Virus record (IMG/VR): IMGVR_UViG_3300044612_000719 | Span: 33,276-97,275 of that record | DNA: 64,000 nucleotides | DNA from: a virus | Reading direction: 5' to 3' (one strand) | The notes under the pieces: model-generated | Seen by the model: the letters and a program-made list of their open reading frames with translations, nothing else | The model's database searches: none | What the model was told of the DNA's origin: nothing | Translations under genes and position numbers: made by a program | In this document: piece after piece, positions 1 to 64,000 of the stretch | Numbering within the stretch: the stretch's first letter is position 1 | Layout of the letters: every line of letters begins with the position of its first letter

Positions 1-47
1 TGCTTCCCACCTTCAGTCTTTTTATTAAACGCCACCATGACAGCGCC

Positions 48-395
48 TTAAGCGATTCGGTTAACGTATCCGCTTATCTGAATTGCGTTAGCGGCGGCGG
101 CACAGAAAGCACGAACAACTGTTCCACCAGTCAAAATAAGACCTGGAACAATCAGGTATAGACCATTTTGTGCCTTAACGGTGAATTCAATGTCATCATC
201 TGTTGCCGTTGTTCCACCCCACTGGATGGTCAGCAAGCGGTCTGTTGCGGTGTCATTAACGGCATACAACCAAATCTCATCCAATGCCGTTGCATGGGCT
301 GTGTGGATAAGCGTTCCAGCGGAGGCTGTCGCCACAACCTTGATCTGCCTACCATTTGTTGAACCACTAAGGGTTGTTTTGCTATATGTTGCCAT
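48..395 (-). CDS. Small (~115 aa) beta-rich virion protein, putative tail-fibre adaptor; similar in size and context to 6544-6882 and 11133-11486
   Basis: ORF track; follows a fibre gene ending in a hydrophobic C-terminal motif, as do the other two. Confidence 0.6.
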   Translation of the reverse strand: MATYSKTTLSGSTNGRQIKVVATASAGTLIHTAHATALDEIWLYAVNDTATDRLLTIQWGGTTATDDDIEFTVKAQNGLYLIVPGLILTGGTVVRAFCAAAANAIQISGYVNRIA

Positions 396-403
396 AATTA
401 CGC

Positions 404-793
404 CTAACTAAATATTCTTTGTGATAATACAATTTGGTCGTCTTCCCAGCCAGTAATCTTTGTTGTTGCAATAGCCGCCGACGCATTAATATCTGCGTTC
501 ACAATCGTACCATCAGCAAGCATAGTGGATGTGATAGTTCCTGTTGGGGCGCTAAAAGTACCTGTAAAAGAAGCATTGTTCGTTGTGGCAAGGCCCGTCA
601 CTATGCCTGTACTGCCGTTTACTGAGATAACACCTGCTTGGTAGGAAAGGCTATTCCAGGCGGTTGAGCCATCACCAATTTTAAGTTTACCTGTGTCGGT
701 TTCACCGCCCAGTTCACCAGCACCAAGAGTGGGGTTAGACGCCGTCCAGTTAGCCGCTGTATCTCTACGAATCAGTATTCGTCTAAATGCCAT
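404..793 (-). CDS. Short tail-fibre protein with Mtd-N/hyaluronidase-type N-terminal domain
   Basis: RRILIRRDTAANWTASNPTLGAGELGGETDTGKLKIGDGSTAWNSLSY; near-identical N-terminus to 2577-3359. Confidence 0.7.
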   Translation of the reverse strand: MAFRRILIRRDTAANWTASNPTLGAGELGGETDTGKLKIGDGSTAWNSLSYQAGVISVNGSTGIVTGLATTNNASFTGTFSAPTGTITSTMLADGTIVNADINASAAIATTKITGWEDDQIVLSQRIFS

Positions 794-865
794 TAGTCAT
801 CTCCAGAAGGGTTTTTATCTACCCAAGTATACAAGTTCTTTATCCTGCAATCGCTGTAATTACTA

Positions 866-1210
866 TCAGCCAGCGGGAATTGCGACCCATGCCAGAGTTT
901 CTTCGTCCCAATAGAACTCCCCCTCTGGTCTAGGGTTTGGTGCTTGCCAGTCATGGTTGTCATCTAAAGACCAAGAAGGAAATGGTTGTGGCGCAACAAA
1001 CACATCAGCGTCAGCATCATAAGTGAAACCAATACCTGCGTACTGTTTACGAATGTTGTTGTTGTATGAAGTGCGTTTACAGGTTTGTCCACGTATGTTT
1101 CCATAATGTGTTTCCCAATCGGAAATACCATTTACAACTTCGGTTTCATTGCGACCAGTTATTACTTCTGTAACAATGTTGTTTTCATCTAAAAATGCGT
1201 AATGTGCCAT
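866..1210 (-). CDS. Tail-fibre-associated small protein (putative chaperone/tip partner), paralog of 9771-10139
   Basis: MAHYAFLDENNIV...RTSYN...YAGIG.TY...P.PSW.LD...WDEE shared with 9771-10139; both lie directly downstream of Gly-rich genes. Confidence 0.65.
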   Translation of the reverse strand: MAHYAFLDENNIVTEVITGRNETEVVNGISDWETHYGNIRGQTCKRTSYNNNIRKQYAGIGFTYDADADVFVAPQPFPSWSLDDNHDWQAPNPRPEGEFYWDEETLAWVAIPAG

Positions 1211-2574
1211 TAGAAAGAAACCGTTCCTGTTCCAGCCGTAAATGTGTAAACTCTGTACCCAGCACGGCTTACTGTGCTAACAGAGTATGTTAATCCTGCA
1301 CCAATAGTGTTAATTTGAGGGAATGTACTTGGATATGCAATAATCACTATTCCAGAACCACCAGCACCTCCAATACGAGCCGCACCGCCAGAGCCTCCAG
1401 AACCACCACCACCTCCACCAGTGTTTGCGGACCCAGGATTACCAGCGTTAGCACCAACTCCATTACCACCACCGCCAGCACCACCTGAGCCGCCTGAAGT
1501 AAAACCACCAGCGCCTCCACCACCTGCACGAGTTACCGCAGAACCTGTTATTGATGAAGAGATTCCTGATCCACCGTTGCCGCCTTGGTTCGTTGAAACA
1601 GCGTTGGCACCGCTTCCACCAGCACCTCCTCCGCCGCCTCCTGAACCATAACCACCATTACCACCACCTGTACCGTTGCCTCCAGCATTACCTTGACCAG
1701 CAGTACCAGCACCACCGACCATGCCTTGATAACCTTCACCGCCTCCGCCAGAGCCTCCAGAACCACCATTTCCAATTTCACTACCACCAAATCCACCACC
1801 AGTAGATGAAACACTGCTCAAAACAGAAGAAGAACCCTGTGATTGGGCTGCGCCACCCGCACCTACGGTAATGGTGAATCCACTAGTTGGTATTGCAAAA
1901 CTAGCAGATGTTAAATACCCACCTGCACCACCACCACCGCTAGCATGTCCATTGCCAGCACCACCGCCACCAGCAACCACAAGATATTCAACATTGAATA
2001 CTGTAGTGAATCCAACTCCTGCGGATTGCGAACCAACACCGTAAGCGTTTTTGGGTCGCACGTACACCGTATAACTTGTTCCAGAAGTCAATCCAGTTAG
2101 GTTTTTTGGACTAGACGAAACACCTGCATCAACCCAACTTGTTAAGTAGTAGTCATACCCCGTTATTGCACTACCACCAGCGGTAGTTGAGAAGTTAACG
2201 GTTGCTGTTGTTGCTGTAATACTGCTTACTGACGAAATAGTTGTAGTTCCAGTAGGTGGTCCAAATGTTGTAAATGAAACAGCAGTTGAAGCAGGGCCAG
2301 ACCCAACAATGTTTACAGCCCTCAAGTAGACGCTGTACGCAGTGTTTTGTGCCAAACCGCTAACCGTTACGGGAGAAGTAGCGTCCGCTGGGGATAGGGC
2401 AGTCCATGAAGAGTTGTTAAATGAATACTCATAGTTGGTAATTGCAGCGCCACCGTCGTTTGTTGGTGCAGTAAACGAAATCGCTACGGATGTATCCGTA
2501 GGAATAGCACTTAATGAGGTTGGAGCATTGACTGGTTCTGAAGCGTATGAGTTGGCTACGCCAAGTATTTGCAT
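1210..2574 (-). CDS. Virion protein with two fibronectin type III domains and a C-terminal glycine-rich domain
   Basis: APTNDGGAAITNYEY...GL.QNTAYSVYLRAVN repeats; EYLVVAGGGG...GGSGIVIIAYP...YTFTAG. Start moved to ATG 2574, just after the upstream stop. Confidence 0.75.
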   Translation of the reverse strand: MQILGVANSYASEPVNAPTSLSAIPTDTSVAISFTAPTNDGGAAITNYEYSFNNSSWTALSPADATSPVTVSGLAQNTAYSVYLRAVNIVGSGPASTAVSFTTFGPPTGTTTISSVSSITATTATVNFSTTAGGSAITGYDYYLTSWVDAGVSSSPKNLTGLTSGTSYTVYVRPKNAYGVGSQSAGVGFTTVFNVEYLVVAGGGGAGNGHASGGGGAGGYLTSASFAIPTSGFTITVGAGGAAQSQGSSSVLSSVSSTGGGFGGSEIGNGGSGGSGGGGEGYQGMVGGAGTAGQGNAGGNGTGGGNGGYGSGGGGGGAGGSGANAVSTNQGGNGGSGISSSITGSAVTRAGGGGAGGFTSGGSGGAGGGGNGVGANAGNPGSANTGGGGGGSGGSGGAARIGGAGGSGIVIIAYPSTFPQINTIGAGLTYSVSTVSRAGYRVYTFTAGTGTVSF

Positions 2575-2576
2575 AA

Positions 2577-3359
2577 CTATGCCGCCGTATTGCCGACTAA
2601 AACCCACTCATCAGTACCAATTTTTATCAACGTAGCCGCTGAGTATTGTCCGTTAAGTTTTAACTTAGAACCCTGAGAACGAATGGTTACACCTGCACCT
2701 CCAACAGTTACCTGACCAGCGCCAAGTTGCAGAATGTTCACTTGGTCGCCAATAGTAAAACCAACAACTGCATTAGTGGGTATAGTCAACGTGATTGCCG
2801 AAGCGTTGCTCAATGTAACCAAGTCATGTGCGTCAGTAAGCGCAAGCGTGTACGTAGTTCCAGTTTGAGCATTTAAAGTTAAGCCAGTTAGTTCGGCAGA
2901 ACCAACAGCCCTATCAGCGATCTTTGCTTGAGTGACAGCGTCTGATGCGAGCATTGCATTCGTTACTGTGGAGTTAGGCAATACAACAGTGCCCGTAAAC
3001 GTGGGTGAAGCAAGTGGTGCTTTAGCATCAATCTGTGTTTGGATAGCAGAAGTAACACCATCCACATAACCAATCTCCGTGGATGTGACTGTTCCGATGG
3101 ATGTAGTTGATGGTAAAACTACGGTTCCTGTAAATGTAGGACCAGCGGTTGTGGCAAGACCCGTTACTACACCTGTATTACCGTTCACCGAAGTAACGCC
3201 GCCTTGATAGGCGAGACTGTTCCATGCGGTTGAACCGTTACCAAGTTTAAGTTTGCCTGTGTCGGTTTCCCCACCTAATTCACCAGACGCAAGAGTTGGG
3301 TTAGCCGCAGTCCAAGCCGCTGCCGTGTCCCTACGAATCAATATTCGTCTAACTGTCAT
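2577..3359 (-). CDS. Tail-fibre protein (Mtd-N-like N-terminus, SPTFTG repeats, C-terminal beta domain)
   Basis: RRDTAAAWTAANPTLASGE; APLASPTFTGT; TYTLALTDA...QYSAATLIKIGTDEWVLVG. Confidence 0.75.
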   Translation of the reverse strand: MTVRRILIRRDTAAAWTAANPTLASGELGGETDTGKLKLGNGSTAWNSLAYQGGVTSVNGNTGVVTGLATTAGPTFTGTVVLPSTTSIGTVTSTEIGYVDGVTSAIQTQIDAKAPLASPTFTGTVVLPNSTVTNAMLASDAVTQAKIADRAVGSAELTGLTLNAQTGTTYTLALTDAHDLVTLSNASAITLTIPTNAVVGFTIGDQVNILQLGAGQVTVGGAGVTIRSQGSKLKLNGQYSAATLIKIGTDEWVLVGNTAA

Positions 3360-3538
3360 TACGCACCACCACCATCGTCTACAAAGGAAAAATTAAGACT
3401 TGAATCGGAAAATCCTCCATCAGACACAGTCTCTGCAAGAACTTTCCATACCCCATCATAATATAGCCAAACCCTTCCACCTGATACGTATTCATCTCCA
3501 GAAGATGGGGAGTTAGGGAAATCAAGTGGTGTAGCCAT
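3359..3538 (-). CDS. 59-aa stand-alone fibre N-terminal module (MATPLDFPNSPSSGDEYVSGGRVWLYYDGVW...), not in ORF track
   Basis: Translated by hand; same FPxSP..D.Y..G...W...G.W module as the N-termini of 6884-7258, 7258-8466 and 8466-9767; stop overlaps next start (TAATG). Confidence 0.7.
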   Translation of the reverse strand: MATPLDFPNSPSSGDEYVSGGRVWLYYDGVWKVLAETVSDGGFSDSSLNFSFVDDGGGA

Positions 3539-3585
3539 TATGATTCCATTGTATCTTGGTTATAGATGGTAGTCATTAACTACCT

Positions 3586-4347
3586 TTAGAAATACGCCGT
3601 TATATAAATTGCGCCAGAACCACCAGCACCACCTGCTTGACCACTTGTTCCAGCAGCACCGCCTGCACCACCAGCACCGACTGAATACGAGTAACTAGCG
3701 GATGGTGCTGAAATTATTGCTTCTACATATCCAGCCGCACTACCAGTTCCACCCATGCAAACTCTTGTTGCCCCTGCGCCAGCATTTGTTCCACCAGCAC
3801 CAAATGCTCCTAGAGGAGTTCCTGGTCCAAACGAACCACCAGTGTAAACTTGCCGAGCAGTGTTGTATTGTGCAACGTTGATTCCGCCCGCACCGCCGAA
3901 AACAAAACCAGTTGCAGGCGAGTTAACTGTTCCACTCCCAGGATTACCACAACCCTGCCCAGATGCCAAACCGATTCCACCACCAGTTGCGGTTAACAAT
4001 GATGTGCCAAAGGTTGAAGTACCACCAATGCTTCCAGCGCCTGCGTTTCCTGCACCGTCACCACCGCCAGAACCAGCACCGCCACCACCGCCACCTACCA
4101 TTTGAATCTTCAAATACCTAGCGTTAGATGGGGTTGTATATGTTCCGCTTCCACTTGTGTAAACAGTTAATTGTGGGGTTGGCTCAGGAAAAACAACAGC
4201 CCAAATAGAACTGTTCCAAGCCATGATTCTGTTTGTGTCAGTTTCATAAATAACTTGACCAACAAACGGTGAAGCAGGACGAGTAGACGACGTACACACA
4301 CCAGGCTTAACAATGGACTGTGCGCCAACAACACTACTCAGAGGCAT
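3586..4347 (-). CDS. Glycine-rich virion/tail protein with CTSSTRP N-terminal module
   Basis: KPGVCTSSTRPASPFVGQVIYETDT followed by Gly-rich domain; start moved to MPLSS. Confidence 0.7.
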   Translation of the reverse strand: MPLSSVVGAQSIVKPGVCTSSTRPASPFVGQVIYETDTNRIMAWNSSIWAVVFPEPTPQLTVYTSGSGTYTTPSNARYLKIQMVGGGGGGAGSGGGDGAGNAGAGSIGGTSTFGTSLLTATGGGIGLASGQGCGNPGSGTVNSPATGFVFGGAGGINVAQYNTARQVYTGGSFGPGTPLGAFGAGGTNAGAGATRVCMGGTGSAAGYVEAIISAPSASYSYSVGAGGAGGAAGTSGQAGGAGGSGAIYITAYF

Positions 4348-4519
4348 TAGGACTCCATTCTTCGGCGGTGTTACCTTCAGCAACCCACGCTAGATACTGC
4401 TGGTAGTCAGAGTTAGCAGGGTCGGTAGGGACATGGCTCATAACACCGCCACAAACCATGACTATTGCGTCAGGGTATCCAGCATTAGTGCGCTTAAACC
4501 ATTCAACAATGTTTGTCAT
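4334..4519 (-). CDS. Small tail-associated protein (P.DPANSDYQ.YL.W..EGN family)
   Basis: VPTDPANSDYQQYLAWVAEGNT motif, typical downstream of phage fibre genes; start moved to MTNIV, overlapping upstream stop. Confidence 0.6.
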   Translation of the reverse strand: MTNIVEWFKRTNAGYPDAIVMVCGGVMSHVPTDPANSDYQQYLAWVAEGNTAEEWSPNASE

Positions 4520-5604
4520 AACTCTATGCTCGCCGTGTATCTGCTCAAAATCATCATTCCATTTACGCCAGTAGTCCCACCAATACCACCAGCGACATAT
4601 TGCCAACCGTCTGTGTTGACATCAATAGATACTGGAGGGGTGATGTTATTTTGTCCAGTTCCGCCAGCATTTGCAATACTTATTTTGCCAGAATTTCCTG
4701 CCGAGTCAAAAACTGTAATTGTTGGTGCGGCTCGCATACTTACTGGGAACTTTGCAAAACTACAGTGAAAGTTTCCGCTGTTGAAAATGTTGTAATAAAG
4801 GGTAGTTGTGTTTTGTTCATAGTAGTACCGTTCGCATTTAGCAAGCGTTGTGCCGTAGTCTTCAAACTCAAATGGTGTAGCAACAGCACCAGCCTCAAGT
4901 TGAATACCAGTAATGTCAAAGGTTCCAGTAGCGTTTGCGGGAAAAGTAACAATAAAAGAAACTGAACTATTAGACGTAATTGTTTTACCCGATACAGAAG
5001 GCATAGTAAAACTCACGGAAAAGCGTTGCCAAGTTGAAGTAAAACTAAAGTTAGTTGAGTTTACCGCAACTGCACTAGAGCCACCTGTCCCAAACTCTTG
5101 ATATGTTTGCCAGTTAACAGTCCTTGATGCGTCTGCTTTCCCGTAAAAACTTAACGTAACCGTTTGACCATTAAGTTTTCGTACATCTTCAATTCTGGAA
5201 AACATACCGTTCGTTGTTGAACCAGAACCAGCAACAGTAAAAGCAACACGCATATAGTTTGAAACATTCAAACCAGTAGGTTGGTCACCAGTAAAAGTCT
5301 GTTGGCTGATTGTTCGTGTTGCACCAGTGCCGTCGTAGTACATGAACCATCTGTCTGCGATAAAGGCTGCGTTAGCAGGGTTGCTGAACGAAGTCCCTCG
5401 TTGCCAAATCTTAAAGTCCCCGTTTACAACCATGTTCCTGCCACCAGCGATAGGAGCCAACACAGTCCACTGTGTACCATCCCACACCGCAGTCTGGTCA
5501 ACATCAGTCATATAAATAACCTGACCATCAAACGGGGCAGACGGGCGGTTGCCTGAAGTACAGACTCCAGGCTTCAAGCCTTGTGTCGTAGCAGAAATCG
5601 TCAT
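4516..5604 (-). CDS. Tail fibre/receptor-binding protein with carbohydrate-binding-like domain
   Basis: CTSGNRPSAPFDGQ module; RNMVVNGDFKIWQRGTS...ADRW...GIQLEAGAVATPFE...LAKCERYY. Confidence 0.75.
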   Translation of the reverse strand: MTISATTQGLKPGVCTSGNRPSAPFDGQVIYMTDVDQTAVWDGTQWTVLAPIAGGRNMVVNGDFKIWQRGTSFSNPANAAFIADRWFMYYDGTGATRTISQQTFTGDQPTGLNVSNYMRVAFTVAGSGSTTNGMFSRIEDVRKLNGQTVTLSFYGKADASRTVNWQTYQEFGTGGSSAVAVNSTNFSFTSTWQRFSVSFTMPSVSGKTITSNSSVSFIVTFPANATGTFDITGIQLEAGAVATPFEFEDYGTTLAKCERYYYEQNTTTLYYNIFNSGNFHCSFAKFPVSMRAAPTITVFDSAGNSGKISIANAGGTGQNNITPPVSIDVNTDGWQYVAGGIGGTTGVNGMMILSRYTASIEL

Positions 5605-5855
5605 TGCTCTAAAAGACTCTCTTGTCTTTCTGCGGCAGATTGGATGTTGGCAGCAAGTACTACAGCGTCACGGTCAGCAGGAATTTCTGTAATAGTAGGG
5701 TCAGCCAACATACGTTGTACCTCTATTTGGAAGATTTCCTCTATCGCTACACGGCAACGCTCTTTTACTGCGTTGTTAATCCAATCCTGTTGGTCAACAG
5801 CAACATATCCAAGCGCTTTATTTTCTGCTTCCGTAAGTGTGATTGTATATTCCAT
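5601..5855 (-). CDS. Small hypothetical tail-associated protein
   Basis: ORF track; coupled to downstream fibre gene. Confidence 0.55.
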   Translation of the reverse strand: MEYTITLTEAENKALGYVAVDQQDWINNAVKERCRVAIEEIFQIEVQRMLADPTITEIPADRDAVVLAANIQSAAERQESLLEQ

Positions 5856-5911
5856 AAGTTTCCTTTATCCGAGTAAAAAAGTAATTACAGGGGTATGCCT
5901 AGTGTAAATCG

Positions 5912-6544
5912 TCATGAAATTAGCGCTCCTCTAAAAAATGTATGCTCATATTGCTGGAAAATTGTTCTTGCTTGACCATCAGACCAAGAAGCAACACCAA
6001 GTGTGTCACCAACATTTAAATAGATATTACTGGCACCAGCAAGAATGTTCCAGGTGTTCCCACCATCAAAAGCAAAAGTACGTTCTCTGCCTCCGTTGTA
6101 TCTAAACCACACCTGAGAAACAAATGCGTTTTGATAAATGCTTGCAGAAAATACGTAGTTTCCAGCCACGGGAGCAGTAAACAAACCAGTGGAAGTATTG
6201 AAATGAGAACCCACGTTGTATGAAGTTGCATTAAATACAACCGTGTTTCCGCCCGTATAACTTAAGTTTCCATTTCTAGTAGCAAGAAATGATGGTTGTG
6301 CGGTAGCAGTCAATACACCAGAAGCAACAGTAGTTGGAAGCGTTACCGTTCCAGTAAAAGTTGGCGATGCTGTGTTTGCCTTGCTTGGTGGGTACTCAAC
6401 CCAAGCAGAACCAGTCCACACCTTTGCCAAAGTGGTATCGGTTTCGTAGATAATCTGACCGACATAAGGTGAACCAGGGCGTGTAGTACTAGTGCATACT
6501 CCTGGCTTTACTGAGCCAATACCGTAGCCTTCAGAAAAAGCCAT
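5912..6544 (-). CDS. C1q-domain virion protein
   Basis: PSFLA...VVFNATSYNVGSHFNTSTGLFTAPVAGNYVFSA...YLNVGD...TFFRGALI (C1q/TNF-like signature); CTSTTRP N-module. Confidence 0.8.
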   Translation of the reverse strand: MAFSEGYGIGSVKPGVCTSTTRPGSPYVGQIIYETDTTLAKVWTGSAWVEYPPSKANTASPTFTGTVTLPTTVASGVLTATAQPSFLATRNGNLSYTGGNTVVFNATSYNVGSHFNTSTGLFTAPVAGNYVFSASIYQNAFVSQVWFRYNGGRERTFAFDGGNTWNILAGASNIYLNVGDTLGVASWSDGQARTIFQQYEHTFFRGALIS

Positions 6545-6882
6545 TAGGCAGTCTGCTTCTCCCAGCCAACGGCTGTAACTGTTACTTTGGCGGCTGTATC
6601 TGATAAACCTTGTAATGTCTCACCAGCCGCTAGAACAATGGCTGTATCCCAGACCATAAGATCGTTTGCGCCAATAGGAAGCGCCGACATGATGCGGTTG
6701 GCGGCTGTAGCCGCTGAACCAATAGCCAATGTCACCGTACGGTCAACGGTATCCGTATTTGCAATGATTATTTGCTTAATGATGTCGGCATAGCCAGTTG
6801 CGGCTGTCACAATTGTGGTCGTAGATGTGCCTAACTGGACTGGACCACCAAGCCGTGCTTCGTTTCTGTCTCCAATTGCCAC
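6544..6882 (-). CDS. Small beta-rich putative fibre adaptor (paralog of 11133-11486)
   Basis: IIKQIIIANTD...VTL...IVLAAGETLQG pattern. Confidence 0.6.
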   Translation of the reverse strand: MAIGDRNEARLGGPVQLGTSTTTIVTAATGYADIIKQIIIANTDTVDRTVTLAIGSAATAANRIMSALPIGANDLMVWDTAIVLAAGETLQGLSDTAAKVTVTAVGWEKQTA

Positions 6883-6883
6883 G

Positions 6884-7258
6884 TCACGCTCCTATAGTCA
6901 TAGTCATAATTGCACCTTCTGTAGTCGTTGAAAGACCACCAGAAGGAGGGATGATCGCCCATTTTACACCCGAAGTGGTAGACGAGTCAGCGGTCAACAC
7001 ATAGGAGTTAGATGCTCCAGCCGCTAGTTTTTCCGCCGTAATAGCATTTGTAGCAATTTTTGCTGTGGTAACAGAGTCACTAGCAAGTTTGGCATCAGTA
7101 ACGGCAAGTGCGGCTATTTTTGCAGTAGTGACTGCATCAGTGGCAATTGCGGATTCGCCCAAGACGATAACCCATGCTGTGCCGTTATACATCCACGTTG
7201 TTGTTCCAACGGTGTATTGGTCGTTGTTTGACGGGGAGTTAGGGAAATCTATAGCCAT
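6884..7258 (-). CDS. Short fibre segment (FPNSP module, VTTAKIA repeats, hydrophobic C-terminus)
   Basis: MAIDFPNSP; DAVTTAKIA repeats; VLTADSSTTSGVKW. Confidence 0.65.
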   Translation of the reverse strand: MAIDFPNSPSNNDQYTVGTTTWMYNGTAWVIVLGESAIATDAVTTAKIAALAVTDAKLASDSVTTAKIATNAITAEKLAAGASNSYVLTADSSTTSGVKWAIIPPSGGLSTTTEGAIMTMTIGA

Positions 7259-8466
7259 TATGCCTCCAACGCTTCAATACGGGCAGTTAATTGTTCAATC
7301 ACTGCTTGTTGTTCTTGAACAGTTTTAACTAGCAACCAGGTAATTTCCGTTGCATTAACAGACTTGATGTCTGTAGTTTCTTCATCTTCTGGATTAAGTT
7401 TACCTTCATAGGTGTGAACCGTATCTGGAAGCACCAACTCAATTTCGTTAGCAACAACACCAAGACCTTTGGAACCAGCCTGTAAACCGCCTTTGCCGTT
7501 GTGTTCCCACTCACGAACACGGACCTGCATAAGTTCTGCTGTGCCTTTGTCGTAGTCACGTACATTGTCTTTGAGGCGAATGTCTGATAGTGCTGACCAT
7601 GAACCACCACCAGGTTTACTTGCTGAACCACCAGTATCAAACAAAAAACCGTTTTCTCCACCAGCGGAGTTTGTGCAAGTAAAAGATATGTTCCCACCTT
7701 CGTCAAAACGAATCATCTGTGCTGAAAGACCCGTGTTGGGGCGTGGAAAACTACCTGCTGAATTTATTCTGTTTCTTGATATTCCACACCCAGTCCAAGT
7801 TGCACCTGGTTCACTAACCCACATATGGAAACTTACTTCTCCAGTTGAGTTACCGTTATGCACTGCAGGCAATCTGAGTCTATGTACAATTCCGTGAACA
7901 AAATCTTCTGTTACGTTACCAGAAAATGTTGGTGACTCCAAATTCGCTTTTAAGTTAAGGGCAGTTTGCTGTGCAGTGGAAACTGGTTTTGCTGTATCTG
8001 CCGTGTTGTCCACAGAACCCAAGCCAACCATTGACTTGGTTATTCCAGAAACAGTTCCTGTAAAAGTAGGGTTTGCTACTGGCGCTTTGGCGTTTAACTG
8101 TGTTTGCACCATTGAAGAAACACCAGCAAGATAACTAATTTCTGTTCCAGTCACAGCACCAACGGAAGTTGTAGATGGCAATACTACGTTTCCAGTAAAA
8201 GTTGGCGATGCTGTGTTTGCTGGGGTATACCCAATGTTGGCTACAGCGGCACCAGAAGCAAGTTTGGCGGCTGTCACAGCACCAGAAGCAAGTTTGACTT
8301 CGTGAACTGCGCCAGTAGCAATTTTATCTGTGGTTACTTCACCTGTAGGAATAGTATAAGAGTTAGCCGTAATGAGGTTCCAAGTGGAGCCATTAAAGAT
8401 CCACTTCTTTCCTCCTGATGTGAAGGAGTCGTTTTCGGCTGGTGAGTCGGGAAAGTTAATAGGCAT
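7258..8466 (-). CDS. Tail fibre/spike with C-terminal peptidase S74 intramolecular chaperone
   Basis: WSALSDIRLKDNV...GVVANEIELVLP...LLVKTVQEQQAVIEQLTARIEALEA. Confidence 0.85.
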   Translation of the reverse strand: MPINFPDSPAENDSFTSGGKKWIFNGSTWNLITANSYTIPTGEVTTDKIATGAVHEVKLASGAVTAAKLASGAAVANIGYTPANTASPTFTGNVVLPSTTSVGAVTGTEISYLAGVSSMVQTQLNAKAPVANPTFTGTVSGITKSMVGLGSVDNTADTAKPVSTAQQTALNLKANLESPTFSGNVTEDFVHGIVHRLRLPAVHNGNSTGEVSFHMWVSEPGATWTGCGISRNRINSAGSFPRPNTGLSAQMIRFDEGGNISFTCTNSAGGENGFLFDTGGSASKPGGGSWSALSDIRLKDNVRDYDKGTAELMQVRVREWEHNGKGGLQAGSKGLGVVANEIELVLPDTVHTYEGKLNPEDEETTDIKSVNATEITWLLVKTVQEQQAVIEQLTARIEALEA

Positions 8467-9767
8467 TATGCGATAACCAAACTTCCTGATGCTGTAAATG
8501 TATGGATTGTGTATATTCCTGCTGTGGTTTTTGTTCCACCAGTAATAGTCAGACCTGATGCCGTTGCAGTGTTATAGCGAAGAATAACAACTCCAGAACC
8601 ACCAGCACCTCCTATGCCTGCTACACCGCCAGCGCCAGCGCCACCGCCACCGCCAGTATTTGCTCCGCCTGCACCACCTAATGCTCCATTACCTGAAGCA
8701 CCATTACCGCCGTTTGCAGTTCCACCTGTTCCACCTGTTCCACCTGTGGATGCAGCAGAACCACCACCACCTCCACCACCAGAACCCCCAAAACCACCTG
8801 GAACGGCATTGTAAGTACCTGAACCGCCGCCTCCAGCATAAAAGAAACTTGTTCCAGATACATCATTTCGTAGTCCTACACCGCCATCAATGCGAGTTGC
8901 GTCATACGAGTTGGTTCTAGTTTGTCCTACACCGCCTGCACCACCGCCACCTGCTCCAGATGTGTTTGTTTGACCTGCTCGTGCGCCAACGCTTCCCCCA
9001 GCAAAACCCTGTCCAGATGTTCCTGCACCACCTGCGCCACTGCCAGCGGTGTTATCTCCACCTGCGCCACCACCTGAACCACCAGCAATACCTGTAATGG
9101 TTCCAATGCCTTGCCAAGTTCCACCTCCACCACCACCTAAAGATGTAATAGTGTTAAATACAGAGTTAGCCCCGTTAGTTCCTCTTGCGTCTGATGCCCC
9201 ACCAGCACCACCGCCACCAACAGTTACTGTGTATGTTCCAGCAGAAAGGGATGCAACTGTTTCAATAACACTGCTTCCTCCAGAACCTTCTCCAGACACA
9301 CTAGTTCGTAAGCCACCGCCACCACCGCCACCACCAACGTGTGAACCGCCGCCTCCACCGCCAGCAACGACAAGGTATTCAATAGGGAGCGCAGTAGTGT
9401 GGTTTATACCATTTGACCAAGCAGAACCCAACCAGATTTTCTGTAAGTTAGTGTCAGTTTCAAAAACTGTTTGTCCTGTAAAAGGCGAAGATGGTCTTGT
9501 AGAACTAGTACAAATCGTGACACCACTTAAAGTTGTATGAAGTTTGGCTTGCGTTACAGCGTTAGCGGCAATGTCTGCCTCTACAACGGCTCCAGCCGCA
9601 ATCTTGGCTGTGGTTACTGCATTATTGGCTAATTCAGTTGTGCCAATAGAACCAGCCGCCGCAATAGTACCTGTGATTTCCCAAATCGTTCCTGACCATG
9701 TCCAAGTACGTGCACCTACCGTGTAGGTATCACCAACGCTTGGAGAGGCAGGAAAAGTAAGGGGCAT
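8466..9767 (-). CDS. Glycine-rich virion protein carrying both FPxSP and CTSSTRP modules
   Basis: MPLTFPASPSVGD; ICTSSTRPSSPFTGQ; EYLVVAGGGGGG...GGSGVVILRY. Confidence 0.7.
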   Translation of the reverse strand: MPLTFPASPSVGDTYTVGARTWTWSGTIWEITGTIAAAGSIGTTELANNAVTTAKIAAGAVVEADIAANAVTQAKLHTTLSGVTICTSSTRPSSPFTGQTVFETDTNLQKIWLGSAWSNGINHTTALPIEYLVVAGGGGGGSHVGGGGGGGGLRTSVSGEGSGGSSVIETVASLSAGTYTVTVGGGGAGGASDARGTNGANSVFNTITSLGGGGGGTWQGIGTITGIAGGSGGGAGGDNTAGSGAGGAGTSGQGFAGGSVGARAGQTNTSGAGGGGAGGVGQTRTNSYDATRIDGGVGLRNDVSGTSFFYAGGGGSGTYNAVPGGFGGSGGGGGGGSAASTGGTGGTGGTANGGNGASGNGALGGAGGANTGGGGGAGAGGVAGIGGAGGSGVVILRYNTATASGLTITGGTKTTAGIYTIHTFTASGSLVIA

Positions 9768-9770
9768 TTA

Positions 9771-10139
9771 CTATTCCGTTGTAATTTCGGCTTCTACCCA
9801 CTCTTGCTCTTCTTCGTCCCATGTGTAGAAACCTTCTGCTGGGCGAGCAATTGGGGCTTCCCATTCAGTGGTTTCTTCATCAAGAGTCCATGATGGGTAA
9901 GGCTTTGGGGCGATGTATGCGTCTAGGGCGGAGTTGTAGGTATACCCAATTCCTGCATAACGGTCACGCATGTTGCCGTTGTAGGAGGTCTGCTTCCATG
10001 TTCCACCGAGCAGATTACGACAGAATTCAGCGCCCACAGCCTCTGACTCGTTGCCCTCTGAGTCTTTGCAATCATCGTTAGATACCACGATTACTCGCAA
10101 TACGATGTTGTCTTCGCCAAGTTCTGCAAAATGTGCCAT
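9771..10139 (-). CDS. Tail-associated small protein, paralog of 866-1210
   Basis: MAHFAEL...WKQTSYN...YAGIGYTY...PYPSWTLDE. Confidence 0.65.
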   Translation of the reverse strand: MAHFAELGEDNIVLRVIVVSNDDCKDSEGNESEAVGAEFCRNLLGGTWKQTSYNGNMRDRYAGIGYTYNSALDAYIAPKPYPSWTLDEETTEWEAPIARPAEGFYTWDEEEQEWVEAEITTE

Positions 10140-10150
10140 TTAAGTTTCTC

Positions 10151-11131
10151 CTAGAAAGTAATACTGCCAGACGCAGTAAAAGTATATATCCGATAACCAC
10201 CTGTTGTTGTTAACGTAGGTGAACCAGTAGTTGCGGATGCTGGGGGAGAAGCATCGGGATAGCGAATAATAACTACACCTGAGCCACCGTTTGCACCATT
10301 TCCCCAACCGTTACCGCCACCTCCACCACCACCTGAACCAGTATTTACTGCTCCTGTTGTTGCGGCAACAGTTTCGGTTACCGTGTTGTTTGTTGCGCCA
10401 GTTCCTCCGCCACCACTACCGCCAGCCGCACCAGCACTGGCATAAGAACCACCACCGCCACCGCCTGCACGAGTTACTGAAGTTCCAGTAATACTGGAAG
10501 CAACTCCACTACCACCTGCTGTTGGAGTGTTGGCACTTGTTCCGTCTACTCCTTGACTCCCTGCACCACCACCACCCGTACCACCATGAGGTGATTGATA
10601 AGTGCCACCAAAGTTACCACCACGGAAACCTTGACCAGTCGCACCAGTTCCTCCGAGATTTCCTGTACCACTACCATTATTTCCAACTCCACCGCCTGAA
10701 CCACCGTTTGCATAAGCGGGTCGTGCAGATTCAAAAGATGCGTAAGCCGCACCACCACCAGTAGAAGTAATAGATGAAAATGAAGAACTTGAACCAGGAG
10801 TTCTGGTTACGGCAGTGCCGCCAGCACCAACTACAACAGTGTAAGTTCCCACAGTGGTATTAAATGTTGCTTCTGCACTAGCACCACCGCCAGATGTAGC
10901 ACCAACCACGTTAGTTCTGTATCCGCCTGCTCCACCACCACCACCAGCAAATCCTGCTGCACCACCACCACCGCCTGCGATAACTAGGTATTCAAGAGTT
11001 GGTGGAATTAAACTAGGCCAGTTATTTGCTCCCTTTTCACGTTGCAGATCGGATGTGGACCAAAAACCAGACGCAGCAGAAGTACTAATAACCTTCTTTG
11101 CCCCAATCAACCCACCATTACCTCTAGCCAT
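10151..11131 (-). CDS. Glycine-rich virion protein
   Basis: NGGLIG...SGFWS...NWP; EYLVIAGGGG; GGSGVVIIRYP. Confidence 0.7.
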   Translation of the reverse strand: MARGNGGLIGAKKVISTSAASGFWSTSDLQREKGANNWPSLIPPTLEYLVIAGGGGGAAGFAGGGGGAGGYRTNVVGATSGGGASAEATFNTTVGTYTVVVGAGGTAVTRTPGSSSSFSSITSTGGGAAYASFESARPAYANGGSGGGVGNNGSGTGNLGGTGATGQGFRGGNFGGTYQSPHGGTGGGGAGSQGVDGTSANTPTAGGSGVASSITGTSVTRAGGGGGGSYASAGAAGGSGGGGTGATNNTVTETVAATTGAVNTGSGGGGGGGNGWGNGANGGSGVVIIRYPDASPPASATTGSPTLTTTGGYRIYTFTASGSITF

Positions 11132-11132
11132 A

Positions 11133-11486
11133 TTATGAAATCTGTTCGTATGAACAAGTGGCTTCTAGTTTAAGAGTTGTGCTACCAAGCGCTCTAATTG
11201 AATCCCCTTCTTCAAGGTAAATTGCTTTAGATAAAACATCTAGGGTTGCGCCTGGGGGTACGGATACTTGGTAAGCAAGACGATAGGCCGTAGACGAACG
11301 AAATAGGTCAATAGTTACGGTGTACGCAGTAGCGCCATCTACGTTAGCAACATATAAAGCGTTGACCTTGTAGACCATTCCACTGGCTGCTGAGTTTGTA
11401 ACAATTGCGGCTGCTGAAGCCGTGAGTGCAAGAACTGCTGTTTTACCAGTAATCGTTGCTACGTTAACAATATTAGGTGCCGCCAT
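11133..11486 (-). CDS. Small beta-rich putative fibre adaptor
   Basis: MAAPNIVNVATITGKT...ANVDG...IYLEEGDSI...SYEQI. Confidence 0.65.
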   Translation of the reverse strand: MAAPNIVNVATITGKTAVLALTASAAAIVTNSAASGMVYKVNALYVANVDGATAYTVTIDLFRSSTAYRLAYQVSVPPGATLDVLSKAIYLEEGDSIRALGSTTLKLEATCSYEQIS

Positions 11487-11487
11487 A

Positions 11488-13407
11488 TTAACCTCCGAAG
11501 ACTATAGCCATGGCAATGGCTTTACCTGTTGAAACTGGGGTGTCCCATTTTAGACCAGTTGCTGTAGATGAATCTACTGTGAGAACTTGTCCAGCCGAGC
11601 CAGCCGTTAGTCCCCCAATTGTGTTATCAGCGGTTCCTACAAGAAGGTCACCTTTAGCGTTAATAGTATTTACAAGAGCGCTAAAAGGTGATGCACCAAC
11701 TTCAATCCAGTTTGTTCCGTAATAAACGTAGGTACCACCCGTGAGGGAGTTAAACCAGATTTGTCCAGAAACAGGGGCGGCTGGGGCAGAATCTTGCACA
11801 CTGGCAGTTACGCCTGATGCACCGATTTCAATCCACTGCGAATCGTAATAAACAAATGTTTGGGCAGTATCGGTGTCAAACCACATACTTCCTTCAAGTG
11901 GTGACGCTGGGGCAGAAGAACTGGACACCATTCGTGCGCCCGTACCAACACCACCGACTTCAATCCAAGATGAGTCATAGTAAACAAAGGTTTTGCCGTT
12001 GGTTGATTGGAACCAAAGTTGACCTGCCAAAGGTGATGCAGGGGCTGTATCAGAAATGGTTGCGCCACCAATAATCGTTTCTGGAACCCATGCTGTGCCA
12101 TTCCACTTCAAGAACTGTCCAGACGATGGTGATGCGGCGCTTACGTCGCCAATATCGTCAAGTGCGTTAATTGTTGGAATTGAATCTGGAACCCAAGCGG
12201 TACCATTCCACTTCAAGAACTGTCCGTTTGATGGGGACGGTACAGAAACATCACCAATATCATCCAATGTGTTGATGGTTGGGATAGTTCCGTTAACCCA
12301 GCGGGTTCCGTCAAACTTTAAGAATTGACCGTTAACTGGGGTAGTAAGAGTGACATCAGAGAGGTCAGTTAAATCCTCTACAAGATCTGGTTCTCCACTT
12401 GCTTGTAGCCAATGGTTATCGTAATAGATGTATGTTTCTAATGTTGCCGAGTTAAACCAAAGGTCGCCCACTTCAGGGGATGCAGGGGCAGTTGCTGAAA
12501 CTTCAAGGCTGGCTCCACCACCTGCTGACGCAGCAGTCCATAGTGAGCCGTTGTATGTAAGAACATCTCCAACATTTGGTGATGGGATGCTTACGTCATG
12601 TAATTCGTCTAGTTCGTATCCGTTTTGTGTAGCAACATAAACAATACCGTTGTTGGTTGCACGGACAACTACACCTATGAATACAAGATGGTCTGGGGCG
12701 GTTGGTTTGGTTTTAGTAAACGCACCGTTTTCTCCAAGCCACAAAATGTCACCAGCGGTATAACCAACAGACAAGTTAATGCCATCAACATAACCACGAG
12801 TAACAACTGGACCATTATTACTTGCTGTAATGTTCGCACCAACAAGACCAATCGTTTTTGACGAGGTGGCATCAGAGTTATTATCTGCTCTTTTTACTGT
12901 GGCATGGTCACCCGTAGCACCAAACAAATAAACAGCGGTGCCTGTAGTAAGCGTTGTCGCTTCAGCGTTACGAACATATGAAACAACAGAAGAATAAGTG
13001 TTTACCCAATTAGTTCCATTATATTCAAGGGTTTGAAACTCTTCTGGGGAAGTAATTACAACATCAGAAAGGTCATCAATAGATCCAACAGTGCTGGCGG
13101 TTCCTGGAACAAACTTGGTTCCGTCAAACTTAAGAACTTGATCGGTTGTTGCACCTGTTGGGTCAATCTCAATGCTGTCTACAAACAGAACAGGTGTTTT
13201 AAAAGTGTCGTCTGTTTGTAGTACATCAGCAGATGCACGATAGAGGTTTACGTCACCAGCAGATGCGCCACCACCCCAAGTAAGACGACCACCCGCTTCA
13301 ACTTTTAAGCGAGAAAATGTATCTTGGTCAACATAGACGGTGACAGCATCAGAACCAGCAGAAGCAAGTTGCTTAACAGTAATAGGTACTGTAAATTTCT
13401 GTGCCAC
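11488..13407 (-). CDS. Long repetitive tail-fibre protein
   Basis: LDDIGDV...GQFLKWNGTAW repeats; AP.SP..G.LWF.S....YVYYD..W repeats; ends GKAIAMAIVFGG. Confidence 0.8.
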   Translation of the reverse strand: MAQKFTVPITVKQLASAGSDAVTVYVDQDTFSRLKVEAGGRLTWGGGASAGDVNLYRASADVLQTDDTFKTPVLFVDSIEIDPTGATTDQVLKFDGTKFVPGTASTVGSIDDLSDVVITSPEEFQTLEYNGTNWVNTYSSVVSYVRNAEATTLTTGTAVYLFGATGDHATVKRADNNSDATSSKTIGLVGANITASNNGPVVTRGYVDGINLSVGYTAGDILWLGENGAFTKTKPTAPDHLVFIGVVVRATNNGIVYVATQNGYELDELHDVSIPSPNVGDVLTYNGSLWTAASAGGGASLEVSATAPASPEVGDLWFNSATLETYIYYDNHWLQASGEPDLVEDLTDLSDVTLTTPVNGQFLKFDGTRWVNGTIPTINTLDDIGDVSVPSPSNGQFLKWNGTAWVPDSIPTINALDDIGDVSAASPSSGQFLKWNGTAWVPETIIGGATISDTAPASPLAGQLWFQSTNGKTFVYYDSSWIEVGGVGTGARMVSSSSAPASPLEGSMWFDTDTAQTFVYYDSQWIEIGASGVTASVQDSAPAAPVSGQIWFNSLTGGTYVYYGTNWIEVGASPFSALVNTINAKGDLLVGTADNTIGGLTAGSAGQVLTVDSSTATGLKWDTPVSTGKAIAMAIVFGG

Positions 13408-13455
13408 GACCTCAATCGCTTCCTATGTTGTGACCCCTCAAGGTCTATTTAATGA

Positions 13456-14757
13456 TTAACCTACGACAACGATGGTGTAATCGTTAGCGGCAATCGTTCC
13501 ATAGAGTACTACGGAAAGAGTGTTTCCGTTTGAACGGGTCACATCACCAATTACCGTTGCACCAGTTGCTACTTCGTAAATCTGTACGTTTACATCAGTT
13601 GTACCAAAGTTGTGGGTAACTGTGGTGGTTGAAACACCTGTGCTACTTGCGGCACATCCTTGCTTTGCAGTACGAGCCAAAGCAGGGGTACTTGTTGTAC
13701 GTCCAGTTGCTTCAGCGGCTGCTGAGGCGAGGTTTGTGCGGGCACCAGACTCCGTGGATGAACCAGTACCACCGTCTGTAACAGCGACATCTGTACCGTT
13801 CCAAACACCCGTGGTAATCGTACCCAAGGTGGTGATGCTTGCTTGACCAACATAAGTGCTTGCAATGTCTACAGCATCTGCACTAACCGAGATACGATCA
13901 GTAGTACCAATAACATTAAGGGTGTTACCAGTCTTGGTGAGACCGTCACCAGCAAAGATAGAACCAGCAACTGAGAACAAAGCCCATGTGAGACCCGTTA
14001 CACCTACGTTGATGGTTCCGTTAGTTGTGAGAACCCAACCGCTGTCTGCGTTAAGTGTTCCTTCTTCTACGAAGGTAAACGCTCCAGGAGTTACTTCTGC
14101 GTTGGAGTCAAAATCAGTTGCACGAACTGCGGCACCTGAAGCCTGAACAACGTAGATACCGTTCTCTGATGCGGTGCTCTGGTCTTTAACAAGAACACGG
14201 TCACCAGCAACAAGTGTTACGTTGGTGTCAAGGGTGTCACCAGCCTCAAGGTCTGATGCAAGGTTGATTGGCGCAGTTGTTGCGGCACGTACCGAAGCCT
14301 TAACGTCAAGACCTGAACGAGCAGCGTCTACGTAAGACTTAGTTGCGGCATGGTCAGGGTCAGTTGGCGTACCAAACTTTGCTTGACCGTTAGCGTCACG
14401 GAGAACAAGTTTGTTTGCAGTTGCTTCAGAAGTGGCGTCTGCCAACTTTGAGAAGTCTGAGGCTGAGAGGAGACCAGCACTTGCTGAGGTAGCAAGGTTT
14501 GGCGTAATGGTAATGGCACCATTAGATTCGTTGATAGTAAGGGCTGTTGACTGGGAACCAGCGGCGGTTACGCCAGTAATCATCTTGCGCCATGCGGCGG
14601 CAGTTAGGTCATAAACTTTAATTACACCTTCAGTGCTATTAAAGATCATACGACCATCAAATAGACCAGTGTTAGGGTCGGTGCCTACTACTTCAAACGA
14701 ACCGTTAAGCAGTTGGTTCTGATTGAGGTCAATATTAGTTAGAAACTTTTGAGCCAT
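13456..14757 (-). CDS. Tail-fibre/baseplate structural protein
   Basis: HAATKSYVD...GLDVKASVRAATT...GDRVLVKDQ...ENGIYVV...GAFTFVEEG. Confidence 0.75.
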   Translation of the reverse strand: MAQKFLTNIDLNQNQLLNGSFEVVGTDPNTGLFDGRMIFNSTEGVIKVYDLTAAAWRKMITGVTAAGSQSTALTINESNGAITITPNLATSASAGLLSASDFSKLADATSEATANKLVLRDANGQAKFGTPTDPDHAATKSYVDAARSGLDVKASVRAATTAPINLASDLEAGDTLDTNVTLVAGDRVLVKDQSTASENGIYVVQASGAAVRATDFDSNAEVTPGAFTFVEEGTLNADSGWVLTTNGTINVGVTGLTWALFSVAGSIFAGDGLTKTGNTLNVIGTTDRISVSADAVDIASTYVGQASITTLGTITTGVWNGTDVAVTDGGTGSSTESGARTNLASAAAEATGRTTSTPALARTAKQGCAASSTGVSTTTVTHNFGTTDVNVQIYEVATGATVIGDVTRSNGNTLSVVLYGTIAANDYTIVVVG

Positions 14758-14766
14758 TAAAATTCC

Positions 14767-15198
14767 TTACGTGAGATAGGCAAAGCCTGAGAACGCTGAT
14801 GTAAAGTTTACTACAACTTGTGTGGTACTTAGATAGGTAACTTCTCCAATAACCACTGTTTTAGCGCTATCTACAATGGATACGGAAGGATAACCACCTA
14901 GAGCATGGGTAATAGACCATGAAGTAGAAGCGGTCCCTTGCGTGTGTACATGGCGAACTGACGCTGGATAAACAAGGTTTAGTACTTGGTTTGGGGCAAT
15001 CCCAGTAATACTGGCACTTGCTTCAGAGGCAACAGTTACTGTGCCAATACTGAGGACGTTTGGAGGACCAGCAACACCTGGATCATGAACTTCAATTGTC
15101 TGATCGGCAGGATCCGTGACAGTAGAAACTACCTTCTTCTGTGTTACCGTAACATACTTGTTCGGTTGCTTGGTTACCTCAACGGTTTTGGTGGTCAT
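14767..15198 (-). CDS. Structural protein (W.ITH.LG.YPSV.IVD family)
   Basis: HTQGTASTSWSITHALGGYPSVSIVD...FSGFAYL; start moved to MTTK, overlapping upstream stop. Confidence 0.65.
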   Translation of the reverse strand: MTTKTVEVTKQPNKYVTVTQKKVVSTVTDPADQTIEVHDPGVAGPPNVLSIGTVTVASEASASITGIAPNQVLNLVYPASVRHVHTQGTASTSWSITHALGGYPSVSIVDSAKTVVIGEVTYLSTTQVVVNFTSAFSGFAYLT

Positions 15199-15911
15199 GC
15201 GGGCGGTGCGGAGATAGCGGCTTCTACAACAACAGTTCCAGATGCCAAACAATCCCAATCACCAGCCGAGTCCTGAACAAACAAATCAAAGTTGTAACTG
15301 CCCGAAGACACTGTGTTTTTGTCTGAAACATGCATTTCTAGTGTGGCACCCGATGCAGGAGCAAGATAACCACGGCGTTCTGCTGGGAGAGCAATGACAG
15401 TTGATTCCGACGGGGTAGACGAGTACCAACGCAAGTCCAGCACGGTAGTGCCTGCGGTGTCTTTTGCCTGCATGTAGGCGTTCTGAACCGTGAGAATGTC
15501 CCCATCGGCATCTTTCCATGTGAAGGTGCGACGGAAGTCCACACGTTGCTTGAAGCGGATTTCCATTGCCTGTGAGTCCTCCAGTGGTGTGATGTTGTCA
15601 AGAGCCGTTACAACGATTGTACCCCGTGCAACAGGGCGCTGAATGTCGTTAATAGTTGCAAGGACATCGTATTCAAGGTCACCTAAAGGAAGGTCTTGGG
15701 TTTCTTCGGCGCTCAATGAGAGCATTATGCCATTTTCCCTTGTCAAGTCAACAGTAATTTCCTTCTTAGCCAGTCCAGTCGTTTGGATAAATGACCGTGC
15801 TTCAGTAGGTTTTACTTGTCTGTGGGTACGGCGATCCTTGACAATGATCAAGCGCTCCCATGGAAGCCCACGAGTAATGGAGTAATTGACGGTGTGGGCG
15901 CTATTGGTCAT
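15195..15911 (-). CDS. Putative baseplate/tail protein with two tandem Ig-like domains; leaderless
   Basis: Two repeats ending YDVL...RGTIVV and YNFDLFV...SGTVVV; TAAACT-N6-ATG upstream. Confidence 0.6.
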   Translation of the reverse strand: MTNSAHTVNYSITRGLPWERLIIVKDRRTHRQVKPTEARSFIQTTGLAKKEITVDLTRENGIMLSLSAEETQDLPLGDLEYDVLATINDIQRPVARGTIVVTALDNITPLEDSQAMEIRFKQRVDFRRTFTWKDADGDILTVQNAYMQAKDTAGTTVLDLRWYSSTPSESTVIALPAERRGYLAPASGATLEMHVSDKNTVSSGSYNFDLFVQDSAGDWDCLASGTVVVEAAISAPPA

Positions 15912-15920
15912 GTTCTAAGT

Positions 15921-16094
15921 TTACTCTACGGAATCGTCACCTTTTAGAAGGGCGCCAACAAGGTGGACGACCAGTGAGGCAACTGTAATCCAGATACCCC
16001 ACTTCAACGTCTGACCGCTCAAGGTAATCAGGACCATGCCCGTACCACCCAGAGTCCACGCCAAGGCATGCAGTTCATCAATAAGTTTCTTCAC
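15921..16094 (-). CDS. 57-aa two-TM membrane protein (not in ORF track)
   Basis: AGGAGA RBS + GTG; LAWTLGGTGMVLITLSG and WGIWITVASLVVHLVGALL. Confidence 0.65.
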   Translation of the reverse strand: MKKLIDELHALAWTLGGTGMVLITLSGQTLKWGIWITVASLVVHLVGALLKGDDSVE

Positions 16095-16115
16095 AAGTCT
16101 CCTAGAGAATTAGAT

Positions 16116-18029
16116 TTAAACTATTGATTGACGTCTAGAGACGACTGGTGCAGGCAATATAAATGATACCGTAGTGGCGGCTACCACGACACGACGAGCA
16201 CCCACGGAAATCGTAGAGTCTGTCGGCACGTACTCGTCAAACCCTCCCTCAAAGACGTTAATTTCTTCTTCAAAGGCTTCTTTTACTTCGGTTGGTGCTT
16301 CCAAAAGTGCTTCAACAATGGCGGCGGCTTCTTCTCCCGAGAGTTCCCCAGTATCAATAGAAGCAAACACTTCAGTTGCTTGGTCTCCAGTAATGCTTTC
16401 CAAAACTGCGGCGCTAGTAGCAAGTTGGGTTGCTTGGTCACTAGTTACGTCAGTAGCCAAGATGGTGTCCACAACCTCTTGTACCTGTTCCTCAGTAATA
16501 TTGTCGGATTCCAAAATGTTCAAAACCTCATCTAGAACTTCTGCGGTTATTTCAGTAAGTGTGTCTAGGTTCTCAACCACAGCGTCCACAATCTCTTGAA
16601 CTTGTTCTTCAGAGATATTGTCTGAGTTCAGAGCGTCCACAACTTCGGACAAAACCTCTGTGGTTAACTCTTCAATGTTGGTCAATTCCTCAACTACAGC
16701 CGCTACTTCTTCTTCAGTCAATGGCTCTAAATTTGGCTCTAAATTTGGCTCTGGCTCAGTTGTGATTGTGGGTTCTTCCACGGTAATCTCTGGGGGTGCT
16801 TCAGTTGTTATGGTCTCTGGCTCAGTGGTCTCTGGTTCTGGTTCAGTTGTTGTGGTTGTTTCTTCGGGAAGCGTCTCCTCTGGCATGGGTTCCTCTACTA
16901 CTGTCGTTGTGGTGCCTGTCGGTACTTCTACGATCGGTTCAGGTTCGGGTTCAGGCTCAGGAGCGGGAGGAACTGTAGATGTTGTGGTGGTGCTTGTTGG
17001 GGTCACCGTTGTCGTGGTACTTGTTTCTGGGACTGTTGTGGAAGTTGAAGAAGTAGATGTTGTCGTCGTCTGAGGTACGGTACTTGTTGTGGTCGTGGAT
17101 TCCGTGGTCGGCGTCTGCGGCACTGTTGTTGTGGATGTTGTCGTCGTCGTTGTGGAAGTGGTGGAAGAAGTAGTCGTAGTTGGAGTTGGTTCAACTACGG
17201 TTGCGTCAACACTTGCATAAGGCCCATATATACATGAACCGTTGCCTTCTCCAACACAAGGTGCGTTACCAGCAGAAACTTTAAACCTAACTAAACCATA
17301 CCCAGAAGTGTTTGGAAATTGGTAGGCACCAATCGTGTATGAAGTGTTTTCTGCACGAGTCCATACACCCCAGCCACCAGATTCAACACCTTCAGTCACG
17401 TCAAACCATGTAATTGTGTAAATGTACGGCTCAAGATTGCCTGCGTCAGGTGCATCCCAATCAAGGGTTACACTTCCGTTCTCGTTTGCAACAGCAGTAA
17501 GGTTTTCCACAGCGTTGTAGTACGGCTCAACTGTTGTCGTTGTGGTTGGTGGAATTGTTGTAGTTGTTGTAGTTGTGGTACTTGTCGTTGTAGATGTTGT
17601 AGTGCTGGAAGTAGTCGTAGTGCTAGATGTTGTAGTGGTAGAAGGTGCATTTGATGGGGCAATGTTTACGTCAATCACATAGGAAGTTCCATACCATCGG
17701 TTTGGGTCACCACAACAAACACCTGTTCGCAAACGGTAAGTACCAGAATTTAGATTTATTGAGATGTATGAATCAAGCCCGTATTGCGAGTCGTCATTTT
17801 CAGCAAGAACTTGGTTGTTGGAGTCATAGAGCCAAAGCATTGAGTCAATGCCATACTGTTGTGCGTAGGTACGAACCGTGAATGTCTGAGCCTGACTAAG
17901 AGTAAAGAAGTAATCTTCAGCGCCAGTAGTTGTAAAAGAATCCGCATTTGCGGTAGAAACGCCTACTGGAGAAATCCAAGCAAAGAGCGCTACAGGGAAG
18001 TAGATCCAAAAACCTTTACGAAGCCTCAT
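16116..18029 (-). CDS. Secreted/membrane-anchored mucin-like protein (signal peptide, PPC-like domain, Fn3-like domain, Thr/Pro/Glu-rich stalk, acidic helical repeats)
   Basis: AAGGAGGGG RBS before ATG 18029; MRLRKGFWIYFPVALFAW...ANA signal; DSMLWLYD...LAENDD; long poly-Thr tracts. Confidence 0.75.
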   Translation of the reverse strand: MRLRKGFWIYFPVALFAWISPVGVSTANADSFTTTGAEDYFFTLSQAQTFTVRTYAQQYGIDSMLWLYDSNNQVLAENDDSQYGLDSYISINLNSGTYRLRTGVCCGDPNRWYGTSYVIDVNIAPSNAPSTTTTSSTTTTSSTTTSTTTSTTTTTTTTIPPTTTTTVEPYYNAVENLTAVANENGSVTLDWDAPDAGNLEPYIYTITWFDVTEGVESGGWGVWTRAENTSYTIGAYQFPNTSGYGLVRFKVSAGNAPCVGEGNGSCIYGPYASVDATVVEPTPTTTTSSTTSTTTTTTSTTTVPQTPTTESTTTTSTVPQTTTTSTSSTSTTVPETSTTTTVTPTSTTTTSTVPPAPEPEPEPEPIVEVPTGTTTTVVEEPMPEETLPEETTTTTEPEPETTEPETITTEAPPEITVEEPTITTEPEPNLEPNLEPLTEEEVAAVVEELTNIEELTTEVLSEVVDALNSDNISEEQVQEIVDAVVENLDTLTEITAEVLDEVLNILESDNITEEQVQEVVDTILATDVTSDQATQLATSAAVLESITGDQATEVFASIDTGELSGEEAAAIVEALLEAPTEVKEAFEEEINVFEGGFDEYVPTDSTISVGARRVVVAATTVSFILPAPVVSRRQSIV

Positions 18030-18041
18030 GCCCCTCCTTAG

Positions 18042-18087
18042 ACACGAAAGACGGGCCGCCCGCAGGCAACCCGCCTTCGTTGAGTCT
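18042..18087 (-). promoter_or_regulatory. Long 5'-UTR hairpin between a TACAAT -10 and the RBS of the mucin-like gene
   Basis: Minus strand ACGAAGGCGGGTTGCC-TGCG-GGCGGCCCGTCTTTCGT with G-U pairs on the coding strand. Confidence 0.55.
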
Positions 18088-18145
18088 CGGTAATACATTG
18101 TACTACATTTTTAACAATGTACTCGTAGAATAGAATAGAAAACAC

Positions 18146-18289
18146 TTAATATACCCCTTCACAGCAGGCGTCTCTGGACCCGCACTCAGGGCAACGGTAG
18201 TGGGCATGTTCTGGGCGCATACGAGCGCCACACCGAACACACTGCTCGCTACAGTCGGTTACTTGAGGACTTGGAGTTTGACTTCCCAT
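18146..18289 (-). CDS. 47-aa zinc-finger protein (not in ORF track)
   Basis: QCVRCGARMRPEHAHYRCPECGSRDACCEG. Confidence 0.65.
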   Translation of the reverse strand: MGSQTPSPQVTDCSEQCVRCGARMRPEHAHYRCPECGSRDACCEGVY

Positions 18290-18417
18290 GCACCTACCCC
18301 TACAGACCGAATGTTTAATAAAACAGACGACTTGTAGCCATGTGCCTTTGCAAGACGCATTGCTTGATCAATGGCATCCTGCATTCCAGGCGTATGAATC
18401 GGATAGGTCACAATCAC
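18259..18417 (-). CDS. 52-aa hypothetical protein, leaderless (not in ORF track)
   Basis: TAAACT-N6-GTG; open frame VIVTYPIHTPGMQDAIDQAMRLAKAHGY... Confidence 0.5.
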   Translation of the reverse strand: MIVTYPIHTPGMQDAIDQAMRLAKAHGYKSSVLLNIRSVGVGAWEVKLQVLK

Positions 18418-18434
18418 ATGTATAGTTTACATCA
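18418..18434. promoter_or_regulatory. Bidirectional overlapping -10 elements driving two leaderless genes
   Basis: Plus TAGTTT 18423-18428 + 6 nt + ATG 18435; minus TAAACT 18424-18429 + 6 nt + GTG 18417. Confidence 0.55.
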
Positions 18435-19010
18435 ATGAAACTCCTTAACGCAGGGTGCGGAACCCATTACGCAGACGGTTGGGTAAACACTGACGTTTGG
18501 CAGAACCATGAAACACGACCTGATGTACTTCTTAAACCAAATGAGCCTTACCCATTTGAGGACAACACATTTGACGCTGTATTAATGAGTCACGTGTTGG
18601 AACACATTGCATGGGCAGAAGTGCCTGCGTTCCTTAAAGACATGTCACGTGTGGCTAAACCAGGCGCTCCAATGTTAATTGTGTGTCCTGACGCTTACAA
18701 ATCCATCAAGATGTGGCATGAAGGAAGATTACCGTGGTGGCTAGTTGAGGCGGTGTTGGAGCACCAACATATGAAGCCAGAAGATATCGGTGATAACCCA
18801 TGGTGGGATAACGCACCACATCATTGGAATGCTCATGAGAAGCGTGTAGAAACTTTACTTAGAGATCTTAAATTTGTAGATATAGAAAACATCATCAACG
18901 AAATGCCTAAAGGTGATTCATGGGTGGATAAGTACATACCTGAGTTGACTTGGCATACTATCGGTGTTGACGAATGGCAATTGGCTTTTAGGTTTAAAAA
19001 CATTATTTAA
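18435..19010 (+). CDS. SAM-dependent methyltransferase-like protein (type 11)
   Basis: LLNAGCG...GWVNTD...PFEDNTFDAVLMSHVLEH...RVAKPG. Confidence 0.8.
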   Translation: MKLLNAGCGTHYADGWVNTDVWQNHETRPDVLLKPNEPYPFEDNTFDAVLMSHVLEHIAWAEVPAFLKDMSRVAKPGAPMLIVCPDAYKSIKMWHEGRLPWWLVEAVLEHQHMKPEDIGDNPWWDNAPHHWNAHEKRVETLLRDLKFVDIENIINEMPKGDSWVDKYIPELTWHTIGVDEWQLAFRFKNII

Positions 19011-19611
19011 TCCAAATACCTATACGTTCTGCCTCTGCACCGTCGTCACTGACAAAAGTGTAACCCTCTGGCATTGGATCTGCTTCGTCAAACCATACGG
19101 GAATCATACAAGTGTTCCCGTAAACAAAATCAGGGTTACCTCTTAAATGCACTTCTATGAGGTTGCCGTCAATAAACTCACAATTTATAGTTTTGTATCT
19201 ATTAACTAAGTGTTTTAAGAAACTAGGTAGCGGGTAAGTCTTATCAACCTTCTCCCAATAAACAAATCTGCTGTATGGATGTTCTGCATGTTTGACACCA
19301 ACTACAGATAACACTGGTTTGCCTAACTCGTAATCAATGCTTAGATGCTCGCCTGTAAAGATCTCACACCAAAACTCACCTGGATGTAGGTGGTTTGTGT
19401 TGTGAATAAGATGCTCAACACGTGCTTTAGTCCCCATGCCATTGATATTCATGACTGGTTTAACGAAATAATCGTTAGGAGTTGGGACTGTTACGCCCGT
19501 GGGACCACACAGGTGTCCAGCACGTCTTGCAACGATTAATTTATCAAAGACCCATAAGTCTTCGTCAGATGTATTCCCAACCCACGCAATAGCGTCTGGG
19601 GATGGGCGCAT
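19003..19611 (-). CDS. ATP-grasp-like phage protein
   Basis: YFVKPVMNINGMG...FWCEIFTGEHLSIDY...INCEFIDGNLIEVHLRGNPDF. Confidence 0.6.
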   Translation of the reverse strand: MRPSPDAIAWVGNTSDEDLWVFDKLIVARRAGHLCGPTGVTVPTPNDYFVKPVMNINGMGTKARVEHLIHNTNHLHPGEFWCEIFTGEHLSIDYELGKPVLSVVGVKHAEHPYSRFVYWEKVDKTYPLPSFLKHLVNRYKTINCEFIDGNLIEVHLRGNPDFVYGNTCMIPVWFDEADPMPEGYTFVSDDGAEAERIGIWIK

Positions 19612-19612
19612 A

Positions 19613-19894
19613 CTATTCTTCGTCGTCAGGGATTCCGTTGCCGTCTTTGTCCTCACCGTTACGTCCTGTGGAGATCATAAGACCTGCCAACGTACCAGTG
19701 ATAAAAGTTGCAACAGAAGAAAGCACACCAAAGAACATCTTGTCGTTTTCGGCTTGAGCACCAATCGGCTGTGTCACGAATACGAGTGCGTAGAGAATGA
19801 AGCAGGTGGTGATCAACAAAACTGCACCGAGCATGCAACCAATGACAAACTTAAGACGGGCGTCTAGTTCTGCTGGGGTAAGGCGCTTTTTCAT
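19613..19894 (-). CDS. Two-TM membrane protein
   Basis: Two hydrophobic helices; acidic DKDGNGIPD tail. Confidence 0.65.
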   Translation of the reverse strand: MKKRLTPAELDARLKFVIGCMLGAVLLITTCFILYALVFVTQPIGAQAENDKMFFGVLSSVATFITGTLAGLMISTGRNGEDKDGNGIPDDEE

Positions 19895-20115
19895 GGGGCA
19901 ACTGTCTCCTCGGTAGGAACGGTGTCAATAAATAAAGATCCTGTGAGTGGATCAAATCCGAGCAATACGTCTGGGCATGCTCCGTCTACTTCACATGCTG
20001 GTCTTTGGCATTGTGGGGCTTCCCAGTTTGCAGGATCTTGGCATTCGTAGCGGTAACCGCCGTCGTAACCACAACCCGCAAGCAAAACAGCAGAGATGAA
20101 AAGTAGTTTCTTCAT
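19891..20115 (-). CDS. Small lipoprotein, leaderless
   Basis: MKKLLFISAVLLAGC lipobox; RYECQDPANW...C...C...C; TATAAT-N6-ATG. Confidence 0.7.
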   Translation of the reverse strand: MKKLLFISAVLLAGCGYDGGYRYECQDPANWEAPQCQRPACEVDGACPDVLLGFDPLTGSLFIDTVPTEETVAP

Positions 20116-20132
20116 CTACCGATTATAGATGA

Positions 20133-20330
20133 TTAGACCTTAGAGCGCCTTTTGAAGTCTTGGTGCATGAGGTAACCACGGTGGTCACGGTACTTTTCTT
20201 CATAGGTAGGAGCAACGTGCTCGTCTACAGTGCGCATCAGATGGCGGTGGAAAGAGCGGATAGCAAGAAGAATGGCGGTGGCGATAATAAAAGTAGTCAT
20301 AAGGGGTTTAAGTATAACCGATTTAGTCAT
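20133..20330 (-). CDS. Small single-TM hypothetical protein
   Basis: GGAGG RBS; hydrophobic N-terminal segment. Confidence 0.5.
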   Translation of the reverse strand: MTKSVILKPLMTTFIIATAILLAIRSFHRHLMRTVDEHVAPTYEEKYRDHRGYLMHQDFKRRSKV

Positions 20331-20333
20331 AAT

Positions 20334-20507
20334 TCATCCTCCATTGGAATAAAAGCCACGACCGACCAGATTAACTGCTGGGGAGAAGTAGACAGGGCGT
20401 AACTGCTCACCGCAGTCTGGACAGTTGATTACTTTTTGTTCGTCATAGATACTGCGGGTTTCTTCATGACGGTGGTCATTCCCGCACTTGTAAGCATATG
20501 TTGGCAT
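20334..20507 (-). CDS. FmdB-family zinc-ribbon protein, leaderless (not in ORF track)
   Basis: MPTYAYKC...H...CPDCG...RPVYFSPAVNLVGRGFYSN; TAGACT-N6-ATG. Confidence 0.8.
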   Translation of the reverse strand: MPTYAYKCGNDHRHEETRSIYDEQKVINCPDCGEQLRPVYFSPAVNLVGRGFYSNGG

Positions 20508-20516
20508 GACAGTAGT

Positions 20517-20972
20517 CTAGCGCTTGTAGCGGGCGCCTTGCTTACCAAGGTTTACACGTCCTAAATTTTCAGATACATCTTCACCAGTATCAAGATCAGT
20601 CATAGATCCTGGGCGAATCTTTAGAGGGTTACCACCACGAAGGTTAGGACCAACAGTTCCTCTAACAAAAGTGTTACGTGTCTTTGCTTTTGTTGGATTT
20701 TCTAGATGTTTTTTAAGTTCCCTAGCGTCTACTGCCATACTGGCGTTTTCTAATGAAATGTTTTTACTGTGCCCAATAAGGAGTCGGGAGTTATCAAGAA
20801 CGCTGTAGATAGGTTCACCTAAGGCTTTAGTAGCAGGGGTGTGCATATGGACGTTGACAGGTGTGCCCCTTAGACCAACCATGGATTCAGGACTGATAAT
20901 GCGAACAGGTGTTCCACGAACAATGTGCTCTTCAGAAAACTGAATGCCATTAAGGTCACGTCTACTAGCCAT
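20517..20972 (-). CDS. Hypothetical protein with N-terminal L-x3-QF tag
   Basis: MASRRDLNGIQF. Confidence 0.65.
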   Translation of the reverse strand: MASRRDLNGIQFSEEHIVRGTPVRIISPESMVGLRGTPVNVHMHTPATKALGEPIYSVLDNSRLLIGHSKNISLENASMAVDARELKKHLENPTKAKTRNTFVRGTVGPNLRGGNPLKIRPGSMTDLDTGEDVSENLGRVNLGKQGARYKR

Positions 20973-21814
20973 TAGTCAATCCCTGGAAGTTTCATTTGCT
21001 CGCCTTGCATGGCAGGGCGCTTTTCACGTTTATTTAATCCAGCAAGTCTATAGGCTGTTTGCCTACCTTCAGCAATTGTTTGAGGTGACAAACGTTCAGC
21101 GTTACTAAAGTCAAGGTGTTCTGGACGATGAGCCATACTCCATTTAGTGTCGTCAGGGCGCATTAGTGTTTGCCTACCTGACTCATTATTTACGGCTCCC
21201 TTAATAACTCCCTTTTCTATTCCTTTACGAGCCAACCTACTGCTGTATTGCGTCATACTTCCAGGGCTGTGAAACTCTGCATCAGGGTGGTCATTCATAG
21301 CGATACCTATAAGGGTAGGTAAAGAACCACGCAATGTAGGGTGCATAAAAGCATTTTCAAATTGAACTTTACGTGGTTTGCTGGTAAACAACTCTGTAGG
21401 TACAGGTATGTCTTTGCGAGTTTCCGCAGGGGCATTGTGGTCTAATGCCGCACGTAGTTTCTTTGTACGCTCAGGATCACGTGTTGCGATCATGTCACTT
21501 GTTGCTTTTTGATTTTTGTCCCACATGTAATGCTGGCTAATGCCAGTGTCTAAAGTCTGTTGGGCGTGTGGGTAACGAGGGTCGTGCGTGTTTGCTTTTA
21601 ATCTTTCCATGTTTTCTGGATCAAAATCAAAGTTAACAATAGTTTCAGCAGGTTCTATTGTTTCCACTGCAATGTGTCCATAAGGTACGTGTGTTGGAGG
21701 TTTTTGACTCAGTTCATCAAACTGGTTACCGTGAACCAACTTATCCCCGACAATAGAATACTTAGTGTTTCTACCACCGTACCAGTGACTATCTTTCTTA
21801 TAAAACTTAGCCAT
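20972..21814 (-). CDS. Hypothetical protein, paralog of 25000-25659
   Basis: Shared PYG, TELFT..P, (Y/F)SS(R/K)LA and C-terminal Q..LPG motifs. Confidence 0.65.
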   Translation of the reverse strand: MAKFYKKDSHWYGGRNTKYSIVGDKLVHGNQFDELSQKPPTHVPYGHIAVETIEPAETIVNFDFDPENMERLKANTHDPRYPHAQQTLDTGISQHYMWDKNQKATSDMIATRDPERTKKLRAALDHNAPAETRKDIPVPTELFTSKPRKVQFENAFMHPTLRGSLPTLIGIAMNDHPDAEFHSPGSMTQYSSRLARKGIEKGVIKGAVNNESGRQTLMRPDDTKWSMAHRPEHLDFSNAERLSPQTIAEGRQTAYRLAGLNKREKRPAMQGEQMKLPGID

Positions 21815-23505
21815 TAAACTTCAAAACCTGGTAACTGTAGTTGTTCACTTTTAGAAGCAGTTTTAGCATTAACACGGTCTTGGTAGAATTGACGTGCTTC
21901 CCTACCTGCTGTTCTTAAACTCTTATTTGGGTTGCTATCAATAGCATTACGAACGTGCTCATGGGCGTCGTATAAGTGACCCAACATTAGTTTATTAGCA
22001 AGGTCTCGGGTTGGTCGGGTTTCATCTGCTGTGGAATGACGCATAACTAATTGCTTGCGTGTAGGTGTTTCTCTAAACACTTTAGGATCAGCAACAGCGC
22101 TTGCGTGGGCACGCACTGCCGAGTACACAGCCCTTTCAGTATTAGTAGTCCAACGACGGTGTCCTGTAGTGTATCCAGAACTGGCGTGTAGATCACCTAC
22201 ATCACCAGTTTCAAACATTCTTTGTGAATACTTGTTGTTATCATCTGCACTACCCCATAGATCCCTATGAGCATCAGCAATACCTTCTGATACAGGGTCT
22301 GCCCCACCTTTGTCGTAAATGTCAAAACGATGCTTATTATCCATTTTGTGACCCATCTCATGGATGATGGTAGAGCGAGACACACTTGGATTTGTTTTTG
22401 TCACAATGGTTTTACCACGAACTGTTTTTTCAACAGGGGTTCCCCCAGTTACTTCACTTCGTGTATGCCATGTTTTTTCTGACCACCTGTTTGCACCATA
22501 CCCATATACACCAGCGTATGGTTCTACAGCAACATTTGGGTTTTTCTTTTTAATGTCAGAACCTGTTCCAGAAAATGCATTTATTTGATAACCCTTTTCA
22601 ACAAAGTCTTCTGCTTTAATATTTTGAGCATTTACTTGTTTGTTTCCACCAATCATGTTTGGTGCTTTAGGAATCTTCTTTTCAATTTCTCCGACTGTGT
22701 TGTATCTTGAATAAGAGCGAGTGCCTGGTTTGTCTTTTTGCGTCCATTGACGACCTTCAGGGGTAGTGACAACTGCACCAGCCCTTAATGCATCGTTAAT
22801 TGGCAGGCCCATGCGGTGAGATTGTTCATCACCTAAATCTTTACTTAATTGTTGAATAAACTTAGGATTGTTTATCGGTGTCTTGTCGCCACCTGTTATC
22901 ACTGTACGGGTAGTGTCAGGTTCTTTGGAATAGGTTTTTTCGTAGTTTAATGGTTGACGAATAACATCAATTCTTCCAGAAGTAACCCCTTCAAGACTCG
23001 CTCCTGGGAATGTATTGTCAATGTGCCCTGCATGTCTTACGTCCTCAACAGCCACTGCTAACGCTGGCTGTTTGTTTGCAAACTCTGAATTAATCATGTG
23101 GGTAGACATTTGAGAGGTATCTACGGCGTGGGTGTAGGCATTACGTGAATCTTCGGCAGTTTTCTTGCTCAAAGGTTTTCCAGTCAAATTCCTAGTACGA
23201 GCCACACCAGCATTTTTACGGTAGGTCTCAAGATCAGACATTCCTAGACCTTTTTGAATTGCTTCAATGCGCTTTTCATGAGGGATCAACGGGTCATTGC
23301 GTCTACCCGTACCTGTTTCAGGACTGAACAACATTCCTTGTGCGTTAACAGTTCTTGCTTGAGCACGTGCCGCAATACCTGAAGTTTGTTCTATTTCGTA
23401 CTTATGTTTACCTTCAGCAAAACCATGAGGGTTAAGCAAAGACGCATGAGTCTCACCTTGGTCATCATGCCAGTAGGTGTTTTCAAACTGTCGTCCAAGA
23501 GCCAT
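21814..23505 (-). CDS. Large protein with HExxH zinc-metalloprotease-like motif; leaderless
   Basis: TIIHEMGHKMD...SEGIAD; MALGRQF N-terminus; QLQLPGF C-terminus; TAAACT-N6-ATG. Confidence 0.65.
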   Translation of the reverse strand: MALGRQFENTYWHDDQGETHASLLNPHGFAEGKHKYEIEQTSGIAARAQARTVNAQGMLFSPETGTGRRNDPLIPHEKRIEAIQKGLGMSDLETYRKNAGVARTRNLTGKPLSKKTAEDSRNAYTHAVDTSQMSTHMINSEFANKQPALAVAVEDVRHAGHIDNTFPGASLEGVTSGRIDVIRQPLNYEKTYSKEPDTTRTVITGGDKTPINNPKFIQQLSKDLGDEQSHRMGLPINDALRAGAVVTTPEGRQWTQKDKPGTRSYSRYNTVGEIEKKIPKAPNMIGGNKQVNAQNIKAEDFVEKGYQINAFSGTGSDIKKKNPNVAVEPYAGVYGYGANRWSEKTWHTRSEVTGGTPVEKTVRGKTIVTKTNPSVSRSTIIHEMGHKMDNKHRFDIYDKGGADPVSEGIADAHRDLWGSADDNNKYSQRMFETGDVGDLHASSGYTTGHRRWTTNTERAVYSAVRAHASAVADPKVFRETPTRKQLVMRHSTADETRPTRDLANKLMLGHLYDAHEHVRNAIDSNPNKSLRTAGREARQFYQDRVNAKTASKSEQLQLPGFEV

Positions 23506-23514
23506 ACACTTAGT

Positions 23515-24156
23515 TTAGTTGATATGAACGCTTCCCGAGAACGACACACCTTCTAAATTAAAATTCACAAAAGGGTTTAGAGAGTACACAGTGCAACCAA
23601 ACTTTTCTGCTAACCATCGCTTTAGCATGATTAATTGAGTGTTGTACAACTCCCAAGGGTTATCACCAGGGACATAAGCGCCAAAACGATCTCTACCGTT
23701 CAACTTGCCACAGTCGGCACCAACCAACACAATGTGTTTAGCGCCCATGTAGGCGGCTAAGTGCATCGCACCATGAATACTGGAGGCACCAATGACCAAC
23801 CCATCTGTTGGAGCGTCCTTACCATAGGGGTCAAAACTCGCTCCAGGCTGTCCTGTCTCCGTTTCAAACAGCACAACGTTATCGGGAACGTCTCCGACCC
23901 ACTCTTCAGCGTTCCCATGCTGTTTTTTAGGCGTAAAAACGTAATTTGAACACTCTGACATCTCTAATGAGTCGGCGTGATAGTGCGAAAACGTGTAGTA
24001 GTTCAATAAATTAAACGTTTTGCCAACAAAATTGACCCCAACACACACTTTGTCATCAAAAAATGACGGTGTTAAGAAATCTAAAGAGCCACCAGAGCCT
24101 AAAACCCAGACAGTTTCACCTTTGTACAGGTCTTTGAAGGTTTCTAACGCTGGCAT
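23515..24156 (-). CDS. MptE-like/DUF115 (Maf-type) Rossmann-fold transferase; leaderless
   Basis: FKDLYKGETVWVLGSGGSL...VGVN...SSIHGAMHLAAYMGAKHIVLVGADC. Confidence 0.7.
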   Translation of the reverse strand: MPALETFKDLYKGETVWVLGSGGSLDFLTPSFFDDKVCVGVNFVGKTFNLLNYYTFSHYHADSLEMSECSNYVFTPKKQHGNAEEWVGDVPDNVVLFETETGQPGASFDPYGKDAPTDGLVIGASSIHGAMHLAAYMGAKHIVLVGADCGKLNGRDRFGAYVPGDNPWELYNTQLIMLKRWLAEKFGCTVYSLNPFVNFNLEGVSFSGSVHIN

Positions 24157-24197
24157 GGCTAGAGATTAGCCCCTTTCACCGAAAAATTGTACAAAAG

Positions 24198-24578
24198 TTA
24201 GTCTAAATCTTCTTCTGGTTGATAGGAAGTACGGGAATAATATTTGTCTTCAAACTTTGAAGCAATATGTGTGGATGCTGGGTTGATAGTCAAGCCCCAA
24301 TCAACATGTGATTTTGGGTAACGGTTGTACAAGTGCTCCATAAGGCGTTGAGCATGTCCTTGTCCTTCAACATGGCTCTTTAAATAATCTACTTCTATTC
24401 TTGAGGATGGGTCAGAGTGTGGGTCGTTATAATGCTCAAAAGACACACGTGCAAGGTCTAAGCCTTTTTTAGGGTCTGTCAACGTAAGGGAATGCCATCC
24501 TCTTCCACCAGACACGCCCTGTCCTAGTTTTTGATGGACTATTTTAAATTGTCCACCTAAATTCTCGTGTGCCGCCAT
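24198..24578 (-). CDS. GNAT-like acetyltransferase with MAAHENLGGQF tag
   Basis: IEVDYLKSHVEGQGHAQRLM resembles GNAT motif A. Confidence 0.55.
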   Translation of the reverse strand: MAAHENLGGQFKIVHQKLGQGVSGGRGWHSLTLTDPKKGLDLARVSFEHYNDPHSDPSSRIEVDYLKSHVEGQGHAQRLMEHLYNRYPKSHVDWGLTINPASTHIASKFEDKYYSRTSYQPEEDLD

Positions 24579-25000
24579 TATCTTTTCCTTGTAGGTGGGG
24601 TAAATACATATGCGTCAATGGATGGGCGTTTATCAATTAAAGCAGCAGCAATACGGTGATGTCCATCTAGAATTTCAGCAGTACCTTTATGCATATATAC
24701 CTGTGGATACTCCAAATGCTCGTATTCTGGGTCTTCTTCCTCACCGTATATGTCTGATTTTCGCTCAGAACCTGCTTTCCTGTAAGCATCTACTGTTCTG
24801 GGATTTAAGTCAGTTTGTTTGTTGCTAAAAAACTTGGTGTTTTGAAGGTCTAGTTGTGTAGTTCCACGTTCTACTGCTTCAGAATAATCTTCTTTAAACA
24901 GTGGTCTACCTTTCATGGGCCAATTTTTGGGAGTAGATGTACCAATACCTACTTTTTTAAGGCTGTCAAACTGACCGCTTAAGTTCTCGTGTGCACCCAT
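24578..25000 (-). CDS. ParB/Srx-like domain protein with MGAHENLSGQF tag
   Basis: P.V...EILDGHHRIAAALI. Confidence 0.7.
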   Translation of the reverse strand: MGAHENLSGQFDSLKKVGIGTSTPKNWPMKGRPLFKEDYSEAVERGTTQLDLQNTKFFSNKQTDLNPRTVDAYRKAGSERKSDIYGEEEDPEYEHLEYPQVYMHKGTAEILDGHHRIAAALIDKRPSIDAYVFTPPTRKR

Positions 25001-25659
25001 TACTTGTCTTCCATACCTGGGAGTTGGGGTTGATCAAACTTAGGTGCAGGCGCCGTTTGTTCTTTTCTAGGACGCAACGTCTCTTTAAGGAACTGTTTAC
25101 CTTTCATGACCTCTGACCGTGTGAGTTCAAACGCATTTACACCTAGTCGGTCAGTTGTGATCCTGTGTACGCTTCCCACCTGACGGGCATACACATCGCC
25201 TTCATTGGGGTCCTCATCGGTTTCCATTTTAGGGTTCTCATAACTAGGCTTCAATAAACCACGTTCATGTGCATTCTTAGCCAGTTTGCTACTAAAGTTA
25301 CTTAAACTGTCTGGTGCCACAACCTGAGCGTTCGGATGGTCTAGTTTGGCTAGTGCCATCACTGTCATCATGTGGGGACGGACACGCTTGTCGGCGTACA
25401 TGAGGTTGACGTGCAGTTCCTCAGGTCGGTGCGTGAACAACTCGGTAGCGTTTTTCCTCATCGGGTGACCATCACTATCAAAGTTAGGGTCTTCTCGGGA
25501 TGGCGTGTGGTACATGCTGGCGTACCCGTAAGGATACTGAGGCTTACCCCCTGCTCTAGCGGTCGCCGCCGCATCGGGGGTGTCATGAATAACACCATAC
25601 GTGGGGTAACTTACGCCGTCACCATAACCTTTGTTCGGGTTTTTGAAGTAGCGAGCCAT
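25000..25659 (-). CDS. Hypothetical protein, paralog of 20972-21814
   Basis: MARYFK; PYGYA; TELFTHRP; FSSKLAK; QPQLPGM. Confidence 0.65.
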   Translation of the reverse strand: MARYFKNPNKGYGDGVSYPTYGVIHDTPDAAATARAGGKPQYPYGYASMYHTPSREDPNFDSDGHPMRKNATELFTHRPEELHVNLMYADKRVRPHMMTVMALAKLDHPNAQVVAPDSLSNFSSKLAKNAHERGLLKPSYENPKMETDEDPNEGDVYARQVGSVHRITTDRLGVNAFELTRSEVMKGKQFLKETLRPRKEQTAPAPKFDQPQLPGMEDK

Positions 25660-26036
25660 TAGTCTTTATCCCATATTTTACTTACACGGTGCTGTACAGG
25701 GATTTCCATGTTTGGATCAATATCGTGTGCTGTGGCAATACGGTGGTGCCCGTCACTAATCATTTTATGTGGAAACTGTCCGATGTGGGTGATGCTTATA
25801 GGCTCTTCTACACCCGTAGTTTGAATACTTTCACGATCTGCACCTTTTTTCCATACTTTGTATTTGTATGTACTTTTGTCCTCAGACATGGGTTTTAGGT
25901 GCTTCAAGCCCTCAGGGTCAGGGGTTCTGTCCAGATTCAATATAGGCCATGAGTCACCAGCGTGTACATTCATCAGTTCACGGGCAGGCATGAACATTTG
26001 CAATTGTTCGTGGTTGAGGCTCTCGTGTGCCGCCAT
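25659..26036 (-). CDS. ParB/Srx-like domain protein with MAAHESLNHEQL tag
   Basis: ESIQTTGVEEPI...ISDGHHRIATA...IPV. Confidence 0.75.
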   Translation of the reverse strand: MAAHESLNHEQLQMFMPARELMNVHAGDSWPILNLDRTPDPEGLKHLKPMSEDKSTYKYKVWKKGADRESIQTTGVEEPISITHIGQFPHKMISDGHHRIATAHDIDPNMEIPVQHRVSKIWDKD

Positions 26037-26194
26037 TACTTCTTCTTCCGTTCCTGTTTTTGCTTATTCTTCTCTAGCAGGTACTCAGGGTCACGCTTAG
26101 TAAAGCCTGCGGCTTGATGGATCTCGGAGCGGGGCACAGGCTCACCATCTACCCATACGTAGTCATTGAACTGTTGTCCGTCTAGGCGTGGCAT
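26036..26194 (-). CDS. 52-aa basic protein with LDGQQF tag; leaderless (not in ORF track)
   Basis: MPRLDGQQFNDYVW...KQKQERKKK; TATACT-N6-ATG; stop overlaps next ATG. Confidence 0.65.
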   Translation of the reverse strand: MPRLDGQQFNDYVWVDGEPVPRSEIHQAAGFTKRDPEYLLEKNKQKQERKKK

Positions 26195-26211
26195 TTACCT
26201 AGTATAGATGG

Positions 26212-26610
26212 TTACTTACGTGGGGGAAGAGTGTCACCTGTAGATTTAGCCCAAGCGTCGCCTTCTGGGGTGCGCTGGGGGGAATGGCTTGGGATAGGTA
26301 TAACGCCTTTAGAAGCCCTGGCAACGGTTTGAGAATGCTTCAGTGCCGCTGTAGCCAAACCTTTTCTACGATGTTCTGGTGACACTTCAATTTCTAAGAT
26401 TTCAGTAGCAGAATCAGGTCTTTCGGATTTTTCCCACTCCATGAATCCCACACGTCGTCCACCTTGAGGAAGCCCCAAAGCATCAATACTTCGTGATGTG
26501 TCCACGATGTCCGTTCTCCATGTATCTGGAGTGGACTCTGGGAGGTCAGGATTAGAGCCAATAGGGTGCGTTCTGAACTGATAGTTGTTCAGGTTGTTCC
26601 TAGCAGGCAT
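26212..26610 (-). CDS. GNAT acetyltransferase with NLNNYQF tag; leaderless
   Basis: EILEIEVSPEHRRKGLATA...HS...TPEGDAWA; TATACT-N6-ATG. Confidence 0.8.
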   Translation of the reverse strand: MPARNNLNNYQFRTHPIGSNPDLPESTPDTWRTDIVDTSRSIDALGLPQGGRRVGFMEWEKSERPDSATEILEIEVSPEHRRKGLATAALKHSQTVARASKGVIPIPSHSPQRTPEGDAWAKSTGDTLPPRK

Positions 26611-26747
26611 GTTTCAAGTATAGGGCTATTTGGGCGAGGTGGGTGGTCCGTCGGATTTTTGAATGGGGCTATTGGGCAGTTGAGCGTTGGGTGGGGCCTC
26701 TGTCCTACCCCCAGCCCCGCCACCACGGCTCGCTTAACCATGGGGGG

Positions 26748-26848
26748 TTATCCACAGCCCGCACCCATACTGGGCATGGCTTTGCTGAGTTATCCACAGG
26801 TACTCCTGTGTACATCCTGTGGATACCGTGGAACATCGCTGTGGAACA
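26748..26848. promoter_or_regulatory. Cluster of DnaA boxes
   Basis: Perfect TTATCCACA at 26748-26756 and 26790-26798; reverse-oriented degenerate boxes at 26818-26826 (TGTGGATAC) and 26840-26848 (TGTGGAACA). Confidence 0.65.
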
Positions 26849-26862
26849 TTGAGGGCGAACCC

Positions 26863-26901
26863 ACGTTCGTATGACGTTCGTCACGTGTGACGTTCGTCAC
26901 G
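26863..26901. repeat. Tandem palindromic repeats TGACGTTCGTCACG x2 plus a partial third copy
   Basis: Copies at 26872-26885 and 26888-26901; ACGTTCGT at 26863-26870. Confidence 0.7.
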
Positions 26902-27398
26902 CCATTGTTACAACTTCATGACAATGTGCCCGAAATGCTTGACAAATGGAAAATGCCCTCAGACGCATCAGGAGCCATTCTCAGAGGAGGAGAGGCGGGT
27001 GCAAGGGGTCAAGGCGGACACAGGTACAAAGTACCCTCAGAGAGCGCCTCGTATGCCTAGGAATGGGGCTATGAGCCTTACGGTGCATGGGTTTGCGGGG
27101 TATGGGTAGGTTGTACACATGCCCCACAAGCCCCCGTATTGCTATCCACTGCACCATCGCTCCATTCCACGTATTGCACGCAACACAGCGCATCCTGAAG
27201 CGTCTCAGAGCATTCTGCAGTGTTCATTGATCAATTGAATTCTCTGCCCATTCCATGCCTTCTCCTGCTTCTCCTGTATCTCCTCCTCCATCCGATGGAT
27301 GGCTGGTCGTTGGGGGCGCCCAATTCCAGCCCTAGATCCGCTCCAGCCCTTACGGGGCTTGGCTCGGAAGATTCTCAGGAATTGTTTGAATTTGGTCG

Positions 27399-27427
27399 TT
27401 GCTATTCGTACACCCATCCACTAGCCT
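27399..27427 (+). promoter_or_regulatory. Sigma-A-like promoter of the plus-strand operon
   Basis: TTGCTA-17 bp-TAGCCT. Confidence 0.5.
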
Positions 27428-27431
27428 CCAG

Positions 27432-27487
27432 TCAGGAGTTGCGTTGCGGTACGGGGCGCAGTCTCCTGAGGTTCCTTGAAAATTGAA
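27432..27487 (+). promoter_or_regulatory. rrn-like boxB hairpin + boxA antitermination element
   Basis: TCAGGAG...CTCCTGA hairpin immediately followed by GTTCCTTGAAAATTGAA (27471-27487). Confidence 0.5.
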
Positions 27488-27489
27488 GA

Positions 27490-27680
27490 GCGCCCGAATT
27501 GCTTCGGCAAAAATGCACGCATGCATGTGGCACGTCCCCGAGTCCGCTCGGTCGGCTCGTGCCTTGCAGAGATGGCTTCAACGGATCCATGCATGCCCGC
27601 CACGGGGGAATTGAACAACAGTCCCTCACGGCGCATTACTCAACGGCTCAAACCGTTCGCTGACTTCGGGCACATGGTTC
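27490..27680 (+). ncRNA. Multi-branched structured leader domain
   Basis: GCCCGAA (27492) pairs with TTCGGGC (27665-27671), enclosing GCATGCATG/CATGCATGC, GGCAC/GTGCC and AACGG/CCGTT helices. Confidence 0.45.
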
Positions 27681-27690
27681 AAATTCCTCA

Positions 27691-27816
27691 GCGTCACGGG
27701 TCATCTTCGGATGGCTCGTGGCGCTCATAGAGCACTGGGGTTCATCCCCTGACTCCAGTGCTGTATGAGCGCAGAGCGCTCCGCTGGCAACCAGCCAGCG
27801 CAGTCCTGAGGAGGAC
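27691..27816 (+). repeat. Class I intergenic RNA element + SD hairpin GTCCT-GAGG-AGGAC
   Basis: H1 GCGTCACGGGTCATC-TTCG-GATGGCTCGTGGCGC; H2 GCGCTCATAGAGCACTGGGG...CTCCAGTGCTGTATGAGCGC. Confidence 0.75.
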
Positions 27817-27823
27817 ACACACC

Positions 27824-28342
27824 ATGAAAGCAACACGACAGCAACTACTCAATCTCGGAGCCAGCATCCTGAGCACTGCCTATGAAGGCGGGTCTTGCGG
27901 AATGGCTTCATGGGCAGTTGCCAATGGCACCTACAAGTGGGGCACGGAGAAGGGCGAAGGCGAATTGCACGGCAACGAGCACTACGCATCAGTCACCGTG
28001 TACGACACCGAAGCGTGCGAGTTGGTGGAAGACGAAGCCGAATTGGCGAAGTTGACCGATGACGATGGCTTCAATGGCTGGGGCGGGTTCTACCGCTTCG
28101 GCAAGCCACTCGTGATCAATGAGTCCATCATTGCTGACTTCATTGAGAAGATCGGCACAGGTGAGTTCAATCAGGACAATGTGCCTGACTACGGTCAACT
28201 GTCAATCAAGCGGGTGAGTGCCCTTGCAGGGTGCTACCTGTTCGGTGAAGACGCCATTGACGAATTTGAGTCCGACAATGACTGCATCGTGTCTGACACC
28301 ATCGTGCAGTTCATCCTGCTCGGTGAGGTCACATACGGCTGA
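27824..28342 (+). CDS. Early hypothetical protein (ends D..V.D.IVQ..LLGEV.YG)
   Basis: GAGGAGG RBS; start moved to MKATRQ. Confidence 0.75.
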   Translation: MKATRQQLLNLGASILSTAYEGGSCGMASWAVANGTYKWGTEKGEGELHGNEHYASVTVYDTEACELVEDEAELAKLTDDDGFNGWGGFYRFGKPLVINESIIADFIEKIGTGEFNQDNVPDYGQLSIKRVSALAGCYLFGEDAIDEFESDNDCIVSDTIVQFILLGEVTYG

Positions 28343-28346
28343 TCAA

Positions 28347-28427
28347 TCCCCCAGCGCCTAGGGCGTGGCTCTTCAATGAGCACTGGGGACTGTGAGCAAC
28401 CGCTCACTACAACGACCTGAGGAGGTC
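28347..28427 (+). repeat. Class II intergenic element (three-way junction with TTCAAT loop) + SD hairpin
   Basis: CCCCAG-CGCC.TAG.GGCG-TG-GCTC.TTCAAT.GAGC-A-CTGGGG; then GTGAGC/GCTCAC; GACCT-GAGG-AGGTC. Confidence 0.75.
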
Positions 28428-28433
28428 AACACC

Positions 28434-28841
28434 ATGAACACACTCACCAAACTGTACGAGATTCGTTTCTCGGGAACGGTTGAATGCGATATGGAGCCGA
28501 TCATGCACGACATTGCAGTCGCAATTGATAAGGGCACGCTGGAAGAGAGCGACAAGGCGTTTGCCGAGTTCGTAATGGCTCCACAGCGGATCGTGGTCAA
28601 GCGTCAAGGTAACAACACCTACGCAGTGGATCTGTCCATTGAGGGCGTGATCGCATTCGCCAAAGAGGTTGCCTATCGCAAAGAAAATGCGATTGACATC
28701 CGTACCGAGGAGGGCAGTTATGACCGAAACGGTTACAACTACCACACCAAAGTGATCCGTCAACTTGACACCGCATTGAAGGGCGCCAACAAGGTGCTCG
28801 CCAGTGTCGGTATCGCTCCAGTGACTTCATACTGGAATTGA
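28434..28841 (+). CDS. Early hypothetical protein
   Basis: SD hairpin then ATG (MNTLTK). Confidence 0.75.
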   Translation: MNTLTKLYEIRFSGTVECDMEPIMHDIAVAIDKGTLEESDKAFAEFVMAPQRIVVKRQGNNTYAVDLSIEGVIAFAKEVAYRKENAIDIRTEEGSYDRNGYNYHTKVIRQLDTALKGANKVLASVGIAPVTSYWN

Positions 28842-28847
28842 GTGATT

Positions 28848-28941
28848 GAGTGACCTAGTCACTCACCCCTAGCGCCTCGGGCGTGCCGATTCAATTCGGA
28901 CTAGGGACTGGGCAAATAGCCCTCGGAGCAGAGGAGGCTCC
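28848..28941 (+). repeat. Class II intergenic element + variant SD hairpin
   Basis: CCCTAG-CGCC.TCG.GGCG-TG-CCGA.TTCAAT.TCGG-A-CTAGGG; GGAGC-AGAGGAG-GCTCC. Confidence 0.75.
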
Positions 28942-28946
28942 ATACC

Positions 28947-29483
28947 ATGAAAACATCAGAGATAAAGCAGATAATTGCAAAGGATCCGAACGCTGTGTTT
29001 CGCATTGGCGGACGTGGTCGGTACACGCACTACGGCTCAATCACCAAGATTGAGGAGAAGGTCGTGGACACCTACAGCGCATGGGGTCGTAAGTCAGGCA
29101 CCCGTGTTGATGTGCGATTCACAGTGCGTTACGAGTACTTCACTCGTGGCGTTGAGGCTCAGTTTGGTTACCCCGAGAAGTTGCCTTCAGTGATACTGGA
29201 CGGAAACTCGTGGACTAAGCCACGTGACATTGAATGGCACGTAGCGGACTTCGGTATGACCATTGAGGAGTACGTAGCAAAGACTGATGCTGAAGTGAAG
29301 GCGGATTGGCAAGCCAAGAAGGACGACCAATACGCAAAGCAACAGCAGGTCAATGCGATCATCCGACACATCAGTAGCCCAACGGTTACCGATGCCGAGT
29401 GGAACGAACTCAACGATGATCTAGAGCGACTCAGTGTTCAGACATTGCAATTAATCAATCAGAAGATCGCATCACTTGTGTGA
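28947..29483 (+). CDS. Early hypothetical protein
   Basis: ORF track, strong RBS. Confidence 0.75.
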   Translation: MKTSEIKQIIAKDPNAVFRIGGRGRYTHYGSITKIEEKVVDTYSAWGRKSGTRVDVRFTVRYEYFTRGVEAQFGYPEKLPSVILDGNSWTKPRDIEWHVADFGMTIEEYVAKTDAEVKADWQAKKDDQYAKQQQVNAIIRHISSPTVTDAEWNELNDDLERLSVQTLQLINQKIASLV

Positions 29484-29489
29484 TGTGGT

Positions 29490-29597
29490 CGGGAGCATCA
29501 CGGGTTCGCCCGTGGTGCCCTCACAGTGCATCGGCGTTGTGTCGGTGCATTGTGAGGGCATACAATTGCCCGTTCAACTAACAGACCCGAGGAGGTC
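29490..29597 (+). repeat. Class I intergenic element + SD hairpin
   Basis: GCATCACGGG-TTCG-CCCGTGGTGC; GCCCTCACAGTGCATCGGC...GTCGGTGCATTGTGAGGGC; GACC-CGAGGA-GGTC. Confidence 0.8.
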
Positions 29598-29601
29598 AAC
29601 C

Positions 29602-29856
29602 ATGGATGCAAGTATTCACAAAGTAACTGGGTTTCGGATTGAGAAGTCCGATGACCCACGACTCAAGACAATTGATCTCGTGATTCAATACGAGGATTTG
29701 TCGTTTGTTCGTTCCCAATATGAGAACGGCAGTGAGTCATTCGGTTACGCAAAATTGGAGTCCACGATCACGCTGTTCATCAGTGACACCGTTGACATGG
29801 ACGTGGTGGTGTGGCAAGCAATTGCAAACCTCACTTCCGATCTTGCCAATAGGTGA
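29602..29856 (+). CDS. Early hypothetical protein
   Basis: SD hairpin then ATG (MDASIH). Confidence 0.7.
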   Translation: MDASIHKVTGFRIEKSDDPRLKTIDLVIQYEDLSFVRSQYENGSESFGYAKLESTITLFISDTVDMDVVVWQAIANLTSDLANR

Positions 29857-29868
29857 GTAATCCGCAGT

Positions 29869-29978
29869 GGGCAGTCATGGCGCAAGCCATGGCGTGCTCG
29901 GAGTGCACTGATCCCCCATCGGTGCATTCCGAGGACGCAAGTCCATTCACATTCCCTAACTGAAACTTGAGGAGGTTT
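29869..29978 (+). repeat. Class I intergenic element (sequence-diverged) + SD hairpin
   Basis: GTCATGGC-GCAA-GCCATGGC; CTCGGAGTGCACTGAT...ATCGGTGCATTCCGAG; GGAC-GCAA-GTCC; AAACTT-GAGG-AGGTTT. Confidence 0.75.
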
Positions 29979-29979
29979 T

Positions 29980-30696
29980 ATGGGAGCAATAACACCAAAG
30001 CAACAGGCATTCATTCGCACGATGCTCTTAGAGCGTGCTGTCACACTCGGTCTTGATGAGGCTGGTGTTGACCAGTACCTCGTAGATCAGAACGTGAATG
30101 CATTGTCAACTAAGGATGCTTCGCTCGTCATTGATGCGATCAAGAAGATTGAGATCAAGCGAGTGGGCACCGAGCACCTGCCGAAGGGTGATCGCACCAT
30201 CGTCAACAAGATCGCCAAGCCATGCCAACTGTGCGGACACACCGTGCAGATCGGTCATGGCTGGAGCGTTCAAGTTGCCAGTGGCTGGCAGACATTCCAC
30301 AAGGCTGGTGAGTGTTCAGCCGAGGTCATCGCCAAGCCAGTAGATGAGCAATCGCTCTTCGCTGATGTCAAGGATGGCTTCTATGCGTTGCAGTCAACGG
30401 GCACCAATGATCTCGTGTTCTATGCGATCAAGACCAACAAGGGCTACCACAATGCGAGCCTGAAGGGTCAACGTGGCATGTACATCGTGGTCGGCGGTCA
30501 CGCTGACGAGAAGTTGCGTGGCGAGCGCTTGGTCAATTCAATCAAGCGCATCACGTCACTCAGTGAGGATGAACGCAAGCAAGCAATGACGCTGTACGGT
30601 CAGGAGATCGGGCGCTGTTGTGTGTGCGGTCGTCATCTCACTGATGAAGCAACACGCAAGGCTGGTATCGGCAACGACTGCGCAAGCAGGTTCTAG
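29980..30696 (+). CDS. DUF6011-like zinc-binding protein
   Basis: ITPKQQAFI; CQLCG; C-terminal GRCCVCGRHLTDEATRKAGIGNDCA. Confidence 0.75.
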   Translation: MGAITPKQQAFIRTMLLERAVTLGLDEAGVDQYLVDQNVNALSTKDASLVIDAIKKIEIKRVGTEHLPKGDRTIVNKIAKPCQLCGHTVQIGHGWSVQVASGWQTFHKAGECSAEVIAKPVDEQSLFADVKDGFYALQSTGTNDLVFYAIKTNKGYHNASLKGQRGMYIVVGGHADEKLRGERLVNSIKRITSLSEDERKQAMTLYGQEIGRCCVCGRHLTDEATRKAGIGNDCASRF

Positions 30697-30701
30697 GTAG
30701 T

Positions 30702-30807
30702 CACGTCACGGGCACACGCTCGTGGCGTGCTCACATTCCATGGGAGCGATCTCGTGGAGTGTGAGCACGCAAGTGCAATTCACAATTCCAATAGACCTGA
30801 GGAGGTC
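30702..30807 (+). repeat. Class I intergenic element + SD hairpin
   Basis: CACGTCACGGGC-ACAC-GCTCGTGGCGTG; GTGCTCACATTCCATGGGA...TCTCGTGGAGTGTGAGCAC; GACCT-GAGG-AGGTC. Confidence 0.8.
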
Positions 30808-30812
30808 AGACC

Positions 30813-32342
30813 GTGAGTAATCAATTAGAGCAATTAAATACATTGCTTGGTTCACTGCATCGCATACCACCAGCAATCATTGCTGATCCTGCGTTGCTTG
30901 AATTGAGCAGTGCACATGACGGCGAATGCCCAGTGGAACTCGCTGTTCCGCTGTTCCCATTCCAACGTGCTGGTGTCGCTTATGCATTGAAGCAGAAGCG
31001 AGTGATCATCGGTGACGAGATGGGACTCGGCAAGACACCGAGCGGTATCGCTGTTGCGGTACAGGCAGTCAATGAGAAGCACAAGGTGCTCGTAGTAGTG
31101 CCACCATCGCTTCGCATCAACTGGCTTCGCTCATTCAAGATGTTCGCACCATGGCTCAACGTGGCTGTGGTGACGGGCAACAAGGTGGGCGCTCTGCCGA
31201 AGGAGCCAGTAGTCATCATCGGTGACTCCAACATTGACGCTTGGTCAATCAAGTTGGCTGGCAAGTTCGGTGCGCTCATCGTTGACGAGGCACATCGTGC
31301 CAAGACCGAGAGTGCTGGACGCACCAAGGGCATCTCATTCATTGCGAAGTCAATCCCTGAGGAGGGATACGTCACGCTGTTGAGTGGCACCATCATCGTC
31401 AATCGTCCGAACGAATTGATCAGCCCGCTGAATATTCTCGGCAGGCTTGACCGAGTGTTCGGTGGCAAATCAGCGTTTCGCTTCCGCTACTGCGATCCCA
31501 TTCACAATGGCTGGGGTTACGTGTACAACGGTGCGAGCAACACCACTGAGTTGAACGAGAAGTTGCGAGGCACGTGCTACGTGCGCCGTAACAAGTCGGA
31601 CGTGCTCACCGAGTTGCCTGCCAAGCGCCGTGCACAAGTAGCGACCGAGATCAGCGACAGCGATCTCAGCGCATACATGCACGCCGAGAATGACTTCCGT
31701 GACTTCGTTATCGCCAATGGCGGTGCTGAAGCATGGCAGAAGGCATCCAAGGCTGAGACCATCACACGCCTCAATGCACTGCGCATGTTGCTCGGTGTTG
31801 CGAAGGTGCCATACGTGGTGGATCACGTTGAGCAACTAGTTGCTGAAGGTGAGAAGGTCATCGTGTTCGCACATCACAAGGATGTCATCGCACGCTTGAC
31901 TACAGCACTCACTCCGCATGGCGTGGTGCGTGTCATCGGTGGCATGAGCGATGAAGCCAAGCAAGCATCAGTGGATGCATTTCAGAATGACCCCGAGGTC
32001 AAAGTGTTCATCGGGCAATTCCAATCTGCTGGTGTTGGTCTCACGCTCACAGCGTCATCGCACGTTGTGTTCGCTGAGATCCCATTCACGCCTGCCGAAG
32101 CCACGCAGGCTGAGGATCGTGCGCACCGCATTGGTCAGACGTCAAGCGTTCTCGCTTGGTGGATGATCGGCGTGGGTAATAACCCTGACATCCCGTTGCT
32201 GGACGATCGGATGTGGGCATTGCTCAACAGCAAGCACGAGGTCGTCTCCAGTGTTCTCACTGGACAGGGCGAAGACATGGGAGCCGAGGGTGGAAGCATC
32301 ACTCAGGCACTCATTGAAGCAATTGTCGGCAACGGCATCTGA
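30813..32342 (+). CDS. SNF2-family (SMARCAL1/HARP-like) helicase/annealing ATPase
   Basis: IIGDEMGLGKT; IVDEAH; LLSGT; GVGLTLT; QAEDRAHRIGQ. Confidence 0.9.
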   Translation: MSNQLEQLNTLLGSLHRIPPAIIADPALLELSSAHDGECPVELAVPLFPFQRAGVAYALKQKRVIIGDEMGLGKTPSGIAVAVQAVNEKHKVLVVVPPSLRINWLRSFKMFAPWLNVAVVTGNKVGALPKEPVVIIGDSNIDAWSIKLAGKFGALIVDEAHRAKTESAGRTKGISFIAKSIPEEGYVTLLSGTIIVNRPNELISPLNILGRLDRVFGGKSAFRFRYCDPIHNGWGYVYNGASNTTELNEKLRGTCYVRRNKSDVLTELPAKRRAQVATEISDSDLSAYMHAENDFRDFVIANGGAEAWQKASKAETITRLNALRMLLGVAKVPYVVDHVEQLVAEGEKVIVFAHHKDVIARLTTALTPHGVVRVIGGMSDEAKQASVDAFQNDPEVKVFIGQFQSAGVGLTLTASSHVVFAEIPFTPAEATQAEDRAHRIGQTSSVLAWWMIGVGNNPDIPLLDDRMWALLNSKHEVVSSVLTGQGEDMGAEGGSITQALIEAIVGNGI

Positions 32343-32343
32343 C

Positions 32344-32523
32344 CACTGGCGCTCGGCGCCTTCATGGTCGGTGCCTGTAGCGACATCCGAAGCGTTTAGT
32401 CCTCACTGGACGCTTCACAGTGCATCACGGGCGCAAGCCCGTGGTGTTCTCACACTCCATTGGCATATCGTTGGTGGAGTGTGAGAACATCACCCGATGT
32501 TCAACTAGCCCTTTAAGGAGGGG
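32344..32523 (+). repeat. Extra three-way structure, then class I element + SD hairpin
   Basis: CACTG...GAAGCGTTTAGT-CCTC-ACTGGACGCTTC..CAGTG; GCATCACGGGC-GCAA-GCCCGTGGTGT; TGTTCTCACACTCC...GGAGTGTGAGAACA; CCTTT-AAGG-AGGGG. Confidence 0.75.
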
Positions 32524-32526
32524 ATC

Positions 32527-32766
32527 ATGAAAGTAAGTCACGCAATTAAATTATTGAGTGAGATCAATCCTGACGAAGAGATTGCTATCTCTTGGTGGGA
32601 ATCAAACCTGTTCACCATTAGTGACAATAACGAACCACTACCAGCAGACTCAGAACTGTGGCTCAAAGCAGTCTCAGTGTTTGATGCCAACGGTGGTTAT
32701 GACAGTGTCAACCAGTTGGTGTGGGATTACCTCAATTACGACATCAAGCAAGAAGGAGAGTTCTAA
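32527..32766 (+). CDS. Early acidic hypothetical protein
   Basis: ORF track, RBS. Confidence 0.7.
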   Translation: MKVSHAIKLLSEINPDEEIAISWWESNLFTISDNNEPLPADSELWLKAVSVFDANGGYDSVNQLVWDYLNYDIKQEGEF

Positions 32767-33152
32767 TGAGCAACAACGAAACACGACCTACTGAGGGGTC
32801 AATCATCAACTTGGTTGACGTAGAAGGGAATCAATCAAAAATGAAAGTATCGGGAATCGGCACACCAATTGGTGCGTGGGCAATCATCCAATGGAAGGAC
32901 ACGCAACAGGAGGACGAGGTGTACATCTCGTTCGGCACGTGGAATGAGAACGAGTGGGGCGGTGAGTTTGACTCACTGGGCAACCGAGACGATGAGGTCT
33001 TCTTCTACTGCGAAGACGGCGAAGAGGAACTCAAGGCGCTCGTGGGCAGTAGCAACGAAGACTTCGTGGTCTTGTCGTACGACATTGACTACAGCATCCC
33101 ATTGGTACTCGCTGATATGGACGAGCCAGTCTTCGCTGAAGACGGGGAATGA
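32766..33152 (+). CDS. Early acidic hypothetical protein
   Basis: TAATG coupling, AAGGAG RBS; very Asp/Glu-rich. Confidence 0.7.
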   Translation: MSNNETRPTEGSIINLVDVEGNQSKMKVSGIGTPIGAWAIIQWKDTQQEDEVYISFGTWNENEWGGEFDSLGNRDDEVFFYCEDGEEELKALVGSSNEDFVVLSYDIDYSIPLVLADMDEPVFAEDGE

Positions 33153-33269
33153 TCGGGAGCATCACGGGCTACGGCTCGTGGTGCCCTCACAGCACATAAA
33201 TTCTGTTTGTGTGTTGTGAGGGTACAGAGTGCCCGATAAATTAGTTAATCCCTATGACCTGAGGAGGTC
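33152..33269 (+). repeat. Class I intergenic element + SD hairpin
   Basis: GCATCACGGGC-TACG-GCTCGTGGTGC; GCCCTCACAGCAC...GTGTTGTGAGGGT; GACCT-GAGG-AGGTC. Confidence 0.8.
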
Positions 33270-33271
33270 TT

Positions 33272-33631
33272 ATGTTAGAGCCAGTAATCACGATGACCGT
33301 TGAGCAATGGGAAGAGCAATACGAACCCTTTGTTAATCACCTAGATGCGGATGCATCATGGGCAACCGATGACGCCAACGGCATCATGTTTGAGACATAC
33401 GGTGCCGAAGTTGATTATGTGTTTGCCCGACCGCTCAACCACACATGGACATATGTGGACGGCGAAGAAGGCACATACATTCTTGCTGGACGCCATCTCG
33501 TAAATCGCATCGGTTACTTCGTAACTGCGGTGCCATGGAAGGATGACTTCAACACCAAGTATGAAATTCAAGTAAGTGCCAATGATGATTATTACCAAAC
33601 AGTGTTAGACCTTGAAGGAGGTAACCAATGA
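33272..33631 (+). CDS. Early hypothetical protein (FETYG.E...WT.VD...G.H.VNRIGY family)
   Basis: Recurrent phage motif; SD hairpin. Confidence 0.75.
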   Translation: MLEPVITMTVEQWEEQYEPFVNHLDADASWATDDANGIMFETYGAEVDYVFARPLNHTWTYVDGEEGTYILAGRHLVNRIGYFVTAVPWKDDFNTKYEIQVSANDDYYQTVLDLEGGNQ

Positions 33632-33858
33632 AACAACCAACAACATACATCACCACACTTGCTGTTGAAGTAGGCATGGAAGTAGAACTACTTGTGCAGA
33701 TATCTCCGAAGGAGACATTTGAATACGCAGGCATCGTCTCACACATCAGCGAGACCGAGTTGTCAATGTGGACTACAGACAGTCCGAACGACACCTACGA
33801 GAACGAGCGTGAGATTGACATCCCACTCTCAAAGATCATCTCAGTGGACGTGTTCTGA
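33628..33858 (+). CDS. Early acidic hypothetical protein
   Basis: AAGGAGG RBS in a variant hairpin. Confidence 0.65.
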   Translation: MKQPTTYITTLAVEVGMEVELLVQISPKETFEYAGIVSHISETELSMWTTDSPNDTYENEREIDIPLSKIISVDVF

Positions 33859-34109
33859 TGATCCTCGGTGGGTACCCAGTAGTGCGCAGGGACTTGGTGG
33901 AGGCGGATCTTTTGATCCCCTCCGTCAATACCAACGAGTACTACGGGGACGAGCAACTGTCCAAGATGAAGTACATCGGCAGTGTCAATGAGCAGTTTGA
34001 AGATGACGACTCGGGCGCTTACATCAAGTTCTACGCACCTGAAGGTCATGTCGTGTATCTGTACAACATTGACTTAGATTGGATTGAAACATCGTTAAGC
34101 GAGTCCTGA
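33858..34109 (+). CDS. Early acidic hypothetical protein
   Basis: TGATG coupling. Confidence 0.65.
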   Translation: MILGGYPVVRRDLVEADLLIPSVNTNEYYGDEQLSKMKYIGSVNEQFEDDDSGAYIKFYAPEGHVVYLYNIDLDWIETSLSES

Positions 34110-34123
34110 GAGGCTCGTACGAA

Positions 34124-34245
34124 GGGTGACATCAGCCTCGGCTGGTGTCATCCCGTGAGCACTCCCCTTGATCCGCCTTGGGGAGTGTTCACGGGGTGAA
34201 GCAACCCTGCAACACCCATCAACAACAATGATCTGAGGAGGTCAT
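34124..34245 (+). repeat. Class I intergenic element (diverged) + SD hairpin
   Basis: GGTGACATCAGC...GCTGGTGTCATC; CCCGTGAGCACTCCCC...GGGGAGTGTTCACGGG; ATGATCT-GAGG-AGGTCAT. Confidence 0.75.
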
Positions 34246-34491
34246 ATGAAGCAATGGAATGTCACACTCTCGCTCCAAACGGGCGTGTATCTAGAAGGAG
34301 TCAATGCAAAGGATCCACTGGCACTGTACGAGGGCGACCTTAGTTACAGCGCTGTGGTCACAGCATTGATTGATCAATTGCAATCAGGTCAAGCAACACT
34401 TGACTGGGTCGTAGAGGAAGTGGAAACACTGGACGGCGTCACCGTATGCCGTGACGATGAAGATCATGTATGGATGGGAGACGTGGTATGA
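34246..34491 (+). CDS. Early hypothetical protein
   Basis: ORF track, SD hairpin. Confidence 0.65.
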   Translation: MKQWNVTLSLQTGVYLEGVNAKDPLALYEGDLSYSAVVTALIDQLQSGQATLDWVVEEVETLDGVTVCRDDEDHVWMGDVV

Positions 34492-34694
34492 GCAAAGGCT
34501 GGGTCTCACAGATCGTCATGCTTCTCGGAGTCACCGAGATGGAAGCCGAGCAGATGGACAAGTACGCCCTTGAAGAAGGACTGTACAACGAGATAGATAG
34601 CAGTGAAGCCACCGTGGCAGAACTCAAAGGGTTCTACACGATGGTCTGCGATGAGTACAGAAGAGCAAACAACATTCAAACAAAGAGCCTTTAG
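34488..34694 (+). CDS. Early hypothetical protein
   Basis: ATGA overlap, GGGAG RBS. Confidence 0.6.
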   Translation: MSKGWVSQIVMLLGVTEMEAEQMDKYALEEGLYNEIDSSEATVAELKGFYTMVCDEYRRANNIQTKSL

Positions 34695-34702
34695 GAGGGC
34701 AT

Positions 34703-34837
34703 ATGGATAACGGATTCACCATTCACATAAGCGGTCACGCAATTGATTGCTTTGTGTTTTTTGTAATTGGGATCTCTTGGGGGATCGTACTTACACGAGC
34801 ATTAGACATGTACAGAGACAGAAGGAAGGCAAAGTAA
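34703..34837 (+). CDS. 44-aa single-TM protein (not in ORF track)
   Basis: GCCTT-TAGG-AGGGC SD hairpin; ...CFVFFVIGISWGIVLTRAL...RRKAK. Confidence 0.6.
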   Translation: MDNGFTIHISGHAIDCFVFFVIGISWGIVLTRALDMYRDRRKAK

Positions 34838-35133
34838 TGGGAAGCATCAATGCACTAGACATGGCAGAAGCCATGGAAGACGGAATGATTGAACTACGAC
34901 AGGCGCTCGCATGGCACCTGCAAAGCAATCACTACCCAGCGGTACCACTTAACATGATTGATCCATGCGTGGTGGCAATTCAATTGGTCACCGAAGGTGA
35001 GCACGACACCAACGTCTCGCTCCCCGATGGGATCTTGTGGAGGGGTCAGCCAGTTGCTCCAGCGTGGGCAGTGGTGGATGCACACCATCTTGAGTCATTC
35101 ATTGACACCAGTGAAGAAGACTGGGGCTTCTAA
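34837..35133 (+). CDS. Early hypothetical protein (WHLQSNHYP...P.......HHLE.F family)
   Basis: TAATG coupling; start moved to MGSIN. Confidence 0.7.
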   Translation: MGSINALDMAEAMEDGMIELRQALAWHLQSNHYPAVPLNMIDPCVVAIQLVTEGEHDTNVSLPDGILWRGQPVAPAWAVVDAHHLESFIDTSEEDWGF

Positions 35134-35282
35134 TGGATGAATTCACACTTCAAGTCACGGTGCGCAAGCGCTCTGACATGGACGAACCAACCAATGCCCC
35201 CGATGCAATACGTCTCGTTGAGGCGCTGTTGACGTTGGGGTCATTCATAGAAATCGTAGAAATTACGGAGGTAAAGCAGTGA
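35133..35282 (+). CDS. 49-aa hypothetical protein (not in ORF track)
   Basis: TAATG coupling; open frame fills gap. Confidence 0.5.
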   Translation: MDEFTLQVTVRKRSDMDEPTNAPDAIRLVEALLTLGSFIEIVEITEVKQ

Positions 35283-35440
35283 ACAACATGAGAGCAGTTG
35301 AGTTAGTCAATCAAATTCAAGACGAACTGGGAATCACAGGGTTTACATGGTTCAAGTACGACCTAGGTCTTGTGCTACCAGCAAAATCACTAGAGGACAT
35401 CTTGTCCGCAATCATCAGACTTAAGGAGAAAGCATCATGA
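35279..35440 (+). CDS. 53-aa hypothetical protein (not in ORF track)
   Basis: GGAGG RBS, GTGA overlap with upstream stop. Confidence 0.5.
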   Translation: MNNMRAVELVNQIQDELGITGFTWFKYDLGLVLPAKSLEDILSAIIRLKEKAS

Positions 35441-35721
35441 AGGACTACACAGTCACCAATCGCAGGATCACAGTGGCGTTCTATGTGTATCTTGCGGTGC
35501 TTGTAACAGCATTCGTAGTAATACTGTTCCGAGATTACGCAGAGCGCATGGACTCCTACGTCTGTGACGTCAAGCAACACACCGTGTCATACGGGGAGAG
35601 CCTATGGGAGATCGCTCAGAGCAACTGCTCAGGCAACATAGAGTCCGCCGTTAATGACCTAGTAGAGACCTACGGGTCAACCATCCAAAACGGGCAGGTC
35701 ATTGACCTTCCCACAAAATAA
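35437..35721 (+). CDS. Membrane-anchored LysM-domain protein
   Basis: TM helix, then HTVSYGESLWEIA...IQNGQVIDLP. Confidence 0.85.
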   Translation: MKDYTVTNRRITVAFYVYLAVLVTAFVVILFRDYAERMDSYVCDVKQHTVSYGESLWEIAQSNCSGNIESAVNDLVETYGSTIQNGQVIDLPTK

Positions 35722-35730
35722 GAACAGAAG

Positions 35731-35759
35731 TTGCAATTCCCGTGCCACGGTGATAATTT
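35731..35759 (+). promoter_or_regulatory. Sigma-A-like promoter
   Basis: TTGCAA-17 bp-TAATTT with extended TG. Confidence 0.5.
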
Positions 35760-35812
35760 TATTGTCGTAGTACAAAACATCAAATAAACCAAACAACTAA
35801 CAAGGAGACATC

Positions 35813-36835
35813 ATGTCAAGAGAAACCAGCCAGTGGCTCAACCAGAACGTTCTGGTGGGCTTTACATCCAAGCGTGGAAACGCATGGCACTACAAGTCAA
35901 CCGATCAGGGCACCGAGCCAAACCATTACGAGCAGGCAATCCCTGTTGAGGACGTCCGTCGTCGCTTGTTCAACTGGCAAGCAATTGAAGCGCCAGTGTT
36001 CGTGCAGGTTCCACAACTGTCAACGTACAAGTATGTTGAGCAGACCGACCGTAAGGCAATCGTGCGCAGTGACAACAATGCTGTGCTCGGTATGTTCAAA
36101 GACTCATATCAGATCCACCAGTACGACCAGTGGTTGATCGGCACCATCAGCAACATCATTGATGACAGCAACCTTCAGATCGGTTCTGCGGGCTTGCTTC
36201 GCAACGGTGGTGTGGCTTGGGTCAGCATTGAAATGCCTGAGACGGTCACCACCAAGGCAGGTTTTGACATCCGTCCACACTTGCTTGGCACCACGAGCCA
36301 CAACGGCACCATTGCAACCACCTTCAAACGAGTGGTCACTGCGGTGGTCTGCGACAACACGCTCGCTGGAGCGCTCGGTGAGCAGGGATCAGAGTTCAAG
36401 ATCCGTCACAGCAAGTTCAGCAACGGACGCATTCAAGACATCCGTGACGCCCTTGGCATCATTCATGCCATGGCAGATGAAGCAAGCGCAGAGATTGAGC
36501 GCTTGGCATCAATCACAGTTGCTCAGTCCGAATGGGATGCCATCGTGGAGCGCTTGATTCCAGTAAGCCTTGAGTTGGACGCTCGCCCACAAGCGATCAG
36601 CCGTGCTCAGAACAAGCAAGAGTTGGTACGCCACCTCTACAAGCACGACCCACGTGTTGAGCCTTGGGCAGGAACGGGTCTCGGAGTGTTGCAGGCATTC
36701 AATACATGGAGCCAGCACTTCAGTGGCAAAGACGACTCACGTGTGGAGCGCAATGCGTTCAATGCAATCAACGGCAAGACCGATGAGTTTGACCGTCAGG
36801 TTTTGCGCATCATGAATGACGTTGTCTTTGCATGA
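35813..36835 (+). CDS. DUF932 (LGT_TIGR03299-type) phage/plasmid protein
   Basis: AWH; SAGLLRNGGVAW; TSHNGT; VVCDNTL; KIRH. Confidence 0.85.
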   Translation: MSRETSQWLNQNVLVGFTSKRGNAWHYKSTDQGTEPNHYEQAIPVEDVRRRLFNWQAIEAPVFVQVPQLSTYKYVEQTDRKAIVRSDNNAVLGMFKDSYQIHQYDQWLIGTISNIIDDSNLQIGSAGLLRNGGVAWVSIEMPETVTTKAGFDIRPHLLGTTSHNGTIATTFKRVVTAVVCDNTLAGALGEQGSEFKIRHSKFSNGRIQDIRDALGIIHAMADEASAEIERLASITVAQSEWDAIVERLIPVSLELDARPQAISRAQNKQELVRHLYKHDPRVEPWAGTGLGVLQAFNTWSQHFSGKDDSRVERNAFNAINGKTDEFDRQVLRIMNDVVFA

Positions 36836-37197
36836 ACCGTTGGGATTACTACGATGATGCGGGGGAGTCAAATCCCCCGCTACATTGGGAACTCACAATC
36901 AACAGAGACATCATAGATCCGTTGCCATTCCCCGATAGTGGTGTGTGGCGTGCGCATTCATCGTGTCGTCACGAAGATGTGTCTACCTTCTTTGCTACTG
37001 GCGAAGCGGGTTACACACGAGAAATAAGAAGTAAGCGATTGGAAGCCATTTCAATCTGCAAAGGCTGTCCAGTGTCATTCCAGTGCCTACGCTATGCCGT
37101 CAAGAACGACATGCGCTGGGGCGTGTGGGGTGGCAAGGATATGCAGTCGCTTGAAAAGGTTGAGCGTATTAAGTTACGCAAGATCTTCAATAAGTGA
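36832..37197 (+). CDS. whiB: WhiB-family Fe-S transcription factor
   Basis: W....C.....FF...AISICKGCPVSFQCLRYA...GVWGG. Confidence 0.9.
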   Translation: MNRWDYYDDAGESNPPLHWELTINRDIIDPLPFPDSGVWRAHSSCRHEDVSTFFATGEAGYTREIRSKRLEAISICKGCPVSFQCLRYAVKNDMRWGVWGGKDMQSLEKVERIKLRKIFNK

Positions 37198-38238
37198 GTT
37201 GAGGCGGTGTGCTCCGAGGCTGATGTCTCGTGAGCGCACTGCTTCTCTCAAAGCCTCTCCCTCGTCTGCTCGCCTGACTGGATCCCGAAGATCCCTCAGA
37301 TGCTTGAGCCACTGCGATGGTTTACTCGCAGTACGACCAATCCCCCAACTTTTACGCAAGCCCTCGTACGCTGAGAGACCTGAACCAACCCACGGAATGC
37401 CCGAGGCTGAGTACTCCAGCAACTTGATGTCGCTCTTGGCATGGTTGAATGGGGTGTCACGCAATGGTGCGATGCCCACGTCCATGGTCAGCAGTGATGG
37501 GTAAGACTCAGCGTCTACAGCGCCCAGTACGGTGATCTGATCGTCATGCAAACCCAGTTTGCTGGCGACTGATGGTGCTGTTGGGTAATGCCCACTGTGT
37601 TGAAACTTAATTTCGTTATTAGCAATTAAAGGGTTGATGATCCCCTTCATGATCTCTAAGTCACTGGAGCGATGGCTCGTGGCTCCTACCCACCCAACTA
37701 CAGGAATAGAACTATCGGTGTGCGCATGCGGAGTGAACCGTGCAATGTCTACGGTGTTTTCAAGAATGATGATAGGGCAGTGCACAAACGACTTAATGCG
37801 ATCGGCAAGGTACTGCGTTGACACAGTGACCACGTTGCTTGATGCGATTACCTTTTTGTAGTGATCTCGGTTCTCTTTAGGGTTCGTCTTTGGGTGTGAT
37901 GATTTGAAGGCATCATTGGCTGGGTCAAGCCCCCAGTACCAGTCATCCAAGTCATTCACGATCACCTGACCAATGGCACGAGCCTTACCAATGTGCTCCG
38001 CTAACGAGTCGTGCATGAGTCGTTGCATGATAACCATGTCTACTGACTGCAACTCTTCGTACTGGTCACGAATGAGGAACCGATCTTCTTTCCATACCAA
38101 CACACCTGTGATAACTTCATGATTGAGGTGTGGGGTGTACTGACCAAGGCGTGCCCAGCCCGAACCCCCCCAGTGGTGCATGCCATCAGTGGATTTCAGT
38201 GCTGGTAGAAAGTCTCCACTAACAAACCCAACTCTCAC
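37174..38238 (-). CDS. Glycosyltransferase (GT-B, GT4-like)
   Basis: DLDD; VGWVG..SH..DL; DVGIAPL.DTPFN.AKS.IK.LEY. Confidence 0.85.
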   Translation of the reverse strand: MRVGFVSGDFLPALKSTDGMHHWGGSGWARLGQYTPHLNHEVITGVLVWKEDRFLIRDQYEELQSVDMVIMQRLMHDSLAEHIGKARAIGQVIVNDLDDWYWGLDPANDAFKSSHPKTNPKENRDHYKKVIASSNVVTVSTQYLADRIKSFVHCPIIILENTVDIARFTPHAHTDSSIPVVGWVGATSHRSSDLEIMKGIINPLIANNEIKFQHSGHYPTAPSVASKLGLHDDQITVLGAVDAESYPSLLTMDVGIAPLRDTPFNHAKSDIKLLEYSASGIPWVGSGLSAYEGLRKSWGIGRTASKPSQWLKHLRDLRDPVRRADEGEALREAVRSRDISLGAHRLNSLIEDLA

Positions 38239-38372
38239 TTCTTCTCCACCATTTCAACGGTAAGGCTGGTGTGCCTGTCAGGGTTAGTGCATGTTGGTGG
38301 CACCGATGGCTTTACATATACGGTGACGACCTTTCCGCATTGCGGGCATTCGTAATGGCGCTTCTCGCTCAT
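38235..38372 (-). CDS. 45-aa zinc-ribbon protein (not in ORF track)
   Basis: YECPQCGK...PPTCTNPDRH. Confidence 0.55.
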   Translation of the reverse strand: MSEKRHYECPQCGKVVTVYVKPSVPPTCTNPDRHTSLTVEMVEKK

Positions 38373-38578
38373 TGTTGTGCCACCTTCCATGGACGCCACT
38401 CAGCGAGGAATGCTTGGATATCACGCTTGTCCCAAATTGGTGTTGATGCCAAGTTTGCGATCGGTTGTGGAAACTTCTTCTGCTTACGCAGTGCATGGAT
38501 GCGCTGTTTGGTTACTCCAAGTATTACAGCGATCTCGCTAGTGCCTGCTAAGTGTTCGGGTTGTAGTTCGTTTGTCAT
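38369..38578 (-). CDS. AlpA/excisionase-like HTH DNA-binding protein; leaderless
   Basis: LAGTSEIAVILGVTKQRI...FPQP...PIW; TAGGAT-N6-ATG. Confidence 0.8.
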   Translation of the reverse strand: MTNELQPEHLAGTSEIAVILGVTKQRIHALRKQKKFPQPIANLASTPIWDKRDIQAFLAEWRPWKVAQQ

Positions 38579-38610
38579 GGTTACATCCTACTGTGTTGTG
38601 TACGTTGTTG

Positions 38611-39108
38611 CTACAGGCTCCAGTGTCGCAGTCCGCCATTGTCGTAGAGGTACTTTGCTACGGACAGGTTGCAGTCCACGTTAAATAGACCTGTGATGTC
38701 AGTCCCGCATATGTTCCTCGTGACCGTTCGCCAACTGCTGTTGACCTGTACCAGCCCGAGGTCATGTGATTTATTGCGGTTTAGCGTGGTGTTGTGTGCC
38801 AGAACGTTACAGCGGGACTCACGCCAACTGATATACGAAAACGCAACTACTGGCAAGCCGTACTCACGGAACTTGGCTTCCCATTGCGGGCAACGCTTTG
38901 TTGGATCTTTCGGTACTCCCTTTGGTTTTGGCATTTGTTCAGGTGCCAATTCCTTTGCATTTACTACCTCAAGTGCTACTGCCGTAACAAATGGGGTTAA
39001 TTGAATTGTTGCTACTTCGGACTGTTGATTACTTGGAGCCAGCCCCACCAACAACGATGTGATTGATGTGAATATGACTCCAACGATAACTAACGAGCGA
39101 TCTAACAA
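38611..39108 (-). CDS. Secreted lytic transglycosylase (SLT/lysozyme-like)
   Basis: Signal/TM segment; ISWRESRC; DLGLVQVN; CNL..AKYLY...GLRHW; AAGGAGAG RBS before TTG. Confidence 0.8.
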   Translation of the reverse strand: MLDRSLVIVGVIFTSITSLLVGLAPSNQQSEVATIQLTPFVTAVALEVVNAKELAPEQMPKPKGVPKDPTKRCPQWEAKFREYGLPVVAFSYISWRESRCNVLAHNTTLNRNKSHDLGLVQVNSSWRTVTRNICGTDITGLFNVDCNLSVAKYLYDNGGLRHWSL

Positions 39109-39196
39109 TATTCTCTCCTTGATAGGCGGATAAAGCAAAACGCCCACAGGATTCTGTGAAGAACTCTATGGGCGTTACCCTTCTAGTTTACAGGTG

Positions 39197-39613
39197 TTAA
39201 GGCTGAATCAACCTGAACTTAAGCATCTCTAAATCGGTCAGTTCCACACCCATTTTAGGAATCTCTTGAATATTTATTTCATTAATCTCTTTTGAGTCAG
39301 CGTCTACACATTCAGTGCAACGACAACCTTGTCTGTAACGAGTCCATGTACCGTGTGCACGAAGTACACTTGCTTTTGGATGTTCAACAGTGAGCGCTGT
39401 TCGCTCCTGTGGTGTGAGTCCGCCCCACAATCCCCACTTCTCTTCAAGCCCATCGTCTAAACATTCTTTCCACACAGGGCACTGACGACATACTGCTCTA
39501 GAAATTACATAGTAATTCTCTGGTACGTCAGTATCTAGTGGTGGGTACCAAAGATCAATGTGACGGTCTTTGCACAAAGCATCAATGCGCCAGTCGTCTT
39601 GATGGTTAGGCAA
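39197..39613 (-). CDS. whiB: WhiB-family transcription factor with extra C-terminal HG....Y..GCRC..C zinc motif
   Basis: WRIDALC...VCRQCPVWKECL...GLWGGLTPQER. Confidence 0.9.
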   Translation of the reverse strand: MPNHQDDWRIDALCKDRHIDLWYPPLDTDVPENYYVISRAVCRQCPVWKECLDDGLEEKWGLWGGLTPQERTALTVEHPKASVLRAHGTWTRYRQGCRCTECVDADSKEINEINIQEIPKMGVELTDLEMLKFRLIQP

Positions 39614-40048
39614 TTAGAACTCTTCCGATGGAATCTCATCATGCACACGCTTGTCACGAATTGGTCGGATGGTTGCTTCAATCGCAGTGTAGATCGCTGT
39701 ACTCATGCGCTCTACTTGCTCGTTCATCTTCTCAATCTGTCCGAGCAACGTAAGCACTTCACCTGACAGACGCTTGTTCTCTACAGCCAACTGAAGGATG
39801 CTGTCCCAGTTGTCTAGCAAGATCTCTGCCATGGACAACTCAGCCTGAGCAGAGAACTCTTCCAATGTAGGTGTGACCTCTTGTTTGACCAGTTGTGGAA
39901 TCATGCTGAGTGCTTTAGACATGCGCTTACGCTCACGCTCTAACTCTTGTTGCATCGTCCAATGGTTTGCTTCACTGGCACTGTATATGTAGCGGGGATC
40001 TTTTTTAGACATCCACTCATTGTAATAGTCGTGGTTATTGTGCATCAT
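39614..40048 (-). CDS. Coiled-coil hypothetical protein
   Basis: ORF track; start moved to MMHNN. Confidence 0.55.
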   Translation of the reverse strand: MMHNNHDYYNEWMSKKDPRYIYSASEANHWTMQQELERERKRMSKALSMIPQLVKQEVTPTLEEFSAQAELSMAEILLDNWDSILQLAVENKRLSGEVLTLLGQIEKMNEQVERMSTAIYTAIEATIRPIRDKRVHDEIPSEEF

Positions 40049-40361
40049 GGAGACCCTCTTCTTGGACTTCGCAGTCCCATCCGCAGGCTCCGTAGCCGAT
40101 GGCATCAGTCCAGTGGTCACGCTTTTCAGGTGTCCATGAGAGTCGGGCGATCTTGAGGAGCATCATCATGACAGCAACATCGTGTGGACGAATATGCACT
40201 TCTTGACGGCGGTCAATGATGCGCCGAATGTACGTTGTCCACAGATCCCCTGTGGTGGCAAAGTCATCAATTGGGTCGCCGTAGTCGGCGTCACGAACAC
40301 CGTTTACTAGGTGATCGGCTTCTGCCAAGATGTTGGTACGGTTAGTAGGATTGCTAGTCAT
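40035..40361 (-). CDS. DUF6378-type (nucleotide pyrophosphohydrolase-like) protein
   Basis: ILAEA..LVNG.R..DYG.P.DDF...LW...DVA.MM.LLKIAR...D.W.D.IGY. Confidence 0.75.
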   Translation of the reverse strand: MTSNPTNRTNILAEADHLVNGVRDADYGDPIDDFATTGDLWTTYIRRIIDRRQEVHIRPHDVAVMMMLLKIARLSWTPEKRDHWTDAIGYGACGWDCEVQEEGLHDAQ

Positions 40362-40413
40362 GGTGCACCTCGCTGTTATGTTGCGGGAATTATAGAAGTG
40401 CACTTACGGCTTG

Positions 40414-41850
40414 TCAATTGTCTTCAGATAGATCCAAGACATCTGCGTACATAGCGTTGGTTGCTTGTGCGCCCATACCGCCACCTTCAAGCATGCGGTT
40501 GGCTTCTCCAGCCTTAGCACCGAACAAGCGAGACAAAACTCCACTGGATCCTCGGGCTTCCATCTCTAAACGGATGGTGTCACGAGTATCGGATATGTTC
40601 TTGAAGCGATCAATGAGATTAAACAAACGATCCATTTCATGTGACAAGGCTGGGTCAAGACCCTGACCTTCTAGTTCTTCTGCAAAGCGAGCGAACATCA
40701 CACGACCTACTTGCATCTCTAACAAGGCACGCATCGCCGCCTGAAGTTGATCCTTTGTTCGGATTTCAATCGGAAGTTTAAATGCGCATTCTGTGTTTTC
40801 TTGAAATGAAGGACATCTGCTACTCAAATAGCAACTATTGCACTGGCGCAAAGGGTTCGCATTGTAGCGAATTACGTTGATCTTTTCGGGGTCTATTTCT
40901 ATAGATTCCCCTTCATTATCAACGGTTTGCGAGCCAAAGGAGGTGATGGTCTCTACCCCCATTACTGGTAGCAATACACGGTCACTCTCGTGCCTCTTAT
41001 TTGGCACGTTGATAGCAATAGTTGACCCCCCAGGAACCCCTAAAGTAGGGGTATGCGGTATAGGTGCGATAGCAACTATTTCATCATTCTGAGGGTCTGT
41101 GAACTCTAGTTCGTCATCGTCATTCATAGGGTCATAGCCCCCAAAAGTGTGGGTCTCCCATTGTTGCCAAGAGGCAATTGCAAGGTTACCGATTGCGGAT
41201 ACGTTGTCTTCCATTACAGCATCAAAGTCAATCCCAAGTCGGATGATGTCTGCACGATGCTTTCTACGTGACGACTCTTTCTGTTGTGCTGGGTAGCGGC
41301 GCAAGCCGTGACCGTCCCACACTTGTGTCTCTCCGTAGCGGATAGCGCTCGTCCACGATCCTGCAATGACGGTATCCCATTGAATACGTTCAATCAGGTC
41401 AGGCTTAGAGGTAATGCCGACTAACTTGGCGCTCCAGCGCTGTGAGATGGATGAGATACGAGCAATGTTGCGCCCTGTGACCGCTTTGTCGCTAATCGCC
41501 GCACGACCATACTTCTGGCAAAGCCATGCCAGACGCTCCAGATCCTGCTCATCATTCCATAGTGGGTAGTATTTCTCACCCAACCAAACGCCATCGTAAT
41601 CAGGGCGACCAATTACAATATCTATATTATCGGCGTGATCACGTACAAACTGGTCAAAGCGCCCTGTGTCCTCATCGTTCTCGGATGTGTACACAATGAC
41701 CTCGCCTCCTCCGTAGAGGACGCTGAGATCTAGTTCTTTCTTCTTGGGGATCGGAAAGTGGGTCAGGTTGATGGCGTAGCGTTTAACGCCAGCGTCCATG
41801 AGCATCTTGCGATACGTCCCCTTTTCCGCTCCACCAAAGAAGATCTTCAC
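40414..41850 (-). CDS. Large hypothetical protein with Cys cluster (C..C.....C........C)
   Basis: RQCNSCYLSSRCPSFQENTECAF; GTG start overlapping upstream stop. Confidence 0.7.
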   Translation of the reverse strand: MKIFFGGAEKGTYRKMLMDAGVKRYAINLTHFPIPKKKELDLSVLYGGGEVIVYTSENDEDTGRFDQFVRDHADNIDIVIGRPDYDGVWLGEKYYPLWNDEQDLERLAWLCQKYGRAAISDKAVTGRNIARISSISQRWSAKLVGITSKPDLIERIQWDTVIAGSWTSAIRYGETQVWDGHGLRRYPAQQKESSRRKHRADIIRLGIDFDAVMEDNVSAIGNLAIASWQQWETHTFGGYDPMNDDDELEFTDPQNDEIVAIAPIPHTPTLGVPGGSTIAINVPNKRHESDRVLLPVMGVETITSFGSQTVDNEGESIEIDPEKINVIRYNANPLRQCNSCYLSSRCPSFQENTECAFKLPIEIRTKDQLQAAMRALLEMQVGRVMFARFAEELEGQGLDPALSHEMDRLFNLIDRFKNISDTRDTIRLEMEARGSSGVLSRLFGAKAGEANRMLEGGGMGAQATNAMYADVLDLSEDN

Positions 41851-42086
41851 TCTTCGTAGCCAGCCTTGCGCCAAACCGAAGGGCTGTGGTTCTGCTCTAC
41901 GAGCATCGCTTCAAGGTCATCTACGTAAAGACGCAGGATGTGGATGCATGGGTCATCGCCATCGTCCCATGCCATGTCTTCGTCCTCGGTGGATGGTAAA
42001 CCATCGTGTGTTGAGCACACTGGTGGACCAACCCACTTGTTCTCTAATCCCATTTTAAGCCATGAGTCAAAATCCATTTCAGACAT
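41847..42086 (-). CDS. Small protein (CSTHDGLP...DPCIH family)
   Basis: Recurrent actinophage motif. Confidence 0.65.
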   Translation of the reverse strand: MSEMDFDSWLKMGLENKWVGPPVCSTHDGLPSTEDEDMAWDDGDDPCIHILRLYVDDLEAMLVEQNHSPSVWRKAGYEE

Positions 42087-42561
42087 CGCCCCAATTCCTT
42101 TCTGCTCTCGCAAGAGCCTGCTTATCAGTTTCTTCCACAATCTCGCCCCATTCCTTTTTGAAACGAGACTCAGACCATTCAGGTCTAACAGTGTGTGGCA
42201 CTGTTACTAGCAGTGTAGGGGTTCCGTTATGGGCTACACGTGCTACGACTTTAGGGTCAACGTCAATGTACCAGTTGATCTTGCCATACACAGCATGTAA
42301 GTTACTAATTCTTTCAACTTTGGCTTCTACAGTGTTTTCAGTAATAAAATCAACTGTTGAGGCTTTGAAGTTCTCACGCTTTAACCAACTAAGCAAGCCC
42401 TCTTGGTTTTCTACGCCGTGCGCAAACACCATCATCCGACCGCTGTATGCGGGGAATAATGTGTTCCACAGTTTCCTGCCTTCCGATGTTGGTTGTCTTG
42501 CTCCAACATCATCACTTACTGGGCTAGGCACCGATAGGACGTCTAGCGACATAATGATCAT
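42079..42561 (-). CDS. Degenerate HAD-like protein
   Basis: IIMSLDVL N-terminal strand; WYIDVDP. Confidence 0.5.
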   Translation of the reverse strand: MIIMSLDVLSVPSPVSDDVGARQPTSEGRKLWNTLFPAYSGRMMVFAHGVENQEGLLSWLKRENFKASTVDFITENTVEAKVERISNLHAVYGKINWYIDVDPKVVARVAHNGTPTLLVTVPHTVRPEWSESRFKKEWGEIVEETDKQALARAERNWGDV

Positions 42562-43025
42562 TAGTCGTAGAGTCCCAATTCAATTCGTTGACGATGCGTG
42601 TAATACTCGGCGGCGGGGCAATACATGCAGAGGTACTGGCGTTTACCTACAGGAACGCCGACCTTGCGACCGATGGTCTTATCATCTGCGCACCAGTCAA
42701 TACAACCTTGCTTAGGGCGGTTATGACGGTTAAAGCACTTGAGTGCATCTACCTTGAGTTCGTCACGAGTGTCACGAATGTAGACATCATTCTCTTCTAA
42801 TTTGCCCTTGACGGCTGTCTCAGCGTCTAGTTTCTTGGCGGTCTCTTCGTCTGTGCGGAAGATGATGGCGTTACAGTCTTGTGGGTTTGGCACCTGTGCG
42901 TTGTGGCGGTCGCAGAGTTCACGCAACTCTTGGTCGTACTCTGCTGGTCCGTCATACGGCTTCATCTTGTACATAACGCCGTGTGTTTTGCATACCAAAA
43001 GACGGTGTGCTTGATCATTAGCCAT
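42561..43025 (-). CDS. Cys/His-rich hypothetical protein
   Basis: CKTH; C..RHNRP..GC; YLCMYCP; AGGAG RBS. Confidence 0.65.
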   Translation of the reverse strand: MANDQAHRLLVCKTHGVMYKMKPYDGPAEYDQELRELCDRHNAQVPNPQDCNAIIFRTDEETAKKLDAETAVKGKLEENDVYIRDTRDELKVDALKCFNRHNRPKQGCIDWCADDKTIGRKVGVPVGKRQYLCMYCPAAEYYTHRQRIELGLYD

Positions 43026-43069
43026 GTTGTGCTCCTAACTTCGGGCTAGCCGAAGCCTACTACAACTTA

Positions 43070-43333
43070 TTAATCCTTGTACAGAATCTCTGCAGGGTCG
43101 TGTCCTCGGTAACTCATGTCTTCGGCATCTTCCATGTCTGCGTATCCTAAGCGATCTTTAGAGATACTGTCCTCTGGCTCCCAGTTCTTACCTGCAACAT
43201 TTCCTAAATTGGCGTAGTCGTTGTTAAGAACACGTGGGTCGGTTGACATTTCTTGGCGCATGTAATTGCGCATACGGTTTACTTTGTTGAGGTGTGGTTC
43301 ACCTACTGGGTTCATGCGGTGATCGTGTGCCAT
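43070..43333 (-). CDS. Hypothetical protein
   Basis: ORF track, GGAG RBS. Confidence 0.55.
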   Translation of the reverse strand: MAHDHRMNPVGEPHLNKVNRMRNYMRQEMSTDPRVLNNDYANLGNVAGKNWEPEDSISKDRLGYADMEDAEDMSYRGHDPAEILYKD

Positions 43334-43335
43334 GA

Positions 43336-43512
43336 TTACTCCGTATCTTCTCTGCCATACAATGGCTTTAATCTCAGTAACCCATTATGACATGATTGAC
43401 ACAAGTGGTTTGTGAGGTGCTCGGGGGTTTCTTGTTCCGTATCGCAGTGCACACACGTGCGCCTGTAATCCTTGTTATTGACCGCAGGATTACCCCGATA
43501 ATCGGGACGCAT
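43336..43512 (-). CDS. 58-aa zinc-finger protein (not in ORF track)
   Basis: CVHC...LCQSCH. Confidence 0.5.
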   Translation of the reverse strand: MRPDYRGNPAVNNKDYRRTCVHCDTEQETPEHLTNHLCQSCHNGLLRLKPLYGREDTE

Positions 43513-43513
43513 G

Positions 43514-43717
43514 TTATTGGTGCAGGTGTGCTTCTGGAGCGTTAGCCAGAGGGGTACGTTCTACGAGACCGTACTGTGGTTGTACTTCCATGGCACGTAC
43601 TGATGCGTCAGTAGGATCAACATCGCCACCACGATCTGGAGTCAGCGACTTGAACTTGCCGTCCTTGGCACCAAGGCGAAGGTCGTTGTTCATTGAGCGA
43701 GTTTCGTTTACAGCCAT
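43514..43717 (-). CDS. Hypothetical protein
   Basis: MAVNETRSMNNDL..GA.DGK.K. Confidence 0.6.
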   Translation of the reverse strand: MAVNETRSMNNDLRLGAKDGKFKSLTPDRGGDVDPTDASVRAMEVQPQYGLVERTPLANAPEAHLHQ

Positions 43718-43730
43718 AGTATTAATCCTA

Positions 43731-44324
43731 TCACGGTTTCTGGTTATTTAAAGATTCACGGATCCTAGCGATAGCGTCAGCACCCATTGCTCTGCGCTGT
43801 GCACGAGTTTTGGCTGGTTTACTAGCAGAGGGTGCTGTAGAGGCAAGGCGCTCTTCCTTCATTTTCTTAACACCTTCAATAGCCTGTTGCTGTTGTGGGG
43901 TTAACACGGTAGGAGCAGGTGGTTCTAGAGGAACTACTTTACTAATTTTAATAGTAGGACGTTCAAAAGGTACTGGCGCTGGGCGTGGTGTTGGAGGGCT
44001 TACTTCAATTTTTGGGCGGTCAGATACTCCAGCAACAGCAGTTTGCTGTAATGGGGTTAAGTTCTGTACTGGTGTCTTTGAAGCCAAAGGAGACATACGC
44101 AAAGTTGGACGTGGCTTGCCCATTGGACTAGCACCAGGAGGTGGTGGAACCAATGGGGATGTAGGAAGCGTAGGGACAACAGACGCTGGGGCGGGTGGGG
44201 GTGGTGTTGGGGTACTTGTAGTCATGCGTGCGTGGTGCTCTTTAGCCTCTTGCATAGCAGTGACGGCTTGACCAATCGGATGTGCTTTAGCAATTACTTT
44301 AAAAGTGTCTTTAAATGCGCCCAT
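43731..44324 (-). CDS. Pro-rich disordered protein
   Basis: ORF track. Confidence 0.55.
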   Translation of the reverse strand: MGAFKDTFKVIAKAHPIGQAVTAMQEAKEHHARMTTSTPTPPPPAPASVVPTLPTSPLVPPPPGASPMGKPRPTLRMSPLASKTPVQNLTPLQQTAVAGVSDRPKIEVSPPTPRPAPVPFERPTIKISKVVPLEPPAPTVLTPQQQQAIEGVKKMKEERLASTAPSASKPAKTRAQRRAMGADAIARIRESLNNQKP

Positions 44325-44325
44325 A

Positions 44326-44763
44326 TCAAATAGTTGTGCCTGAAGGTGTCCCCCATGGCGCCCTTCTCATTGACCTACTAGTAGACGCAGTAGTGATTGG
44401 TGCTGAGGGTGTACTAGGTGTTCCTAAAGTAGTAGCAACTGGGGCACCTGTTGGTGCTGGAAGTGCTGTTGGTGACGGAAGCGATGAAGTCCCTGTACTG
44501 GATGGCATTGACAGCCCCCAACTGCGTTCGCTCAATTTAGTCCTATTTCCGTCATTCATACCTGGGGTCATGATGTCGGTGTTGCCCTTGTTCCAGTTTT
44601 GTCTTACACCTGTGCTTGGGGGACGGAATCTAGTCTGTGAGACTCTTGGTCCTTGTTTGAATTGACCACGCATCCACGATGGGGTATTCCAAGCCATACT
44701 GTCCGACCATTGCTGATTAAGGCGTTGGTTTTGAATATTGCCAAGGTAGTCGTTGTCAGCCAT
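44326..44763 (-). CDS. Low-complexity hypothetical protein
   Basis: ORF track. Confidence 0.55.
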   Translation of the reverse strand: MADNDYLGNIQNQRLNQQWSDSMAWNTPSWMRGQFKQGPRVSQTRFRPPSTGVRQNWNKGNTDIMTPGMNDGNRTKLSERSWGLSMPSSTGTSSLPSPTALPAPTGAPVATTLGTPSTPSAPITTASTSRSMRRAPWGTPSGTTI

Positions 44764-44765
44764 AA

Positions 44766-45083
44766 TTACATCCCCAAACTTTGCATTGAGTAGCGACTAG
44801 ATCCTGAGAAGTTGTCTTCCATGAATGTACCATCACGGAACATCACAGGAGCACCTGAAACCCAAGAACGATTAGACGCTGTGTAGCGGTCAATATTTAA
44901 TACGTCCATTATACCCATCGTCTGTTTGGCATACCCTTCACGAGGAGTAAACAATTGTTGTGGGTGAATTGGGCGGATCTGACGAATGGATTCAGGATCA
45001 GAGATAGCCGTCTGCAAAGCCATATCAACAAGCGCCTCAGCGTGAGATCGCCATGGTTTAGCGTTAGGTATCTGTTGAGCCAT
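44766..45083 (-). CDS. Hypothetical protein
   Basis: ORF track. Confidence 0.6.
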   Translation of the reverse strand: MAQQIPNAKPWRSHAEALVDMALQTAISDPESIRQIRPIHPQQLFTPREGYAKQTMGIMDVLNIDRYTASNRSWVSGAPVMFRDGTFMEDNFSGSSRYSMQSLGM

Positions 45084-45086
45084 AAC

Positions 45087-45497
45087 TTAGTTGTACCAGC
45101 CGTTCCTGTACTTGTCTTCACGGCTTTCACGTTCAGGGTACTTAGGACGTGGCATACCGTGTGGAGGCGCTTCGTCATTGCTGTTCTTCTTAGGCTTGTC
45201 ATCACCAGCGCCACCGAGTTTAGTCTTAGGTTTCTTTGGTGGTTGCTTACCACCTTCTCCTGCCATGGCTTTGTAAATGTTGCGTGGAGACAGGTCGGAA
45301 ATACGTGCTTCTTGACCTGTGTATTCAGGCGTGTTGGGGTCGTCCAAATCTGGGTTTGCTGGACCACCAATAAAGACATCTTTAAAGAGATTAACGCCCT
45401 TTTGCAGACCACCAGACGCAGGGTGGTTACGCATCTTCCACTGATTTAAGTTAACGATGCGTGCTTCGTTACGTGATTCGTCATTACCTCGTGCCAT
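45087..45497 (-). CDS. Hypothetical protein with MARG.D N-terminus
   Basis: MARGNDESRNEARIV. Confidence 0.6.
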   Translation of the reverse strand: MARGNDESRNEARIVNLNQWKMRNHPASGGLQKGVNLFKDVFIGGPANPDLDDPNTPEYTGQEARISDLSPRNIYKAMAGEGGKQPPKKPKTKLGGAGDDKPKKNSNDEAPPHGMPRPKYPERESREDKYRNGWYN

Positions 45498-45718
45498 TAT
45501 TTATCCCAATTCTCATCTGTTCTTGCCAATGGGTTTAAACGTCCTGCCCCAGTGACTTTACCACTAGGAGTCAAAAAGCCTTCTGATTTAAGATGAGCCT
45601 CATAGTCAGTTGAATCACCTTGCATGTGCTTAGTGAGAGCAGAATTAAATTTGTTTCTGTAGTCATACAAACCCACTTTGCGAGCAGGATGATGCGCTGT
45701 GTCTTCTCCCCGTGCCAT
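45497..45718 (-). CDS. Hypothetical protein with MARG.D N-terminus
   Basis: MARGEDTAHHPARKV. Confidence 0.6.
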   Translation of the reverse strand: MARGEDTAHHPARKVGLYDYRNKFNSALTKHMQGDSTDYEAHLKSEGFLTPSGKVTGAGRLNPLARTDENWDK

Positions 45719-45720
45719 AA

Positions 45721-45885
45721 CTACTTACCTTTTTTCTTGCTCACGCCTGCTTCGCTCAATGCAATAGCGACAGCCTGCTTCTTAGATGTAACAACTGGTC
45801 CTTTTTTAGAACCAGAATGAAGTTCGCCCTTCTTGTACTCTTTAAGTACTTTGGCTACCTTCTCTGCTTTTTTCTTAGGCGCCAT
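45721..45885 (-). CDS. DUF6496-type small basic protein (not in ORF track)
   Basis: KVAKVLKEYKKGELHSGSKKGPVVTSKKQAVAIALSEAG. Confidence 0.75.
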   Translation of the reverse strand: MAPKKKAEKVAKVLKEYKKGELHSGSKKGPVVTSKKQAVAIALSEAGVSKKKGK

Positions 45886-45887
45886 GA

Positions 45888-46202
45888 TTAGTCTTCCGAC
45901 ATTGATGCACCACGGCGAAGTTGCGATTGGTGCTTAGAGGTTGTTGATGAGTACTTATCTTCTGGAATGACCCAACCTTGCGATTGGCTATGAACGCCAA
46001 TAGGAGTAGCGTACGAATGAACGACATAGTCAATGTCACTCAACGCTTTAATTGATGCCCTGCTACCTTCGGACATCTTTCCAAAGTTCAACTGGTCTCC
46101 AGGACCTGTGTGCGTGCGTGCGGAGAGAGCGCCATGGGATACAAAGGCTTCACGGCGACTAATCGGTTCGTATGCGTTGCGAGTACTAATTTTCTTTGCC
46201 AT
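45888..46202 (-). CDS. Hypothetical protein (YVV.SY.TPI...W......YS.TTSKHQ family)
   Basis: Recurrent actinophage motif; GGAG RBS before MAKK. Confidence 0.65.
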   Translation of the reverse strand: MAKKISTRNAYEPISRREAFVSHGALSARTHTGPGDQLNFGKMSEGSRASIKALSDIDYVVHSYATPIGVHSQSQGWVIPEDKYSSTTSKHQSQLRRGASMSED

Positions 46203-46204
46203 AA

Positions 46205-46696
46205 CTATCTCCAAGTTGGTGCTAAAGATTTAAGTTGGGAACGGCGTTGAAGGCTCATCTCTGTAGCCTCTTCACGCCTTTGGTCTCGTGAAATACCACG
46301 AGGACCGACTTTACCGTCATTAGTAAGTCGCACTGGCTCTGCACCTGTAGGCGCAAATTTCAAACCTTGTGCTTGATACTCAAGAGCAGTATAAAGATTG
46401 AACTCATCGGGCCATAGGTAATCGCCCGCATTAATGCGTTCACCTTTGTGCACACCACGTGAGTACTGGCGAGCATTCATTCGGCTAAGTGAGCCAATGA
46501 TTTTGTCCTGACGGCGGTTAGCCGACATCGTGCCAAGGTACCCATCTGGGTATTGTGTGTCAGCACCAGTTTGGTAACCCGAAAGCGCTAGGTCTTTAGC
46601 ATTGCGGAATACAGGAGCAGGACCGAATTCAGACTGCGTACTAACACCGTTTTGTGCCGCTGGAGTCATCCACGATGTAAAAGTGTTTTTGCTCAT
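46205..46696 (-). CDS. Hypothetical protein (YPDGYLGT..RR.D...Y.RGVHKGERI family)
   Basis: ORF track. Confidence 0.65.
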   Translation of the reverse strand: MSKNTFTSWMTPAAQNGVSTQSEFGPAPVFRNAKDLALSGYQTGADTQYPDGYLGTMSANRRQDKIIGSLSRMNARQYSRGVHKGERINAGDYLWPDEFNLYTALEYQAQGLKFAPTGAEPVRLTNDGKVGPRGISRDQRREEATEMSLQRRSQLKSLAPTWR

Positions 46697-46860
46697 ATGC
46701 CCGTTTGACCTTGTCCACTCGGTGTAAGCAGACCACCCATTGTACCTCCACCTAGAGGTGAGATTGGGCGCATCGTGTATCGGGCACCCCCACGTTCACC
46801 ACTCATGGATGCAGGAGTCCTACCAATAGTAGGTTTACGAGGCTTCTTCTTAGAAGCCAT
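46693..46860 (-). CDS. 55-aa basic Gly-rich protein (not in ORF track)
   Basis: MASKKKPRKP...; ATGA overlap with next gene. Confidence 0.45.
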   Translation of the reverse strand: MASKKKPRKPTIGRTPASMSGERGGARYTMRPISPLGGGTMGGLLTPSGQGQTGI

Positions 46861-46866
46861 TAAAAG

Positions 46867-47466
46867 TTATCGCTTCTCGTCCATGATTCGCTTGGTACGC
46901 ACATCCTGTGCGTCTTTTTGCATGGATGGGTTTTTCTTAACTTGTTTAGCGACAGCATCAACCCCACCAGTTTTCATGGTTTTAACTGTTTTTTTGTCAG
47001 CGGTTTCTTGATCACTGCCCATATATTCCATACCACCAGGCTTTAGCCAACTATCGTTTACACGATCATCAGCGGCTTTTGCGGCGTCATATGCCTGACC
47101 TGCCTTTGCGGACTTCGCAATTGTCTTAGGCTTATTGACATTCTTCAAAGCCTTTGCGGTACTCTTGTCTGACTTAGCCTGAGCCTTCCCTGCTGGGGAT
47201 TTTTCGTCAATCCATACCTTGCCACCATCGCCTCTGTCATGCAAGCCGATGTAAACCCTGTTAGTTACCGATGACTTGAAACTTGATGGACCTTCACGGC
47301 GAAGACCAATCTCATTGCGACCTGTTGTCTCGTTGTAACGAGTGTTTTGACCCGTTGAACGAGTTGTTTCTGGTCCAAAAGGAGTTTGAGTAGTGGAGGT
47401 TACACCATGTGGGTCGTCTCCACGACCGTAACTTGCTCCGCCACGAAGTTTGCCAAAAATACCCAT
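46867..47466 (-). CDS. Basic hypothetical protein
   Basis: ORF track, GAGG RBS. Confidence 0.6.
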   Translation of the reverse strand: MGIFGKLRGGASYGRGDDPHGVTSTTQTPFGPETTRSTGQNTRYNETTGRNEIGLRREGPSSFKSSVTNRVYIGLHDRGDGGKVWIDEKSPAGKAQAKSDKSTAKALKNVNKPKTIAKSAKAGQAYDAAKAADDRVNDSWLKPGGMEYMGSDQETADKKTVKTMKTGGVDAVAKQVKKNPSMQKDAQDVRTKRIMDEKR

Positions 47467-47468
47467 GA

Positions 47469-47759
47469 TTACCTCACCACTGGTTTGAATGAGATAGCCG
47501 AAATGGCTTCTCCGTTATCTCCAATAATATCATCAAAGCCAATAATGTAAGTGAGGTCAACACCACGTGGGGCAACAAAGCCTCTAGCAATTGCAGCGGC
47601 TTTTGCTGCTTGGTTGACTGCACTTGCACCGATGGCTCGCATCTTTGGCGATTGCCCAGCGTTTACAGCACGGGCAAGAATAGAGCCAACGCTTTGAGGG
47701 TTGCTGGAACCTGAGACTTTAAGGACGTCTTCAATTGCAGAATTAAGTTCTTGCGACAT
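47469..47759 (-). CDS. spoVS: SpoVS-family (Alba-like) protein
   Basis: VLKVSGSSNPQSVG...RAIGASAVNQAAKAAAIARGFVAPRGVDL...F.DI. Confidence 0.9.
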   Translation of the reverse strand: MSQELNSAIEDVLKVSGSSNPQSVGSILARAVNAGQSPKMRAIGASAVNQAAKAAAIARGFVAPRGVDLTYIIGFDDIIGDNGEAISAISFKPVVR

Positions 47760-47804
47760 AGTAATACTCCTAGTGGAACAGTAAGTTTAAATTGTTCCCA
47801 AAGT

Positions 47805-48170
47805 TTAGAAGTACTCTGCTTCTTTCAAGAGTTCTATCAGGTCATCTAGCCTCATCACAGCGTATGACTCACCCAACGCTTTTTCCCCTTTACCTTTCCT
47901 CTTCACAACTAGTGCAGGAACACCATCACCTAAGCGATCTGCCTGCTCTACCGTGTCATTGAGCCAGCCACTGATGTTGAATGACTTGTCGTTCTTGCAC
48001 TGGATTGCAACTTCACGTTCGGTTACACGGCGCACAATGCCATTGATGTCACCTGTGTCTTGTGCTCCAGCAAGGGCTGTTCTACGGGCGTTCTTGAAAC
48101 CTGCGCTAATCAAGTACTCCTTGACCAGAGTTTCAAACGCTGTTCCTTTGGCTTTGTGCTTATTGCCCAT
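47805..48170 (-). CDS. Holliday junction resolvase (PD-(D/E)XK)
   Basis: KAKGTAFE...ARR..LAG..D.GDI...AIQCKN...LVVKR. Confidence 0.8.
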   Translation of the reverse strand: MGNKHKAKGTAFETLVKEYLISAGFKNARRTALAGAQDTGDINGIVRRVTEREVAIQCKNDKSFNISGWLNDTVEQADRLGDGVPALVVKRKGKGEKALGESYAVMRLDDLIELLKEAEYF

Positions 48171-48567
48171 AACCCAAACTCTCTAAAGCGTCTTTACCTT
48201 TAAAACTAATCTTGTAAACACCTTGTGAACCACCAGCACGGCTTAGTCGTTTTCTAAATGTGTCAGTCAGATACCCCTCTTCTTTAAGGTGTGACACTAA
48301 TACCCACCAACCATGAGCAGTTTGGTCTAATCCTGTGTACTGACCCATTTCATCTGTGGTCATGTCTTTGTGCTCGGCGTATGCACTAAGAATTGTGTGA
48401 TAACGATTACCTTCAATGAGCACTACTTTTTCTTTGTCATCTTTTTTCTTGGTAAATACTTTGGCTTCTTTAAGCAAAGTCGTAAGTCGCTCAATTTCAT
48501 TAGCGGCTTCTACGCAATCTGCTTTCTTAGGAAAGTCAGAACGAAGTCTTTCTAGCAACGTAGGCAT
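48160..48567 (-). CDS. Winged-helix-like hypothetical protein
   Basis: MTTDE...L...GYL.DT..R.SRAG..Q.VY.I...G. Confidence 0.55.
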   Translation of the reverse strand: MPTLLERLRSDFPKKADCVEAANEIERLTTLLKEAKVFTKKKDDKEKVVLIEGNRYHTILSAYAEHKDMTTDEMGQYTGLDQTAHGWWVLVSHLKEEGYLTDTFRKRLSRAGGSQGVYKISFKGKDALESLGYGQ

Positions 48568-48569
48568 AT

Positions 48570-49361
48570 CTATTCCTTTGTGTATTTAGTGATTACAGGG
48601 TAACCAGTTAACGAGCACATCTCAAGGTCTGGAGAGATGGGGCTGGTGTAACTGCGGACAAGCAAGCGCTGTACCCAACGATCTGTACCGTCATAACGGG
48701 CTTGAAATGGTTTACGACCATGCACAGTGTTGGAGTTGTCAATGATTAAAAGATCTCCAGTAGCCAGTGCTACTTCTTGGGTGTGTTTTTCTACAGCACG
48801 CCCAAACTCTTCTAAAGCATCTTGAGCCGCCGCCGTTGTACCACGCATAACAGATTTGTCGTAGCACATGGTGCCACGCCCGTCTTTAACTCCAAGTATG
48901 GATGTAGTTACAACGGTGTCAGGCTCTCCGTTAGTTCTGAAACTCTCATCAACAGATGTTTCAAATAAAGGCATTGATAAAAGAGCAATACAAACATCGT
49001 CTAACTCAGGCAAGATGTCATGCAACTGCGCATAAGTTGTAAAGGCTTGTGGGTCACCACGCAAGCACAACAACATGATGTAGTCAGGCTTGTACGGATG
49101 GAATGCTGTCTCCGTATGTAGGTCAAGATTGACTTTGGATGACGATGAGATCTGTGAATACTCAGTCTTGGGGTTAGGCACGATGTTCTGAATCAACCTG
49201 CCGTTTTGCTCTTGCTTATAACCAACAGGGATACCGAAGTTCTTTGCGTAATGAAACATAGTGTGACGAGCAACGTGGCACGTATTCTCATCAATATGGG
49301 GTGTAATTGGTGTCGCTGGGATGGGACCAATTGGCAAATCTTTAAACAGGAAGATGGTCAT
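48570..49361 (-). CDS. Fe(II)/2-oxoglutarate dioxygenase, clavaminate synthase/AsnO-like (TauD family)
   Basis: LDLHTETAFH (H-x-E); PDYIMLLCLR; GDLLIIDN..VHGR..F.ARYDGTDRW. Confidence 0.85.
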   Translation of the reverse strand: MTIFLFKDLPIGPIPATPITPHIDENTCHVARHTMFHYAKNFGIPVGYKQEQNGRLIQNIVPNPKTEYSQISSSSKVNLDLHTETAFHPYKPDYIMLLCLRGDPQAFTTYAQLHDILPELDDVCIALLSMPLFETSVDESFRTNGEPDTVVTTSILGVKDGRGTMCYDKSVMRGTTAAAQDALEEFGRAVEKHTQEVALATGDLLIIDNSNTVHGRKPFQARYDGTDRWVQRLLVRSYTSPISPDLEMCSLTGYPVITKYTKE

Positions 49362-49882
49362 GGGTTGTATCGTGCTTGTCTGCGCTCTTGCGGAGCGATG
49401 CTGATACGGCGACTTAATTCTCGGGACAACACTTGTGCACCACGTTCACAACGCTCAAACACGGCGTCCACCATCTTGCGATATGCACGTGAGTTCAGGT
49501 GCTCTTCTTGTTGTTCAATCACTTCAGGGTCAACGTCTCTGCGTGCTTTAGCCAATGTCACTGTGTCACCTTTAGCGGTATCACTCCACTGACCGATCAA
49601 GCACTTAGCCTCAACGATCCGACAGTTGTTTGCTTGTCGTTCTTCGTTGATCTCTGCTTCAACTAATTCTGCTTTGGCGTATGACACCCATGCCATGAAC
49701 TCTCCGTAGAGAGACATCAGTTCAGCGTCTGATAACTCGTCCAGATACTGGGGTACCTGTGGCATTTCCCCCGCTGGTCGTGGGGGCATCGTGAACCTCT
49801 GATTGAACTTCTCCCTCACTGAGGAGTCGTCCTGTTGAGGTTTCGTTAGTGTCATCGGTTCTGGTCGCAGTATTGTTCGCAT
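49358..49882 (-). CDS. Helical hypothetical protein in recombination module
   Basis: ORF track; ...LSRELSRR. Confidence 0.6.
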   Translation of the reverse strand: MRTILRPEPMTLTKPQQDDSSVREKFNQRFTMPPRPAGEMPQVPQYLDELSDAELMSLYGEFMAWVSYAKAELVEAEINEERQANNCRIVEAKCLIGQWSDTAKGDTVTLAKARRDVDPEVIEQQEEHLNSRAYRKMVDAVFERCERGAQVLSRELSRRISIAPQERRQARYNP

Positions 49883-50750
49883 CGTTTTCCTTCCAGCATG
49901 TGTTTTTGTATGGGCATTGTTTGCATGTTTTATGTTCTGAGTCCGTTACCCACGCTGGACGCATGGGTGGGACTGAAGAATCTAGCGCCCGAACTACGGT
50001 TTCGCAAGCGCTAAGAATTGGGTCAACTAGTTCCTGTTGGAACTGGACTACAAACTCTTTTACTTCTTGAGTGGCTTTCCATTCATAGATAAACACCATG
50101 GTGTCAATGCCTGTGCAGTACATGTACAGCATGGCTTGACGGACGTGGGACTGGAACGGTTGGCGAATGCGCTTCCACATCTCGTCAGGGTTGCCTTCAG
50201 AATCTTTAAATATATCGTAACTCTCAAAACGAATGGTGCCAGCGCCAACACTCTTGATTTCAATGAGAAACGGCTTGTCTTTACCATTGTTGACAATACC
50301 GTCAGCATGACCAAGGATATGAAACTCTTCGTTACGTACTGGTACCTCACGGTAGACGGGATTAGGTGTTCCGCATGACGGGCACTTTTGTGGACTCAAT
50401 CCCACCCATTTGTGACCACAAATATCGCTCTTGCATTGCCACGTACCATGAAGCACACCAGCATCACGGAGCCATCCCTGCCATTTAGCGTGAATCGCAT
50501 GACCTTCTGCGAATACGTTTAAGCGTTGAAATGCAAACTTCTCGTCTGCTTTCTCGTAACCCTTGATGGTGTACCAAGACGAACGAGGGCACCAATCCTT
50601 CTTAGCAATCTCGCTTGGGTGTAGGTGAGCGGTATCCCGTGTGGAAGACAAGCGCTCTTTGATTAACTGAGCCTGCACGATAGGAAGCACCTTACCTTTG
50701 CTGGTGAGTGCCTTCTTGTACTCCTGTAAGTGCCATGGTGTTTCAGTCAT
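49722..50750 (-). CDS. Cas4-like PD-(D/E)XK exonuclease
   Basis: LHPSE...CPR...G..IH; GHADG; IEIKS; Q...YM; C-terminal CKQCPYKNTC. Confidence 0.8.
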   Translation of the reverse strand: MTETPWHLQEYKKALTSKGKVLPIVQAQLIKERLSSTRDTAHLHPSEIAKKDWCPRSSWYTIKGYEKADEKFAFQRLNVFAEGHAIHAKWQGWLRDAGVLHGTWQCKSDICGHKWVGLSPQKCPSCGTPNPVYREVPVRNEEFHILGHADGIVNNGKDKPFLIEIKSVGAGTIRFESYDIFKDSEGNPDEMWKRIRQPFQSHVRQAMLYMYCTGIDTMVFIYEWKATQEVKEFVVQFQQELVDPILSACETVVRALDSSVPPMRPAWVTDSEHKTCKQCPYKNTCWKENDANNTATRTDDTNETSTGRLLSEGEVQSEVHDAPTTSGGNATGTPVSGRVIRR

Positions 50751-51078
50751 CGTTTAATCCGCTCATCTCTAGGAAATCATCTTCAGTAAGAACTACGTAC
50801 CTACGGTTACTGAGGTCAAACTGAAGGACAGGAAGACGGTCTTCCAGAATCGCACGTTCAACTAACTCCGTTAGGTCTTTGTGTTTGAGTGTTATCTGTT
50901 TGGTATTGGTGGTGAACTTGTTTTCAATCAAGATATCGGCAGTGCGTACGTCATTCTTACGCAACCAACCTGATCCTGAACCAGCATTACGACTTCCTTT
51001 GTAGGTCTTAGCGCTTCGCTGTTCCTGCTTCTTGGAAGTTTTATTAATGGCTTTGCGGTCGTCACCACCAAGAATCAT
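50743..51078 (-). CDS. Small PD-(D/E)XK nuclease/resolvase-like protein
   Basis: SKKQE...GSG.GW..K.DV...LIENK.T. Confidence 0.65.
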   Translation of the reverse strand: MILGGDDRKAINKTSKKQEQRSAKTYKGSRNAGSGSGWLRKNDVRTADILIENKFTTNTKQITLKHKDLTELVERAILEDRLPVLQFDLSNRRYVVLTEDDFLEMSGLNDD

Positions 51079-52091
51079 TCAAGACCAAACTTTGTAAATA
51101 CTTCTTTAGTGATCTTGTCTCGGAGGTCTGCATCTTCACGAACTGCTTGGAGCACACCGTCTTTGCCTTGCCACTTCTGATCGCCGTACGAGTAGTAAGC
51201 GCCTGCACGAGTAATCAACTCATACGCAATAGCGATGTTAACAACGTCTTTAGTGGTGTCGTAGTCGCCACGGTTGAAGCCTGTGGTGTCTGCAAAGTAG
51301 TAGTCAACTACAGCAACTTGCTGTGGTCGGTATGTCTTGTTCTTCATGGTGCGAGCCTTGATCGTTTGACCAACAGTCTCGTCCTTGGCTTTGATCCACT
51401 CGTCACGCTTTACTTCAACACGGCAGAAGTAATGGAAGTTCTTAGCCTTACCACCTGGGGTAGTGCGGTTGTCTCCCCACATCACACCAATCTTCTCACG
51501 CCACTGGTTAATCATGATGCCTGTGCACTGGCGCTCGTCATGAATCAATGAGCGCTTCTGTGACTTAGAAGACTTGCGGAAGAACTTACCTGTGAGGCGA
51601 GCACCAAGACCAACAGTGAACTCTTCCATCATCTTTTCGGATTCGTCACTTGGTACGAGCGCAGGAAGTGAGTCAATCACGATCATGTCAACAGCACGGT
51701 TGTCCAACGTCTTAATGACGAGGTCATACACCTGTTCCATGATGTTGGATTCAACAACCCACAAGCGATCAAGATCTACGCCAATGCTCTTGGCATAGTC
51801 AGGCACGTACTCTTCAGCCGCAATCCATAGCGCTGTGAACTCTGGGTCAAGTGCTTGGTTAGCCGCAATGGTCTTGTATGCAAGCGCAGTCTTACCTGAA
51901 GACTCTTCACCAATGATTTCACTCCATTGGTTAGCAGGCCAACCTCCACCAAGCATGAGGTCATACGCAAGGATGCCTGTAGTGATACGTGGCATAAGTT
52001 CACGCACCTCACTACCTTTGACGATGGCTCCATCGCCGTACTTCTTGTTCATCGCATTGATGATTGAATTGAGTGACTCGTAATCAGACAT
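51075..52091 (-). CDS. recA: RecA recombinase
   Basis: TTG...D..LGGG.P; EIIGEESSGKT; IVIDSLPAL; INQWREKIGVMWG...TTPGG. Confidence 0.95.
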   Translation of the reverse strand: MSDYESLNSIINAMNKKYGDGAIVKGSEVRELMPRITTGILAYDLMLGGGWPANQWSEIIGEESSGKTALAYKTIAANQALDPEFTALWIAAEEYVPDYAKSIGVDLDRLWVVESNIMEQVYDLVIKTLDNRAVDMIVIDSLPALVPSDESEKMMEEFTVGLGARLTGKFFRKSSKSQKRSLIHDERQCTGIMINQWREKIGVMWGDNRTTPGGKAKNFHYFCRVEVKRDEWIKAKDETVGQTIKARTMKNKTYRPQQVAVVDYYFADTTGFNRGDYDTTKDVVNIAIAYELITRAGAYYSYGDQKWQGKDGVLQAVREDADLRDKITKEVFTKFGLE

Positions 52092-52478
52092 TTAAACTCC
52101 CCAACTGGATCCTTCGCCTTGTGAAAACCTACCGTTCCAACCACACGAATAACAACGTGGGGCTGGTTGTGCTCCGTTGATCATACTGTTTGATCCACGA
52201 CCTACACGACTAAATACATAAATACTTCCGCATTCTGGACAAGTAGCGTCACCTTCTTTACGAGCGGCTTCACCACCTTTCCATAAGCGCAATGCTTCAC
52301 CCATAGAGATTTGCTCTGTAGGAGCACGACTTGGATCTAACACTTCTTGGTTATGTGAATGCTGTTGCACTGGTTGCGTTGCAGGAAACTGCAATGCAGG
52401 TGTTGTTGGGGGTGTTGTGTAAGTGCGAGCAGGAGTTGGCTTATCTCCTGCAATCTTTTTACTCCACCAGTCACTCAT
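52092..52478 (-). CDS. Zinc-ribbon hypothetical protein
   Basis: CPECGS...RCYSCGW. Confidence 0.65.
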   Translation of the reverse strand: MSDWWSKKIAGDKPTPARTYTTPPTTPALQFPATQPVQQHSHNQEVLDPSRAPTEQISMGEALRLWKGGEAARKEGDATCPECGSIYVFSRVGRGSNSMINGAQPAPRCYSCGWNGRFSQGEGSSWGV

Positions 52479-52827
52479 AGTCTTCTTCCTCCAATAGGCT
52501 GTCCAACATTATTAGAATCTTCTCTGACTCTGCAAGTTTGTTTGTCAAAGCCATCCCATAGACAGTTAATACAGCGATTATCTCTTCTTTGGGGGAAACT
52601 AGTTTATCTGTTTTTTCTAGATAGTCAGCAAACCAAATAGCGCCTTCTAAGATTTCGTTATAGGTATCAGTTGCTAAAAGAACACCCCATCTAGACAAGA
52701 TGTCTGCGTGCTCTACTTCTCTTACATCTTCTGATGGTGGTGAAAACCCCATAACCTCGGCGTAGTTCTGCCCTTCAGGGACAGACATCATCAAATAGAA
52801 GTTACGCCGATCAATGTCGGATATCAC
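52471..52827 (-). CDS. Hypothetical protein
   Basis: ORF track. Confidence 0.6.
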   Translation of the reverse strand: MISDIDRRNFYLMMSVPEGQNYAEVMGFSPPSEDVREVEHADILSRWGVLLATDTYNEILEGAIWFADYLEKTDKLVSPKEEIIAVLTVYGMALTNKLAESEKILIMLDSLLEEEDYE

Positions 52828-54905
52828 TTAGCGTCCGCCCAGTTATGTGCAACGTTGCACGACACCTTGAGTGGCACCCCGTGCAAGACAACGCCGTCTC
52901 CCATGGCTTCAATAAAACGTGGCATGATGTCCTCCCAAGAGTTCTCTGGTACTGCGGTCACGATTTCGTCATGAACCTGTACCAACATCCTAGTATCAGT
53001 TCCTTGGAGGGCTTTTTCAATGTCAATCATGGCAATCTTGCAGATATCAGCCGCACTTCCCTGAACCACGGCGTTAATAGCCTGTCTCTCGGCTCTGGAG
53101 CGCTTCTCATCGTCTGTGGACTTAATATCGGGCAAACGGCGCCTACGACCTGTAAGGGTCTTTACGTAGCCTTTAGCACGGGCTTGTGAGATGACATGGC
53201 GTTTCCACTGGGTCAACCCTGCAAACTGTTCGTAGTAGCGGTTGATCATGTACTTGGCACGCTCCTCAGGGATCCCTGTAGTGCGAGCCAGTTTCATATA
53301 ACCACCGCCGTATGCAGTCAAGAAGTTCACGCCTTTACCAATCTGGCGCTCCTCACTGGTTACTTCTGAAACATCCTTGCCAAACAACAGAGCCGCCGCA
53401 CCTGCGTGAATGTCAATGTCATTGTTGAAGATGTGGATCAATTCAGGATCTTTGGAGAACATTGCCATTACTCGGAGTTCAATTTGGTCGTAGTCAGCAA
53501 CCATCAGGGTGTATCCCTCAGGAGCAATGAAGAGACTACGGATACTGGACTCACGTGGAATGTTCTGCAAGTTCGGGTTAGAAGCAGACAAGCGACCTGT
53601 TGCGGTTCGGTGCAAGTTGTATGACGGGTGCAGACGACCTTTTGACAACTTAGGCAACAACCCATCAACATACGTTGACTTCAACTTCTGCGTTTCAGAC
53701 CACTGTAGGAGCAATGTCAATGCTGGGTGTTTTGATTCCAAGCGCTTCAAAGACTCTTCGTCTACTGATGGAGCGCCACCTTTTGTTTCTTTAAAGGGCT
53801 TTAATCCCAAACCACCTTCACGCTTCTTGTTAAACAAGAACGCTTGTTTGTGCTTAGTGGAGTCAGGGTTGAAGCCAACAGGTGCGTAGTTGGACAACTC
53901 CAACAGAATGTCACGCATCTTCCCGTCCAATTCCTTACCCAGTCTCTTGAGTTGTTGAGAGTCAACTGGGATGCCTTCGTTCTCCATCTGCATGAGTACA
54001 CGCAGTACGTCAGAGTCTTGTATAACTACTCGCTTCAAGTCGTCTTGGTTTTTAATGGCATTCCATAAGCGCTCGTACAACATCCAGGTCCAGCGAGCAT
54101 CAAGATGTACATAGCGAGCCGCTACGTCAAACGGCACTTCATCAATGATCTTGCCTAACTTGCCTTCTCGGAAGTAAGCGTCATGCTTGCCGTAGTTGTT
54201 TTGAATGAGGTTCTCTAACGAATACGACATCAAGTTTTCATCTAGGGCGTGCTGTAGGAGCATGGTGTCCCTAAACGGTGCAGACGGCATCTCTTCGTAG
54301 TACTTGCTAATTGAACGAGCATCAAACTTTACGTTGTGACCTACTTTGATCAGGTCACTAAAAAACAAGGGCTTCAATGTTTCAAACACAACAGAGCGAG
54401 ACATTTGCTCTGGCGCTGGTGCGTACTCAGCAGGTATGTGATACCGAGCCTTGGCGGTGGACTCTTGACCGCTCTTGAGTACTTTGCGGTAACCCTCAGG
54501 TGGGACAGTGGTACCGTCACCAATCTCTTCAGCCTTTACTACGATGCCACGACTGTGCCCCATAGGGATAGCCCATGAGTGACCTTTAGTAGCAATGCCA
54601 ATCCAAAACACTTCGTTGCGCAAAGGATCTAGCGCAAGCATCTTTCGGTAATCACCTTCTATCTTCTCTCGTGCTTTACGAGTGATGTCAGGAGATGGGT
54701 TCTTTAGTTTGGCGACGTGCGCTTTCCATTCCTTTTCAATGTGTTCAAGAAGGTCGGGATGGCGAGAAAGGATTCCACGGGACTCAATGTCAAACGCAAA
54801 AGCCCCAACGCTTTGGATAATGGAGATGATCTCATGTAACTCTTCGGTGGTAGACACAACATGGGGCGCTTGGCGCCCCATGTCATTGCCTTTACTAGTT
54901 GTCAC
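52824..54905 (-). CDS. polA: Family A DNA polymerase with 3'-5' exonuclease (no 5'-3' exonuclease domain)
   Basis: FDIES; GHNVKFD; TATGRLS..NPNLQNIP; ADYDQIELR; R..GKGVNF...YG; QGSAAD; QVHDE. Confidence 0.95.
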   Translation of the reverse strand: MTTSKGNDMGRQAPHVVSTTEELHEIISIIQSVGAFAFDIESRGILSRHPDLLEHIEKEWKAHVAKLKNPSPDITRKAREKIEGDYRKMLALDPLRNEVFWIGIATKGHSWAIPMGHSRGIVVKAEEIGDGTTVPPEGYRKVLKSGQESTAKARYHIPAEYAPAPEQMSRSVVFETLKPLFFSDLIKVGHNVKFDARSISKYYEEMPSAPFRDTMLLQHALDENLMSYSLENLIQNNYGKHDAYFREGKLGKIIDEVPFDVAARYVHLDARWTWMLYERLWNAIKNQDDLKRVVIQDSDVLRVLMQMENEGIPVDSQQLKRLGKELDGKMRDILLELSNYAPVGFNPDSTKHKQAFLFNKKREGGLGLKPFKETKGGAPSVDEESLKRLESKHPALTLLLQWSETQKLKSTYVDGLLPKLSKGRLHPSYNLHRTATGRLSASNPNLQNIPRESSIRSLFIAPEGYTLMVADYDQIELRVMAMFSKDPELIHIFNNDIDIHAGAAALLFGKDVSEVTSEERQIGKGVNFLTAYGGGYMKLARTTGIPEERAKYMINRYYEQFAGLTQWKRHVISQARAKGYVKTLTGRRRRLPDIKSTDDEKRSRAERQAINAVVQGSAADICKIAMIDIEKALQGTDTRMLVQVHDEIVTAVPENSWEDIMPRFIEAMGDGVVLHGVPLKVSCNVAHNWADAK

Positions 54906-54908
54906 GGC

Positions 54909-55631
54909 TTAGTTGTTAAAGCCGAGTTCTTCTGATGCAATCTGCACCAAGTCACGCTTGGAAGGCACCTGAATGATGTCTTCGGTGTAAGCCGTTTCGG
55001 TAAACTCAGCGAGTTGGGCGCTGGTCAATGGAGTCAAACCCCATTCTTCAAGATCAGCCGCTTTGACCATCTGAAGCAAGGTGGACGATGTTGCGCCCTT
55101 ACCTGTGCGTGAGATAGCCCAGTAGTGCTTATCAAGAGGACCAGTGCGGTCGCTGTTGTGGAAGTTCTTCAACTGGTCAATAACTCGTGGACCAATCTCC
55201 AATGAACGAAGCACTGGGTCTTCACCTTCGGTGAGAAGTGCAACGTTAAAGTTGTGGCGCTTGGATGGGCGGTTGCCTGCCTTGCAGAGTGGGCAATCTT
55301 CACCGATGCAAACGAACGACTTCTGACCAGAACGCTCAAGCCAGTGCTGACCATACGAAGCGTATGGAGCATCGCCAATAAAGCGAATGATCTGAGTGTC
55401 TTCGGACAACTTAAGACGGACTGCGTAGTTACTGTCACCAGTCTTTACGGAGTCAACACCACTCCAACCACTGCGGACAACACGGCGTGCCTTAGGAGCA
55501 TCGTCTTCGTCCAGAGTCACTGCTGGTCGTGGCTTGCGGGTAATTTCTTCATCCCCAGTGGACTGGGCTGGCTTCTTGCGAACAACAGGTTGGAACTCTG
55601 TCTCGTCATCTTCAAAGTCTGTAAATGGCAT
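54909..55631 (-). CDS. Putative ssDNA-binding protein (gp32-like)
   Basis: IIRF...QHW...SFVC....CPLC...FNV; position in replication module. Confidence 0.6.
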   Translation of the reverse strand: MPFTDFEDDETEFQPVVRKKPAQSTGDEEITRKPRPAVTLDEDDAPKARRVVRSGWSGVDSVKTGDSNYAVRLKLSEDTQIIRFIGDAPYASYGQHWLERSGQKSFVCIGEDCPLCKAGNRPSKRHNFNVALLTEGEDPVLRSLEIGPRVIDQLKNFHNSDRTGPLDKHYWAISRTGKGATSSTLLQMVKAADLEEWGLTPLTSAQLAEFTETAYTEDIIQVPSKRDLVQIASEELGFNN

Positions 55632-55649
55632 CGTTTTTTCTTTCTGTGA

Positions 55650-56084
55650 TTATTTTGGATAGTTTTTTGCTGTGTGCTCCGCAAACTTATTCCAGTCTGC
55701 TTCCGCAGTGCCTAGTTTAAATGTTTGCATTGCTTCAAGTAGAAACTCTACCTGAGGTCTGCTGTATAACCTACGTCCTTTTGTAGATTTGTTAGGAATT
55801 TGTACGCCCTTAGGAGTTGGCGTACGGTACGTGGCTTTTGGTATCCAACCACGTGACTCCCACATACGAATCGTTACAGGTCGTCTGTTTACAGCAATTG
55901 CTAACTGACCAATGGTGAACATTTGTATCTCTTCACCATTGATCCGAAAGACTTTGTAGCGAGCGCCGTTAAAGCGATCACTTAAATGTGAATCTTGTTT
56001 CTTAGTTGCTGGACGATTTTTGGGCGCACGAGATCCTGGAAAGTCGGGCAGGTCGCCAAACATGTCAAGTGCTTTATCGCTCAC
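55650..56084 (-). CDS. MerR-like HTH DNA-binding protein
   Basis: FTIGQLA.AVNR.PVTIR.WE.RG.IP...RRLYS..QV. Confidence 0.75.
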   Translation of the reverse strand: MSDKALDMFGDLPDFPGSRAPKNRPATKKQDSHLSDRFNGARYKVFRINGEEIQMFTIGQLAIAVNRRPVTIRMWESRGWIPKATYRTPTPKGVQIPNKSTKGRRLYSRPQVEFLLEAMQTFKLGTAEADWNKFAEHTAKNYPK

Positions 56085-56515
56085 GCTTTAAATGCCCACG
56101 TTTCTTTTTCAACATAGAACGAAGTAACTGTTTCTTCTTGGTCTTTGTTTTCCCATGCAAACTTCACAAGGTTGTCTTCGTCTACAACTTCAACAACTTT
56201 CTTGATGGCGTCCCAATAACCATTGCTACGTGCCCACTGCTCTACAGCAGTAACATCCAATGAACGAGAGATACGGCGCTCACGCTTCAACTCGTACGAG
56301 CCAACCTTCAACCACTGATGACCTTTGTCGTCCGTGTAACCAAAGATGCTGACAGCCTCAGTCAGTTGCTTCTTCATTTCACCTAAGCGCTTTTCAAGAA
56401 TGTCAATAGTCTCTTTGGACTTTTTGAATTCTTCAGCAAGGCGCTCCATGTGCACCTCATCAAAGTTTTCAATGATGGATTTCTCCGCTGGTTTTTCCCT
56501 CTTTACTGTTGCCAT
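56081..56515 (-). CDS. Coiled-coil hypothetical protein
   Basis: ORF track. Confidence 0.6.
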   Translation of the reverse strand: MATVKREKPAEKSIIENFDEVHMERLAEEFKKSKETIDILEKRLGEMKKQLTEAVSIFGYTDDKGHQWLKVGSYELKRERRISRSLDVTAVEQWARSNGYWDAIKKVVEVVDEDNLVKFAWENKDQEETVTSFYVEKETWAFKA

Positions 56516-56516
56516 A

Positions 56517-58073
56517 TTAAACCTCCGAGTTGGATATGAAGTCTGAAAGTGTACCGATAGTCAGTTCAAATTTGCCCTGACTGTCATAATTCCCGTCAAT
56601 GAAAGCCTCATTGATGCCACGCTTCTGTTGAAGCATTTCATACTGGCGCTCTTCAATGGAACCCTTCATAACGAATGAAGCCACGGTAACATGGGGGTGT
56701 AACGAAGATAGACGGATGATGCGAGCCTCTCGCTGATCCAGTTTTCCAGCGCTCCATGGCAGGTCATAGGAGATGAGGTAGTTGGCGTTAGGCAAGTCCA
56801 CGCCGTAACCACCAGCGTCTGATGATAGGAACAGGCGGGTATGTGGGTCAGTAGCGAATTGCTGTTTGGCGCCGTCCCTCTCTTCAGCGGTCATGCCTCC
56901 CATAAACAGCACGCTGTTAGTTAAAGGGCGCATAGCCTCTTGAATCAATCGTAAGTTCTGTTTAAAGAATGAGAAGAGAACAACCTTACTGTCGGGGTCG
57001 CCTGACAGGATGTCTGAGACGTACTCCAAGACAGATGCCAACTTTGGCGACTTAGCGTTCTCAGGGAGCCACCCAGCCTTGATGATCTTGTCCGCATACT
57101 GACTGCCATCGGTACCACGTGACTCACGGAACTTACGTGCCGAGTCGTAGACAAGGGCTGGGTTATCACACAGCATGCGCAAGATAGTTAAGCGGGACAT
57201 GATTTGACCTTGCGCTTCACCACCCCCGTCACCTCCGTTGTAGTGCGACCACAAGTCAAAACCACGACCATGAGTAGCAATTGCATTGTTAATTTCTTTA
57301 ATGAGATCTTTAGCAATGGTTTGGTATGCAACAGAACCAGCGTTATCAAACGACACAGGTATTACCTGATGTATAACTTTTGGCAGTTGGTCGGCAATAT
57401 CTGCTCGGGTCTTACGAACCATGGACTCAGTAAGGCTGTCCTGTAGTTGCTTTAGGTTGCGATAGCGCATTGGCTTGCCGTAGTGGTCACGAACAATGAA
57501 CGTGCGGTCAAAGATGTCAAAGCGACCTAGCACGCTCTTATCAACAAACTCCATAATTGAAAACAGTTCTTCTGGCTTGTTCTCAATAGGCTGACCCGTT
57601 AATGCAAAGCGGTAGTGACATTTAGAGCCAAGACGCTTAAGCAACTTAGAGCGCTTTGCTCTAGGTGATTTGATAATAGTTGCTTCGTCTATGACCATGG
57701 CGTCACAACTAAGCGCTAGAAACTCTTTCTCATCTTTGACCAGCATCTCAGGGTTAACAATGACATAACGACAACGCAGAGCACTACGCCATAGTGGTGA
57801 TCGGGCATTTTTAGAGCCATCAATCACAATTGCTTTTGAGTTAGTGAACTTCTTAATTTCACGAAGCCACTGAAACTTAAGTGAGGACGGAACGATTACA
57901 GCAACACGATCAATCTCTCCATCATCAAACAAGCGTTCAATGGCGGCAAGTGTGGTCGGTGTTTTACCAGCGCCCATCACCATGGCAAGCATCATCTGTC
58001 CACGATCCACCATGCGTTCCATGGCTTCCTGTTGGAACGGATACAAGGTGCCATTAAAGGTCATTGCATCCAC
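56517..58073 (-). CDS. SNF2-family DEAD/H helicase
   Basis: LYPFQ; MGAGKT; IDEA; ALTGQPIEN; AGGYGVDL; QREARIIR. Confidence 0.9.
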   Translation of the reverse strand: MDAMTFNGTLYPFQQEAMERMVDRGQMMLAMVMGAGKTPTTLAAIERLFDDGEIDRVAVIVPSSLKFQWLREIKKFTNSKAIVIDGSKNARSPLWRSALRCRYVIVNPEMLVKDEKEFLALSCDAMVIDEATIIKSPRAKRSKLLKRLGSKCHYRFALTGQPIENKPEELFSIMEFVDKSVLGRFDIFDRTFIVRDHYGKPMRYRNLKQLQDSLTESMVRKTRADIADQLPKVIHQVIPVSFDNAGSVAYQTIAKDLIKEINNAIATHGRGFDLWSHYNGGDGGGEAQGQIMSRLTILRMLCDNPALVYDSARKFRESRGTDGSQYADKIIKAGWLPENAKSPKLASVLEYVSDILSGDPDSKVVLFSFFKQNLRLIQEAMRPLTNSVLFMGGMTAEERDGAKQQFATDPHTRLFLSSDAGGYGVDLPNANYLISYDLPWSAGKLDQREARIIRLSSLHPHVTVASFVMKGSIEERQYEMLQQKRGINEAFIDGNYDSQGKFELTIGTLSDFISNSEV

Positions 58074-58990
58074 CAGGGTACAACAGAGGCAGTGGTAACG
58101 GCGTGATTGACTTGTTCATCAGTCATGTCACCAATGTCTTTGGCGTCAGTCTTGTCGTAGTTCAAGAAGAAGATACCGTCACGGAACCGTGGAAGGTTCT
58201 TTAGCAAGAACTTTGCAGATTCAATACCTGCTTTGTCGTTGTCCATCGCAATGATTACTCGTTCTGCAACGTCTGTAACTAGTTGCATCTGCTCTTTGCT
58301 GACATGCGCACCGAACGTGGCGAGGGCTTGTATTCCCCCGAATGATGAAGCGAACCTCACCACGTCCAGTGGTGACTCAACAAGGACTGCTGTCCTTGAT
58401 TGAAACCGCTCAATCCCAAACAGTGTGTGGCTCTTCTTCACGCCTGTTGGGTTGTTGTTGAAATAGTTGTAACCCTTTTCCTGCCATCCCATGAGTTCTC
58501 CAAACGGAGACACAATAGGAATAACCCATGCTTTCTTAAGCACGTTCCATTTAATACCATGTGCAAGAGCAACATCGGCGTCAAGGTGGCGCTGTACGAG
58601 TTCTCGGTGAGGTACTAAAGAGAAACGGCTGTACGAGACCCAATCAACGTCTGGCTGAAACTCAACACGTTCTGGTGCTGTTAAACGATTGATACCTGTT
58701 TCAATGAGCAACTGGTTAACTGCTGACACGCTATCAGGGTTACCTGTTAACTCCGATACAAGACCAGCGAGTGTTCCACGAGCACCGCATGAGTGGCAGA
58801 TCCATAAACCGCTCTCTGCATTCATAGACCATGAAGGTGACCCATCTGCACGACCTGTTCGCTTCTCATGAACAGGACAGCATCCCGAAATCTCACGACC
58901 GTTTGTTCGGCGTACATCTACGCCAAGTTCTAAAAGGACGCTTGCTAGATCAGTAGTACCAGTTGTCGGTGTCGCCGTCTTCATTTTCAT
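58061..58990 (-). CDS. dnaG: DNA primase (CHC2 zinc finger + TOPRIM)
   Basis: CPVH...ICHSC; VLVESPLD; AMDNDKAG; KDIGD. Confidence 0.85.
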   Translation of the reverse strand: MKMKTATPTTGTTDLASVLLELGVDVRRTNGREISGCCPVHEKRTGRADGSPSWSMNAESGLWICHSCGARGTLAGLVSELTGNPDSVSAVNQLLIETGINRLTAPERVEFQPDVDWVSYSRFSLVPHRELVQRHLDADVALAHGIKWNVLKKAWVIPIVSPFGELMGWQEKGYNYFNNNPTGVKKSHTLFGIERFQSRTAVLVESPLDVVRFASSFGGIQALATFGAHVSKEQMQLVTDVAERVIIAMDNDKAGIESAKFLLKNLPRFRDGIFFLNYDKTDAKDIGDMTDEQVNHAVTTASVVPWWMQ

Positions 58991-60206
58991 CTACCTCCGT
59001 AAAGTTCATGTTTTCCCAATCCCATTTGATCCTGACCTCACCCTTAGGTGATGACCGTGACAAGATAACCCGAATGATTGCTTGGTTATCAATATCAGGA
59101 TCTGATTCCACACCGAGCACAAGGTCTGAGTCCTGTGCAAATGATGATGTGTAACCAATTGCTTCCGCCGTAATTTGTCGTGACTTCTTGTTACCAAGTT
59201 TCCACGACAACACCTGTGTAGTCCCGATGATAGGGATATCAAAGCGCTGTGCCAACCTCTTAAGCGAGCGTGTGATATTTGTCAATGCTTGTGGTGAACC
59301 TTTAGGTTCCCCTTGTTCATCGTCCATGAGATACACACCGTCAACAATGAGTAGACGTGGTCGGTGCTGTTGCACCTTTCCAGCGAGCGCACTTACTGTT
59401 GTCAATGAGTGAGTATCTTCAGTCATGATGAATGGGTGCATGTTCTTGCGAAGTTTTAATGCTTTGCCGATGCGCTCCATGTCTTGAGCCGTCAAGTCAC
59501 CTCGGATGATTCGTGTATGTGGGACACCTGAAATGATGGCGTCGTAACGAGCCGCTTGCTCTTCAATACTCATTTCAAACGAAACATACATTGGCGTGAT
59601 GCCGTGGTTGTGAGCCGCATCAGCCATGATCAAGGTCATTAATGATTTACCCTTTTTTGCTTCACCAACGAACGTAACCAACTGCTGAGGCCGAAGACCA
59701 GCAGTGATCCGATCAAGACCAAGGAAGCCTGTCGGAATGCCACGAAGACCGTTCGGGGTGTTACGCATTTCTTCATACTTTGATAACCGTCCTTCCCATG
59801 ATTCCATGAGGTCAATGTCTCGTAAGCGTGCAACCTCTACTGAGGCTTTCTGCAAACCTTCAGAGAGTTTGTTAAAGGCTTCTTCTGTTTCGTTGCTGTT
59901 AAGTGCTGGTAGTGCAGAGGTGATTGCGGTAACTAAGTGCTGGTGCTTGTAAGCAACGTAGATCTCGTCAACAAGAGCCTGGAACGGTTCGTTCTCAGCA
60001 TTGAGCAAACGGATGTCTGCGTATTGTTGTTTGAAGACACGTGCGGTTGGAACCACGCTGTACTCACGCCAGTAATCAAGAACCCATAACCAAATGTCGG
60101 ACCACTCACCACTGAAGTGGTCTGGGCGTAATCCTGCGTCAATGACTTCGCTAAGTTCAGCGGTTTGGATTACCTTGCTGATTAGGAGATGTTCAGTTGA
60201 TGCCAT
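58950..60206 (-). CDS. dnaB: Replicative DnaB-family helicase
   Basis: GIPTGF..LD..T.GL; GEAKKGKS; SFEMS; LIVDGVYLM; QDSDLVL. Confidence 0.9.
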   Translation of the reverse strand: MASTEHLLISKVIQTAELSEVIDAGLRPDHFSGEWSDIWLWVLDYWREYSVVPTARVFKQQYADIRLLNAENEPFQALVDEIYVAYKHQHLVTAITSALPALNSNETEEAFNKLSEGLQKASVEVARLRDIDLMESWEGRLSKYEEMRNTPNGLRGIPTGFLGLDRITAGLRPQQLVTFVGEAKKGKSLMTLIMADAAHNHGITPMYVSFEMSIEEQAARYDAIISGVPHTRIIRGDLTAQDMERIGKALKLRKNMHPFIMTEDTHSLTTVSALAGKVQQHRPRLLIVDGVYLMDDEQGEPKGSPQALTNITRSLKRLAQRFDIPIIGTTQVLSWKLGNKKSRQITAEAIGYTSSFAQDSDLVLGVESDPDIDNQAIIRVILSRSSPKGEVRIKWDWENMNFTEVDENEDGDTDNWYY

Positions 60207-60646
60207 TAGAAAACCCAAGCGCTTGTAGGAGATGAAACTGTTGCACGAATACCAAGTATTGAGGCTTGTTCTTGGTGCGGGACGAAGATTGTACGGACTG
60301 AGCGCTTGAAACGCAAGTCGTATTCAAGATCATTTACGGTCTTGTAGTAAAAAACTGGCAATGACATACTTTTACGTTGTAGCCAGTTGTCTACCGCATC
60401 AACAGCATCTTCCGAAAGAAACGTGTAAACCTCGGCGCCAATACCCAAACGATGAGTTGTGTCATACAAAGACTTCAATGGAAGGTCGTTAGGCTTCCAT
60501 AACTTTAAGACACGTTCCCAATTGTTGCGTGCTTGATACAAGGCACTTCCAATTCCTTTAACACCATCTGGAGGTGTTGCAAGCAAGTCTTCAAAGATGA
60601 CTCCGTAGCCAACATCTTCGTATGATTGAATGTCGTTACCAAGCAT
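60206..60646 (-). CDS. Hypothetical protein (degenerate HAD-like)
   Basis: ORF track; coupled within replication operon. Confidence 0.55.
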   Translation of the reverse strand: MLGNDIQSYEDVGYGVIFEDLLATPPDGVKGIGSALYQARNNWERVLKLWKPNDLPLKSLYDTTHRLGIGAEVYTFLSEDAVDAVDNWLQRKSMSLPVFYYKTVNDLEYDLRFKRSVRTIFVPHQEQASILGIRATVSSPTSAWVF

Positions 60647-61278
60647 CAGTCTTTAGTCCTGTAATCCTCACCAGTGATACCAAGCATAAAGCATGACTGC
60701 TTGATGATTGAGTACACCCGTGGGCTGTAGAGGACTGACAGTTTGTCTGGGTTGATCTCTGTTGTGTAAATCGTAGGAAGTTGCATTTCATAGCGAGACT
60801 CAATCATGTTTGACACAGTCTTTGCCATGTACTCAGTTAAGCGGTCTGAGTTCAAGTTGTCAATCACGACAATGTCATAAACACGGCGCATGTACTTAAG
60901 CAAGTTTGGATCGCCGTACATCTCAGGCAACTCACCATCGTTGTTACGTGAGTCGTGAACCATTTCAGTGAAGATGTCATATGACAAGAACAACCCACTG
61001 AGTTCGTTGTTGGTCACTACTTCACGCAATGCGGCTACTGCCATGTGTGTTTTACCAAGACCTGTTTTGCCATGGATGTACAAACCCATGCCATCTTCCA
61101 TGCGCTTGTCAATGCTCTTTGACCACTTTTCAATAGCGGTCTTAAATTGATCGGAACCGTGATCAATGTCGTAGTTGTTGAATGTGCAACTCTTATAACG
61201 AGGTGGTACACGCAAGTTCTTTAAACGTTCGTCAACTGGACGGTTGCGCCAGTACTTATTACTCTTCCATTCGCTCAT
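60646..61278 (-). CDS. DnaC/IstB-like AAA+ helicase loader
   Basis: VPPRY..CTF; GLYIHGKTGLGKTH.A.A; IE.RY...LPTIYTT; G.DYR. Confidence 0.85.
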   Translation of the reverse strand: MSEWKSNKYWRNRPVDERLKNLRVPPRYKSCTFNNYDIDHGSDQFKTAIEKWSKSIDKRMEDGMGLYIHGKTGLGKTHMAVAALREVVTNNELSGLFLSYDIFTEMVHDSRNNDGELPEMYGDPNLLKYMRRVYDIVVIDNLNSDRLTEYMAKTVSNMIESRYEMQLPTIYTTEINPDKLSVLYSPRVYSIIKQSCFMLGITGEDYRTKD

Positions 61279-61386
61279 TTGTCATCCGTTTTGTAAGGGG
61301 AAGTAGATGATACCGCACAGCGGTGGTCTAAGAAGGTAACTGGATCTAAAAAATACAGATCACAGCAAATGCAATGTATGAACGAT

Positions 61387-61788
61387 TTACTCTTCTGTAA
61401 GTCGTTGGTCAATTGATATTGAAGTTGGCTGATCGTCTTCTTTGACATGCATCTCCTTTGCATATTTGTCTAAGTTTGCTAAGAACGCCCTCCACGGCGC
61501 TACGTCTACTGGCAGTGCCCTTCGTGAGATGTCCTTAACGAACGCCAAGATCATGCCACGGATTTGTTCATTTGAAAACCCCTTATCGGAAAGTTTCTTA
61601 AAACCTTTCATTAGGGCGGGTCCATTTACTGGGGCGGTGATTCTCTCCAGCGTTTCGGCAGGCAAATTGTCACGGAAGAAGTAAACCAAACTTCCTCGGG
61701 AGTCTTGTTTCTTCTGTTTAGGAGCAACTTCTTTTTTGTCAAGGTCTTCGCCTAAACCGATTCCCCAGTCGTCAGATTGATTTTTCAT
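61387..61788 (-). CDS. Hypothetical protein, possible partner or split C-terminal half of the initiator
   Basis: Lies between initiator and loader; GAGG RBS. Confidence 0.6.
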   Translation of the reverse strand: MKNQSDDWGIGLGEDLDKKEVAPKQKKQDSRGSLVYFFRDNLPAETLERITAPVNGPALMKGFKKLSDKGFSNEQIRGMILAFVKDISRRALPVDVAPWRAFLANLDKYAKEMHVKEDDQPTSISIDQRLTEE

Positions 61789-62257
61789 CCATCAACCTCT
61801 GATCTACATTTGTTGAATTTTTCCCCTTCTTGATTTTATTACTCTTGTTAGTTACTCTTGATTGGGTGTCACCCGTGACACTACTAGTGGTGTCTCCCGT
61901 GACACTACCTAGTGTCTCCACAGTCACTACTAGGGGTGACTCGTGTGTCACTAGTGGGTTGTTAAAGTTGACGTAGTAGCGGTTCGTCAAGTTCTTGTTG
62001 TTGCGGGTCACACGGTGTTGCTTGACAATCAAACCAATCTCTTCCAGACGCTTCATAGATCGGATCACCGTACGGCGGTCACACCCCAACTGGTCAGCAA
62101 TGTGCTGGTACGAGGTTGTCAACTCTTGGGTGTCAGGGTGCAGGTACTGGAGCATGTGGTTCAGCACGGCATGCGAGATGTAGTCCGTAGCGATGTATGG
62201 GAGCACCCATCTTGGGACAGGTAGAAAGGGTCCACTCAACTTATTGTTTCTTGCCAT
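61772..62257 (-). CDS. Phage replication initiator (lambda O-like wHTH) containing iterons
   Basis: F..VPRW; SYQHIADQLGCDRRTVIRSMKRLEEIGLI...N.Y; internal VTGDT repeats; GAGGAG RBS before MARNN. Confidence 0.8.
   Translation of the reverse strand: MARNNKLSGPFLPVPRWVLPYIATDYISHAVLNHMLQYLHPDTQELTTSYQHIADQLGCDRRTVIRSMKRLEEIGLIVKQHRVTRNNKNLTNRYYVNFNNPLVTHESPLVVTVETLGSVTGDTTSSVTGDTQSRVTNKSNKIKKGKNSTNVDQRLMDEKSI
61866..61951. repeat. Four palindromic iterons GTG(T/A)C-N6-G(A/T)CAC; probable phage origin, with adjacent AT-rich tract at ~61805-61862
   Basis: Copies at 61866-61881, 61890-61905, 61912-61927, 61936-61951. Confidence 0.75.
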
Positions 62258-62311
62258 AACGCTCCTCAGGTTGTTATCTAGGGTCGCCATGCTACACTCT
62301 CGCCAGCGCTT

Positions 62312-62340
62312 TTAGCACTTTCCTGATCGGGTGCTAAAGT
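62312..62340 (+). promoter_or_regulatory. Promoter of the candidate sRNA, embedded in an inverted repeat
   Basis: TTAGCA-17 bp-TAAAGT with extended TG; IR TTTAGCAC...GTGCTAAA. Confidence 0.5.
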
Positions 62341-62346
62341 GTTTAG

Positions 62347-62440
62347 AGTGTTGGGAGGAGGGCGACCTCCTCAGGACGACAGAGCGGGGGCTTTCCCTCC
62401 TTTCTCCCCCGCCCGTGTTTATGGCTCTCCTCCCAACCGC
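62347..62440 (+). ncRNA. Candidate trans-acting small RNA with two C-rich anti-SD segments
   Basis: 14-bp closing stem GTTGGGAGGAGGGC/GCTCTCCTCCCAAC (G-U on plus strand); GACCTCCTCAGGAC; GCGGGGG-CTTTCCCTCCTTTCT-CCCCCGC. Confidence 0.55.
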
Positions 62441-62452
62441 TAAACTTGTTTG

Positions 62453-62617
62453 ATGGCATCTAAAAAAGAAGTATGGGATAAACCCAATCCAAAGAAGAAA
62501 TCAGAGAAGTTGACACCTGATCAAAAGTCAGAAGCAAAGGCTCGTGCTAAAGCCGCTGGTCGTCCGTACCCAAACCTTGTTGACAACATGGCTGTCAGTA
62601 AGAAAGGTAAGAAGTAA
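62453..62617 (+). CDS. 54-aa basic protein (AKARAKAAGRPYPNLVDNM family); leaderless (not in ORF track)
   Basis: TAAACT-N6-ATG; TAATG coupling to next gene. Confidence 0.75.
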   Translation: MASKKEVWDKPNPKKKSEKLTPDQKSEAKARAKAAGRPYPNLVDNMAVSKKGKK

Positions 62618-62892
62618 TGGCAAAGTCAGAAGCGTGGCAACGTAAAGAAGGTAAGAACGAAAAGGGTGGGCTTAACGAAAAAGGCCGTAAGTCCTACGAG
62701 AAGGCTAACCCTGGTTCAGATCTTAAGCCACCTGTAAAGAAAGAACAAGCCGCTAAGTCTAAGAAGTCTGCGGCTCGCCGTGAGTCCTTTTGTGCCCGCA
62801 TGGAAGGCATGAAGAAGAAAAACACATCGTCAAAGACGGCTAATGATCCAGATAGCCGTATCAATAAATCACTAAGAGCATGGGATTGCTAA
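62617..62892 (+). CDS. DUF6321-type basic protein
   Basis: GGLNEKGRKSY...RR.SFCARM...DPDSRINKSLRAWDC. Confidence 0.75.
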   Translation: MAKSEAWQRKEGKNEKGGLNEKGRKSYEKANPGSDLKPPVKKEQAAKSKKSAARRESFCARMEGMKKKNTSSKTANDPDSRINKSLRAWDC

Positions 62893-63326
62893 TGAAGAAA
62901 CTTGTTGATTCGTTAAAGGTTGCATTGGCAGATGCAGTGACTATGTACTTCGTTGCACATGGGTACCACTGGAACGTAGAAGGTCAAGACTTCAGCCAGT
63001 ACCACGCATTGTTTGCTGAGATCTACGAAGATGTCTACAGCAGTATTGACCCATTGGCAGAGAGCATCCGCAAGATGGATGAGTACGCTCCATTTACGTT
63101 GAGTAAGTTCACAGAACTACGCACAGTGGAAGCCAAAGAAGTTAAGCCAGAACCACAGGCAATGGCTAAAGCACTATTGAAAGTAAATGATGGAGTACTA
63201 GAGACTCTTGTCAAAGCCTTCCATGCCGCCAATGACGCTGACGAACAGGGTATTGCTAACCTACTCGCAGAGCGCATTGACATGCATGAAAAGTGGCGTT
63301 GGCAGTTAAAGGCGTCAACTAAATAG
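62892..63326 (+). CDS. dps: Dps / ferritin-like DNA-protection protein
   Basis: H.YHWNVEG.DF.QYH.LF.EIYE......D.LAE.IR; HEK..W.L. Confidence 0.9.
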   Translation: MKKLVDSLKVALADAVTMYFVAHGYHWNVEGQDFSQYHALFAEIYEDVYSSIDPLAESIRKMDEYAPFTLSKFTELRTVEAKEVKPEPQAMAKALLKVNDGVLETLVKAFHAANDADEQGIANLLAERIDMHEKWRWQLKASTK

Positions 63327-64000
63327 TTGCACCGAAGCCAAACAACTGTTTGACTTCTTCCACGTTTGCAGGACGGCTCATAATCACTCCACTAGGGAAT
63401 GTTGCCGTAAGCATGCAGGTGTCATAAGAGTTAGTAACTGCTCGGTCGTTTTGAGCACTACTTACAACATGAAATGTACCTAGGTCAATTGGTGGGAGTA
63501 TATCTACTTCTTCCACTTCGTTATCTTCAATGATTGGTTCAGGCATCGGCGTGTCATTGAGTATTGCATCAACGATCTGCTCTTTGGTCATGGTTGTACC
63601 TACGTGGATCCCTTGAGACTTGGCTGTCTTTCGTAGGACCCCGATGGACATTGACAACATCTCAGAACGACTGAACGGTTCAATCTCAACTTCTTCAGTT
63701 GGTATTGGGGCAGGTTTATCTTCTGGAGTGATGTCTACAACAATTGGTACAAGTCCGTTTGTCAAGTCCAAGATAGGCACGCCAGCGTCAGCGGCATCAA
63801 AACAGATCTCTTCCATCTCGGGTATCAACGTGTCATCCCAAAGAAGCAAAAGGGTTCCATTAGTCTTGGACAGGTACTTAACAATGTCTCGTGCTGGATT
63901 TGCGTCTAAGCGCTCAACGGAAGATTTCTCAATAAACTCCCCAGGGGCGGTCCCATTGTGGGTGAGCATAAAATCAACTTCCATGTCAATCAACCAGTTG
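63319..64000 (-). CDS. Hypothetical protein with Rho-N-like helical domain (frame open to window edge)
   Basis: EMLSMSIGVLRKTAKSQGI...MTKEQIVDAIL. Confidence 0.55.
   Translation of the reverse strand, partial: NWLIDMEVDFMLTHNGTAPGEFIEKSSVERLDANPARDIVKYLSKTNGTLLLLWDDTLIPEMEEICFDAADAGVPILDLTNGLVPIVVDITPEDKPAPIPTEEVEIEPFSRSEMLSMSIGVLRKTAKSQGIHVGTTMTKEQIVDAILNDTPMPEPIIEDNEVEEVDILPPIDLGTFHVVSSAQNDRAVTNSYDTCMLTATFPSGVIMSRPANVEEVKQLFGFGATI

What the first reader, a model, noticed from the sequence alone, without database searches (positions are those of the whole stretch)
20517..26610. Cluster of diverse putative effectors sharing an N-terminal L-x(2-3)-QF tag (possible capsid-targeting/injection signal)
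Seen: unrelated proteins begin MAAHENLGGQF (GNAT-like), MGAHENLSGQF (ParB-like), MAAHESLNHEQL (ParB-like), MPARNNLNNYQF (GNAT), MASRRDLNGIQF, MPRLDGQQF and MALGRQF (HExxH protein). Similarity ends right after QF. Established: T4 internal proteins share a short N-terminal capsid-targeting sequence and are injected with the DNA. Inference: a plug-and-play system that packages acetyltransferases, nucleotide-acting ParB/Srx domains and a protease into the head for delivery at infection, e.g. for anti-defence or host takeover.
Basis: partly seen in the sequence, partly recalled or inferred. Interest (0 to 1): 0.8.

Follow-up and report, generated by a model that had tools for sequence, protein, structure and literature searches.

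The report
Shared address tags on phage effectors
An uncultured lake phage of actinobacteria and hundreds of its relatives put the same short peptide on the ends of many unrelated small enzymes; this looks like an address label read by one common receptor, which could let such host-attacking proteins be recognised from sequence alone, but the receptor is still unknown.

Summary
Seven of ten genes at 20517-26610 (minus strand) start with ...[LI]-[NSG]-x(1-2)-Q-[FL]. Across relatives the strict motif is about 25 times denser at protein starts than elsewhere, sits on at least 60 unrelated payload families, and is kept at protein level with varying codons. A second motif, Q-x-x-L-P-G-[FMIL]-[ED], ends three proteins of the cluster. 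The two motifs also occur in tandem at either protein end, so this is a two-part docking peptide in flexible tails rather than a strictly N-terminal leader.

Payloads are a GNAT, ParB/Srx-like proteins, Arr-like ADP-ribosyltransferases and zincin peptidases, the domain set of injected "polyvalent proteins".

T4-style capsid targeting with cleavage is not supported. No known head protease was found, and the tag abuts the catalytic core. Uncleaved capsid loading remains possible. The second motif grades into canonical sliding-clamp-binding motifs, so docking on the host beta clamp is my leading guess at about 0.3, against about 0.25 for capsid loading.

A second large phage lineage, reached only through its HslV-like peptidase, carries the same tags. 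The scan has noted similar tag arrays with other sequences in other phages.

The parts
26212..26610 (-). GNAT acetyltransferase, 132 aa, N-tag MPARNNLNNYQF (long form)
   Evidence: ORF; Pfam Acetyltransf_1 E 2.4e-7 above cut-off, phrog_1249 acetyltransferase; tagged homologues in 7 other loci (family 4)
26036..26194 (-). 52-aa protein, short N-tag MPRLDGQQF, basic C-terminal tail
   Evidence: homologues MGIMPAQNNLGNQF, MTDPRHLGPQF, MDPRHESPQF (family 6)
25659..26036 (-). ParB/Srx-like protein, 125 aa (DGHHR motif), N-tag MAAHESLNHEQL running into QLQMF
   Evidence: alignment A4; a profile of the family hits only ParB chains in the PDB, weakly, E 0.08-0.9
25000..25659 (-). 219-aa 'MARYF' family protein, no N-tag, C-terminal motif QPQLPGMEDK
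   Evidence: alignment A2 shows L213, P214 and G215 nearly invariant or invariant down to 24% identity
24578..25000 (-). ParB/Srx-like protein, 140 aa (DGHHR), N-tag MGAHENLSGQF
   Evidence: phrog_17560 E 2.9e-4
24198..24578 (-). 126-aa protein of unknown fold, N-tag MAAHENLGGQF
   Evidence: only a sub-threshold Pfam hit (YunG-like, E 0.027); tagged homologue MPARDNLSNQF in L016
23515..24156 (-). 213-aa MptE-like / sialyltransferase-like protein, untagged member of the block
   Evidence: Pfam MptE-like E 4.3e-6 (below cut-off), phrog_4603
21814..23505 (-). 563-aa zincin-like metallopeptidase (HEMGH) with short N-tag MALGRQF, invariant internal QGMLF and C-terminal motif EQLQLPGFEV
   Evidence: alignment A1 of 29 homologues: M1, L3, G4, Q6, F7 invariant down to 25% identity, C-terminal EQxxLPGxE conserved; AF2 pLDDT 81.6 with low-confidence ends; best structural matches are all zincins, Z 5-6
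20972..21814 (-). 280-aa paralogue of the MARYF family, C-terminal motif EQMKLPGID
20517..20972 (-). 151-aa protein of unknown function, N-tag MASRRDLNGIQF, basic C-terminus
   Evidence: tagged homologues in L001, L004, L008, L010 (family 5)
20334..20507 (-). 57-aa zinc-ribbon protein that borders the tag array in nearly all relatives
   Evidence: MPTYxYKC... beside the arrays
26611..26622 (-). TATACT followed by 6 nt and the ATG of the first gene: leaderless-type promoter-like site. The same layout occurs at 26195-26206, 24157-24168 and 23506-23517.
   Evidence: pattern only; in this genome all 11 such starts lie in the structural arm plus this cluster

Best explanation
The tag is one half of a two-part short linear docking peptide. 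Half 1 is [ED]-[NH]-[LI]-[NSG]-x(1-2)-Q-[FL]. Half 2 is Q-x-x-L-P-G-[FMIL]-[ED].

The peptide sits in flexible N- or C-terminal tails. It tethers a swappable set of small host-directed enzymes (a GNAT, ParB/Srx-like proteins, Arr-like ADP-ribosyltransferases, zincin peptidases) to one conserved receptor.

My best guess for the receptor is the host's beta sliding clamp (DnaN). The phage replicates with its own PolA-type polymerase and has no clamp gene of its own. It could therefore load its effectors onto clamps left on host DNA without harming itself.

Shown: the motifs, their terminal position, their selection at protein level, their spread and the kinds of payload. Inferred: that they dock at all, that one receptor reads both halves, and that the receptor is the clamp.
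For: - Real, terminal, protein-level motif.
- Both halves occur in tandem at either end. N-terminal examples: MVVELGDQFGQAQLPGV, MDLGDQFKHPQLPFW, MSAQDSLSKAQFTQPTLPGI. C-terminal examples: HLSSQFAQPSFPGMENS, KLSPQFDAHMEQLQLPGLED.
- The tails are flexible in AF2 models. Residues 1-10 have mean pLDDT 52 in the ART and 67 in the zincin, and the zincin C-terminal tail is about 50.
- At orthologous C-termini, half 2 is replaced by canonical clamp-binding sequences: QLNLFD, QLSLF, QMKLF, QFKLF, QLSLGL. MAKQLPLPGI at an N-terminus resembles the Hda-type motif QL[SP]LPL, which I quote from my own knowledge. PQLPFW resembles mycobacterial ImuB QLPLWG (PMC10421592).
- Tails of actinobacterial NucS, a known clamp client, end in [DE]xL[RKT]LF in 12 genomes sampled here (PMC6159521).
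- Some N-tags run into QLSMF, QLQLF or QMPLF.
- The motif is invariant while the proteins fall to 25% identity, as expected for a very conserved receptor.
- No DnaN-like gene is found in the complete 97-kb genome, and it has a PolA-type polymerase and a DnaB-like helicase.
- There is precedent for a phage protein that uses the host clamp through such a motif (Mu MuC, PMC12867686).
Against: - The commonest forms (L-x-x-Q-F and Q-x-x-L-P-G-hydrophobic) lack the Leu at position 4 of the clamp-binding consensus, which fills the hydrophobic subsite. Half 1 has no precedent as a clamp ligand.
- About 70% of half-1 copies are at the N-terminus. A clamp ligand does not require that.
- Tag residues just before the Leu differ by lineage (HE[NH]L, [AI]DN[IL], SDH[LV]). 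This fits a receptor that differs between lineages better than a universal pocket, although gene conversion within a genome would produce the same pattern.
- The array lies at the head of, or just upstream of, the morphogenesis genes in several lineages.
- No binding was tested. The tools could not fold complexes.
Confidence: 0.3

Rival explanations
1. Uncleaved capsid- or virion-loading tag. The peptide docks cargo onto the procapsid interior, scaffold or portal, and the enzymes are injected with the DNA.
For: - Strong N-terminal bias.
- The payload set equals the hubs of phage polyvalent proteins, which are known or argued to be packaged: MPTase, ART, ParB, GNAT (PMC5512222).
- The array heads the 60-kb structural arm here, lies a few kb upstream of TerL-portal in L029 and G003, and lies directly upstream of the portal in L056.
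- All 11 leaderless-type TAnnnT-N6-ATG starts of this genome lie in the structural arm plus the cluster, and none in the early or replication blocks.
- Every tag-bearing phage whose head module is visible has the same portal family at 53-85% identity.
- Short terminal cargo peptides that dock to an HK97-fold shell are known from encapsulins (my own knowledge).
Against: - No known prohead protease, and no sign of the motif in conserved head proteins.
- The tag abuts the catalytic core.
- The motif also occurs in C-terminal tails, in tandem with a clamp-binding-like motif.
- Tagged proteins are not basic: median pI 6.6.
- The conserved module also holds clearly non-virion proteins (zinc ribbon, small membrane proteins, a secreted anchored protein) and untagged enzymes.
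- The cultured relative with the same portal family that was looked at, Streptomyces phage Alone3, has no tags around its head genes.
Confidence: 0.25
2. Recognition signal for a phage peptidase. The tag delivers the proteins to the orphan HslV/proteasome-like peptidase or to the zincin, for timed activation or removal of the effectors.
For: - The HslV-like gene is among the best conserved genes, at 59-79% identity in G001, G002 and G004.
- No HslU-like partner was noticed.
- In a second lineage it lies 0-6 kb from tag arrays: 66 of 79 loci found through HslV alone hold tags.
- In L005 it lies next to the zincin.
- The HslU C-terminal peptide EDLSRFIL docks on and activates HslV (PMC4106860). 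It resembles E-N-L-S-R-Q-F.
- The residue after Q is always F or L, the class of bacterial N-degrons (my own knowledge).
Against: - HslU tails need a free C-terminus and have F three residues after L, not four or five.
- The HslV-bearing phage DSL-LC01 has no tags in the 50 kb around the gene.
- G003 and L029 show tags without HslV in the parts held.
- The zincin is absent from four tag-bearing fragments, including syntenic arrays.
- The 79 loci belong to one lineage, so they amount to one observation.
Confidence: 0.1
3. No docking function. The shared start is a by-product of cassette exchange, or of needs of translation start (leaderless or coupled genes), copied from gene to gene.
For: - Many tagged genes start at TAATG overlaps or 6 nt after a -10-like box.
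- Three tags in this genome share GCACACGAGAA.
- TTG is avoided at the tag Leu.
Against: - Synonymous codons vary freely: 5 Leu codons and both Gln and both Phe codons are used.
- The peptide is invariant across homologues of 25% identity.
- It recurs in C-terminal tails, where start signals play no part.
Confidence: 0.05

Closest known systems
Capsid-targeting sequence (CTS) of phage T4 internal proteins IPI, IPII, IPIII and Alt, and the hypervariable internal-protein locus of T-even phages
   Same: A short shared N-terminal peptide on unrelated small proteins in a fast-changing gene array. Payloads include an ADP-ribosyltransferase.
   Different: - The T4 CTS ends in an L/I-x-E site and is cut off by the gp21 head protease. 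Here no such protease family is found and the tag runs into the enzyme core.
- The sequence is unrelated.
- The motif also occurs at C-termini and comes with a second motif.
- Packaging is untested.
Bacterial beta-clamp-binding motifs (QL[SD]LF, QLxLxL; Hda QL[SP]LPL; ImuB QLPLWG; NucS C-terminal LxLF)
   Same: Short peptide in a flexible N- or C-terminal tail, with a conserved Gln followed by Leu and a terminal hydrophobic residue. Some copies are exact consensus matches (QLNLF, QLSLF, QLSLGL).
   Different: - The dominant form has P-G before the last hydrophobic residue.
- The N-terminal half (L-x-x-Q-F) does not fit the consensus.
- An array of many effectors sharing such motifs has not been described, as far as the papers searched show.
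Polyvalent proteins of phages and conjugative elements (Iyer et al. 2017, PMC5512222) and MuF-fused polymorphic toxins
   Same: The same enzyme repertoire (zincin peptidase, ART, ParB, GNAT) and the same logic of several weapons deployed together at invasion.
   Different: There the domains are fused into one giant polypeptide or to a folded MuF head domain. Here they are separate small genes that share a tag of 7-12 residues.
Cargo-loading peptides of encapsulins
   Same: Short terminal peptides, at either end of unrelated cargo, that dock uncleaved onto the inside of an HK97-fold shell.
   Different: The sequence differs (encapsulin peptides are built around G-S-L). No shell binding has been shown or modelled here.

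Membership tests
T4-type capsid-targeting sequence | Shared N-terminal leader of about 10 residues on unrelated proteins of a variable locus | tested here: met
T4-type capsid-targeting sequence | Leader ends at a prohead-protease site and is removed; a T4 gp21-type (or other known) head protease is encoded | tested here: not met
   PHROGs and Pfam scans of the head module find portal, MCP and TerL but no known prohead protease family. QF lies 0-5 residues from the catalytic HG[ST], and its F begins strand beta1.
T4-type capsid-targeting sequence | Tagged proteins are present in virions and are injected | not testable with these tools
   No cultured member and no proteomics. The cultured phage with the same portal family that was looked at has no tags around its head genes.
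Beta-clamp-binding motif | Match to QL[SD]LF or QLxLxL | tested here: inconclusive
   Exact matches occur at some orthologous termini (QLNLF, QLSLF, QLSLGL, QMKLF). The main forms, QxxLPG-hydrophobic and LxxQF, deviate.
Beta-clamp-binding motif | Located in an exposed, flexible terminal tail or loop | tested here: met
   25 of 27 copies of half 2 lie within 6 residues of the C-terminus. The termini have low pLDDT.
Beta-clamp-binding motif | Binds the hydrophobic pocket of DnaN | not testable with these tools
   Only single chains can be folded here.
Polyvalent proteins | Two to fifteen effector domains in one polypeptide | tested here: not met
   The genes are separate, with 52-563 aa and one domain each. 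One homologue (P0021) carries a fused small C-terminal protein.
Polyvalent proteins | Domain repertoire of MPTase, ART, ParB and GNAT | tested here: met
   GNAT above the Pfam cut-off. Arr-like ART by fold, E 2.4e-5, with sub-threshold ART-PolyVal hits. Zincin by HExxH motif and Z 5-6. ParB only weakly.
HslU-tail-like HslV docking peptide | C-terminal [ED]-D-L-[SA]-[RK]-[FY]-I-L with a free carboxyl end | tested here: not met
   The tags are mostly N-terminal and the L-to-F spacing is longer by 1-2 residues. This is a resemblance only.

The most novel reading that the evidence does not exclude
A clamp-independent phage carries a plug-and-play arsenal in which a two-part address code (L-x-x-Q-F plus Q-x-x-L-P-G-hydrophobic) loads interchangeable small enzymes onto the host's sliding clamp. 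The enzymes are Arr-like ARTs, GNATs, ParB/Srx nucleases and zincin peptidases. This would turn the host replisome's tool-belt into the delivery platform for host takeover, and the code would allow such effectors to be read from sequence in hundreds of uncultured freshwater phages.
Probability: 0.2. Interest if true: 0.85.

Novelty: new variant of a known kind. Interest (0 to 1): 0.62.

Why it matters
If one receptor reads these tags, a simple sequence rule would pick out the host-directed effectors of a very abundant group of uncultured lake phages. More than 230 contigs of the second lineage alone are in IMG/VR.

The receptor, whether the host clamp, the procapsid or a phage peptidase, would define a new way of delivering or positioning phage weapons. 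The tag could also serve as a tool to send chosen proteins to that receptor.

The finding adds a case with two motifs, used at either protein end, to the shared-tag arrays this scan keeps finding in other phages. That argues that address tags on effector arrays are a general phage strategy and not a T4 peculiarity.

Tried and rejected
- blastn and tblastn of the cluster and the zincin against GenBank phages found no match.
- Foldseek of the whole zincin model against the PDB found nothing below E 0.4. Only the wide aligner showed zincins, at modest Z.
- The consensus promoter and terminator scan of 15-28.5 kb was not above shuffles.
- QF near the start of four structural proteins of this genome (scaffold-like, 80 aa, 133 aa, 519 aa) is not conserved in relatives and was rejected as part of the system.
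- The zincin as the obligate tag-processing enzyme was rejected. It is absent from four tag-bearing fragments, including arrays with the same flanks.
- HslV as the universal partner is not supported. Five fragments searched lack the head module and say nothing.
- The tag pattern in 596 Gb of bacterial genomes gave 4 hits, about the chance level. The one looked at is inside a spurious frame.
- Basic charge as in T4 internal proteins is not seen.
- No RNA holder was listed among the sequencing runs.
- An ATCUN (X-X-His) metal site at the mature N-terminus was considered and dropped, because His at position 4 is not conserved.
- Portal searches in the metagenome records behind L023-L029 were not possible.


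Full report
**What the DNA is**

The window is bases 33276-97275 of a single 97,275-bp virus record. The genome encodes:
- a PolA-type DNA polymerase, a DnaB-like helicase, SNF2-type helicases, a Cas4-like exonuclease, a DpdA-like transglycosylase and tail fibres;
- outside the window, TerL, portal, a major capsid protein, a metallophosphoesterase and an HslV/proteasome-like peptidase.

A WhiB-like protein at 39197-39613 (my reading of the sequence), lake-water metagenome holders and earlier notes of this scan point to an uncultured freshwater actinophage. The nearest cultured phages are the roughly 115-kb Streptomyces phages BRock and Alone3, with portal 53-54% and polymerase 34-35% identical.

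**The observation**

Ten tightly packed minus-strand genes fill 20517-26610.
- Four share a long form, M-[AGP]-[AS]-[HR]-[ERN]-[NSD]-L-x(2-3)-Q-[FL].
- MASRRDLNGIQF is a looser copy of that form.
- MALGRQF and MPRLDGQQF carry a short form.

Codons differ between copies: CTG, CTC, TTA and CTT for Leu, both Gln codons and both Phe codons. In 69 distinct tag DNAs from relatives the synonymous codons are used roughly as in the background, except that TTG is avoided. The constraint is therefore on the peptide.

**Statistics and spread**

- Homologues of the 563-aa HExxH protein led to related loci in IMG/VR and JGI metagenomes and to three more near-complete genomes.
- In 573 ORFs, QF falls at residues 6-11 in 68 cases, against about 8 expected.
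- L[GNS]x(1-2)QF ends within the first 16 residues 72 times and occurs 33 times in all other positions, a 25-fold density difference. Shuffles give 0.24.
- After removing the first 20 residues, the tagged proteins fall into 62 BLAST clusters.
- A back-translated tag pattern found 11 places in IMG/VR, and at least 7 of them lie inside further tag arrays. The same pattern found only 4 places in 596 Gb of bacterial genomes, about the chance level, and the one inspected was spurious.
- A search that used neither the tag nor the HExxH protein, only the HslV-like peptidase of locus L005, returned 232 viral contigs. In 66 of the 79 loci analysed at least one ORF starts with the tag, and 197 of 1795 ORFs are tagged. 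Their tags read MSAEDNLSxxQF, MSNLNPxQF and MSNLSKQQF.

The tag system is thus widespread in at least two large lineages of lake phages.

1. A second motif. Three cluster proteins end in QPQLPGMEDK, EQLQLPGFEV and EQMKLPGID.
 - In the HExxH family (29 sequences, down to 25% identity) the N-terminal M-x-L-G-x-Q-F and the C-terminal E-Q-x-x-L-P-G-x-E are among the few conserved positions.
 - The same holds for the C-terminus of the 'MARYF' family.
 - Q..[LFI]PG[FMILV] lies within 6 residues of the C-terminus 25 times and elsewhere 3 times, against 0.08 expected at the C-terminus.
2. The first motif is not confined to N-termini. It recurs in C-terminal tails of cluster proteins.
3. The two motifs occur in tandem, in the same order, at either end.
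 - N-terminal: MVVELGDQFGQAQLPGV, MDLGDQFKHPQLPFW, MSAQDSLSKAQFTQPTLPGI.
 - C-terminal: HLSSQFAQPSFPGMENS, KLSPQFDAHMEQLQLPGLED.

I therefore read them as two halves of one composite short linear motif. Either half can stand alone.

**Payloads**

- 26212-26610 is a GNAT above the Pfam cut-off.
- The two DGHHR proteins belong to a family whose profile hits only ParB chains in the PDB, weakly at E 0.08-0.9.
- The HExxH protein folds with pLDDT 81.6. Its best structural matches are all zincin peptidases (thermolysin, anthrax lethal factor, GtgA, PPEP), at a modest Z of 5-6.
- Many payloads in relatives carry [YF]HG[ST] a few residues after the tag. One such family folds with pLDDT 82.4 and matches rifampin ADP-ribosyltransferase Arr at E 2.4e-5. 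Others give sub-threshold ART-PolyVal hits.

This is the repertoire that Iyer et al. describe as the hubs of phage 'polyvalent proteins' (MPTase, ART, DdrB-ParB, GNAT), which are known or argued to be packaged and injected (PMC5512222). Here the domains are solo genes.

**Is it a T4-type leader?**

I do not think so.
- PHROGs and Pfam find no known head-protease family. The head module reads portal, then a 266-aa scaffold-like protein, then the MCP, as in its Streptomyces phage relative.
- The MCP N-terminus is conserved and aligns from its start.
- In the ART family, untagged homologues begin directly at FHGT, whereas tagged ones have M-A-A-x-[ED]-[HN]-[LI]-N-x-x-Q placed in front.
- The AF2 model gives residues 1-10 a mean pLDDT of 52 and starts strand beta1 at the F of QF.
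- In MTLGPQFHGTS the F is the residue before the catalytic His. A cut after QF would remove beta1.

The tag is thus a flexible, probably uncleaved extension.

**What could read it**

*(a) Host sliding clamp.*
- At orthologous C-termini of the HExxH family and of neighbouring proteins, half 2 is replaced by QMKLF, QLSLGL and QLNLFD. QLSLF and QFKLF end other proteins.
- These are textbook clamp-binding pentapeptides and hexapeptides (QL[SD]LF, QLxLxL; my own knowledge).
- MAKQLPLPGI at an N-terminus resembles the Hda-type motif QL[SP]LPL.
- PQLPFW resembles ImuB QLPLWG of mycobacteria (PMC10421592).
- I sampled NucS, an actinobacterial clamp client (PMC6159521). Its tails end in [DE]xL[RKT]LF, sometimes followed by acidic residues, in 12 genomes.
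- The phage has no DnaN-like gene and uses a PolA-type polymerase.
- Against this reading, the commonest forms lack the position-4 Leu, and half 1 has no precedent as a clamp ligand.

*(b) Procapsid.*
- The array heads the 60-kb co-directional structural arm in this genome. In G004 and G002 it is inverted and shares a 20-bp divergent start region with that arm.
- It lies a few kb upstream of TerL-portal in L029 and G003, and directly upstream of the portal in the high-GC locus L056.
- All 11 starts of the type TAnnnT-N6-ATG in this genome lie in the structural arm plus the cluster.
- Every tag-bearing phage whose head genes are visible has the same portal family.
- However, the conserved module also contains a zinc-ribbon protein, small membrane proteins and a secreted, anchored Thr-rich protein, which are not virion parts.
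- The tagged proteins are not basic.
- The cultured relative Alone3 has no tags near its head genes.

*(c) A phage peptidase.*
- The orphan HslV-like gene is very conserved. In the second lineage it lies beside the arrays.
- The HslV-activating tail of HslU, EDLSRFIL (PMC4106860), resembles E-N-L-S-R-Q-F.
- However, polarity and spacing differ, and DSL-LC01 has the peptidase without tags in the 50 kb around it.
- The zincin is missing from several tag arrays.

**Verdict**

- That the peptide is an address or docking tag read by a shared receptor I hold at about 0.7.
- For the receptor I put the host clamp at about 0.3, uncleaved virion loading at about 0.25, a phage peptidase at about 0.1, a by-product of cassette exchange or translation start with no docking function at about 0.05, and the rest on an unidentified hub.
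- Lineage-specific flavours of the residues before the Leu suggest co-evolution with the receptor or gene conversion within genomes.
- Nothing here shows binding, packaging or timing. Those need the experiments and complex predictions listed under next steps.

**Limits**

- ORFs were called by a longest-ORF rule of my own, so some starts are too long. This moves true tags into the 'elsewhere' class.
- The loci of one lineage are not independent observations.
- Structural matches for the zincin and ParB-like proteins are weak.

Noticed in passing
L003:6957-7589 (G000:C1:22956-23588, outside the window): An orphan HslV/proteasome-beta-like peptidase (starts MTTIVG, so Thr1 after Met removal) sits two genes upstream of the portal. 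It is 59-79% identical in three related genomes, and no HslU-like partner was noticed. Relatives of the L005 copy occur in more than 230 IMG/VR contigs.
   Followed up: partly
L009:9790-9811 (G004 73778-73799): A 20-bp gap between two divergent genes holds ACTATAAT, which reads TATAAT for one gene and TATAGT for the other. Each box lies 6 nt before its ATG, giving a possible bidirectional leaderless promoter shared by the tag array and the structural arm.
   Followed up: no
G004:C1:46251-46487 and 47005-47565 (L040): The two genes just upstream of TerL end in ...NNPDQLSLF and ...RQGQLPLDWQ. These are canonical and ImuB-like clamp-binding endings on what may be packaging or late-regulator proteins. 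They are specific to this lineage.
   Followed up: partly
P0021 (homologue of window 21814-23505): One zincin homologue is fused at its C-terminus to the small MTKxxGLGxYGxxRF protein. That protein is a separate gene right after the zincin in L006, L012 and L016, and resembles the N-terminus of the 186-aa pre-TerL protein of G004.
   Followed up: no
window 16116-18098 (-): A 660-aa Thr/Ser/Pro-rich protein with a signal-peptide-like start and a hydrophobic, basic C-terminal anchor lies downstream of the tag array. Similar large anchored proteins follow the arrays in the second lineage (L099 11172-14846, L123 11296-13773).
   Followed up: no
window 26622-26640 and about 28915-28930: The string AAATAGCCCT precedes the -10-like box of the first tagged gene, recurs upstream of the early-operon gene at 28947, and recurs before the first tagged gene of G001 (12198-12605).
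   Followed up: no
tag codons in all loci: TTG is never used for the tag's Leu (0 of 69, against 21% in the background), and CAG is preferred over CAA for the Gln. This may avoid alternative start codons next to the true start.
   Followed up: partly
window 39197-39613 (-) and 40414-41874 (-): A WhiB-like protein (by eye) and a DpdA-like queuine-tRNA-ribosyltransferase homologue (phrog_887). The latter suggests 7-deazaguanine modification of the phage DNA.
   Followed up: no
L009:9425-9790 (-) and relatives: Small phage proteins of about 120 aa have the fold of Arr, the rifampin ADP-ribosyltransferase (2hw2, E 2.4e-5). Their substrate in a phage setting is unknown.
   Followed up: partly

Follow-up and report, generated by a model that had tools for sequence, protein, structure and literature searches.

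In a 97-kb freshwater phage, about 11 putative early genes carry a Shine-Dalgarno (SD) sequence that is folded into a small hairpin. The element is confirmed as a selected, RNA-level hairpin that is specific to the early block, the genes of which are presumed to be early from their position and gene content only. The window (i.e., the whole 64,000-nt stretch of phage DNA that was analyzed) contained all eleven hairpins listed in a first-pass annotation of the sequence (Table 1). Nine were canonical or near-canonical and two were variants (28925-41 and 33609-22). Each of the eleven held a near-perfect SD 3–9 nt upstream of a start codon, a spacing seen at 11–12 sites in the window and at 98 of the 109 unique sites of the wider family.

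Table 1. Positions of SD hairpins and associated structured RNAs in the window.
Feature	Position	Strand	Stem and loop	Start codon	Further details
SD hairpin 1	27803..27816	+	5 bp, GAGG loop	27824	pair probability 1.0, -7.4 kcal/mol; covariance model
SD hairpin 2	28414..28427	+	5 bp, GAGG loop	28434	fold and covariance model
SD hairpin 3, variant	28925..28941	+	5-bp stem, entire SD within 7-nt loop	28947	-8.1 kcal/mol
SD hairpin 4	29584..29597	+	4 bp, 6-nt loop	29602	fold and covariance model
SD hairpin 5	29963..29978	+	6-8 bp including U-G pair	29980	DUF6011 protein
SD hairpin 6	30794..30807	+	5 bp	30813	SNF2-type helicase; fold and covariance model
SD hairpin 7	32510..32523	+	5 bp with U-G pairs	32527	best fold one base shifted
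SD hairpin 8	33256..33269	+	5 bp	33272	fold and covariance model
SD hairpin 9, variant	33609..33622	+	5 bp, GAAG loop	33628	
SD hairpin 10	34228..34245	+	7 bp with U-G pair	34246	abuts start codon; covariance model
SD hairpin 11	34687..34700	+	5 bp with U-G pair, TAGG loop	34703	covariance model
Weak twelfth case	32751..32764	+	4-bp stem, SD within 6-nt loop	32766	
Structured intergenic cassette, example	29497..29559	+	two hairpins		U-tract absent
Further structured cassette	30701-30776	+			
Further structured cassette	32423-32487	+			
Further structured cassette	33160-33222	+			
Further structured cassette	34128-34195	+			
Structured RNA, possible trans partner	62344..62446	+			own promoter; mirror image of SD hairpin in junction

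When folded in a 120-nt context, eight of the eleven sites formed the canonical SD hairpin with a key pair probability of 0.66–1.0, and the sites at 28925, 32510 and 33609 formed an SD hairpin in a shifted register. Local dG of the eleven ranged from -4.1 to -8.1 kcal/mol. The 3′ half of the SD and the next 1–4 bases pair with an anti-SD-like pyrimidine arm 4 nt upstream, so that the stem occludes half of the SD, as had been proposed from the sequence. The GG lies in the loop and the A of GGA in the closing pair; in hairpin 9 the SD core is in the 3′ arm.

The hairpins were enriched in the block, while the other genes of the phage were at chance level, in line with the first-pass expectation of a difference from other ribosome binding sites. 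SD hairpins with a stem of 5 bp or longer were found at 9 of 12 block genes, compared with 2.2 expected from 5′-flank shuffles (binomial 3e-5), and at 18 of 137 genes outside the block, where 16.7 were expected. Four related complete genomes showed the same block-specific pattern. Summed over the five genomes, hairpins occurred at 45/68 block genes versus 78/651 other genes (Fisher 6e-22). Within the relatives, 204 of 268 AGGAGG motifs at start codons had a canonical stem of 4 bp or more, versus 4 of 85 elsewhere. Early SDs matched AGGAGG at 5.7 of 6 positions versus 4.1 of 6 in other genes. A pattern scan of the five genomes and a covariance-model scan of the window and two relatives (G001 and G003) placed the repeat motif with non-structural genes, in one orientation only; at E<1, covariance-model matches were confined to the coding strand of the early block, bar one coincidental site in the helicase gene.

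Covariation was measured across 109 unique sites from about 25 related IMG/VR contigs. The SD core CCUGAGGAGG was fixed, while its flanks varied and covaried. Two outer stem pairs covaried, with all four Watson-Crick types present; the covariation score was 0.273, against 0.154 ± 0.009 in shuffles (0/500 shuffles reached it), and fell to 0.07–0.12 with slid partners. About 16 orthologous gene groups each had two or three differing stems, all of them paired, including orthologues of the helicase gene, in which the stem differs from that at 30794-30807 and is compensated. Among these orthologous stems dG stayed at -4.5 to -8.1, longer stems offsetting weak pairs, and dG was at or below -4.5 in 87% of the 109 sites versus 11% of flank shuffles. 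The earlier observation that stems change while pairing is kept was thus borne out, as was the suggestion that structure is under selection. Opposite G, the SD-pairing positions tolerated only C or U. This restriction and the U-G pairs indicate pairing in mRNA, and a DNA palindrome or DNA-binding site was ruled out by the U-G pairs and by strand specificity. Ten different loops of 4–7 nt were present, with the SD in three different registers. About 80% of sites had G as the first loop base, even though an A there would give better pairing to 16S.

Structured cassettes preceded most SD hairpins, each followed by a G-poor, A/C-rich spacer; at most of the 8 nt preceding the stem, G made up 2–8%, compared with 28% in the block. 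Nine sites lay downstream of an intergenic region of about 90–185 nt, and at least five of these regions held two large hairpins. The sites at 33609 and 34687, both at tight gene junctions, were without spacer or cassette. In the cassette upstream of the helicase gene, the only one in which covariation was tested, 13 pairs had compensatory changes. Sigma-70 promoters and intrinsic terminators in the block did not exceed shuffle level and none occurred in the cassettes, so the block genes probably share one long transcript. Between genomes G001 and G002, blocks of homology broke at SD sites and whole cassettes were swapped. The seemingly concerted switch of G001 to 5-nt loops was mostly whole-cassette replacement rather than parallel mutation.

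A WhiB gene at 36832-37197 suggests that the uncultured host likely belongs to the Actinobacteria; a scan of genome contigs for the host using WhiB revealed no relatives. The block had no megablast match among cultured phages. The SNF2-type helicase shared no more than 36% identity with the helicase of any isolated phage, and the phage therefore has no cultured relative.

The reading we prefer, at about even confidence, is that the hairpin is a gate in cis on an over-strong SD and that ribosomes load from the G-poor, A/C-rich spacer. Structure, selection, gene-class specificity, a narrow energy range and the G-poor spacer are established, and from these we infer an effect on translation. SDs of the putative early genes have up to 8–9 nt of complementarity to the 16S tail. 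In silico, freeing the SD cost 4–8 kcal/mol with the 5′ arm and 1.5–5 kcal/mol without it; the arm is therefore inhibitory, not a helper. A role of the hairpin as an insulator that shields the SD from worse long-range pairing was rejected; without the 5′ arm the SD was more accessible, not less. Hairpin stability, at about -5 to -7.5 kcal/mol, appears tuned. Since stability is kept while loop size and register vary, a thermodynamic role fits better than a shape-specific ligand. The G-C pairs and a dG of -5 to -7.4 at 37°C suggest that the modeled stems would stay closed at lake temperatures; RNA thermometers such as ROSE and fourU, by comparison, have SD stems that melt at physiological temperatures. 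The hairpin would close the SD, and 30S subunits would bind the unstructured spacer in standby and gain entry via the exposed GAGG loop. With such a gate and standby entry, all putative early genes that head cassettes would have a similar, damped and context-independent initiation rate. The closed form would also be open to use by a trans factor, which in some lineages may be a mirror-image RNA. The conserved first-loop G and the exact core exceed what thermodynamics or 16S pairing would need, which hints at a sequence-reading partner, and the conservation of the mirror-image RNA in most genomes is a point against a purely cis-acting gate.

That the mirror-image (anti-SD) RNA pairs with the SD hairpins and shuts off translation of the early set together is unlikely, even though the RNA itself is well supported. 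It has a conserved promoter, a 10–14-nt mirror image of the hairpin, an apical loop (CCUCCUUUCU) that resembles the 16S 3′ tail, and compensatory changes in two stems with G-U pairs that fit the plus strand only. In four of the five complete genomes the 10-nt core has exactly one reverse copy, about 31 kb away and off gene starts. Cluster K mycobacteriophages share this layout: 137 phages have a conserved non-coding region with a plus-strand hairpin that covaries, and the loop of this hairpin carries the lone reverse copy of their start-associated sequence (SAS). The single reverse-orientation copy, off gene starts, was confirmed in Adephagia. However, the G003 clade has 14 canonical hairpins and neither a mirror element nor CCUCCU at the syntenic locus or elsewhere on that strand, so the RNA cannot explain why hairpins are retained and is an add-on at most. 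No co-variation was found between the RNA and stem or loop variants, including the 5-nt loop of G001, and a fixed RNA partner cannot explain covariation of the outer pairs. In the Cluster K phage Ekdilam the RNA loop diverged while SAS did not, again without co-variation. By inspection, the mirror segment can also pair locally with the 5′ arm of the same RNA to give a 7-bp hairpin capped by a GNRA loop, which offers an explanation in cis. Of the earlier proposal that the hairpins are a common handle for a small RNA, the covarying plus-strand RNA is therefore real, but the hairpins are kept in G003 without it.

It is quite unlikely that the hairpins are operators at which an RNA-binding protein, whether of the host or a phage product such as a SpoVS/Alba-like or an unknown early protein, represses or activates the whole set. 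Operators classically combine a conserved loop with a covarying stem, and the retention of the first-loop G fits this, but the variety of loops and registers argues against a geometry-specific protein operator. SpoVS, named as a candidate in the first-pass annotation and belonging to the Alba-like nucleic-acid-binding superfamily (PMC2732212), is present and 86–99% identical across five genomes including G003, yet nothing ties it to the hairpins, and no candidate protein was linked to them by position or co-variation. Searches of the phage for CsrA (PF02599) and for the PRTase/PyrR family were negative. Actinobacteria, the likely host phylum, are not known to have CsrA, and the suggested CsrA analogy is a poor one. 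A separate PyrR-loop-like element in the same operon (34088-34190) scored 41 bits, below the 54-bit cut-off, but the PyrR binding loop model (RF00515) gave no hit to the SD hairpins themselves at E values up to 1. A role in mRNA processing or stability is decidedly unlikely: the SD hairpin and 30S would guard a cleaved 5′ end, as STAB-SD does, or the hairpin would be a mark for shut-off cleavage. Cleavage of the long early transcript could fall within the single-stranded C/A-rich spacer or at the large hairpins. In favor of such a role are the very strong SDs and the long terminator-free structured spacers, which recall T7 early RNase III sites; against this, the sites at 33609 and 34687 lie at tight junctions without spacer or cassette, and no nuclease candidate was found. 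RegB (PF10715) was not matched in the phage, nor in control genomes, and the 3′ context of the SD hairpin is a paired arm rather than A-rich, so the RegB analogy drawn earlier is also poor. That the hairpins have no RNA function, and merely reflect chance complementarity of CCU and AGG or conserved linkers for recombination where cassettes meet, is highly improbable. The breaks in homology and swapped cassettes of G001 and G002 are as expected from such linkers, but this reading is largely refuted by the compensatory changes, the restriction to C or U opposite G, the narrow dG range, the shuffle controls, and the absence of the hairpin at other genes and at AGGAGG away from starts.

The gate in cis that we prefer has parallels in SD-sequestering hairpins with ribosome standby sites, reportedly described by de Smit and van Duin for the MS2 coat gene and T4 genes 25 and 38. 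There, as proposed here, a local SD stem sets the initiation rate and a single-stranded flank lets 30S wait; those are single-gene cases, whereas here a stereotyped module lies on a whole gene class and is conserved in a family. T7 early RNase III sites and the mobile PeSL cassettes of T4 are structured spacers between early genes. They resemble the large upstream hairpins rather than the SD hairpin, and they share cassette borders that are recombination breakpoints, but no promoter was detected in the cassettes here. CsrA/RsmE sites likewise are short hairpins that overlap the SD with GGA near the loop; they differ in that this phage has no CsrA match and its loops are closed by a pair that includes the A of GGA. 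RegB of T4 cleaves GGAG in early SD sites, and RegB/S1 requires an A-rich 3′ context, structure being protective (PMC3014915). What is shared with RegB sites is a mark within the SD, specific to early genes, by which these could be inactivated collectively, with GGAG partly in the loop.

The closest known system is SAS/ESAS of Cluster K mycobacteriophages (PMC3203893) and Cluster EF Microbacterium phages (PMC7302621), and the analogy to SAS made from the sequence was the right one. SAS/ESAS are elements of actinophages, which the WhiB gene suggests this phage to be as well. As with the hairpins here, they occur in 10–19 copies, with an SD core 3–9 nt upstream of starts, in the non-structural part of the genome only and in one orientation, often with an inverted repeat upstream. 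Further likenesses are symmetric outer ends (GGG...CCC in SAS), a lone reverse copy off gene starts in subcluster K1, and a CA-rich stretch upstream of SAS in Adephagia, the last seen in this analysis. In SAS the whole 13-bp sequence is fixed, the potential stem measures 3 bp and the loop contains the SD, whereas here only the SD core is fixed and a covarying stem of 4–8 bp sequesters half of the SD. The fixed consensus (GGGATAGGAGCCC or GGGAAAGGACCCC) was not matched by the core found here. The upstream inverted repeats, as tested at the helicase gene, covary here as RNA helices, while ESAS arms were reported without support for RNA pairing.

The hairpins point to RNA-level control of early protein synthesis. 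Swappable early-gene cassettes are headed by a portable, compact design of structured insulator, G-poor landing pad and gated strong SD, of use in understanding phage takeover programs and as expression parts for actinobacteria. A two-part RNA switch in both the freshwater family and Cluster K is doubtful: a half-closed SD hairpin would be joined by a structured phage RNA that shows the mirror image and/or a mimic of the 16S 3′ tail and turns the early class off by titrating the sites or competing with ribosomes. If true, such a switch would account for the SAS elements, which have been catalogued in actinophages since 2011 without a mechanism. The element here is defined by structure, not sequence, and, judged from sequence comparison, is the first clear evidence that elements of the SAS kind act as RNA hairpins around the SD.

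All eleven hairpins that the first-pass annotation had placed at the Shine-Dalgarno (SD) sites of putative early genes (27803-34700) were found in place. Nine of the eleven sites shared one layout: a 5' arm, a 4-nt loop (mostly GAGG) and a 3' arm with AGG at its start. When folded in 120-nt context, eight sites formed the canonical hairpin with a key pair probability of 0.66-1.0, and sites 28925, 32510 and 33609 formed a hairpin in a shifted register. Local dG of the eleven hairpins ranged from -4.1 to -8.1 kcal/mol. Across the phage family, 74 loops read GAGG, and 24 others fell into nine different types of 4-7 nt. The SD register was variable: half in the stem, wholly in the loop, or wholly in the 3' arm. 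In one related genome (G001), five or six early sites had differing stems and a 5-nt loop with an extra A before GAGG; these sites appear to derive from the exchange of cassettes with another lineage.

Features of the early block and related elements (window coordinates unless another sequence is named)
Feature	Position	Strand	Remark
Variant SD hairpin	28925		complete SD within 7-nt loop
Variant SD hairpin	33609		register shifted
Weak twelfth SD hairpin	32751		
Intergenic cassettes	29497-29559, 30701-30776, 32423-32487, 33160-33222, 34128-34195		two large hairpins each
Hairpin within helicase coding sequence	31355-31372	+	perfect 6-bp stem, GAGG loop; no start codon in range
PyrR-like hairpin	34088-34190 (core 34100-34117)	+	overlaps stop codon of gene ending 34109
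WhiB gene	36832-37197		one pointer to host phylum
SpoVS (Alba-like) gene	47469-47759	-	
HTH-protein gene RBS	62258-62275	-	CCUGAGGAG core, hairpin absent
Candidate sRNA	62344-62446	+	
Structural-region gene (359 aa)	G000:C1 ~20030-20060, outside window	-	SD in 8-bp hairpin, AGG loop
5-nt-loop sites	L017 / G001 20841-26485		
Cluster K non-coding region	L052 (Adephagia) 33560-33760; also L113-L118	+	mostly unannotated

Relatives were gathered by helicase protein, giving 25 close IMG/VR loci (64-97% identity). At the orthologous helicase start, one stem was shared by the window and two relatives; in most other helicase orthologues the stem was extended and U-A took the place of the outer G-C. The 109 unique AGGAGG start sites, aligned without gaps, gave a covariation score of 0.273; shuffles gave 0.154 +/- 0.009 (0/500), and slid partners 0.07-0.12. 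Pair 6:17 was AU at 61 sites, GC at 15, CG at 5 and UA at 5, and pair 5:18 was GC at 48, UA at 21, AU at 7, GU at 2 and CG at 1. The two positions facing SD guanines were exclusively C or U, with 17 and 23 U-G pairs. This U-G tolerance, together with strand specificity, indicates from sequence comparison pairing in the mRNA rather than a DNA palindrome.

Sites were assigned to orthologue groups from the N-terminal sequence of the protein encoded downstream. About 16 groups contained two or three different stems, every one of them paired (dG -4.5 to -8.1), and stems with weak pairs were compensated by greater length. Among the 109 sites, 87% had dG <= -4.5 vs 11% of flank shuffles. The proposal that stem sequences change while pairing is kept was thus borne out, both by covarying outer pairs and by orthologues whose different stems all pair; the hairpin structure and selection on it are established. 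Homology blocks between G001 and a second relative, G002, break at SD sites, and part of the stem turnover reflects cassette replacement, with the hairpin always re-established regardless.

Gene calls, which were crude, were made in the window's whole genome and four related genomes, complete or near-complete (G001-G004). SD hairpins of >=5 bp occurred at 9/12, 8/14, 12/14, 6/12, and 10/16 early-block genes in the five genomes, against 1-2.6 per genome expected from shuffled 5' flanks. Genes outside the block matched the shuffle expectation (e.g., 18/137 vs 16.7; pooled Fisher test of early vs other genes, 6e-22). Of the annotation's two refuting conditions, hairpins equally frequent at all RBSs or in shuffles are contradicted by these counts, which establish gene-class specificity, and a lack of covariation is contradicted by the alignment score. 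In relatives, the canonical stem accompanied 204 of 268 start-codon AGGAGG motifs vs 4 of 85 elsewhere, and the SD matched AGGAGG at 5.7/6 positions in early genes vs 4.1/6 in others. A covariance model trained on SD-hairpin sites was run over 254 kb on both strands. At E<1 it matched the early-block coding strand only, including 12 sites in an untrained part of G003, apart from one site inside the helicase gene. That helicase-internal hairpin is probably a coincidental by-product of Pro-Glu-Glu-Gly codons. A rare SD hairpin beyond the early block precedes a structural-region gene and is kept in G001, G002 and G004, with an altered form in G003. The core of the early SD hairpins also recurs at the RBS of an HTH-protein gene, the first of a long minus-strand operon.

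The virus record comprises 97,275 bp at 47% G+C, of which the window covers 64 kb. A search with the early block gave no nucleotide match to cultured phages, and the helicase was at most 36% identical to any isolated-phage counterpart. WhiB, DUF6011 and DUF932 genes point to an actinobacterial host, and the contigs presumably originate from freshwater metagenomes. The plus-strand block (27.8-37.2 kb) is bounded at its 5' end by a divergent non-coding region and contains small genes without assigned function and an SNF2-type helicase; its putative "early" status is deduced from gene layout. A scan of the block found neither U-tract terminators nor sigma-70-like promoters between its genes, so it is likely transcribed as one long polycistronic mRNA.

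Nine SD hairpins were preceded by an intergenic region of ~90-185 nt. At least five of these nine regions held two large hairpins, the first often GNRA-looped, occasionally joined by a small third one with a GNRA (GCAA) loop. Covariation was strong upstream of the helicase gene, the cassette in which it was tested, with compensatory changes at 13 pairs; U-tracts were absent from the cassettes. These cassettes may be processing sites or serve in Rho/terminator-proofing of the long early transcript. One PyrR-like hairpin, whose core is nearly identical to the PyrR-binding loop, scored 41 bits against Rfam RF00515, under the 54-bit cut-off. It occurred as a single copy per genome in 13 sequences (12 relatives and the window's own). 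Its stem showed compensatory changes among them and its loop did not vary; control of the early gene downstream by host PyrR is a possibility.

The 8 nt directly 5' of the SD-hairpin stem were rich in A and C; G made up 2-8% at most positions, against 28% in the block. With the 5' arm replaced in silico by A-rich sequence, exposing the SD cost 1.5-5 instead of 4-8 kcal/mol; the hairpin is therefore predicted to be a brake and not an insulator. We infer an effect on translation. A cis-acting initiation gate with standby loading of the 30S subunit fits the evidence best, at roughly even chances of being correct, because an over-strong SD is combined with a stem of tuned stability and free geometry and with a G-poor landing pad. 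The 30S subunit would load by standby on this unstructured pad while the stem gates the SD, and early genes headed by cassettes would receive a uniform, damped, context-independent start rate.

The first-pass annotation proposed coordinated translational control by a candidate sRNA and/or an RNA-binding protein, with the phage SpoVS as one candidate. In G000 (the window's own phage), G001, G002 and G004 the 10-nt core recurs once in reverse, ~31 kb away, within a plus-strand RNA that lies behind a conserved promoter-like sequence. Two helices of this candidate sRNA, a 14-bp outer stem and an inner hairpin, show compensatory changes, and its G-U pairs are compatible with the plus strand alone. 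Its apical loop carries CCUCCUUUCU, the 3'-tail sequence of actinobacterial 16S rRNA. These features mark the RNA as real, and it could pair with SD hairpins over 10-14 nt. The G003 clade, however, carries 14 canonical hairpins yet lacks the mirror element at the syntenic locus and everywhere else, and the RNA tracks neither the stem variants nor the G001 5-nt-loop variant. By inspection, the mirror segment can also pair in cis with the RNA's own 5' arm (7 bp, GNRA loop). Because the RNA lies directly upstream of an SD-less gene starting at ~62454, it may be that gene's leader. It is thus an improbable main reason for the SD hairpins; a role as accessory regulator is somewhat likelier. Within this RNA the early SD hairpin is mirrored in a junction, and the alternative local hairpin could make it a two-state leader. 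The SpoVS gene was 86-99% identical across the five genomes, far above helicase conservation.

The original observation of the hairpins proved robust and its interpretation held in part. Tested as analogues, RegB and CsrA both failed. The closest known elements are start-associated sequences (SAS), described in mycobacteriophages of Cluster K (PMC3203893) and Microbacterium phages of Cluster EF (PMC7302621), with their function stated there as unknown. SAS and SD hairpins have in common their position, copy number, restriction to non-structural genes, single orientation and upstream inverted repeat. The SAS sequence is fixed and could form a stem of 3 bp, whereas the SD hairpins of this family have a variable, covarying stem that occludes half of the SD. 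Mycobacterium phage Adephagia carries 16 forward SAS copies preceded by CA-rich stretches. Within a 430-bp non-coding gap it also has a long hairpin whose loop contains the only reverse copy. This region is kept in 137 Cluster K phages. TAGACT is conserved in it and may be a promoter -10 box, and the compensatory and G-U changes in its three helices fit the plus strand; the loop of the last helix displays anti-SAS / CCUCCU. In Ekdilam the loop has drifted toward a more generic CCUCCU with SAS unaltered, so loop and SAS do not co-vary there; even so, the loop's resemblance to the 16S tail persists. This phage family and Cluster K show a striking parallel, which is so far a lead. The SD hairpins represent a new, structure-defined variant of the SAS-type element.

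Follow-up and report, generated by a model that had tools for sequence, protein, structure and literature searches.

In phage early transcripts, T7 (sites R0.3-R1.3) and SP82 provide the examples of intergenic processing by RNase III, an enzyme that cuts duplexes of about two helical turns, usually quoted as ~20-22 bp. Cleavage at the T7 and SP82 sites leaves a protective 3′ hairpin, and in SP82 a strong ribosome-binding site close to the 5′ end stabilises the downstream products. Repeated elements of other kinds have also been described. The PeSLs of T4-type phages are short repeated intergenic regulatory motifs, found in a plastic block of small genes, and combine a strong sigma-70 promoter with a terminator stem-loop (PMC2839356, PMC4122927). 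The SAS/ESAS elements of Cluster K mycobacteriophages combine a conserved motif that contains an SD with, immediately before it, an imperfect inverted repeat of ~17 bp whose arms are separated by a short spacer; they precede a subset of same-strand genes, are conserved per gene family and have a role described as unclear, while the TTGACA-17-TACTGT that the ESAS carries within a near-perfect palindrome is now read as a SigA-like promoter (PMC3203893, PMC11373665).

We analysed a 64,000-nt window of the uncultured virus record IMGVR_UViG_3300044612_000719 (positions 33,276 to 97,275), in which an earlier note, made from the sequence alone, had pointed to seven copies of a repeated intergenic element. 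A covariance model searched without filters against all 97,275 bp of the genome recovered the same seven, all on the plus strand and scoring 53-77 bits (27690-27778, 29494-29565, 29871-29942, 30702-30774, 32421-32494, 33158-33229 and 34125-34198). No other match exceeded 32 bits genome-wide; the minus-strand shadows at these sites reached 12-32 bits, and the top unrelated match 11.9 bits. It should be noted that the copy at 34125 is divergent, lacks the TCACGGG core and was itself part of the model's seed. The motif of the first hairpin, H1 (CACGGG-N3-14-CYCGTGG), occurs five times compared to 0.04 expected. All seven copies are intergenic and oriented like the genes of the block at 27.7-34.2 kb. 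A further ~150 copies come from related contigs of uncultured phages (~30), every one of them in this block and on the same strand, and the element model had no matches in 600 kb of bacterial loci. Both the confinement to one gene block and the placement rule, in which stop codon, element and SD follow one another in the orientation of the genes, hold for the source genome and four related near-complete genomes.

The modules begin a median of 14 nt after the stop codon, and the MFE folds of the window copies reproduce the shared architecture initially proposed: H1 (7-13 bp), a long H2 (15-24 bp), a small H3, a linker and an SD hairpin. In the general layout, H1 has 9-10 bp, conserved U-G and C-A positions and a GNRA or UNCG loop. 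H2 abuts it directly and is nearly perfectly paired over 15-24 bp (median 18 bp; 21-24 bp at the longest in the window), spanning two helical turns in four of the seven window copies, or in all seven if stacked on H1; it is mostly uninterrupted, a conserved G-G mismatch being retained only by the GAGGACGC subfamily. H3 is a small hairpin, the 5′ arm of which is the terminal part of the H2 3′ arm. The linker is A/C-rich and G-poor (46% A, 28% C, 7% G) and leads to an SD hairpin, uniform in 58 of 69 copies, that presents the GAGG of a strong Shine-Dalgarno site (motif GACCUGAGGAGGUC); the start codon lies a median of 36 nt from the end of H2. Fold z-scores range from -6.2 to -8.6 over the seven copies, with none of 200 shuffles folding equally well.

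Module 1 (27690..27823, plus strand like all the others; 53.9 bits, z -8.56) lies in the 5′ leader of the block's first gene and is conserved in six relatives. Its H1 (27695-27720, UUCG loop) and H2 (27721-27772, 21 bp) are followed by a further hairpin and the SD hairpin (27802-27815). Module 2 (29484..29601; 76.6 bits, z -6.53) separates a 178-aa gene from an 84-aa gene, with a core at 29494-29565 (H1 with a UUCG loop, H2 of 15-18 bp), an H3 of GGGCA/UGCCC and an SD hairpin at 29584-29597. Module 3 (29857..29979; 65.4 bits, z -6.23) lies upstream of a DUF6011 gene and comprises a core at 29871-29942 (H1 with a GCAA loop, H2 of 20 bp with a G-G mismatch), the H3 GGAC-GCAA-GUCC (29933-29944) and an SD hairpin at about 29961-29980. 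Between the DUF6011 gene and an SNF2 helicase gene, Module 4 (30697..30812; 72.2 bits, z -6.59) has its core at 30702-30774 (H2 21 bp), the H3 GCAC-GCAA-GUGC at 30765-30776 and its SD hairpin at 30794-30807. Module 5 (32343..32526; 76.8 bits, z -6.31), after the SNF2 gene, starts with extra upstream hairpins, continues with the core at 32421-32494 (H1 with a GCAA loop, H2 of 15-24 bp) and ends with H3 (32477-32494, GAACAUC/GAUGUUC) and the SD hairpin (32509-32522). In Module 6 (33153..33271; 72.5 bits, z -6.96) a closing stem, UCGGG/CCCGA, accompanies the core at 33158-33229 (H1 with a UACG loop, H2 of 21 bp) and the SD hairpin (33256-33269). The divergent Module 7 (34110..34245; 53.5 bits as a seed member, z -6.48) has a 13-bp H1 (34124-34153), a 14-bp H2 (34154-34193), H3, a long A/C-rich linker and an SD hairpin at 34229-34244; its orthologs score 34-44 bits.

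The elements are structures of the sense-strand RNA, as seen from covariation, an excess of G-U pairs and the GNRA and UNCG loops. In 70 distinct copies, 92.6% of cells pair, compared to 30-52% in slid controls, and compensatory changes occur in 23 of 26 pairs; these values were reached by none of 500 shuffles. This puts figures on the G-U pairs and compensatory changes noticed at the outset: G-U cells outnumber A-C cells by 262 to 18. The UUCG, GCAA and UACG tetraloops named there are indeed H1 loops, and 57 of 68 distinct H1 loops are of the GNRA or UNCG type. An independent MAFFT/RNAalifold alignment of the Module 4 orthologs (group A5) was 99.3% paired, with 11 compensatory pairs, and recovered H3. 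Sequence in H1 and at the base of H2 is conserved beyond the need for pairing (C-G in 69/70, A-U in 70/70 and U-G in 61/70 copies). Rfam gave no matches over the 64 kb at gathering thresholds; below them only miRNA-precursor-like hairpins and PyrR appeared (PyrR at 41 bits vs. a threshold of 54), and none of the known self-cleaving ribozyme families matched in this comparison. The covariance model that the earlier note had proposed has been built, and the elements are still without an Rfam counterpart. With ~150 instances, strong covariation and absence from Rfam, the existence of a new structured-RNA family is well supported.

The overlap between the arms of successive helices, also part of the initial description, is real, and H3 at least covaries. 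The base of H2 and both arms of H3 change jointly, with GAAC/GUUC against CAGC/GCUG in one case and GGAC/GUCC against GCAC/GUGC in a second. In copy 32421, CAUCAC stands 5′ of H1 and again 3′ of H2, UGCCC at the 5′ base of H2 is repeated as the 3′ arm of H3 in copies 29494 and 33158, and GGAC-GCAA-GUCC overlaps the lower stem of H2 in copy 29871. Pairing of the 5′ end with the 3′ end, suggested for two copies, is found in the MFE structure of 33158 (ATCGGG/CCCGAT) and is possible in 29494 (CGGG/CCCG). Copy 32421 has two near-isoenergetic folds. The centroid and MFE folds are the same in five of the seven copies, which are therefore not clearly bistable, and 'branch migration' is best read as a description of predicted alternative pairings.

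The elements probably occupy the spacers of a long early-type operon with one upstream promoter. Each copy either follows a stop codon and precedes the next SD or, in the case of the first gene, forms part of the leader, and the block at 27.7-34.2 kb looks like one long transcription unit, its polycistronic nature being inferred. Promoter-like and terminator-like sites in the block do not exceed shuffle expectation, and no U-tract follows the hairpins. Sigma-70-like hexamers (at least 9 of 12 matches) occur in 5 of 78 distinct elements, vs. 2.6 ± 1.6 in shuffles, and in none of the window's own elements. A promoter-like site, a hairpin and a boxA-like GGTTCCTTGA(A/C)AA precede the first copy both in the window and in five relatives; these conserved operon-head signals fit one long read-through transcript. 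The phage's own genome has no RNase III gene, a point against the processing reading given below. An actinobacterial host can only be guessed at, from the DUF6011 gene and distant matches (~35% identity) to Streptomyces-phage polymerases.

Comparison of relatives shows that recombination at element cores has moved, added and removed gene cassettes, giving direct support to the idea that the repeats offer homology for cassette shuffling. Positions 5352-5537 of relative L020 match L013 at 4900-5085 (92%), and 5513-5700 match L013 at 5510-5697 (90%), the two segments overlapping in H1 only. The chimeric element at L020:5512, with the H1 of one copy and the H2 of another, brackets a gene gain or loss. 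An identical 72-nt Module 2 core stands behind four different upstream genes in relatives, the type of H1 tracks the gene before it and the type of H2 the gene after it, and cassette order differs between relatives, the permuted cassettes being bounded by elements.

We tentatively favour, without rating it as probable, the view that each element is a T7/SP82-type RNase III punctuation site, leaving H1 as a 3′ cap and a new 5′ end that carries H3 and a strong ribosome site. The seven elements would be copies of a lineage-specific, cis-acting structured RNA module, in which the host's RNase III, or another enzyme that likewise favours long duplexes, would cut H2. The upstream cistron would then end in H1, which could be lengthened by the freed outer pairs and would block 3′ exonucleases, while the downstream cistron would start with H3 and the strong ribosome-binding site, protecting its 5′ end. 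One transcript would thereby yield messages each stable and translated on their own, with the conserved cores serving, as a by-product, as short homologies for recombination. When the halves left by a cut in H2 were refolded, a terminal extended H1 and a 5′-proximal H3 formed in six of the seven copies. The search for sequencing runs turned up only two sets of contigs, probably from DNA, and no RNA run with the sequence. Against this reading, H2 is often only 15-18 bp, under the usual substrate length, so stacking on H1 or extension of the lower stem would be needed; since most H2 helices are near perfect, with no T7-style strand-limiting internal loop, double cuts are predicted. The earlier note had already taken the elements for processing or stabilising sites that turn one transcript into protected monocistronic mRNAs: RNA-level structure, the lack of an Rfam match, one apparent transcription unit and cassette shuffling all stand, and processing itself keeps the tentative rank given here.

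The same structures could act uncleaved, as a REP-like barrier to 3′ exonucleases that also gives each ribosome-binding site the same local structure whatever gene lies upstream. This is unlikely in our judgement, even if very stable helices with extra-stable tetraloops, the unstructured A/C-rich linker, the uniform SD hairpin, identical elements behind four different genes and an H2 sometimes of just 15 bp would all suit it. It leaves unexplained why two adjacent hairpins, an overlapping H3 and a long H2 are conserved, and blocking exonucleases at the 3′ end would achieve little unless an endonuclease first cut the RNA. The strong conservation of H1 exceeds the needs of RNase III and hints at a sequence-specific partner. 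The elements could be docking sites for a sequence-specific phage RNA-binding or endonuclease protein, or put-like two-hairpin RNAs that modify the elongating polymerase for antitermination or pausing. Conservation of H1 and the H2 base beyond pairing, the two abutting hairpins and the boxA-like antitermination signal at the operon head point this way; but the early-block proteins have no Pfam or PDB matches to RNA-binding folds and offer no candidate, there are 7-11 copies per operon where put has one site per promoter, and Rfam holds no match. We consider this improbable.

A relay linked to translation appears a little more improbable still. Here a ribosome terminating 8-20 nt upstream would re-set a chain of helices that exclude one another (the closing stem, the outer part of H1, the base of H2 and H3), making access to the next start site depend on how heavily the upstream cistron is occupied. 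The stop codon is suitably close to H1, and in two ortholog groups it and the closing stem overlap, the duplicated segments provide alternative pairings, H2 base and H3 arms change together, and copy 32421 has its near-isoenergetic folds. However, most copies are not clearly bistable by the centroid comparison, the unpaired linker parts the SD hairpin from H3 with no evident pairing path to the start site, and the first copy has no upstream cistron. The least credible reading, to which we give very little weight, places the function in DNA, as a promoter/operator cassette of the PeSL or ESAS kind or as an attC-like single-stranded recombination site. Repeated intergenic inverted repeats do bound the shuffled cassettes, with inter-copy recombination demonstrated, some members of one ortholog group contain TTGGCT-17-TA(C/T)AAT, and in the Cluster K ESAS, too, a 17-bp inverted repeat directly precedes a motif with an SD. 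Against this, duplex DNA sites would not be expected to show the excess of G-U over A-C or tetraloops of the RNA type, pairs covary freely to any Watson-Crick combination, unlike an operator, promoter-like hexamers are not enriched, U-tract terminators are absent, no tyrosine recombinase was found in the source genome or four related genomes, and the model has no match in Adephagia.

A bolder extension, which we regard as doubtful, is that the element is one RNA connector device, whose chain of mutually exclusive helices would refold after cleavage or ribosome termination to cap every cistron, the H1/H2 junction being the crossover point. The 3′ cap (H1) would then be inherited with the upstream gene, and the 5′ cap and start region (3′ arm of H2, H3 and SD) with the downstream gene, so that any cassette recombined at the junction would automatically be expressed correctly. 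This would amount to an integron-like cassette system built on RNA structure and homologous recombination, with no integrase. Should the processing model be true, a very different phage group, a lineage of uncultured ~97 kb phages, would join T7 and SP82 in dividing an early polycistronic RNA into protected messages, with a different, modular architecture. The family also offers a clean example of a regulatory repeat becoming a cassette-exchange joint, each gene taking with it the H2 before it and the H1 after it, and bears on the shuffling of phage 'dark-matter' early genes. The module, a compact spacer that is free of terminators and gives a uniform setting for ribosome binding, could interest operon designers.

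How, then, do the elements relate to known systems? The ESAS and PeSL share some features with them. PeSL copies, too, recombine with one another, which yields insertions, deletions and replacements of the kind exemplified here by the chimeric L020 element, but the elements have no promoter hexamers above chance and no U-tracts, and their constraint is on RNA pairing; we therefore rejected identity with PeSLs. Cluster K SAS/ESAS share the actinophage-type setting and an inverted repeat near an SD motif. The Adephagia ESAS sequence was read directly, and identity was rejected here too: the SAS consensus is GGGATAGGAGCCC, vs. the element motif GACCUGAGGAGGUC, the elements contain no SigA-like promoter palindrome and have in addition the tetraloop hairpin H1 and the G-U bias, and model R1 found nothing in Adephagia at an E of 0.4 or better. 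Integron attC sites are likewise structured imperfect palindromes after promoterless same-strand gene cassettes, and REP/BIME sequences are intergenic palindromes, REP stabilising upstream mRNA; in contrast to both, folding here is favoured on the sense strand, with RNA tetraloops, and the family occurs in one phage gene block only. An attC identity was discarded, PF00589 being absent from the source genome and four related genomes (14/14 controls positive) and the sense strand, not the bottom DNA strand, being favoured. The sites of T7 (R0.3, R0.5, R1, R1.1 and R1.3) and the SP82/SPO1 early sites share related hairpins between the genes of early operons read by host polymerase, one of them ahead of the first gene, with copies similar to each other in sequence and no U-tract. 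They have no sequence similarity with the elements, and each is a single irregular hairpin, whereas here two hairpins abut and a third overlaps; an internal loop limits cutting to one strand in T7, whereas H2 is near perfect. The elements are thus a new family of an already familiar type of phage signal.

A single plus-strand gene block runs from 27824 to about 36.8 kb of the window, flanked on both sides by minus-strand genes; within its first 6.5 kb, all spacers of more than about 90 nt adopt a very stable fold. Seven of these spacers share one unit, consisting of a short H1 helix, a long H2 directly abutting it, a small H3, a linker and an SD hairpin presenting GAGG as part of a strong Shine-Dalgarno site, with cores beginning at 27690, 29494, 29871, 30702, 32421, 33158 and 34125 (all +). 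The block genes lie at 27824-28342, 28434-28841, 28947-29483, 29602-29856, 29980-30696 (DUF6011), 30813-32342 (SNF2), 32527-32766, 32766-33152, 33272-33631, 33628-33858, 33858-34109 and 34246-34491 (all +); searches of Pfam, PHROG function, PDB and Atlas gave no lead for the early-block proteins. The parent IMG/VR virus record is 97,275 bp long and rated complete, the window being its positions 33276-97275, and the window also codes for a family-A DNA polymerase, a second SNF2 helicase, a DpdA-like transglycosylase and tail-fibre proteins. The DpdA-type gene, which resembles queuine tRNA-ribosyltransferase (40414-41874, -), suggests that the phage DNA carries a 7-deazaguanine modification.

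The module folds have z-scores of -6.2 to -8.6 against dinucleotide shuffles, and the H1 motif occurs five times where 0.04 occurrences are expected. A covariance model seeded with the seven window cores, including the divergent copy at 34125, was run over the whole genome with filters off. It recovered the same seven plus-strand sites only (53-77 bits), exactly the seven copies of one architecture described in the earlier note; their reverse-strand shadows scored 12-32 bits and nothing else in the genome exceeded 12 bits. Placement between genes is regular, with a median of 14 nt from the upstream stop codon to the start of H1, a median H2 length of 18 bp (15-24 bp in the window copies) and a median of 36 nt from the end of H2 to the next start codon. 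A makes up 46% of the linker, C 28%, G 7% and U 19% (26/24/27/22 across the whole block), and the GAGG loop is closed by a stem of at least 4 bp in 58 of 69 distinct downstream regions.

Across 70 distinct copies, 92.6% of cells fall in standard pairs vs. 30-52% with the partners slid, and double compensatory changes are seen at 23 of the 26 pairs, values that no shuffle attains. Because this alignment is fitted to the model, the pairing test was repeated on an alignment made independently with MAFFT/RNAalifold from the 11 orthologs of the element 3′ of the DUF6011 gene; here 99.3% were paired, 11 pairs were compensatory, and all three helices (H1, H2 and H3) came out again. G-U and U-G cells outnumber A-C and C-A cells by 262 to 18; the plus-strand G-U pairs and compensatory changes of the earlier note are borne out. 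Three wobble positions are kept in 43-61 of the 70 copies, and therefore correspond to mismatches in the complementary strand. Tetraloops account for 57 of 68 distinct H1 loops (40 GNRA and 17 UNCG), the loop class swapping between the two among orthologs. Together, the pairing, compensatory changes, G-U bias and tetraloops argue for selection on a folded sense-strand RNA.

The overlapping helices reported previously prove accurate as a description, with shared arms found in the copy at 32421 and in the GAGGACGC subfamily. At 32421, GUGGUG has two possible partners, a CAUCAC on its 5′ side (outer H1) and another 3′ of H2 (H2 extension), and GAACAUC is used both by the base of H2 and by H3 (GAACAUC-ACCC-GAUGUUC); the two alternative folds are predicted to be near-isoenergetic. 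In the GAGGACGC subfamily, the terminal part of the H2 3′ arm forms GGAC-GCAA-GUCC. The centroid and MFE folds coincide in five of the seven window copies. H3 is itself under selection, because copies show compensatory differences: GCAC/GUGC at 30765-30776 vs. GGAC/GUCC in most copies, and GAACAUC/GAUGUUC vs. CAGCAUC/GAUGCUG in another subfamily. These examples and the ortholog alignment provide the support for H3, rather than a crude automated search (4.2 bp observed vs. 3.6 bp in shuffles). Two ortholog groups retain a closing stem, ATCGGG/CCCGAT, of which the stop codon is part; the stem shows one wobble variant and zero double changes.

A search with the DUF6011 protein led to 24 related IMG/VR loci (60-99% amino-acid identity), in which about 150 sense-strand copies score 27-77 bits with the model. 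Four related genomes (completeness rated at 99-100% for three and 78% for one) each contain six to nine copies, all on one strand within a single 5-9 kb block. New matches from a viral pattern scan all belong to the same lineage, and a metagenome scan yielded 14 further stretches, matched by pattern rather than by model, that we judge from repeated matches per contig to be this lineage too. A search of sequencing runs listed no RNA run; two wastewater runs, which have 13% of the searched words, yielded contigs of relatives that are probably DNA. In bacterial genomes, a pattern scan met only chance H1-like matches; of the control loci, picked because the H1 motif occurs there by chance, none of the 80 bacterial ones (600 kb) fit the model, and the unrelated viral ones (about 550 kb) held no match outside the lineage. 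Megablast and blastn against 50,697 phage records found no cultured relative of the block or of one element, and at the protein level the closest matches, at only about 35% identity, are to phages of Streptomyces, Thermus and Arthrobacter. Of the checks proposed in the earlier note, the covariance model turned up further copies within the lineage only, and Rfam returned no family at its own threshold, and no known ribozyme or riboswitch.

Gene maps of 13 loci share a constant core (element, 84-96-aa gene, element, DUF6011, element, SNF2, element), outside which the order of gene families between elements varies. The H1 variant tracks the upstream gene and the H2 variant the downstream gene; H1 ATCACGAGTGTGAACTCGTGGT invariably follows one gene family, yet is combined with two H2 types, and one identical element is preceded by four different upstream genes. 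Two related contigs, L020 and L013, match over 5352-5537 vs. 4900-5085 (92%) and again over 5513-5700 vs. 5510-5697 (90%), with H1 as the sole overlap of the two matches. Between two L013 elements lies a gene of about 105 aa that is missing at this place in L020 and found elsewhere in the L020 block. At the sequence level, this pattern is the mark left by homologous recombination between element copies. Comparing the genes between elements in relatives thus upheld the suggestion of cassette shuffling, through the junction in H1 and the permuted orders. A relative's contig from metagenome run X2 omits 1083 nt (window 28412 to 29496), so that module 2 starts directly after the stretch just 5′ of the SD of the second gene; two genes are therefore missing in that relative, and the skip is bordered by intergenic elements.

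Other signals surround the elements. A promoter-like site resembling TTGACA-17-TAAGAC lies 5′ of the first element in five relatives (L013, L016, L020, L026 and L009), and a leader alignment (A4) shows a GC hairpin and a boxA-like GGTTCCTTGA(A/C)AA before the first element in these five and in the window (27399-27690, +); the leader is about 200 nt long in the window vs. about 90 nt in relatives. Just 5′ of module 1 H1, AUUCCUCAG is able to pair with the first gene's SD. Spacers 28343-28433 and 28842-28946 (+) have in common a three-way junction unlike the seven-copy element, with an outer stem CCCCAG/CUGGGG or CCCUAG/CUAGGG enclosing two small hairpins; the covariance model is blind to this structure, which is a second element class of the block. 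An additional hairpin in the SNF2 gene 3′ UTR (32385-32420, +), just 5′ of module 5, varies in its stem among relatives and keeps a constant loop, GUCCUCAC, that resembles the H2 5′ arm and the anti-SD sequence. The PyrR binding site of Rfam gives a match below its threshold at 34088-34190 (+) (41 bits vs. a threshold of 54, E 0.004); AGUCCUGAGAGGCU, PyrR loop consensus-like and kept in relatives, covers the stop codon just 5′ of module 7. The sole other exact TGAGGAGGT in the window is at 62365-62373 (-), in a non-coding gap.

Taken as a whole, the element is a real, strongly supported and uncatalogued RNA family with a supported role in recombination and a function that we infer. The best reading, to which we give slightly less than an even chance, is an RNase III-type punctuation site: the elements follow position rules, promoters and terminators are lacking, H2 is a long duplex, and the early RNAs of T7 and SP82 offer an analogy. 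A cut within H2 would leave H1, in extended form, at the end of the upstream fragment and H3 at the start of the downstream one. When such a cut was modelled, both ends were obtained in six of seven copies, which would give the overlapping arms a purpose. On the other side, H2 is often under two helical turns and has no T7-type internal loop, and H1 sequence is conserved beyond the needs of RNase III. A search for a phage-encoded partner found no RNase III gene in the phage genome. A search for a T7-like RNA polymerase gave no match, but neither did its controls.

Set against the RNase III-type site are an uncleaved stabiliser or insulator, a translation-linked relay, docking of a protein or polymerase, and a reading at the DNA level. 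As to the last, the pairing, wobbles and tetraloops oppose both a duplex-DNA protein site and a template-strand hairpin. An attC/integron reading is rejected, because a tyrosine recombinase is absent from five genomes of the lineage and folding favours the wrong strand. A promoter or terminator reading is likewise rejected: within the block, neither promoter-like nor terminator-like sites exceed the number expected from shuffles, no U-tract follows the hairpins, and sigma-70-like hexamers are near chance (5 of 78 elements vs. 2.6 expected), four of the five elements coming from one ortholog group. In some relatives, TTGGCT-17-TATAAT or TACAAT is made from the H2 loop and post-H2 tail of the element upstream of the 84-aa gene (L026:5161, L020:5512 and L025:2946), and may be an internal promoter limited to that ortholog group; the corresponding window copy has only TTGTGT-18-TACAAT.

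In presumed function, the element is nearest to the T7 and SP82 sites, a resemblance rather than a claim of membership. In layout, its nearest actinophage analogue is the ESAS/SAS motifs of Cluster K mycobacteriophages, whose role is termed unclear in the literature; the ESAS of the Cluster K phage Adephagia, read directly, carries TTGACA-17-TACTGT within a near-perfect palindrome, and the model finds no match in that phage. The promoter-early stem-loops (PeSLs) of T4-type phages combine a promoter with a terminator, whereas our element has neither above chance; the likeness lies in recombination between copies, as in the PeSLs.
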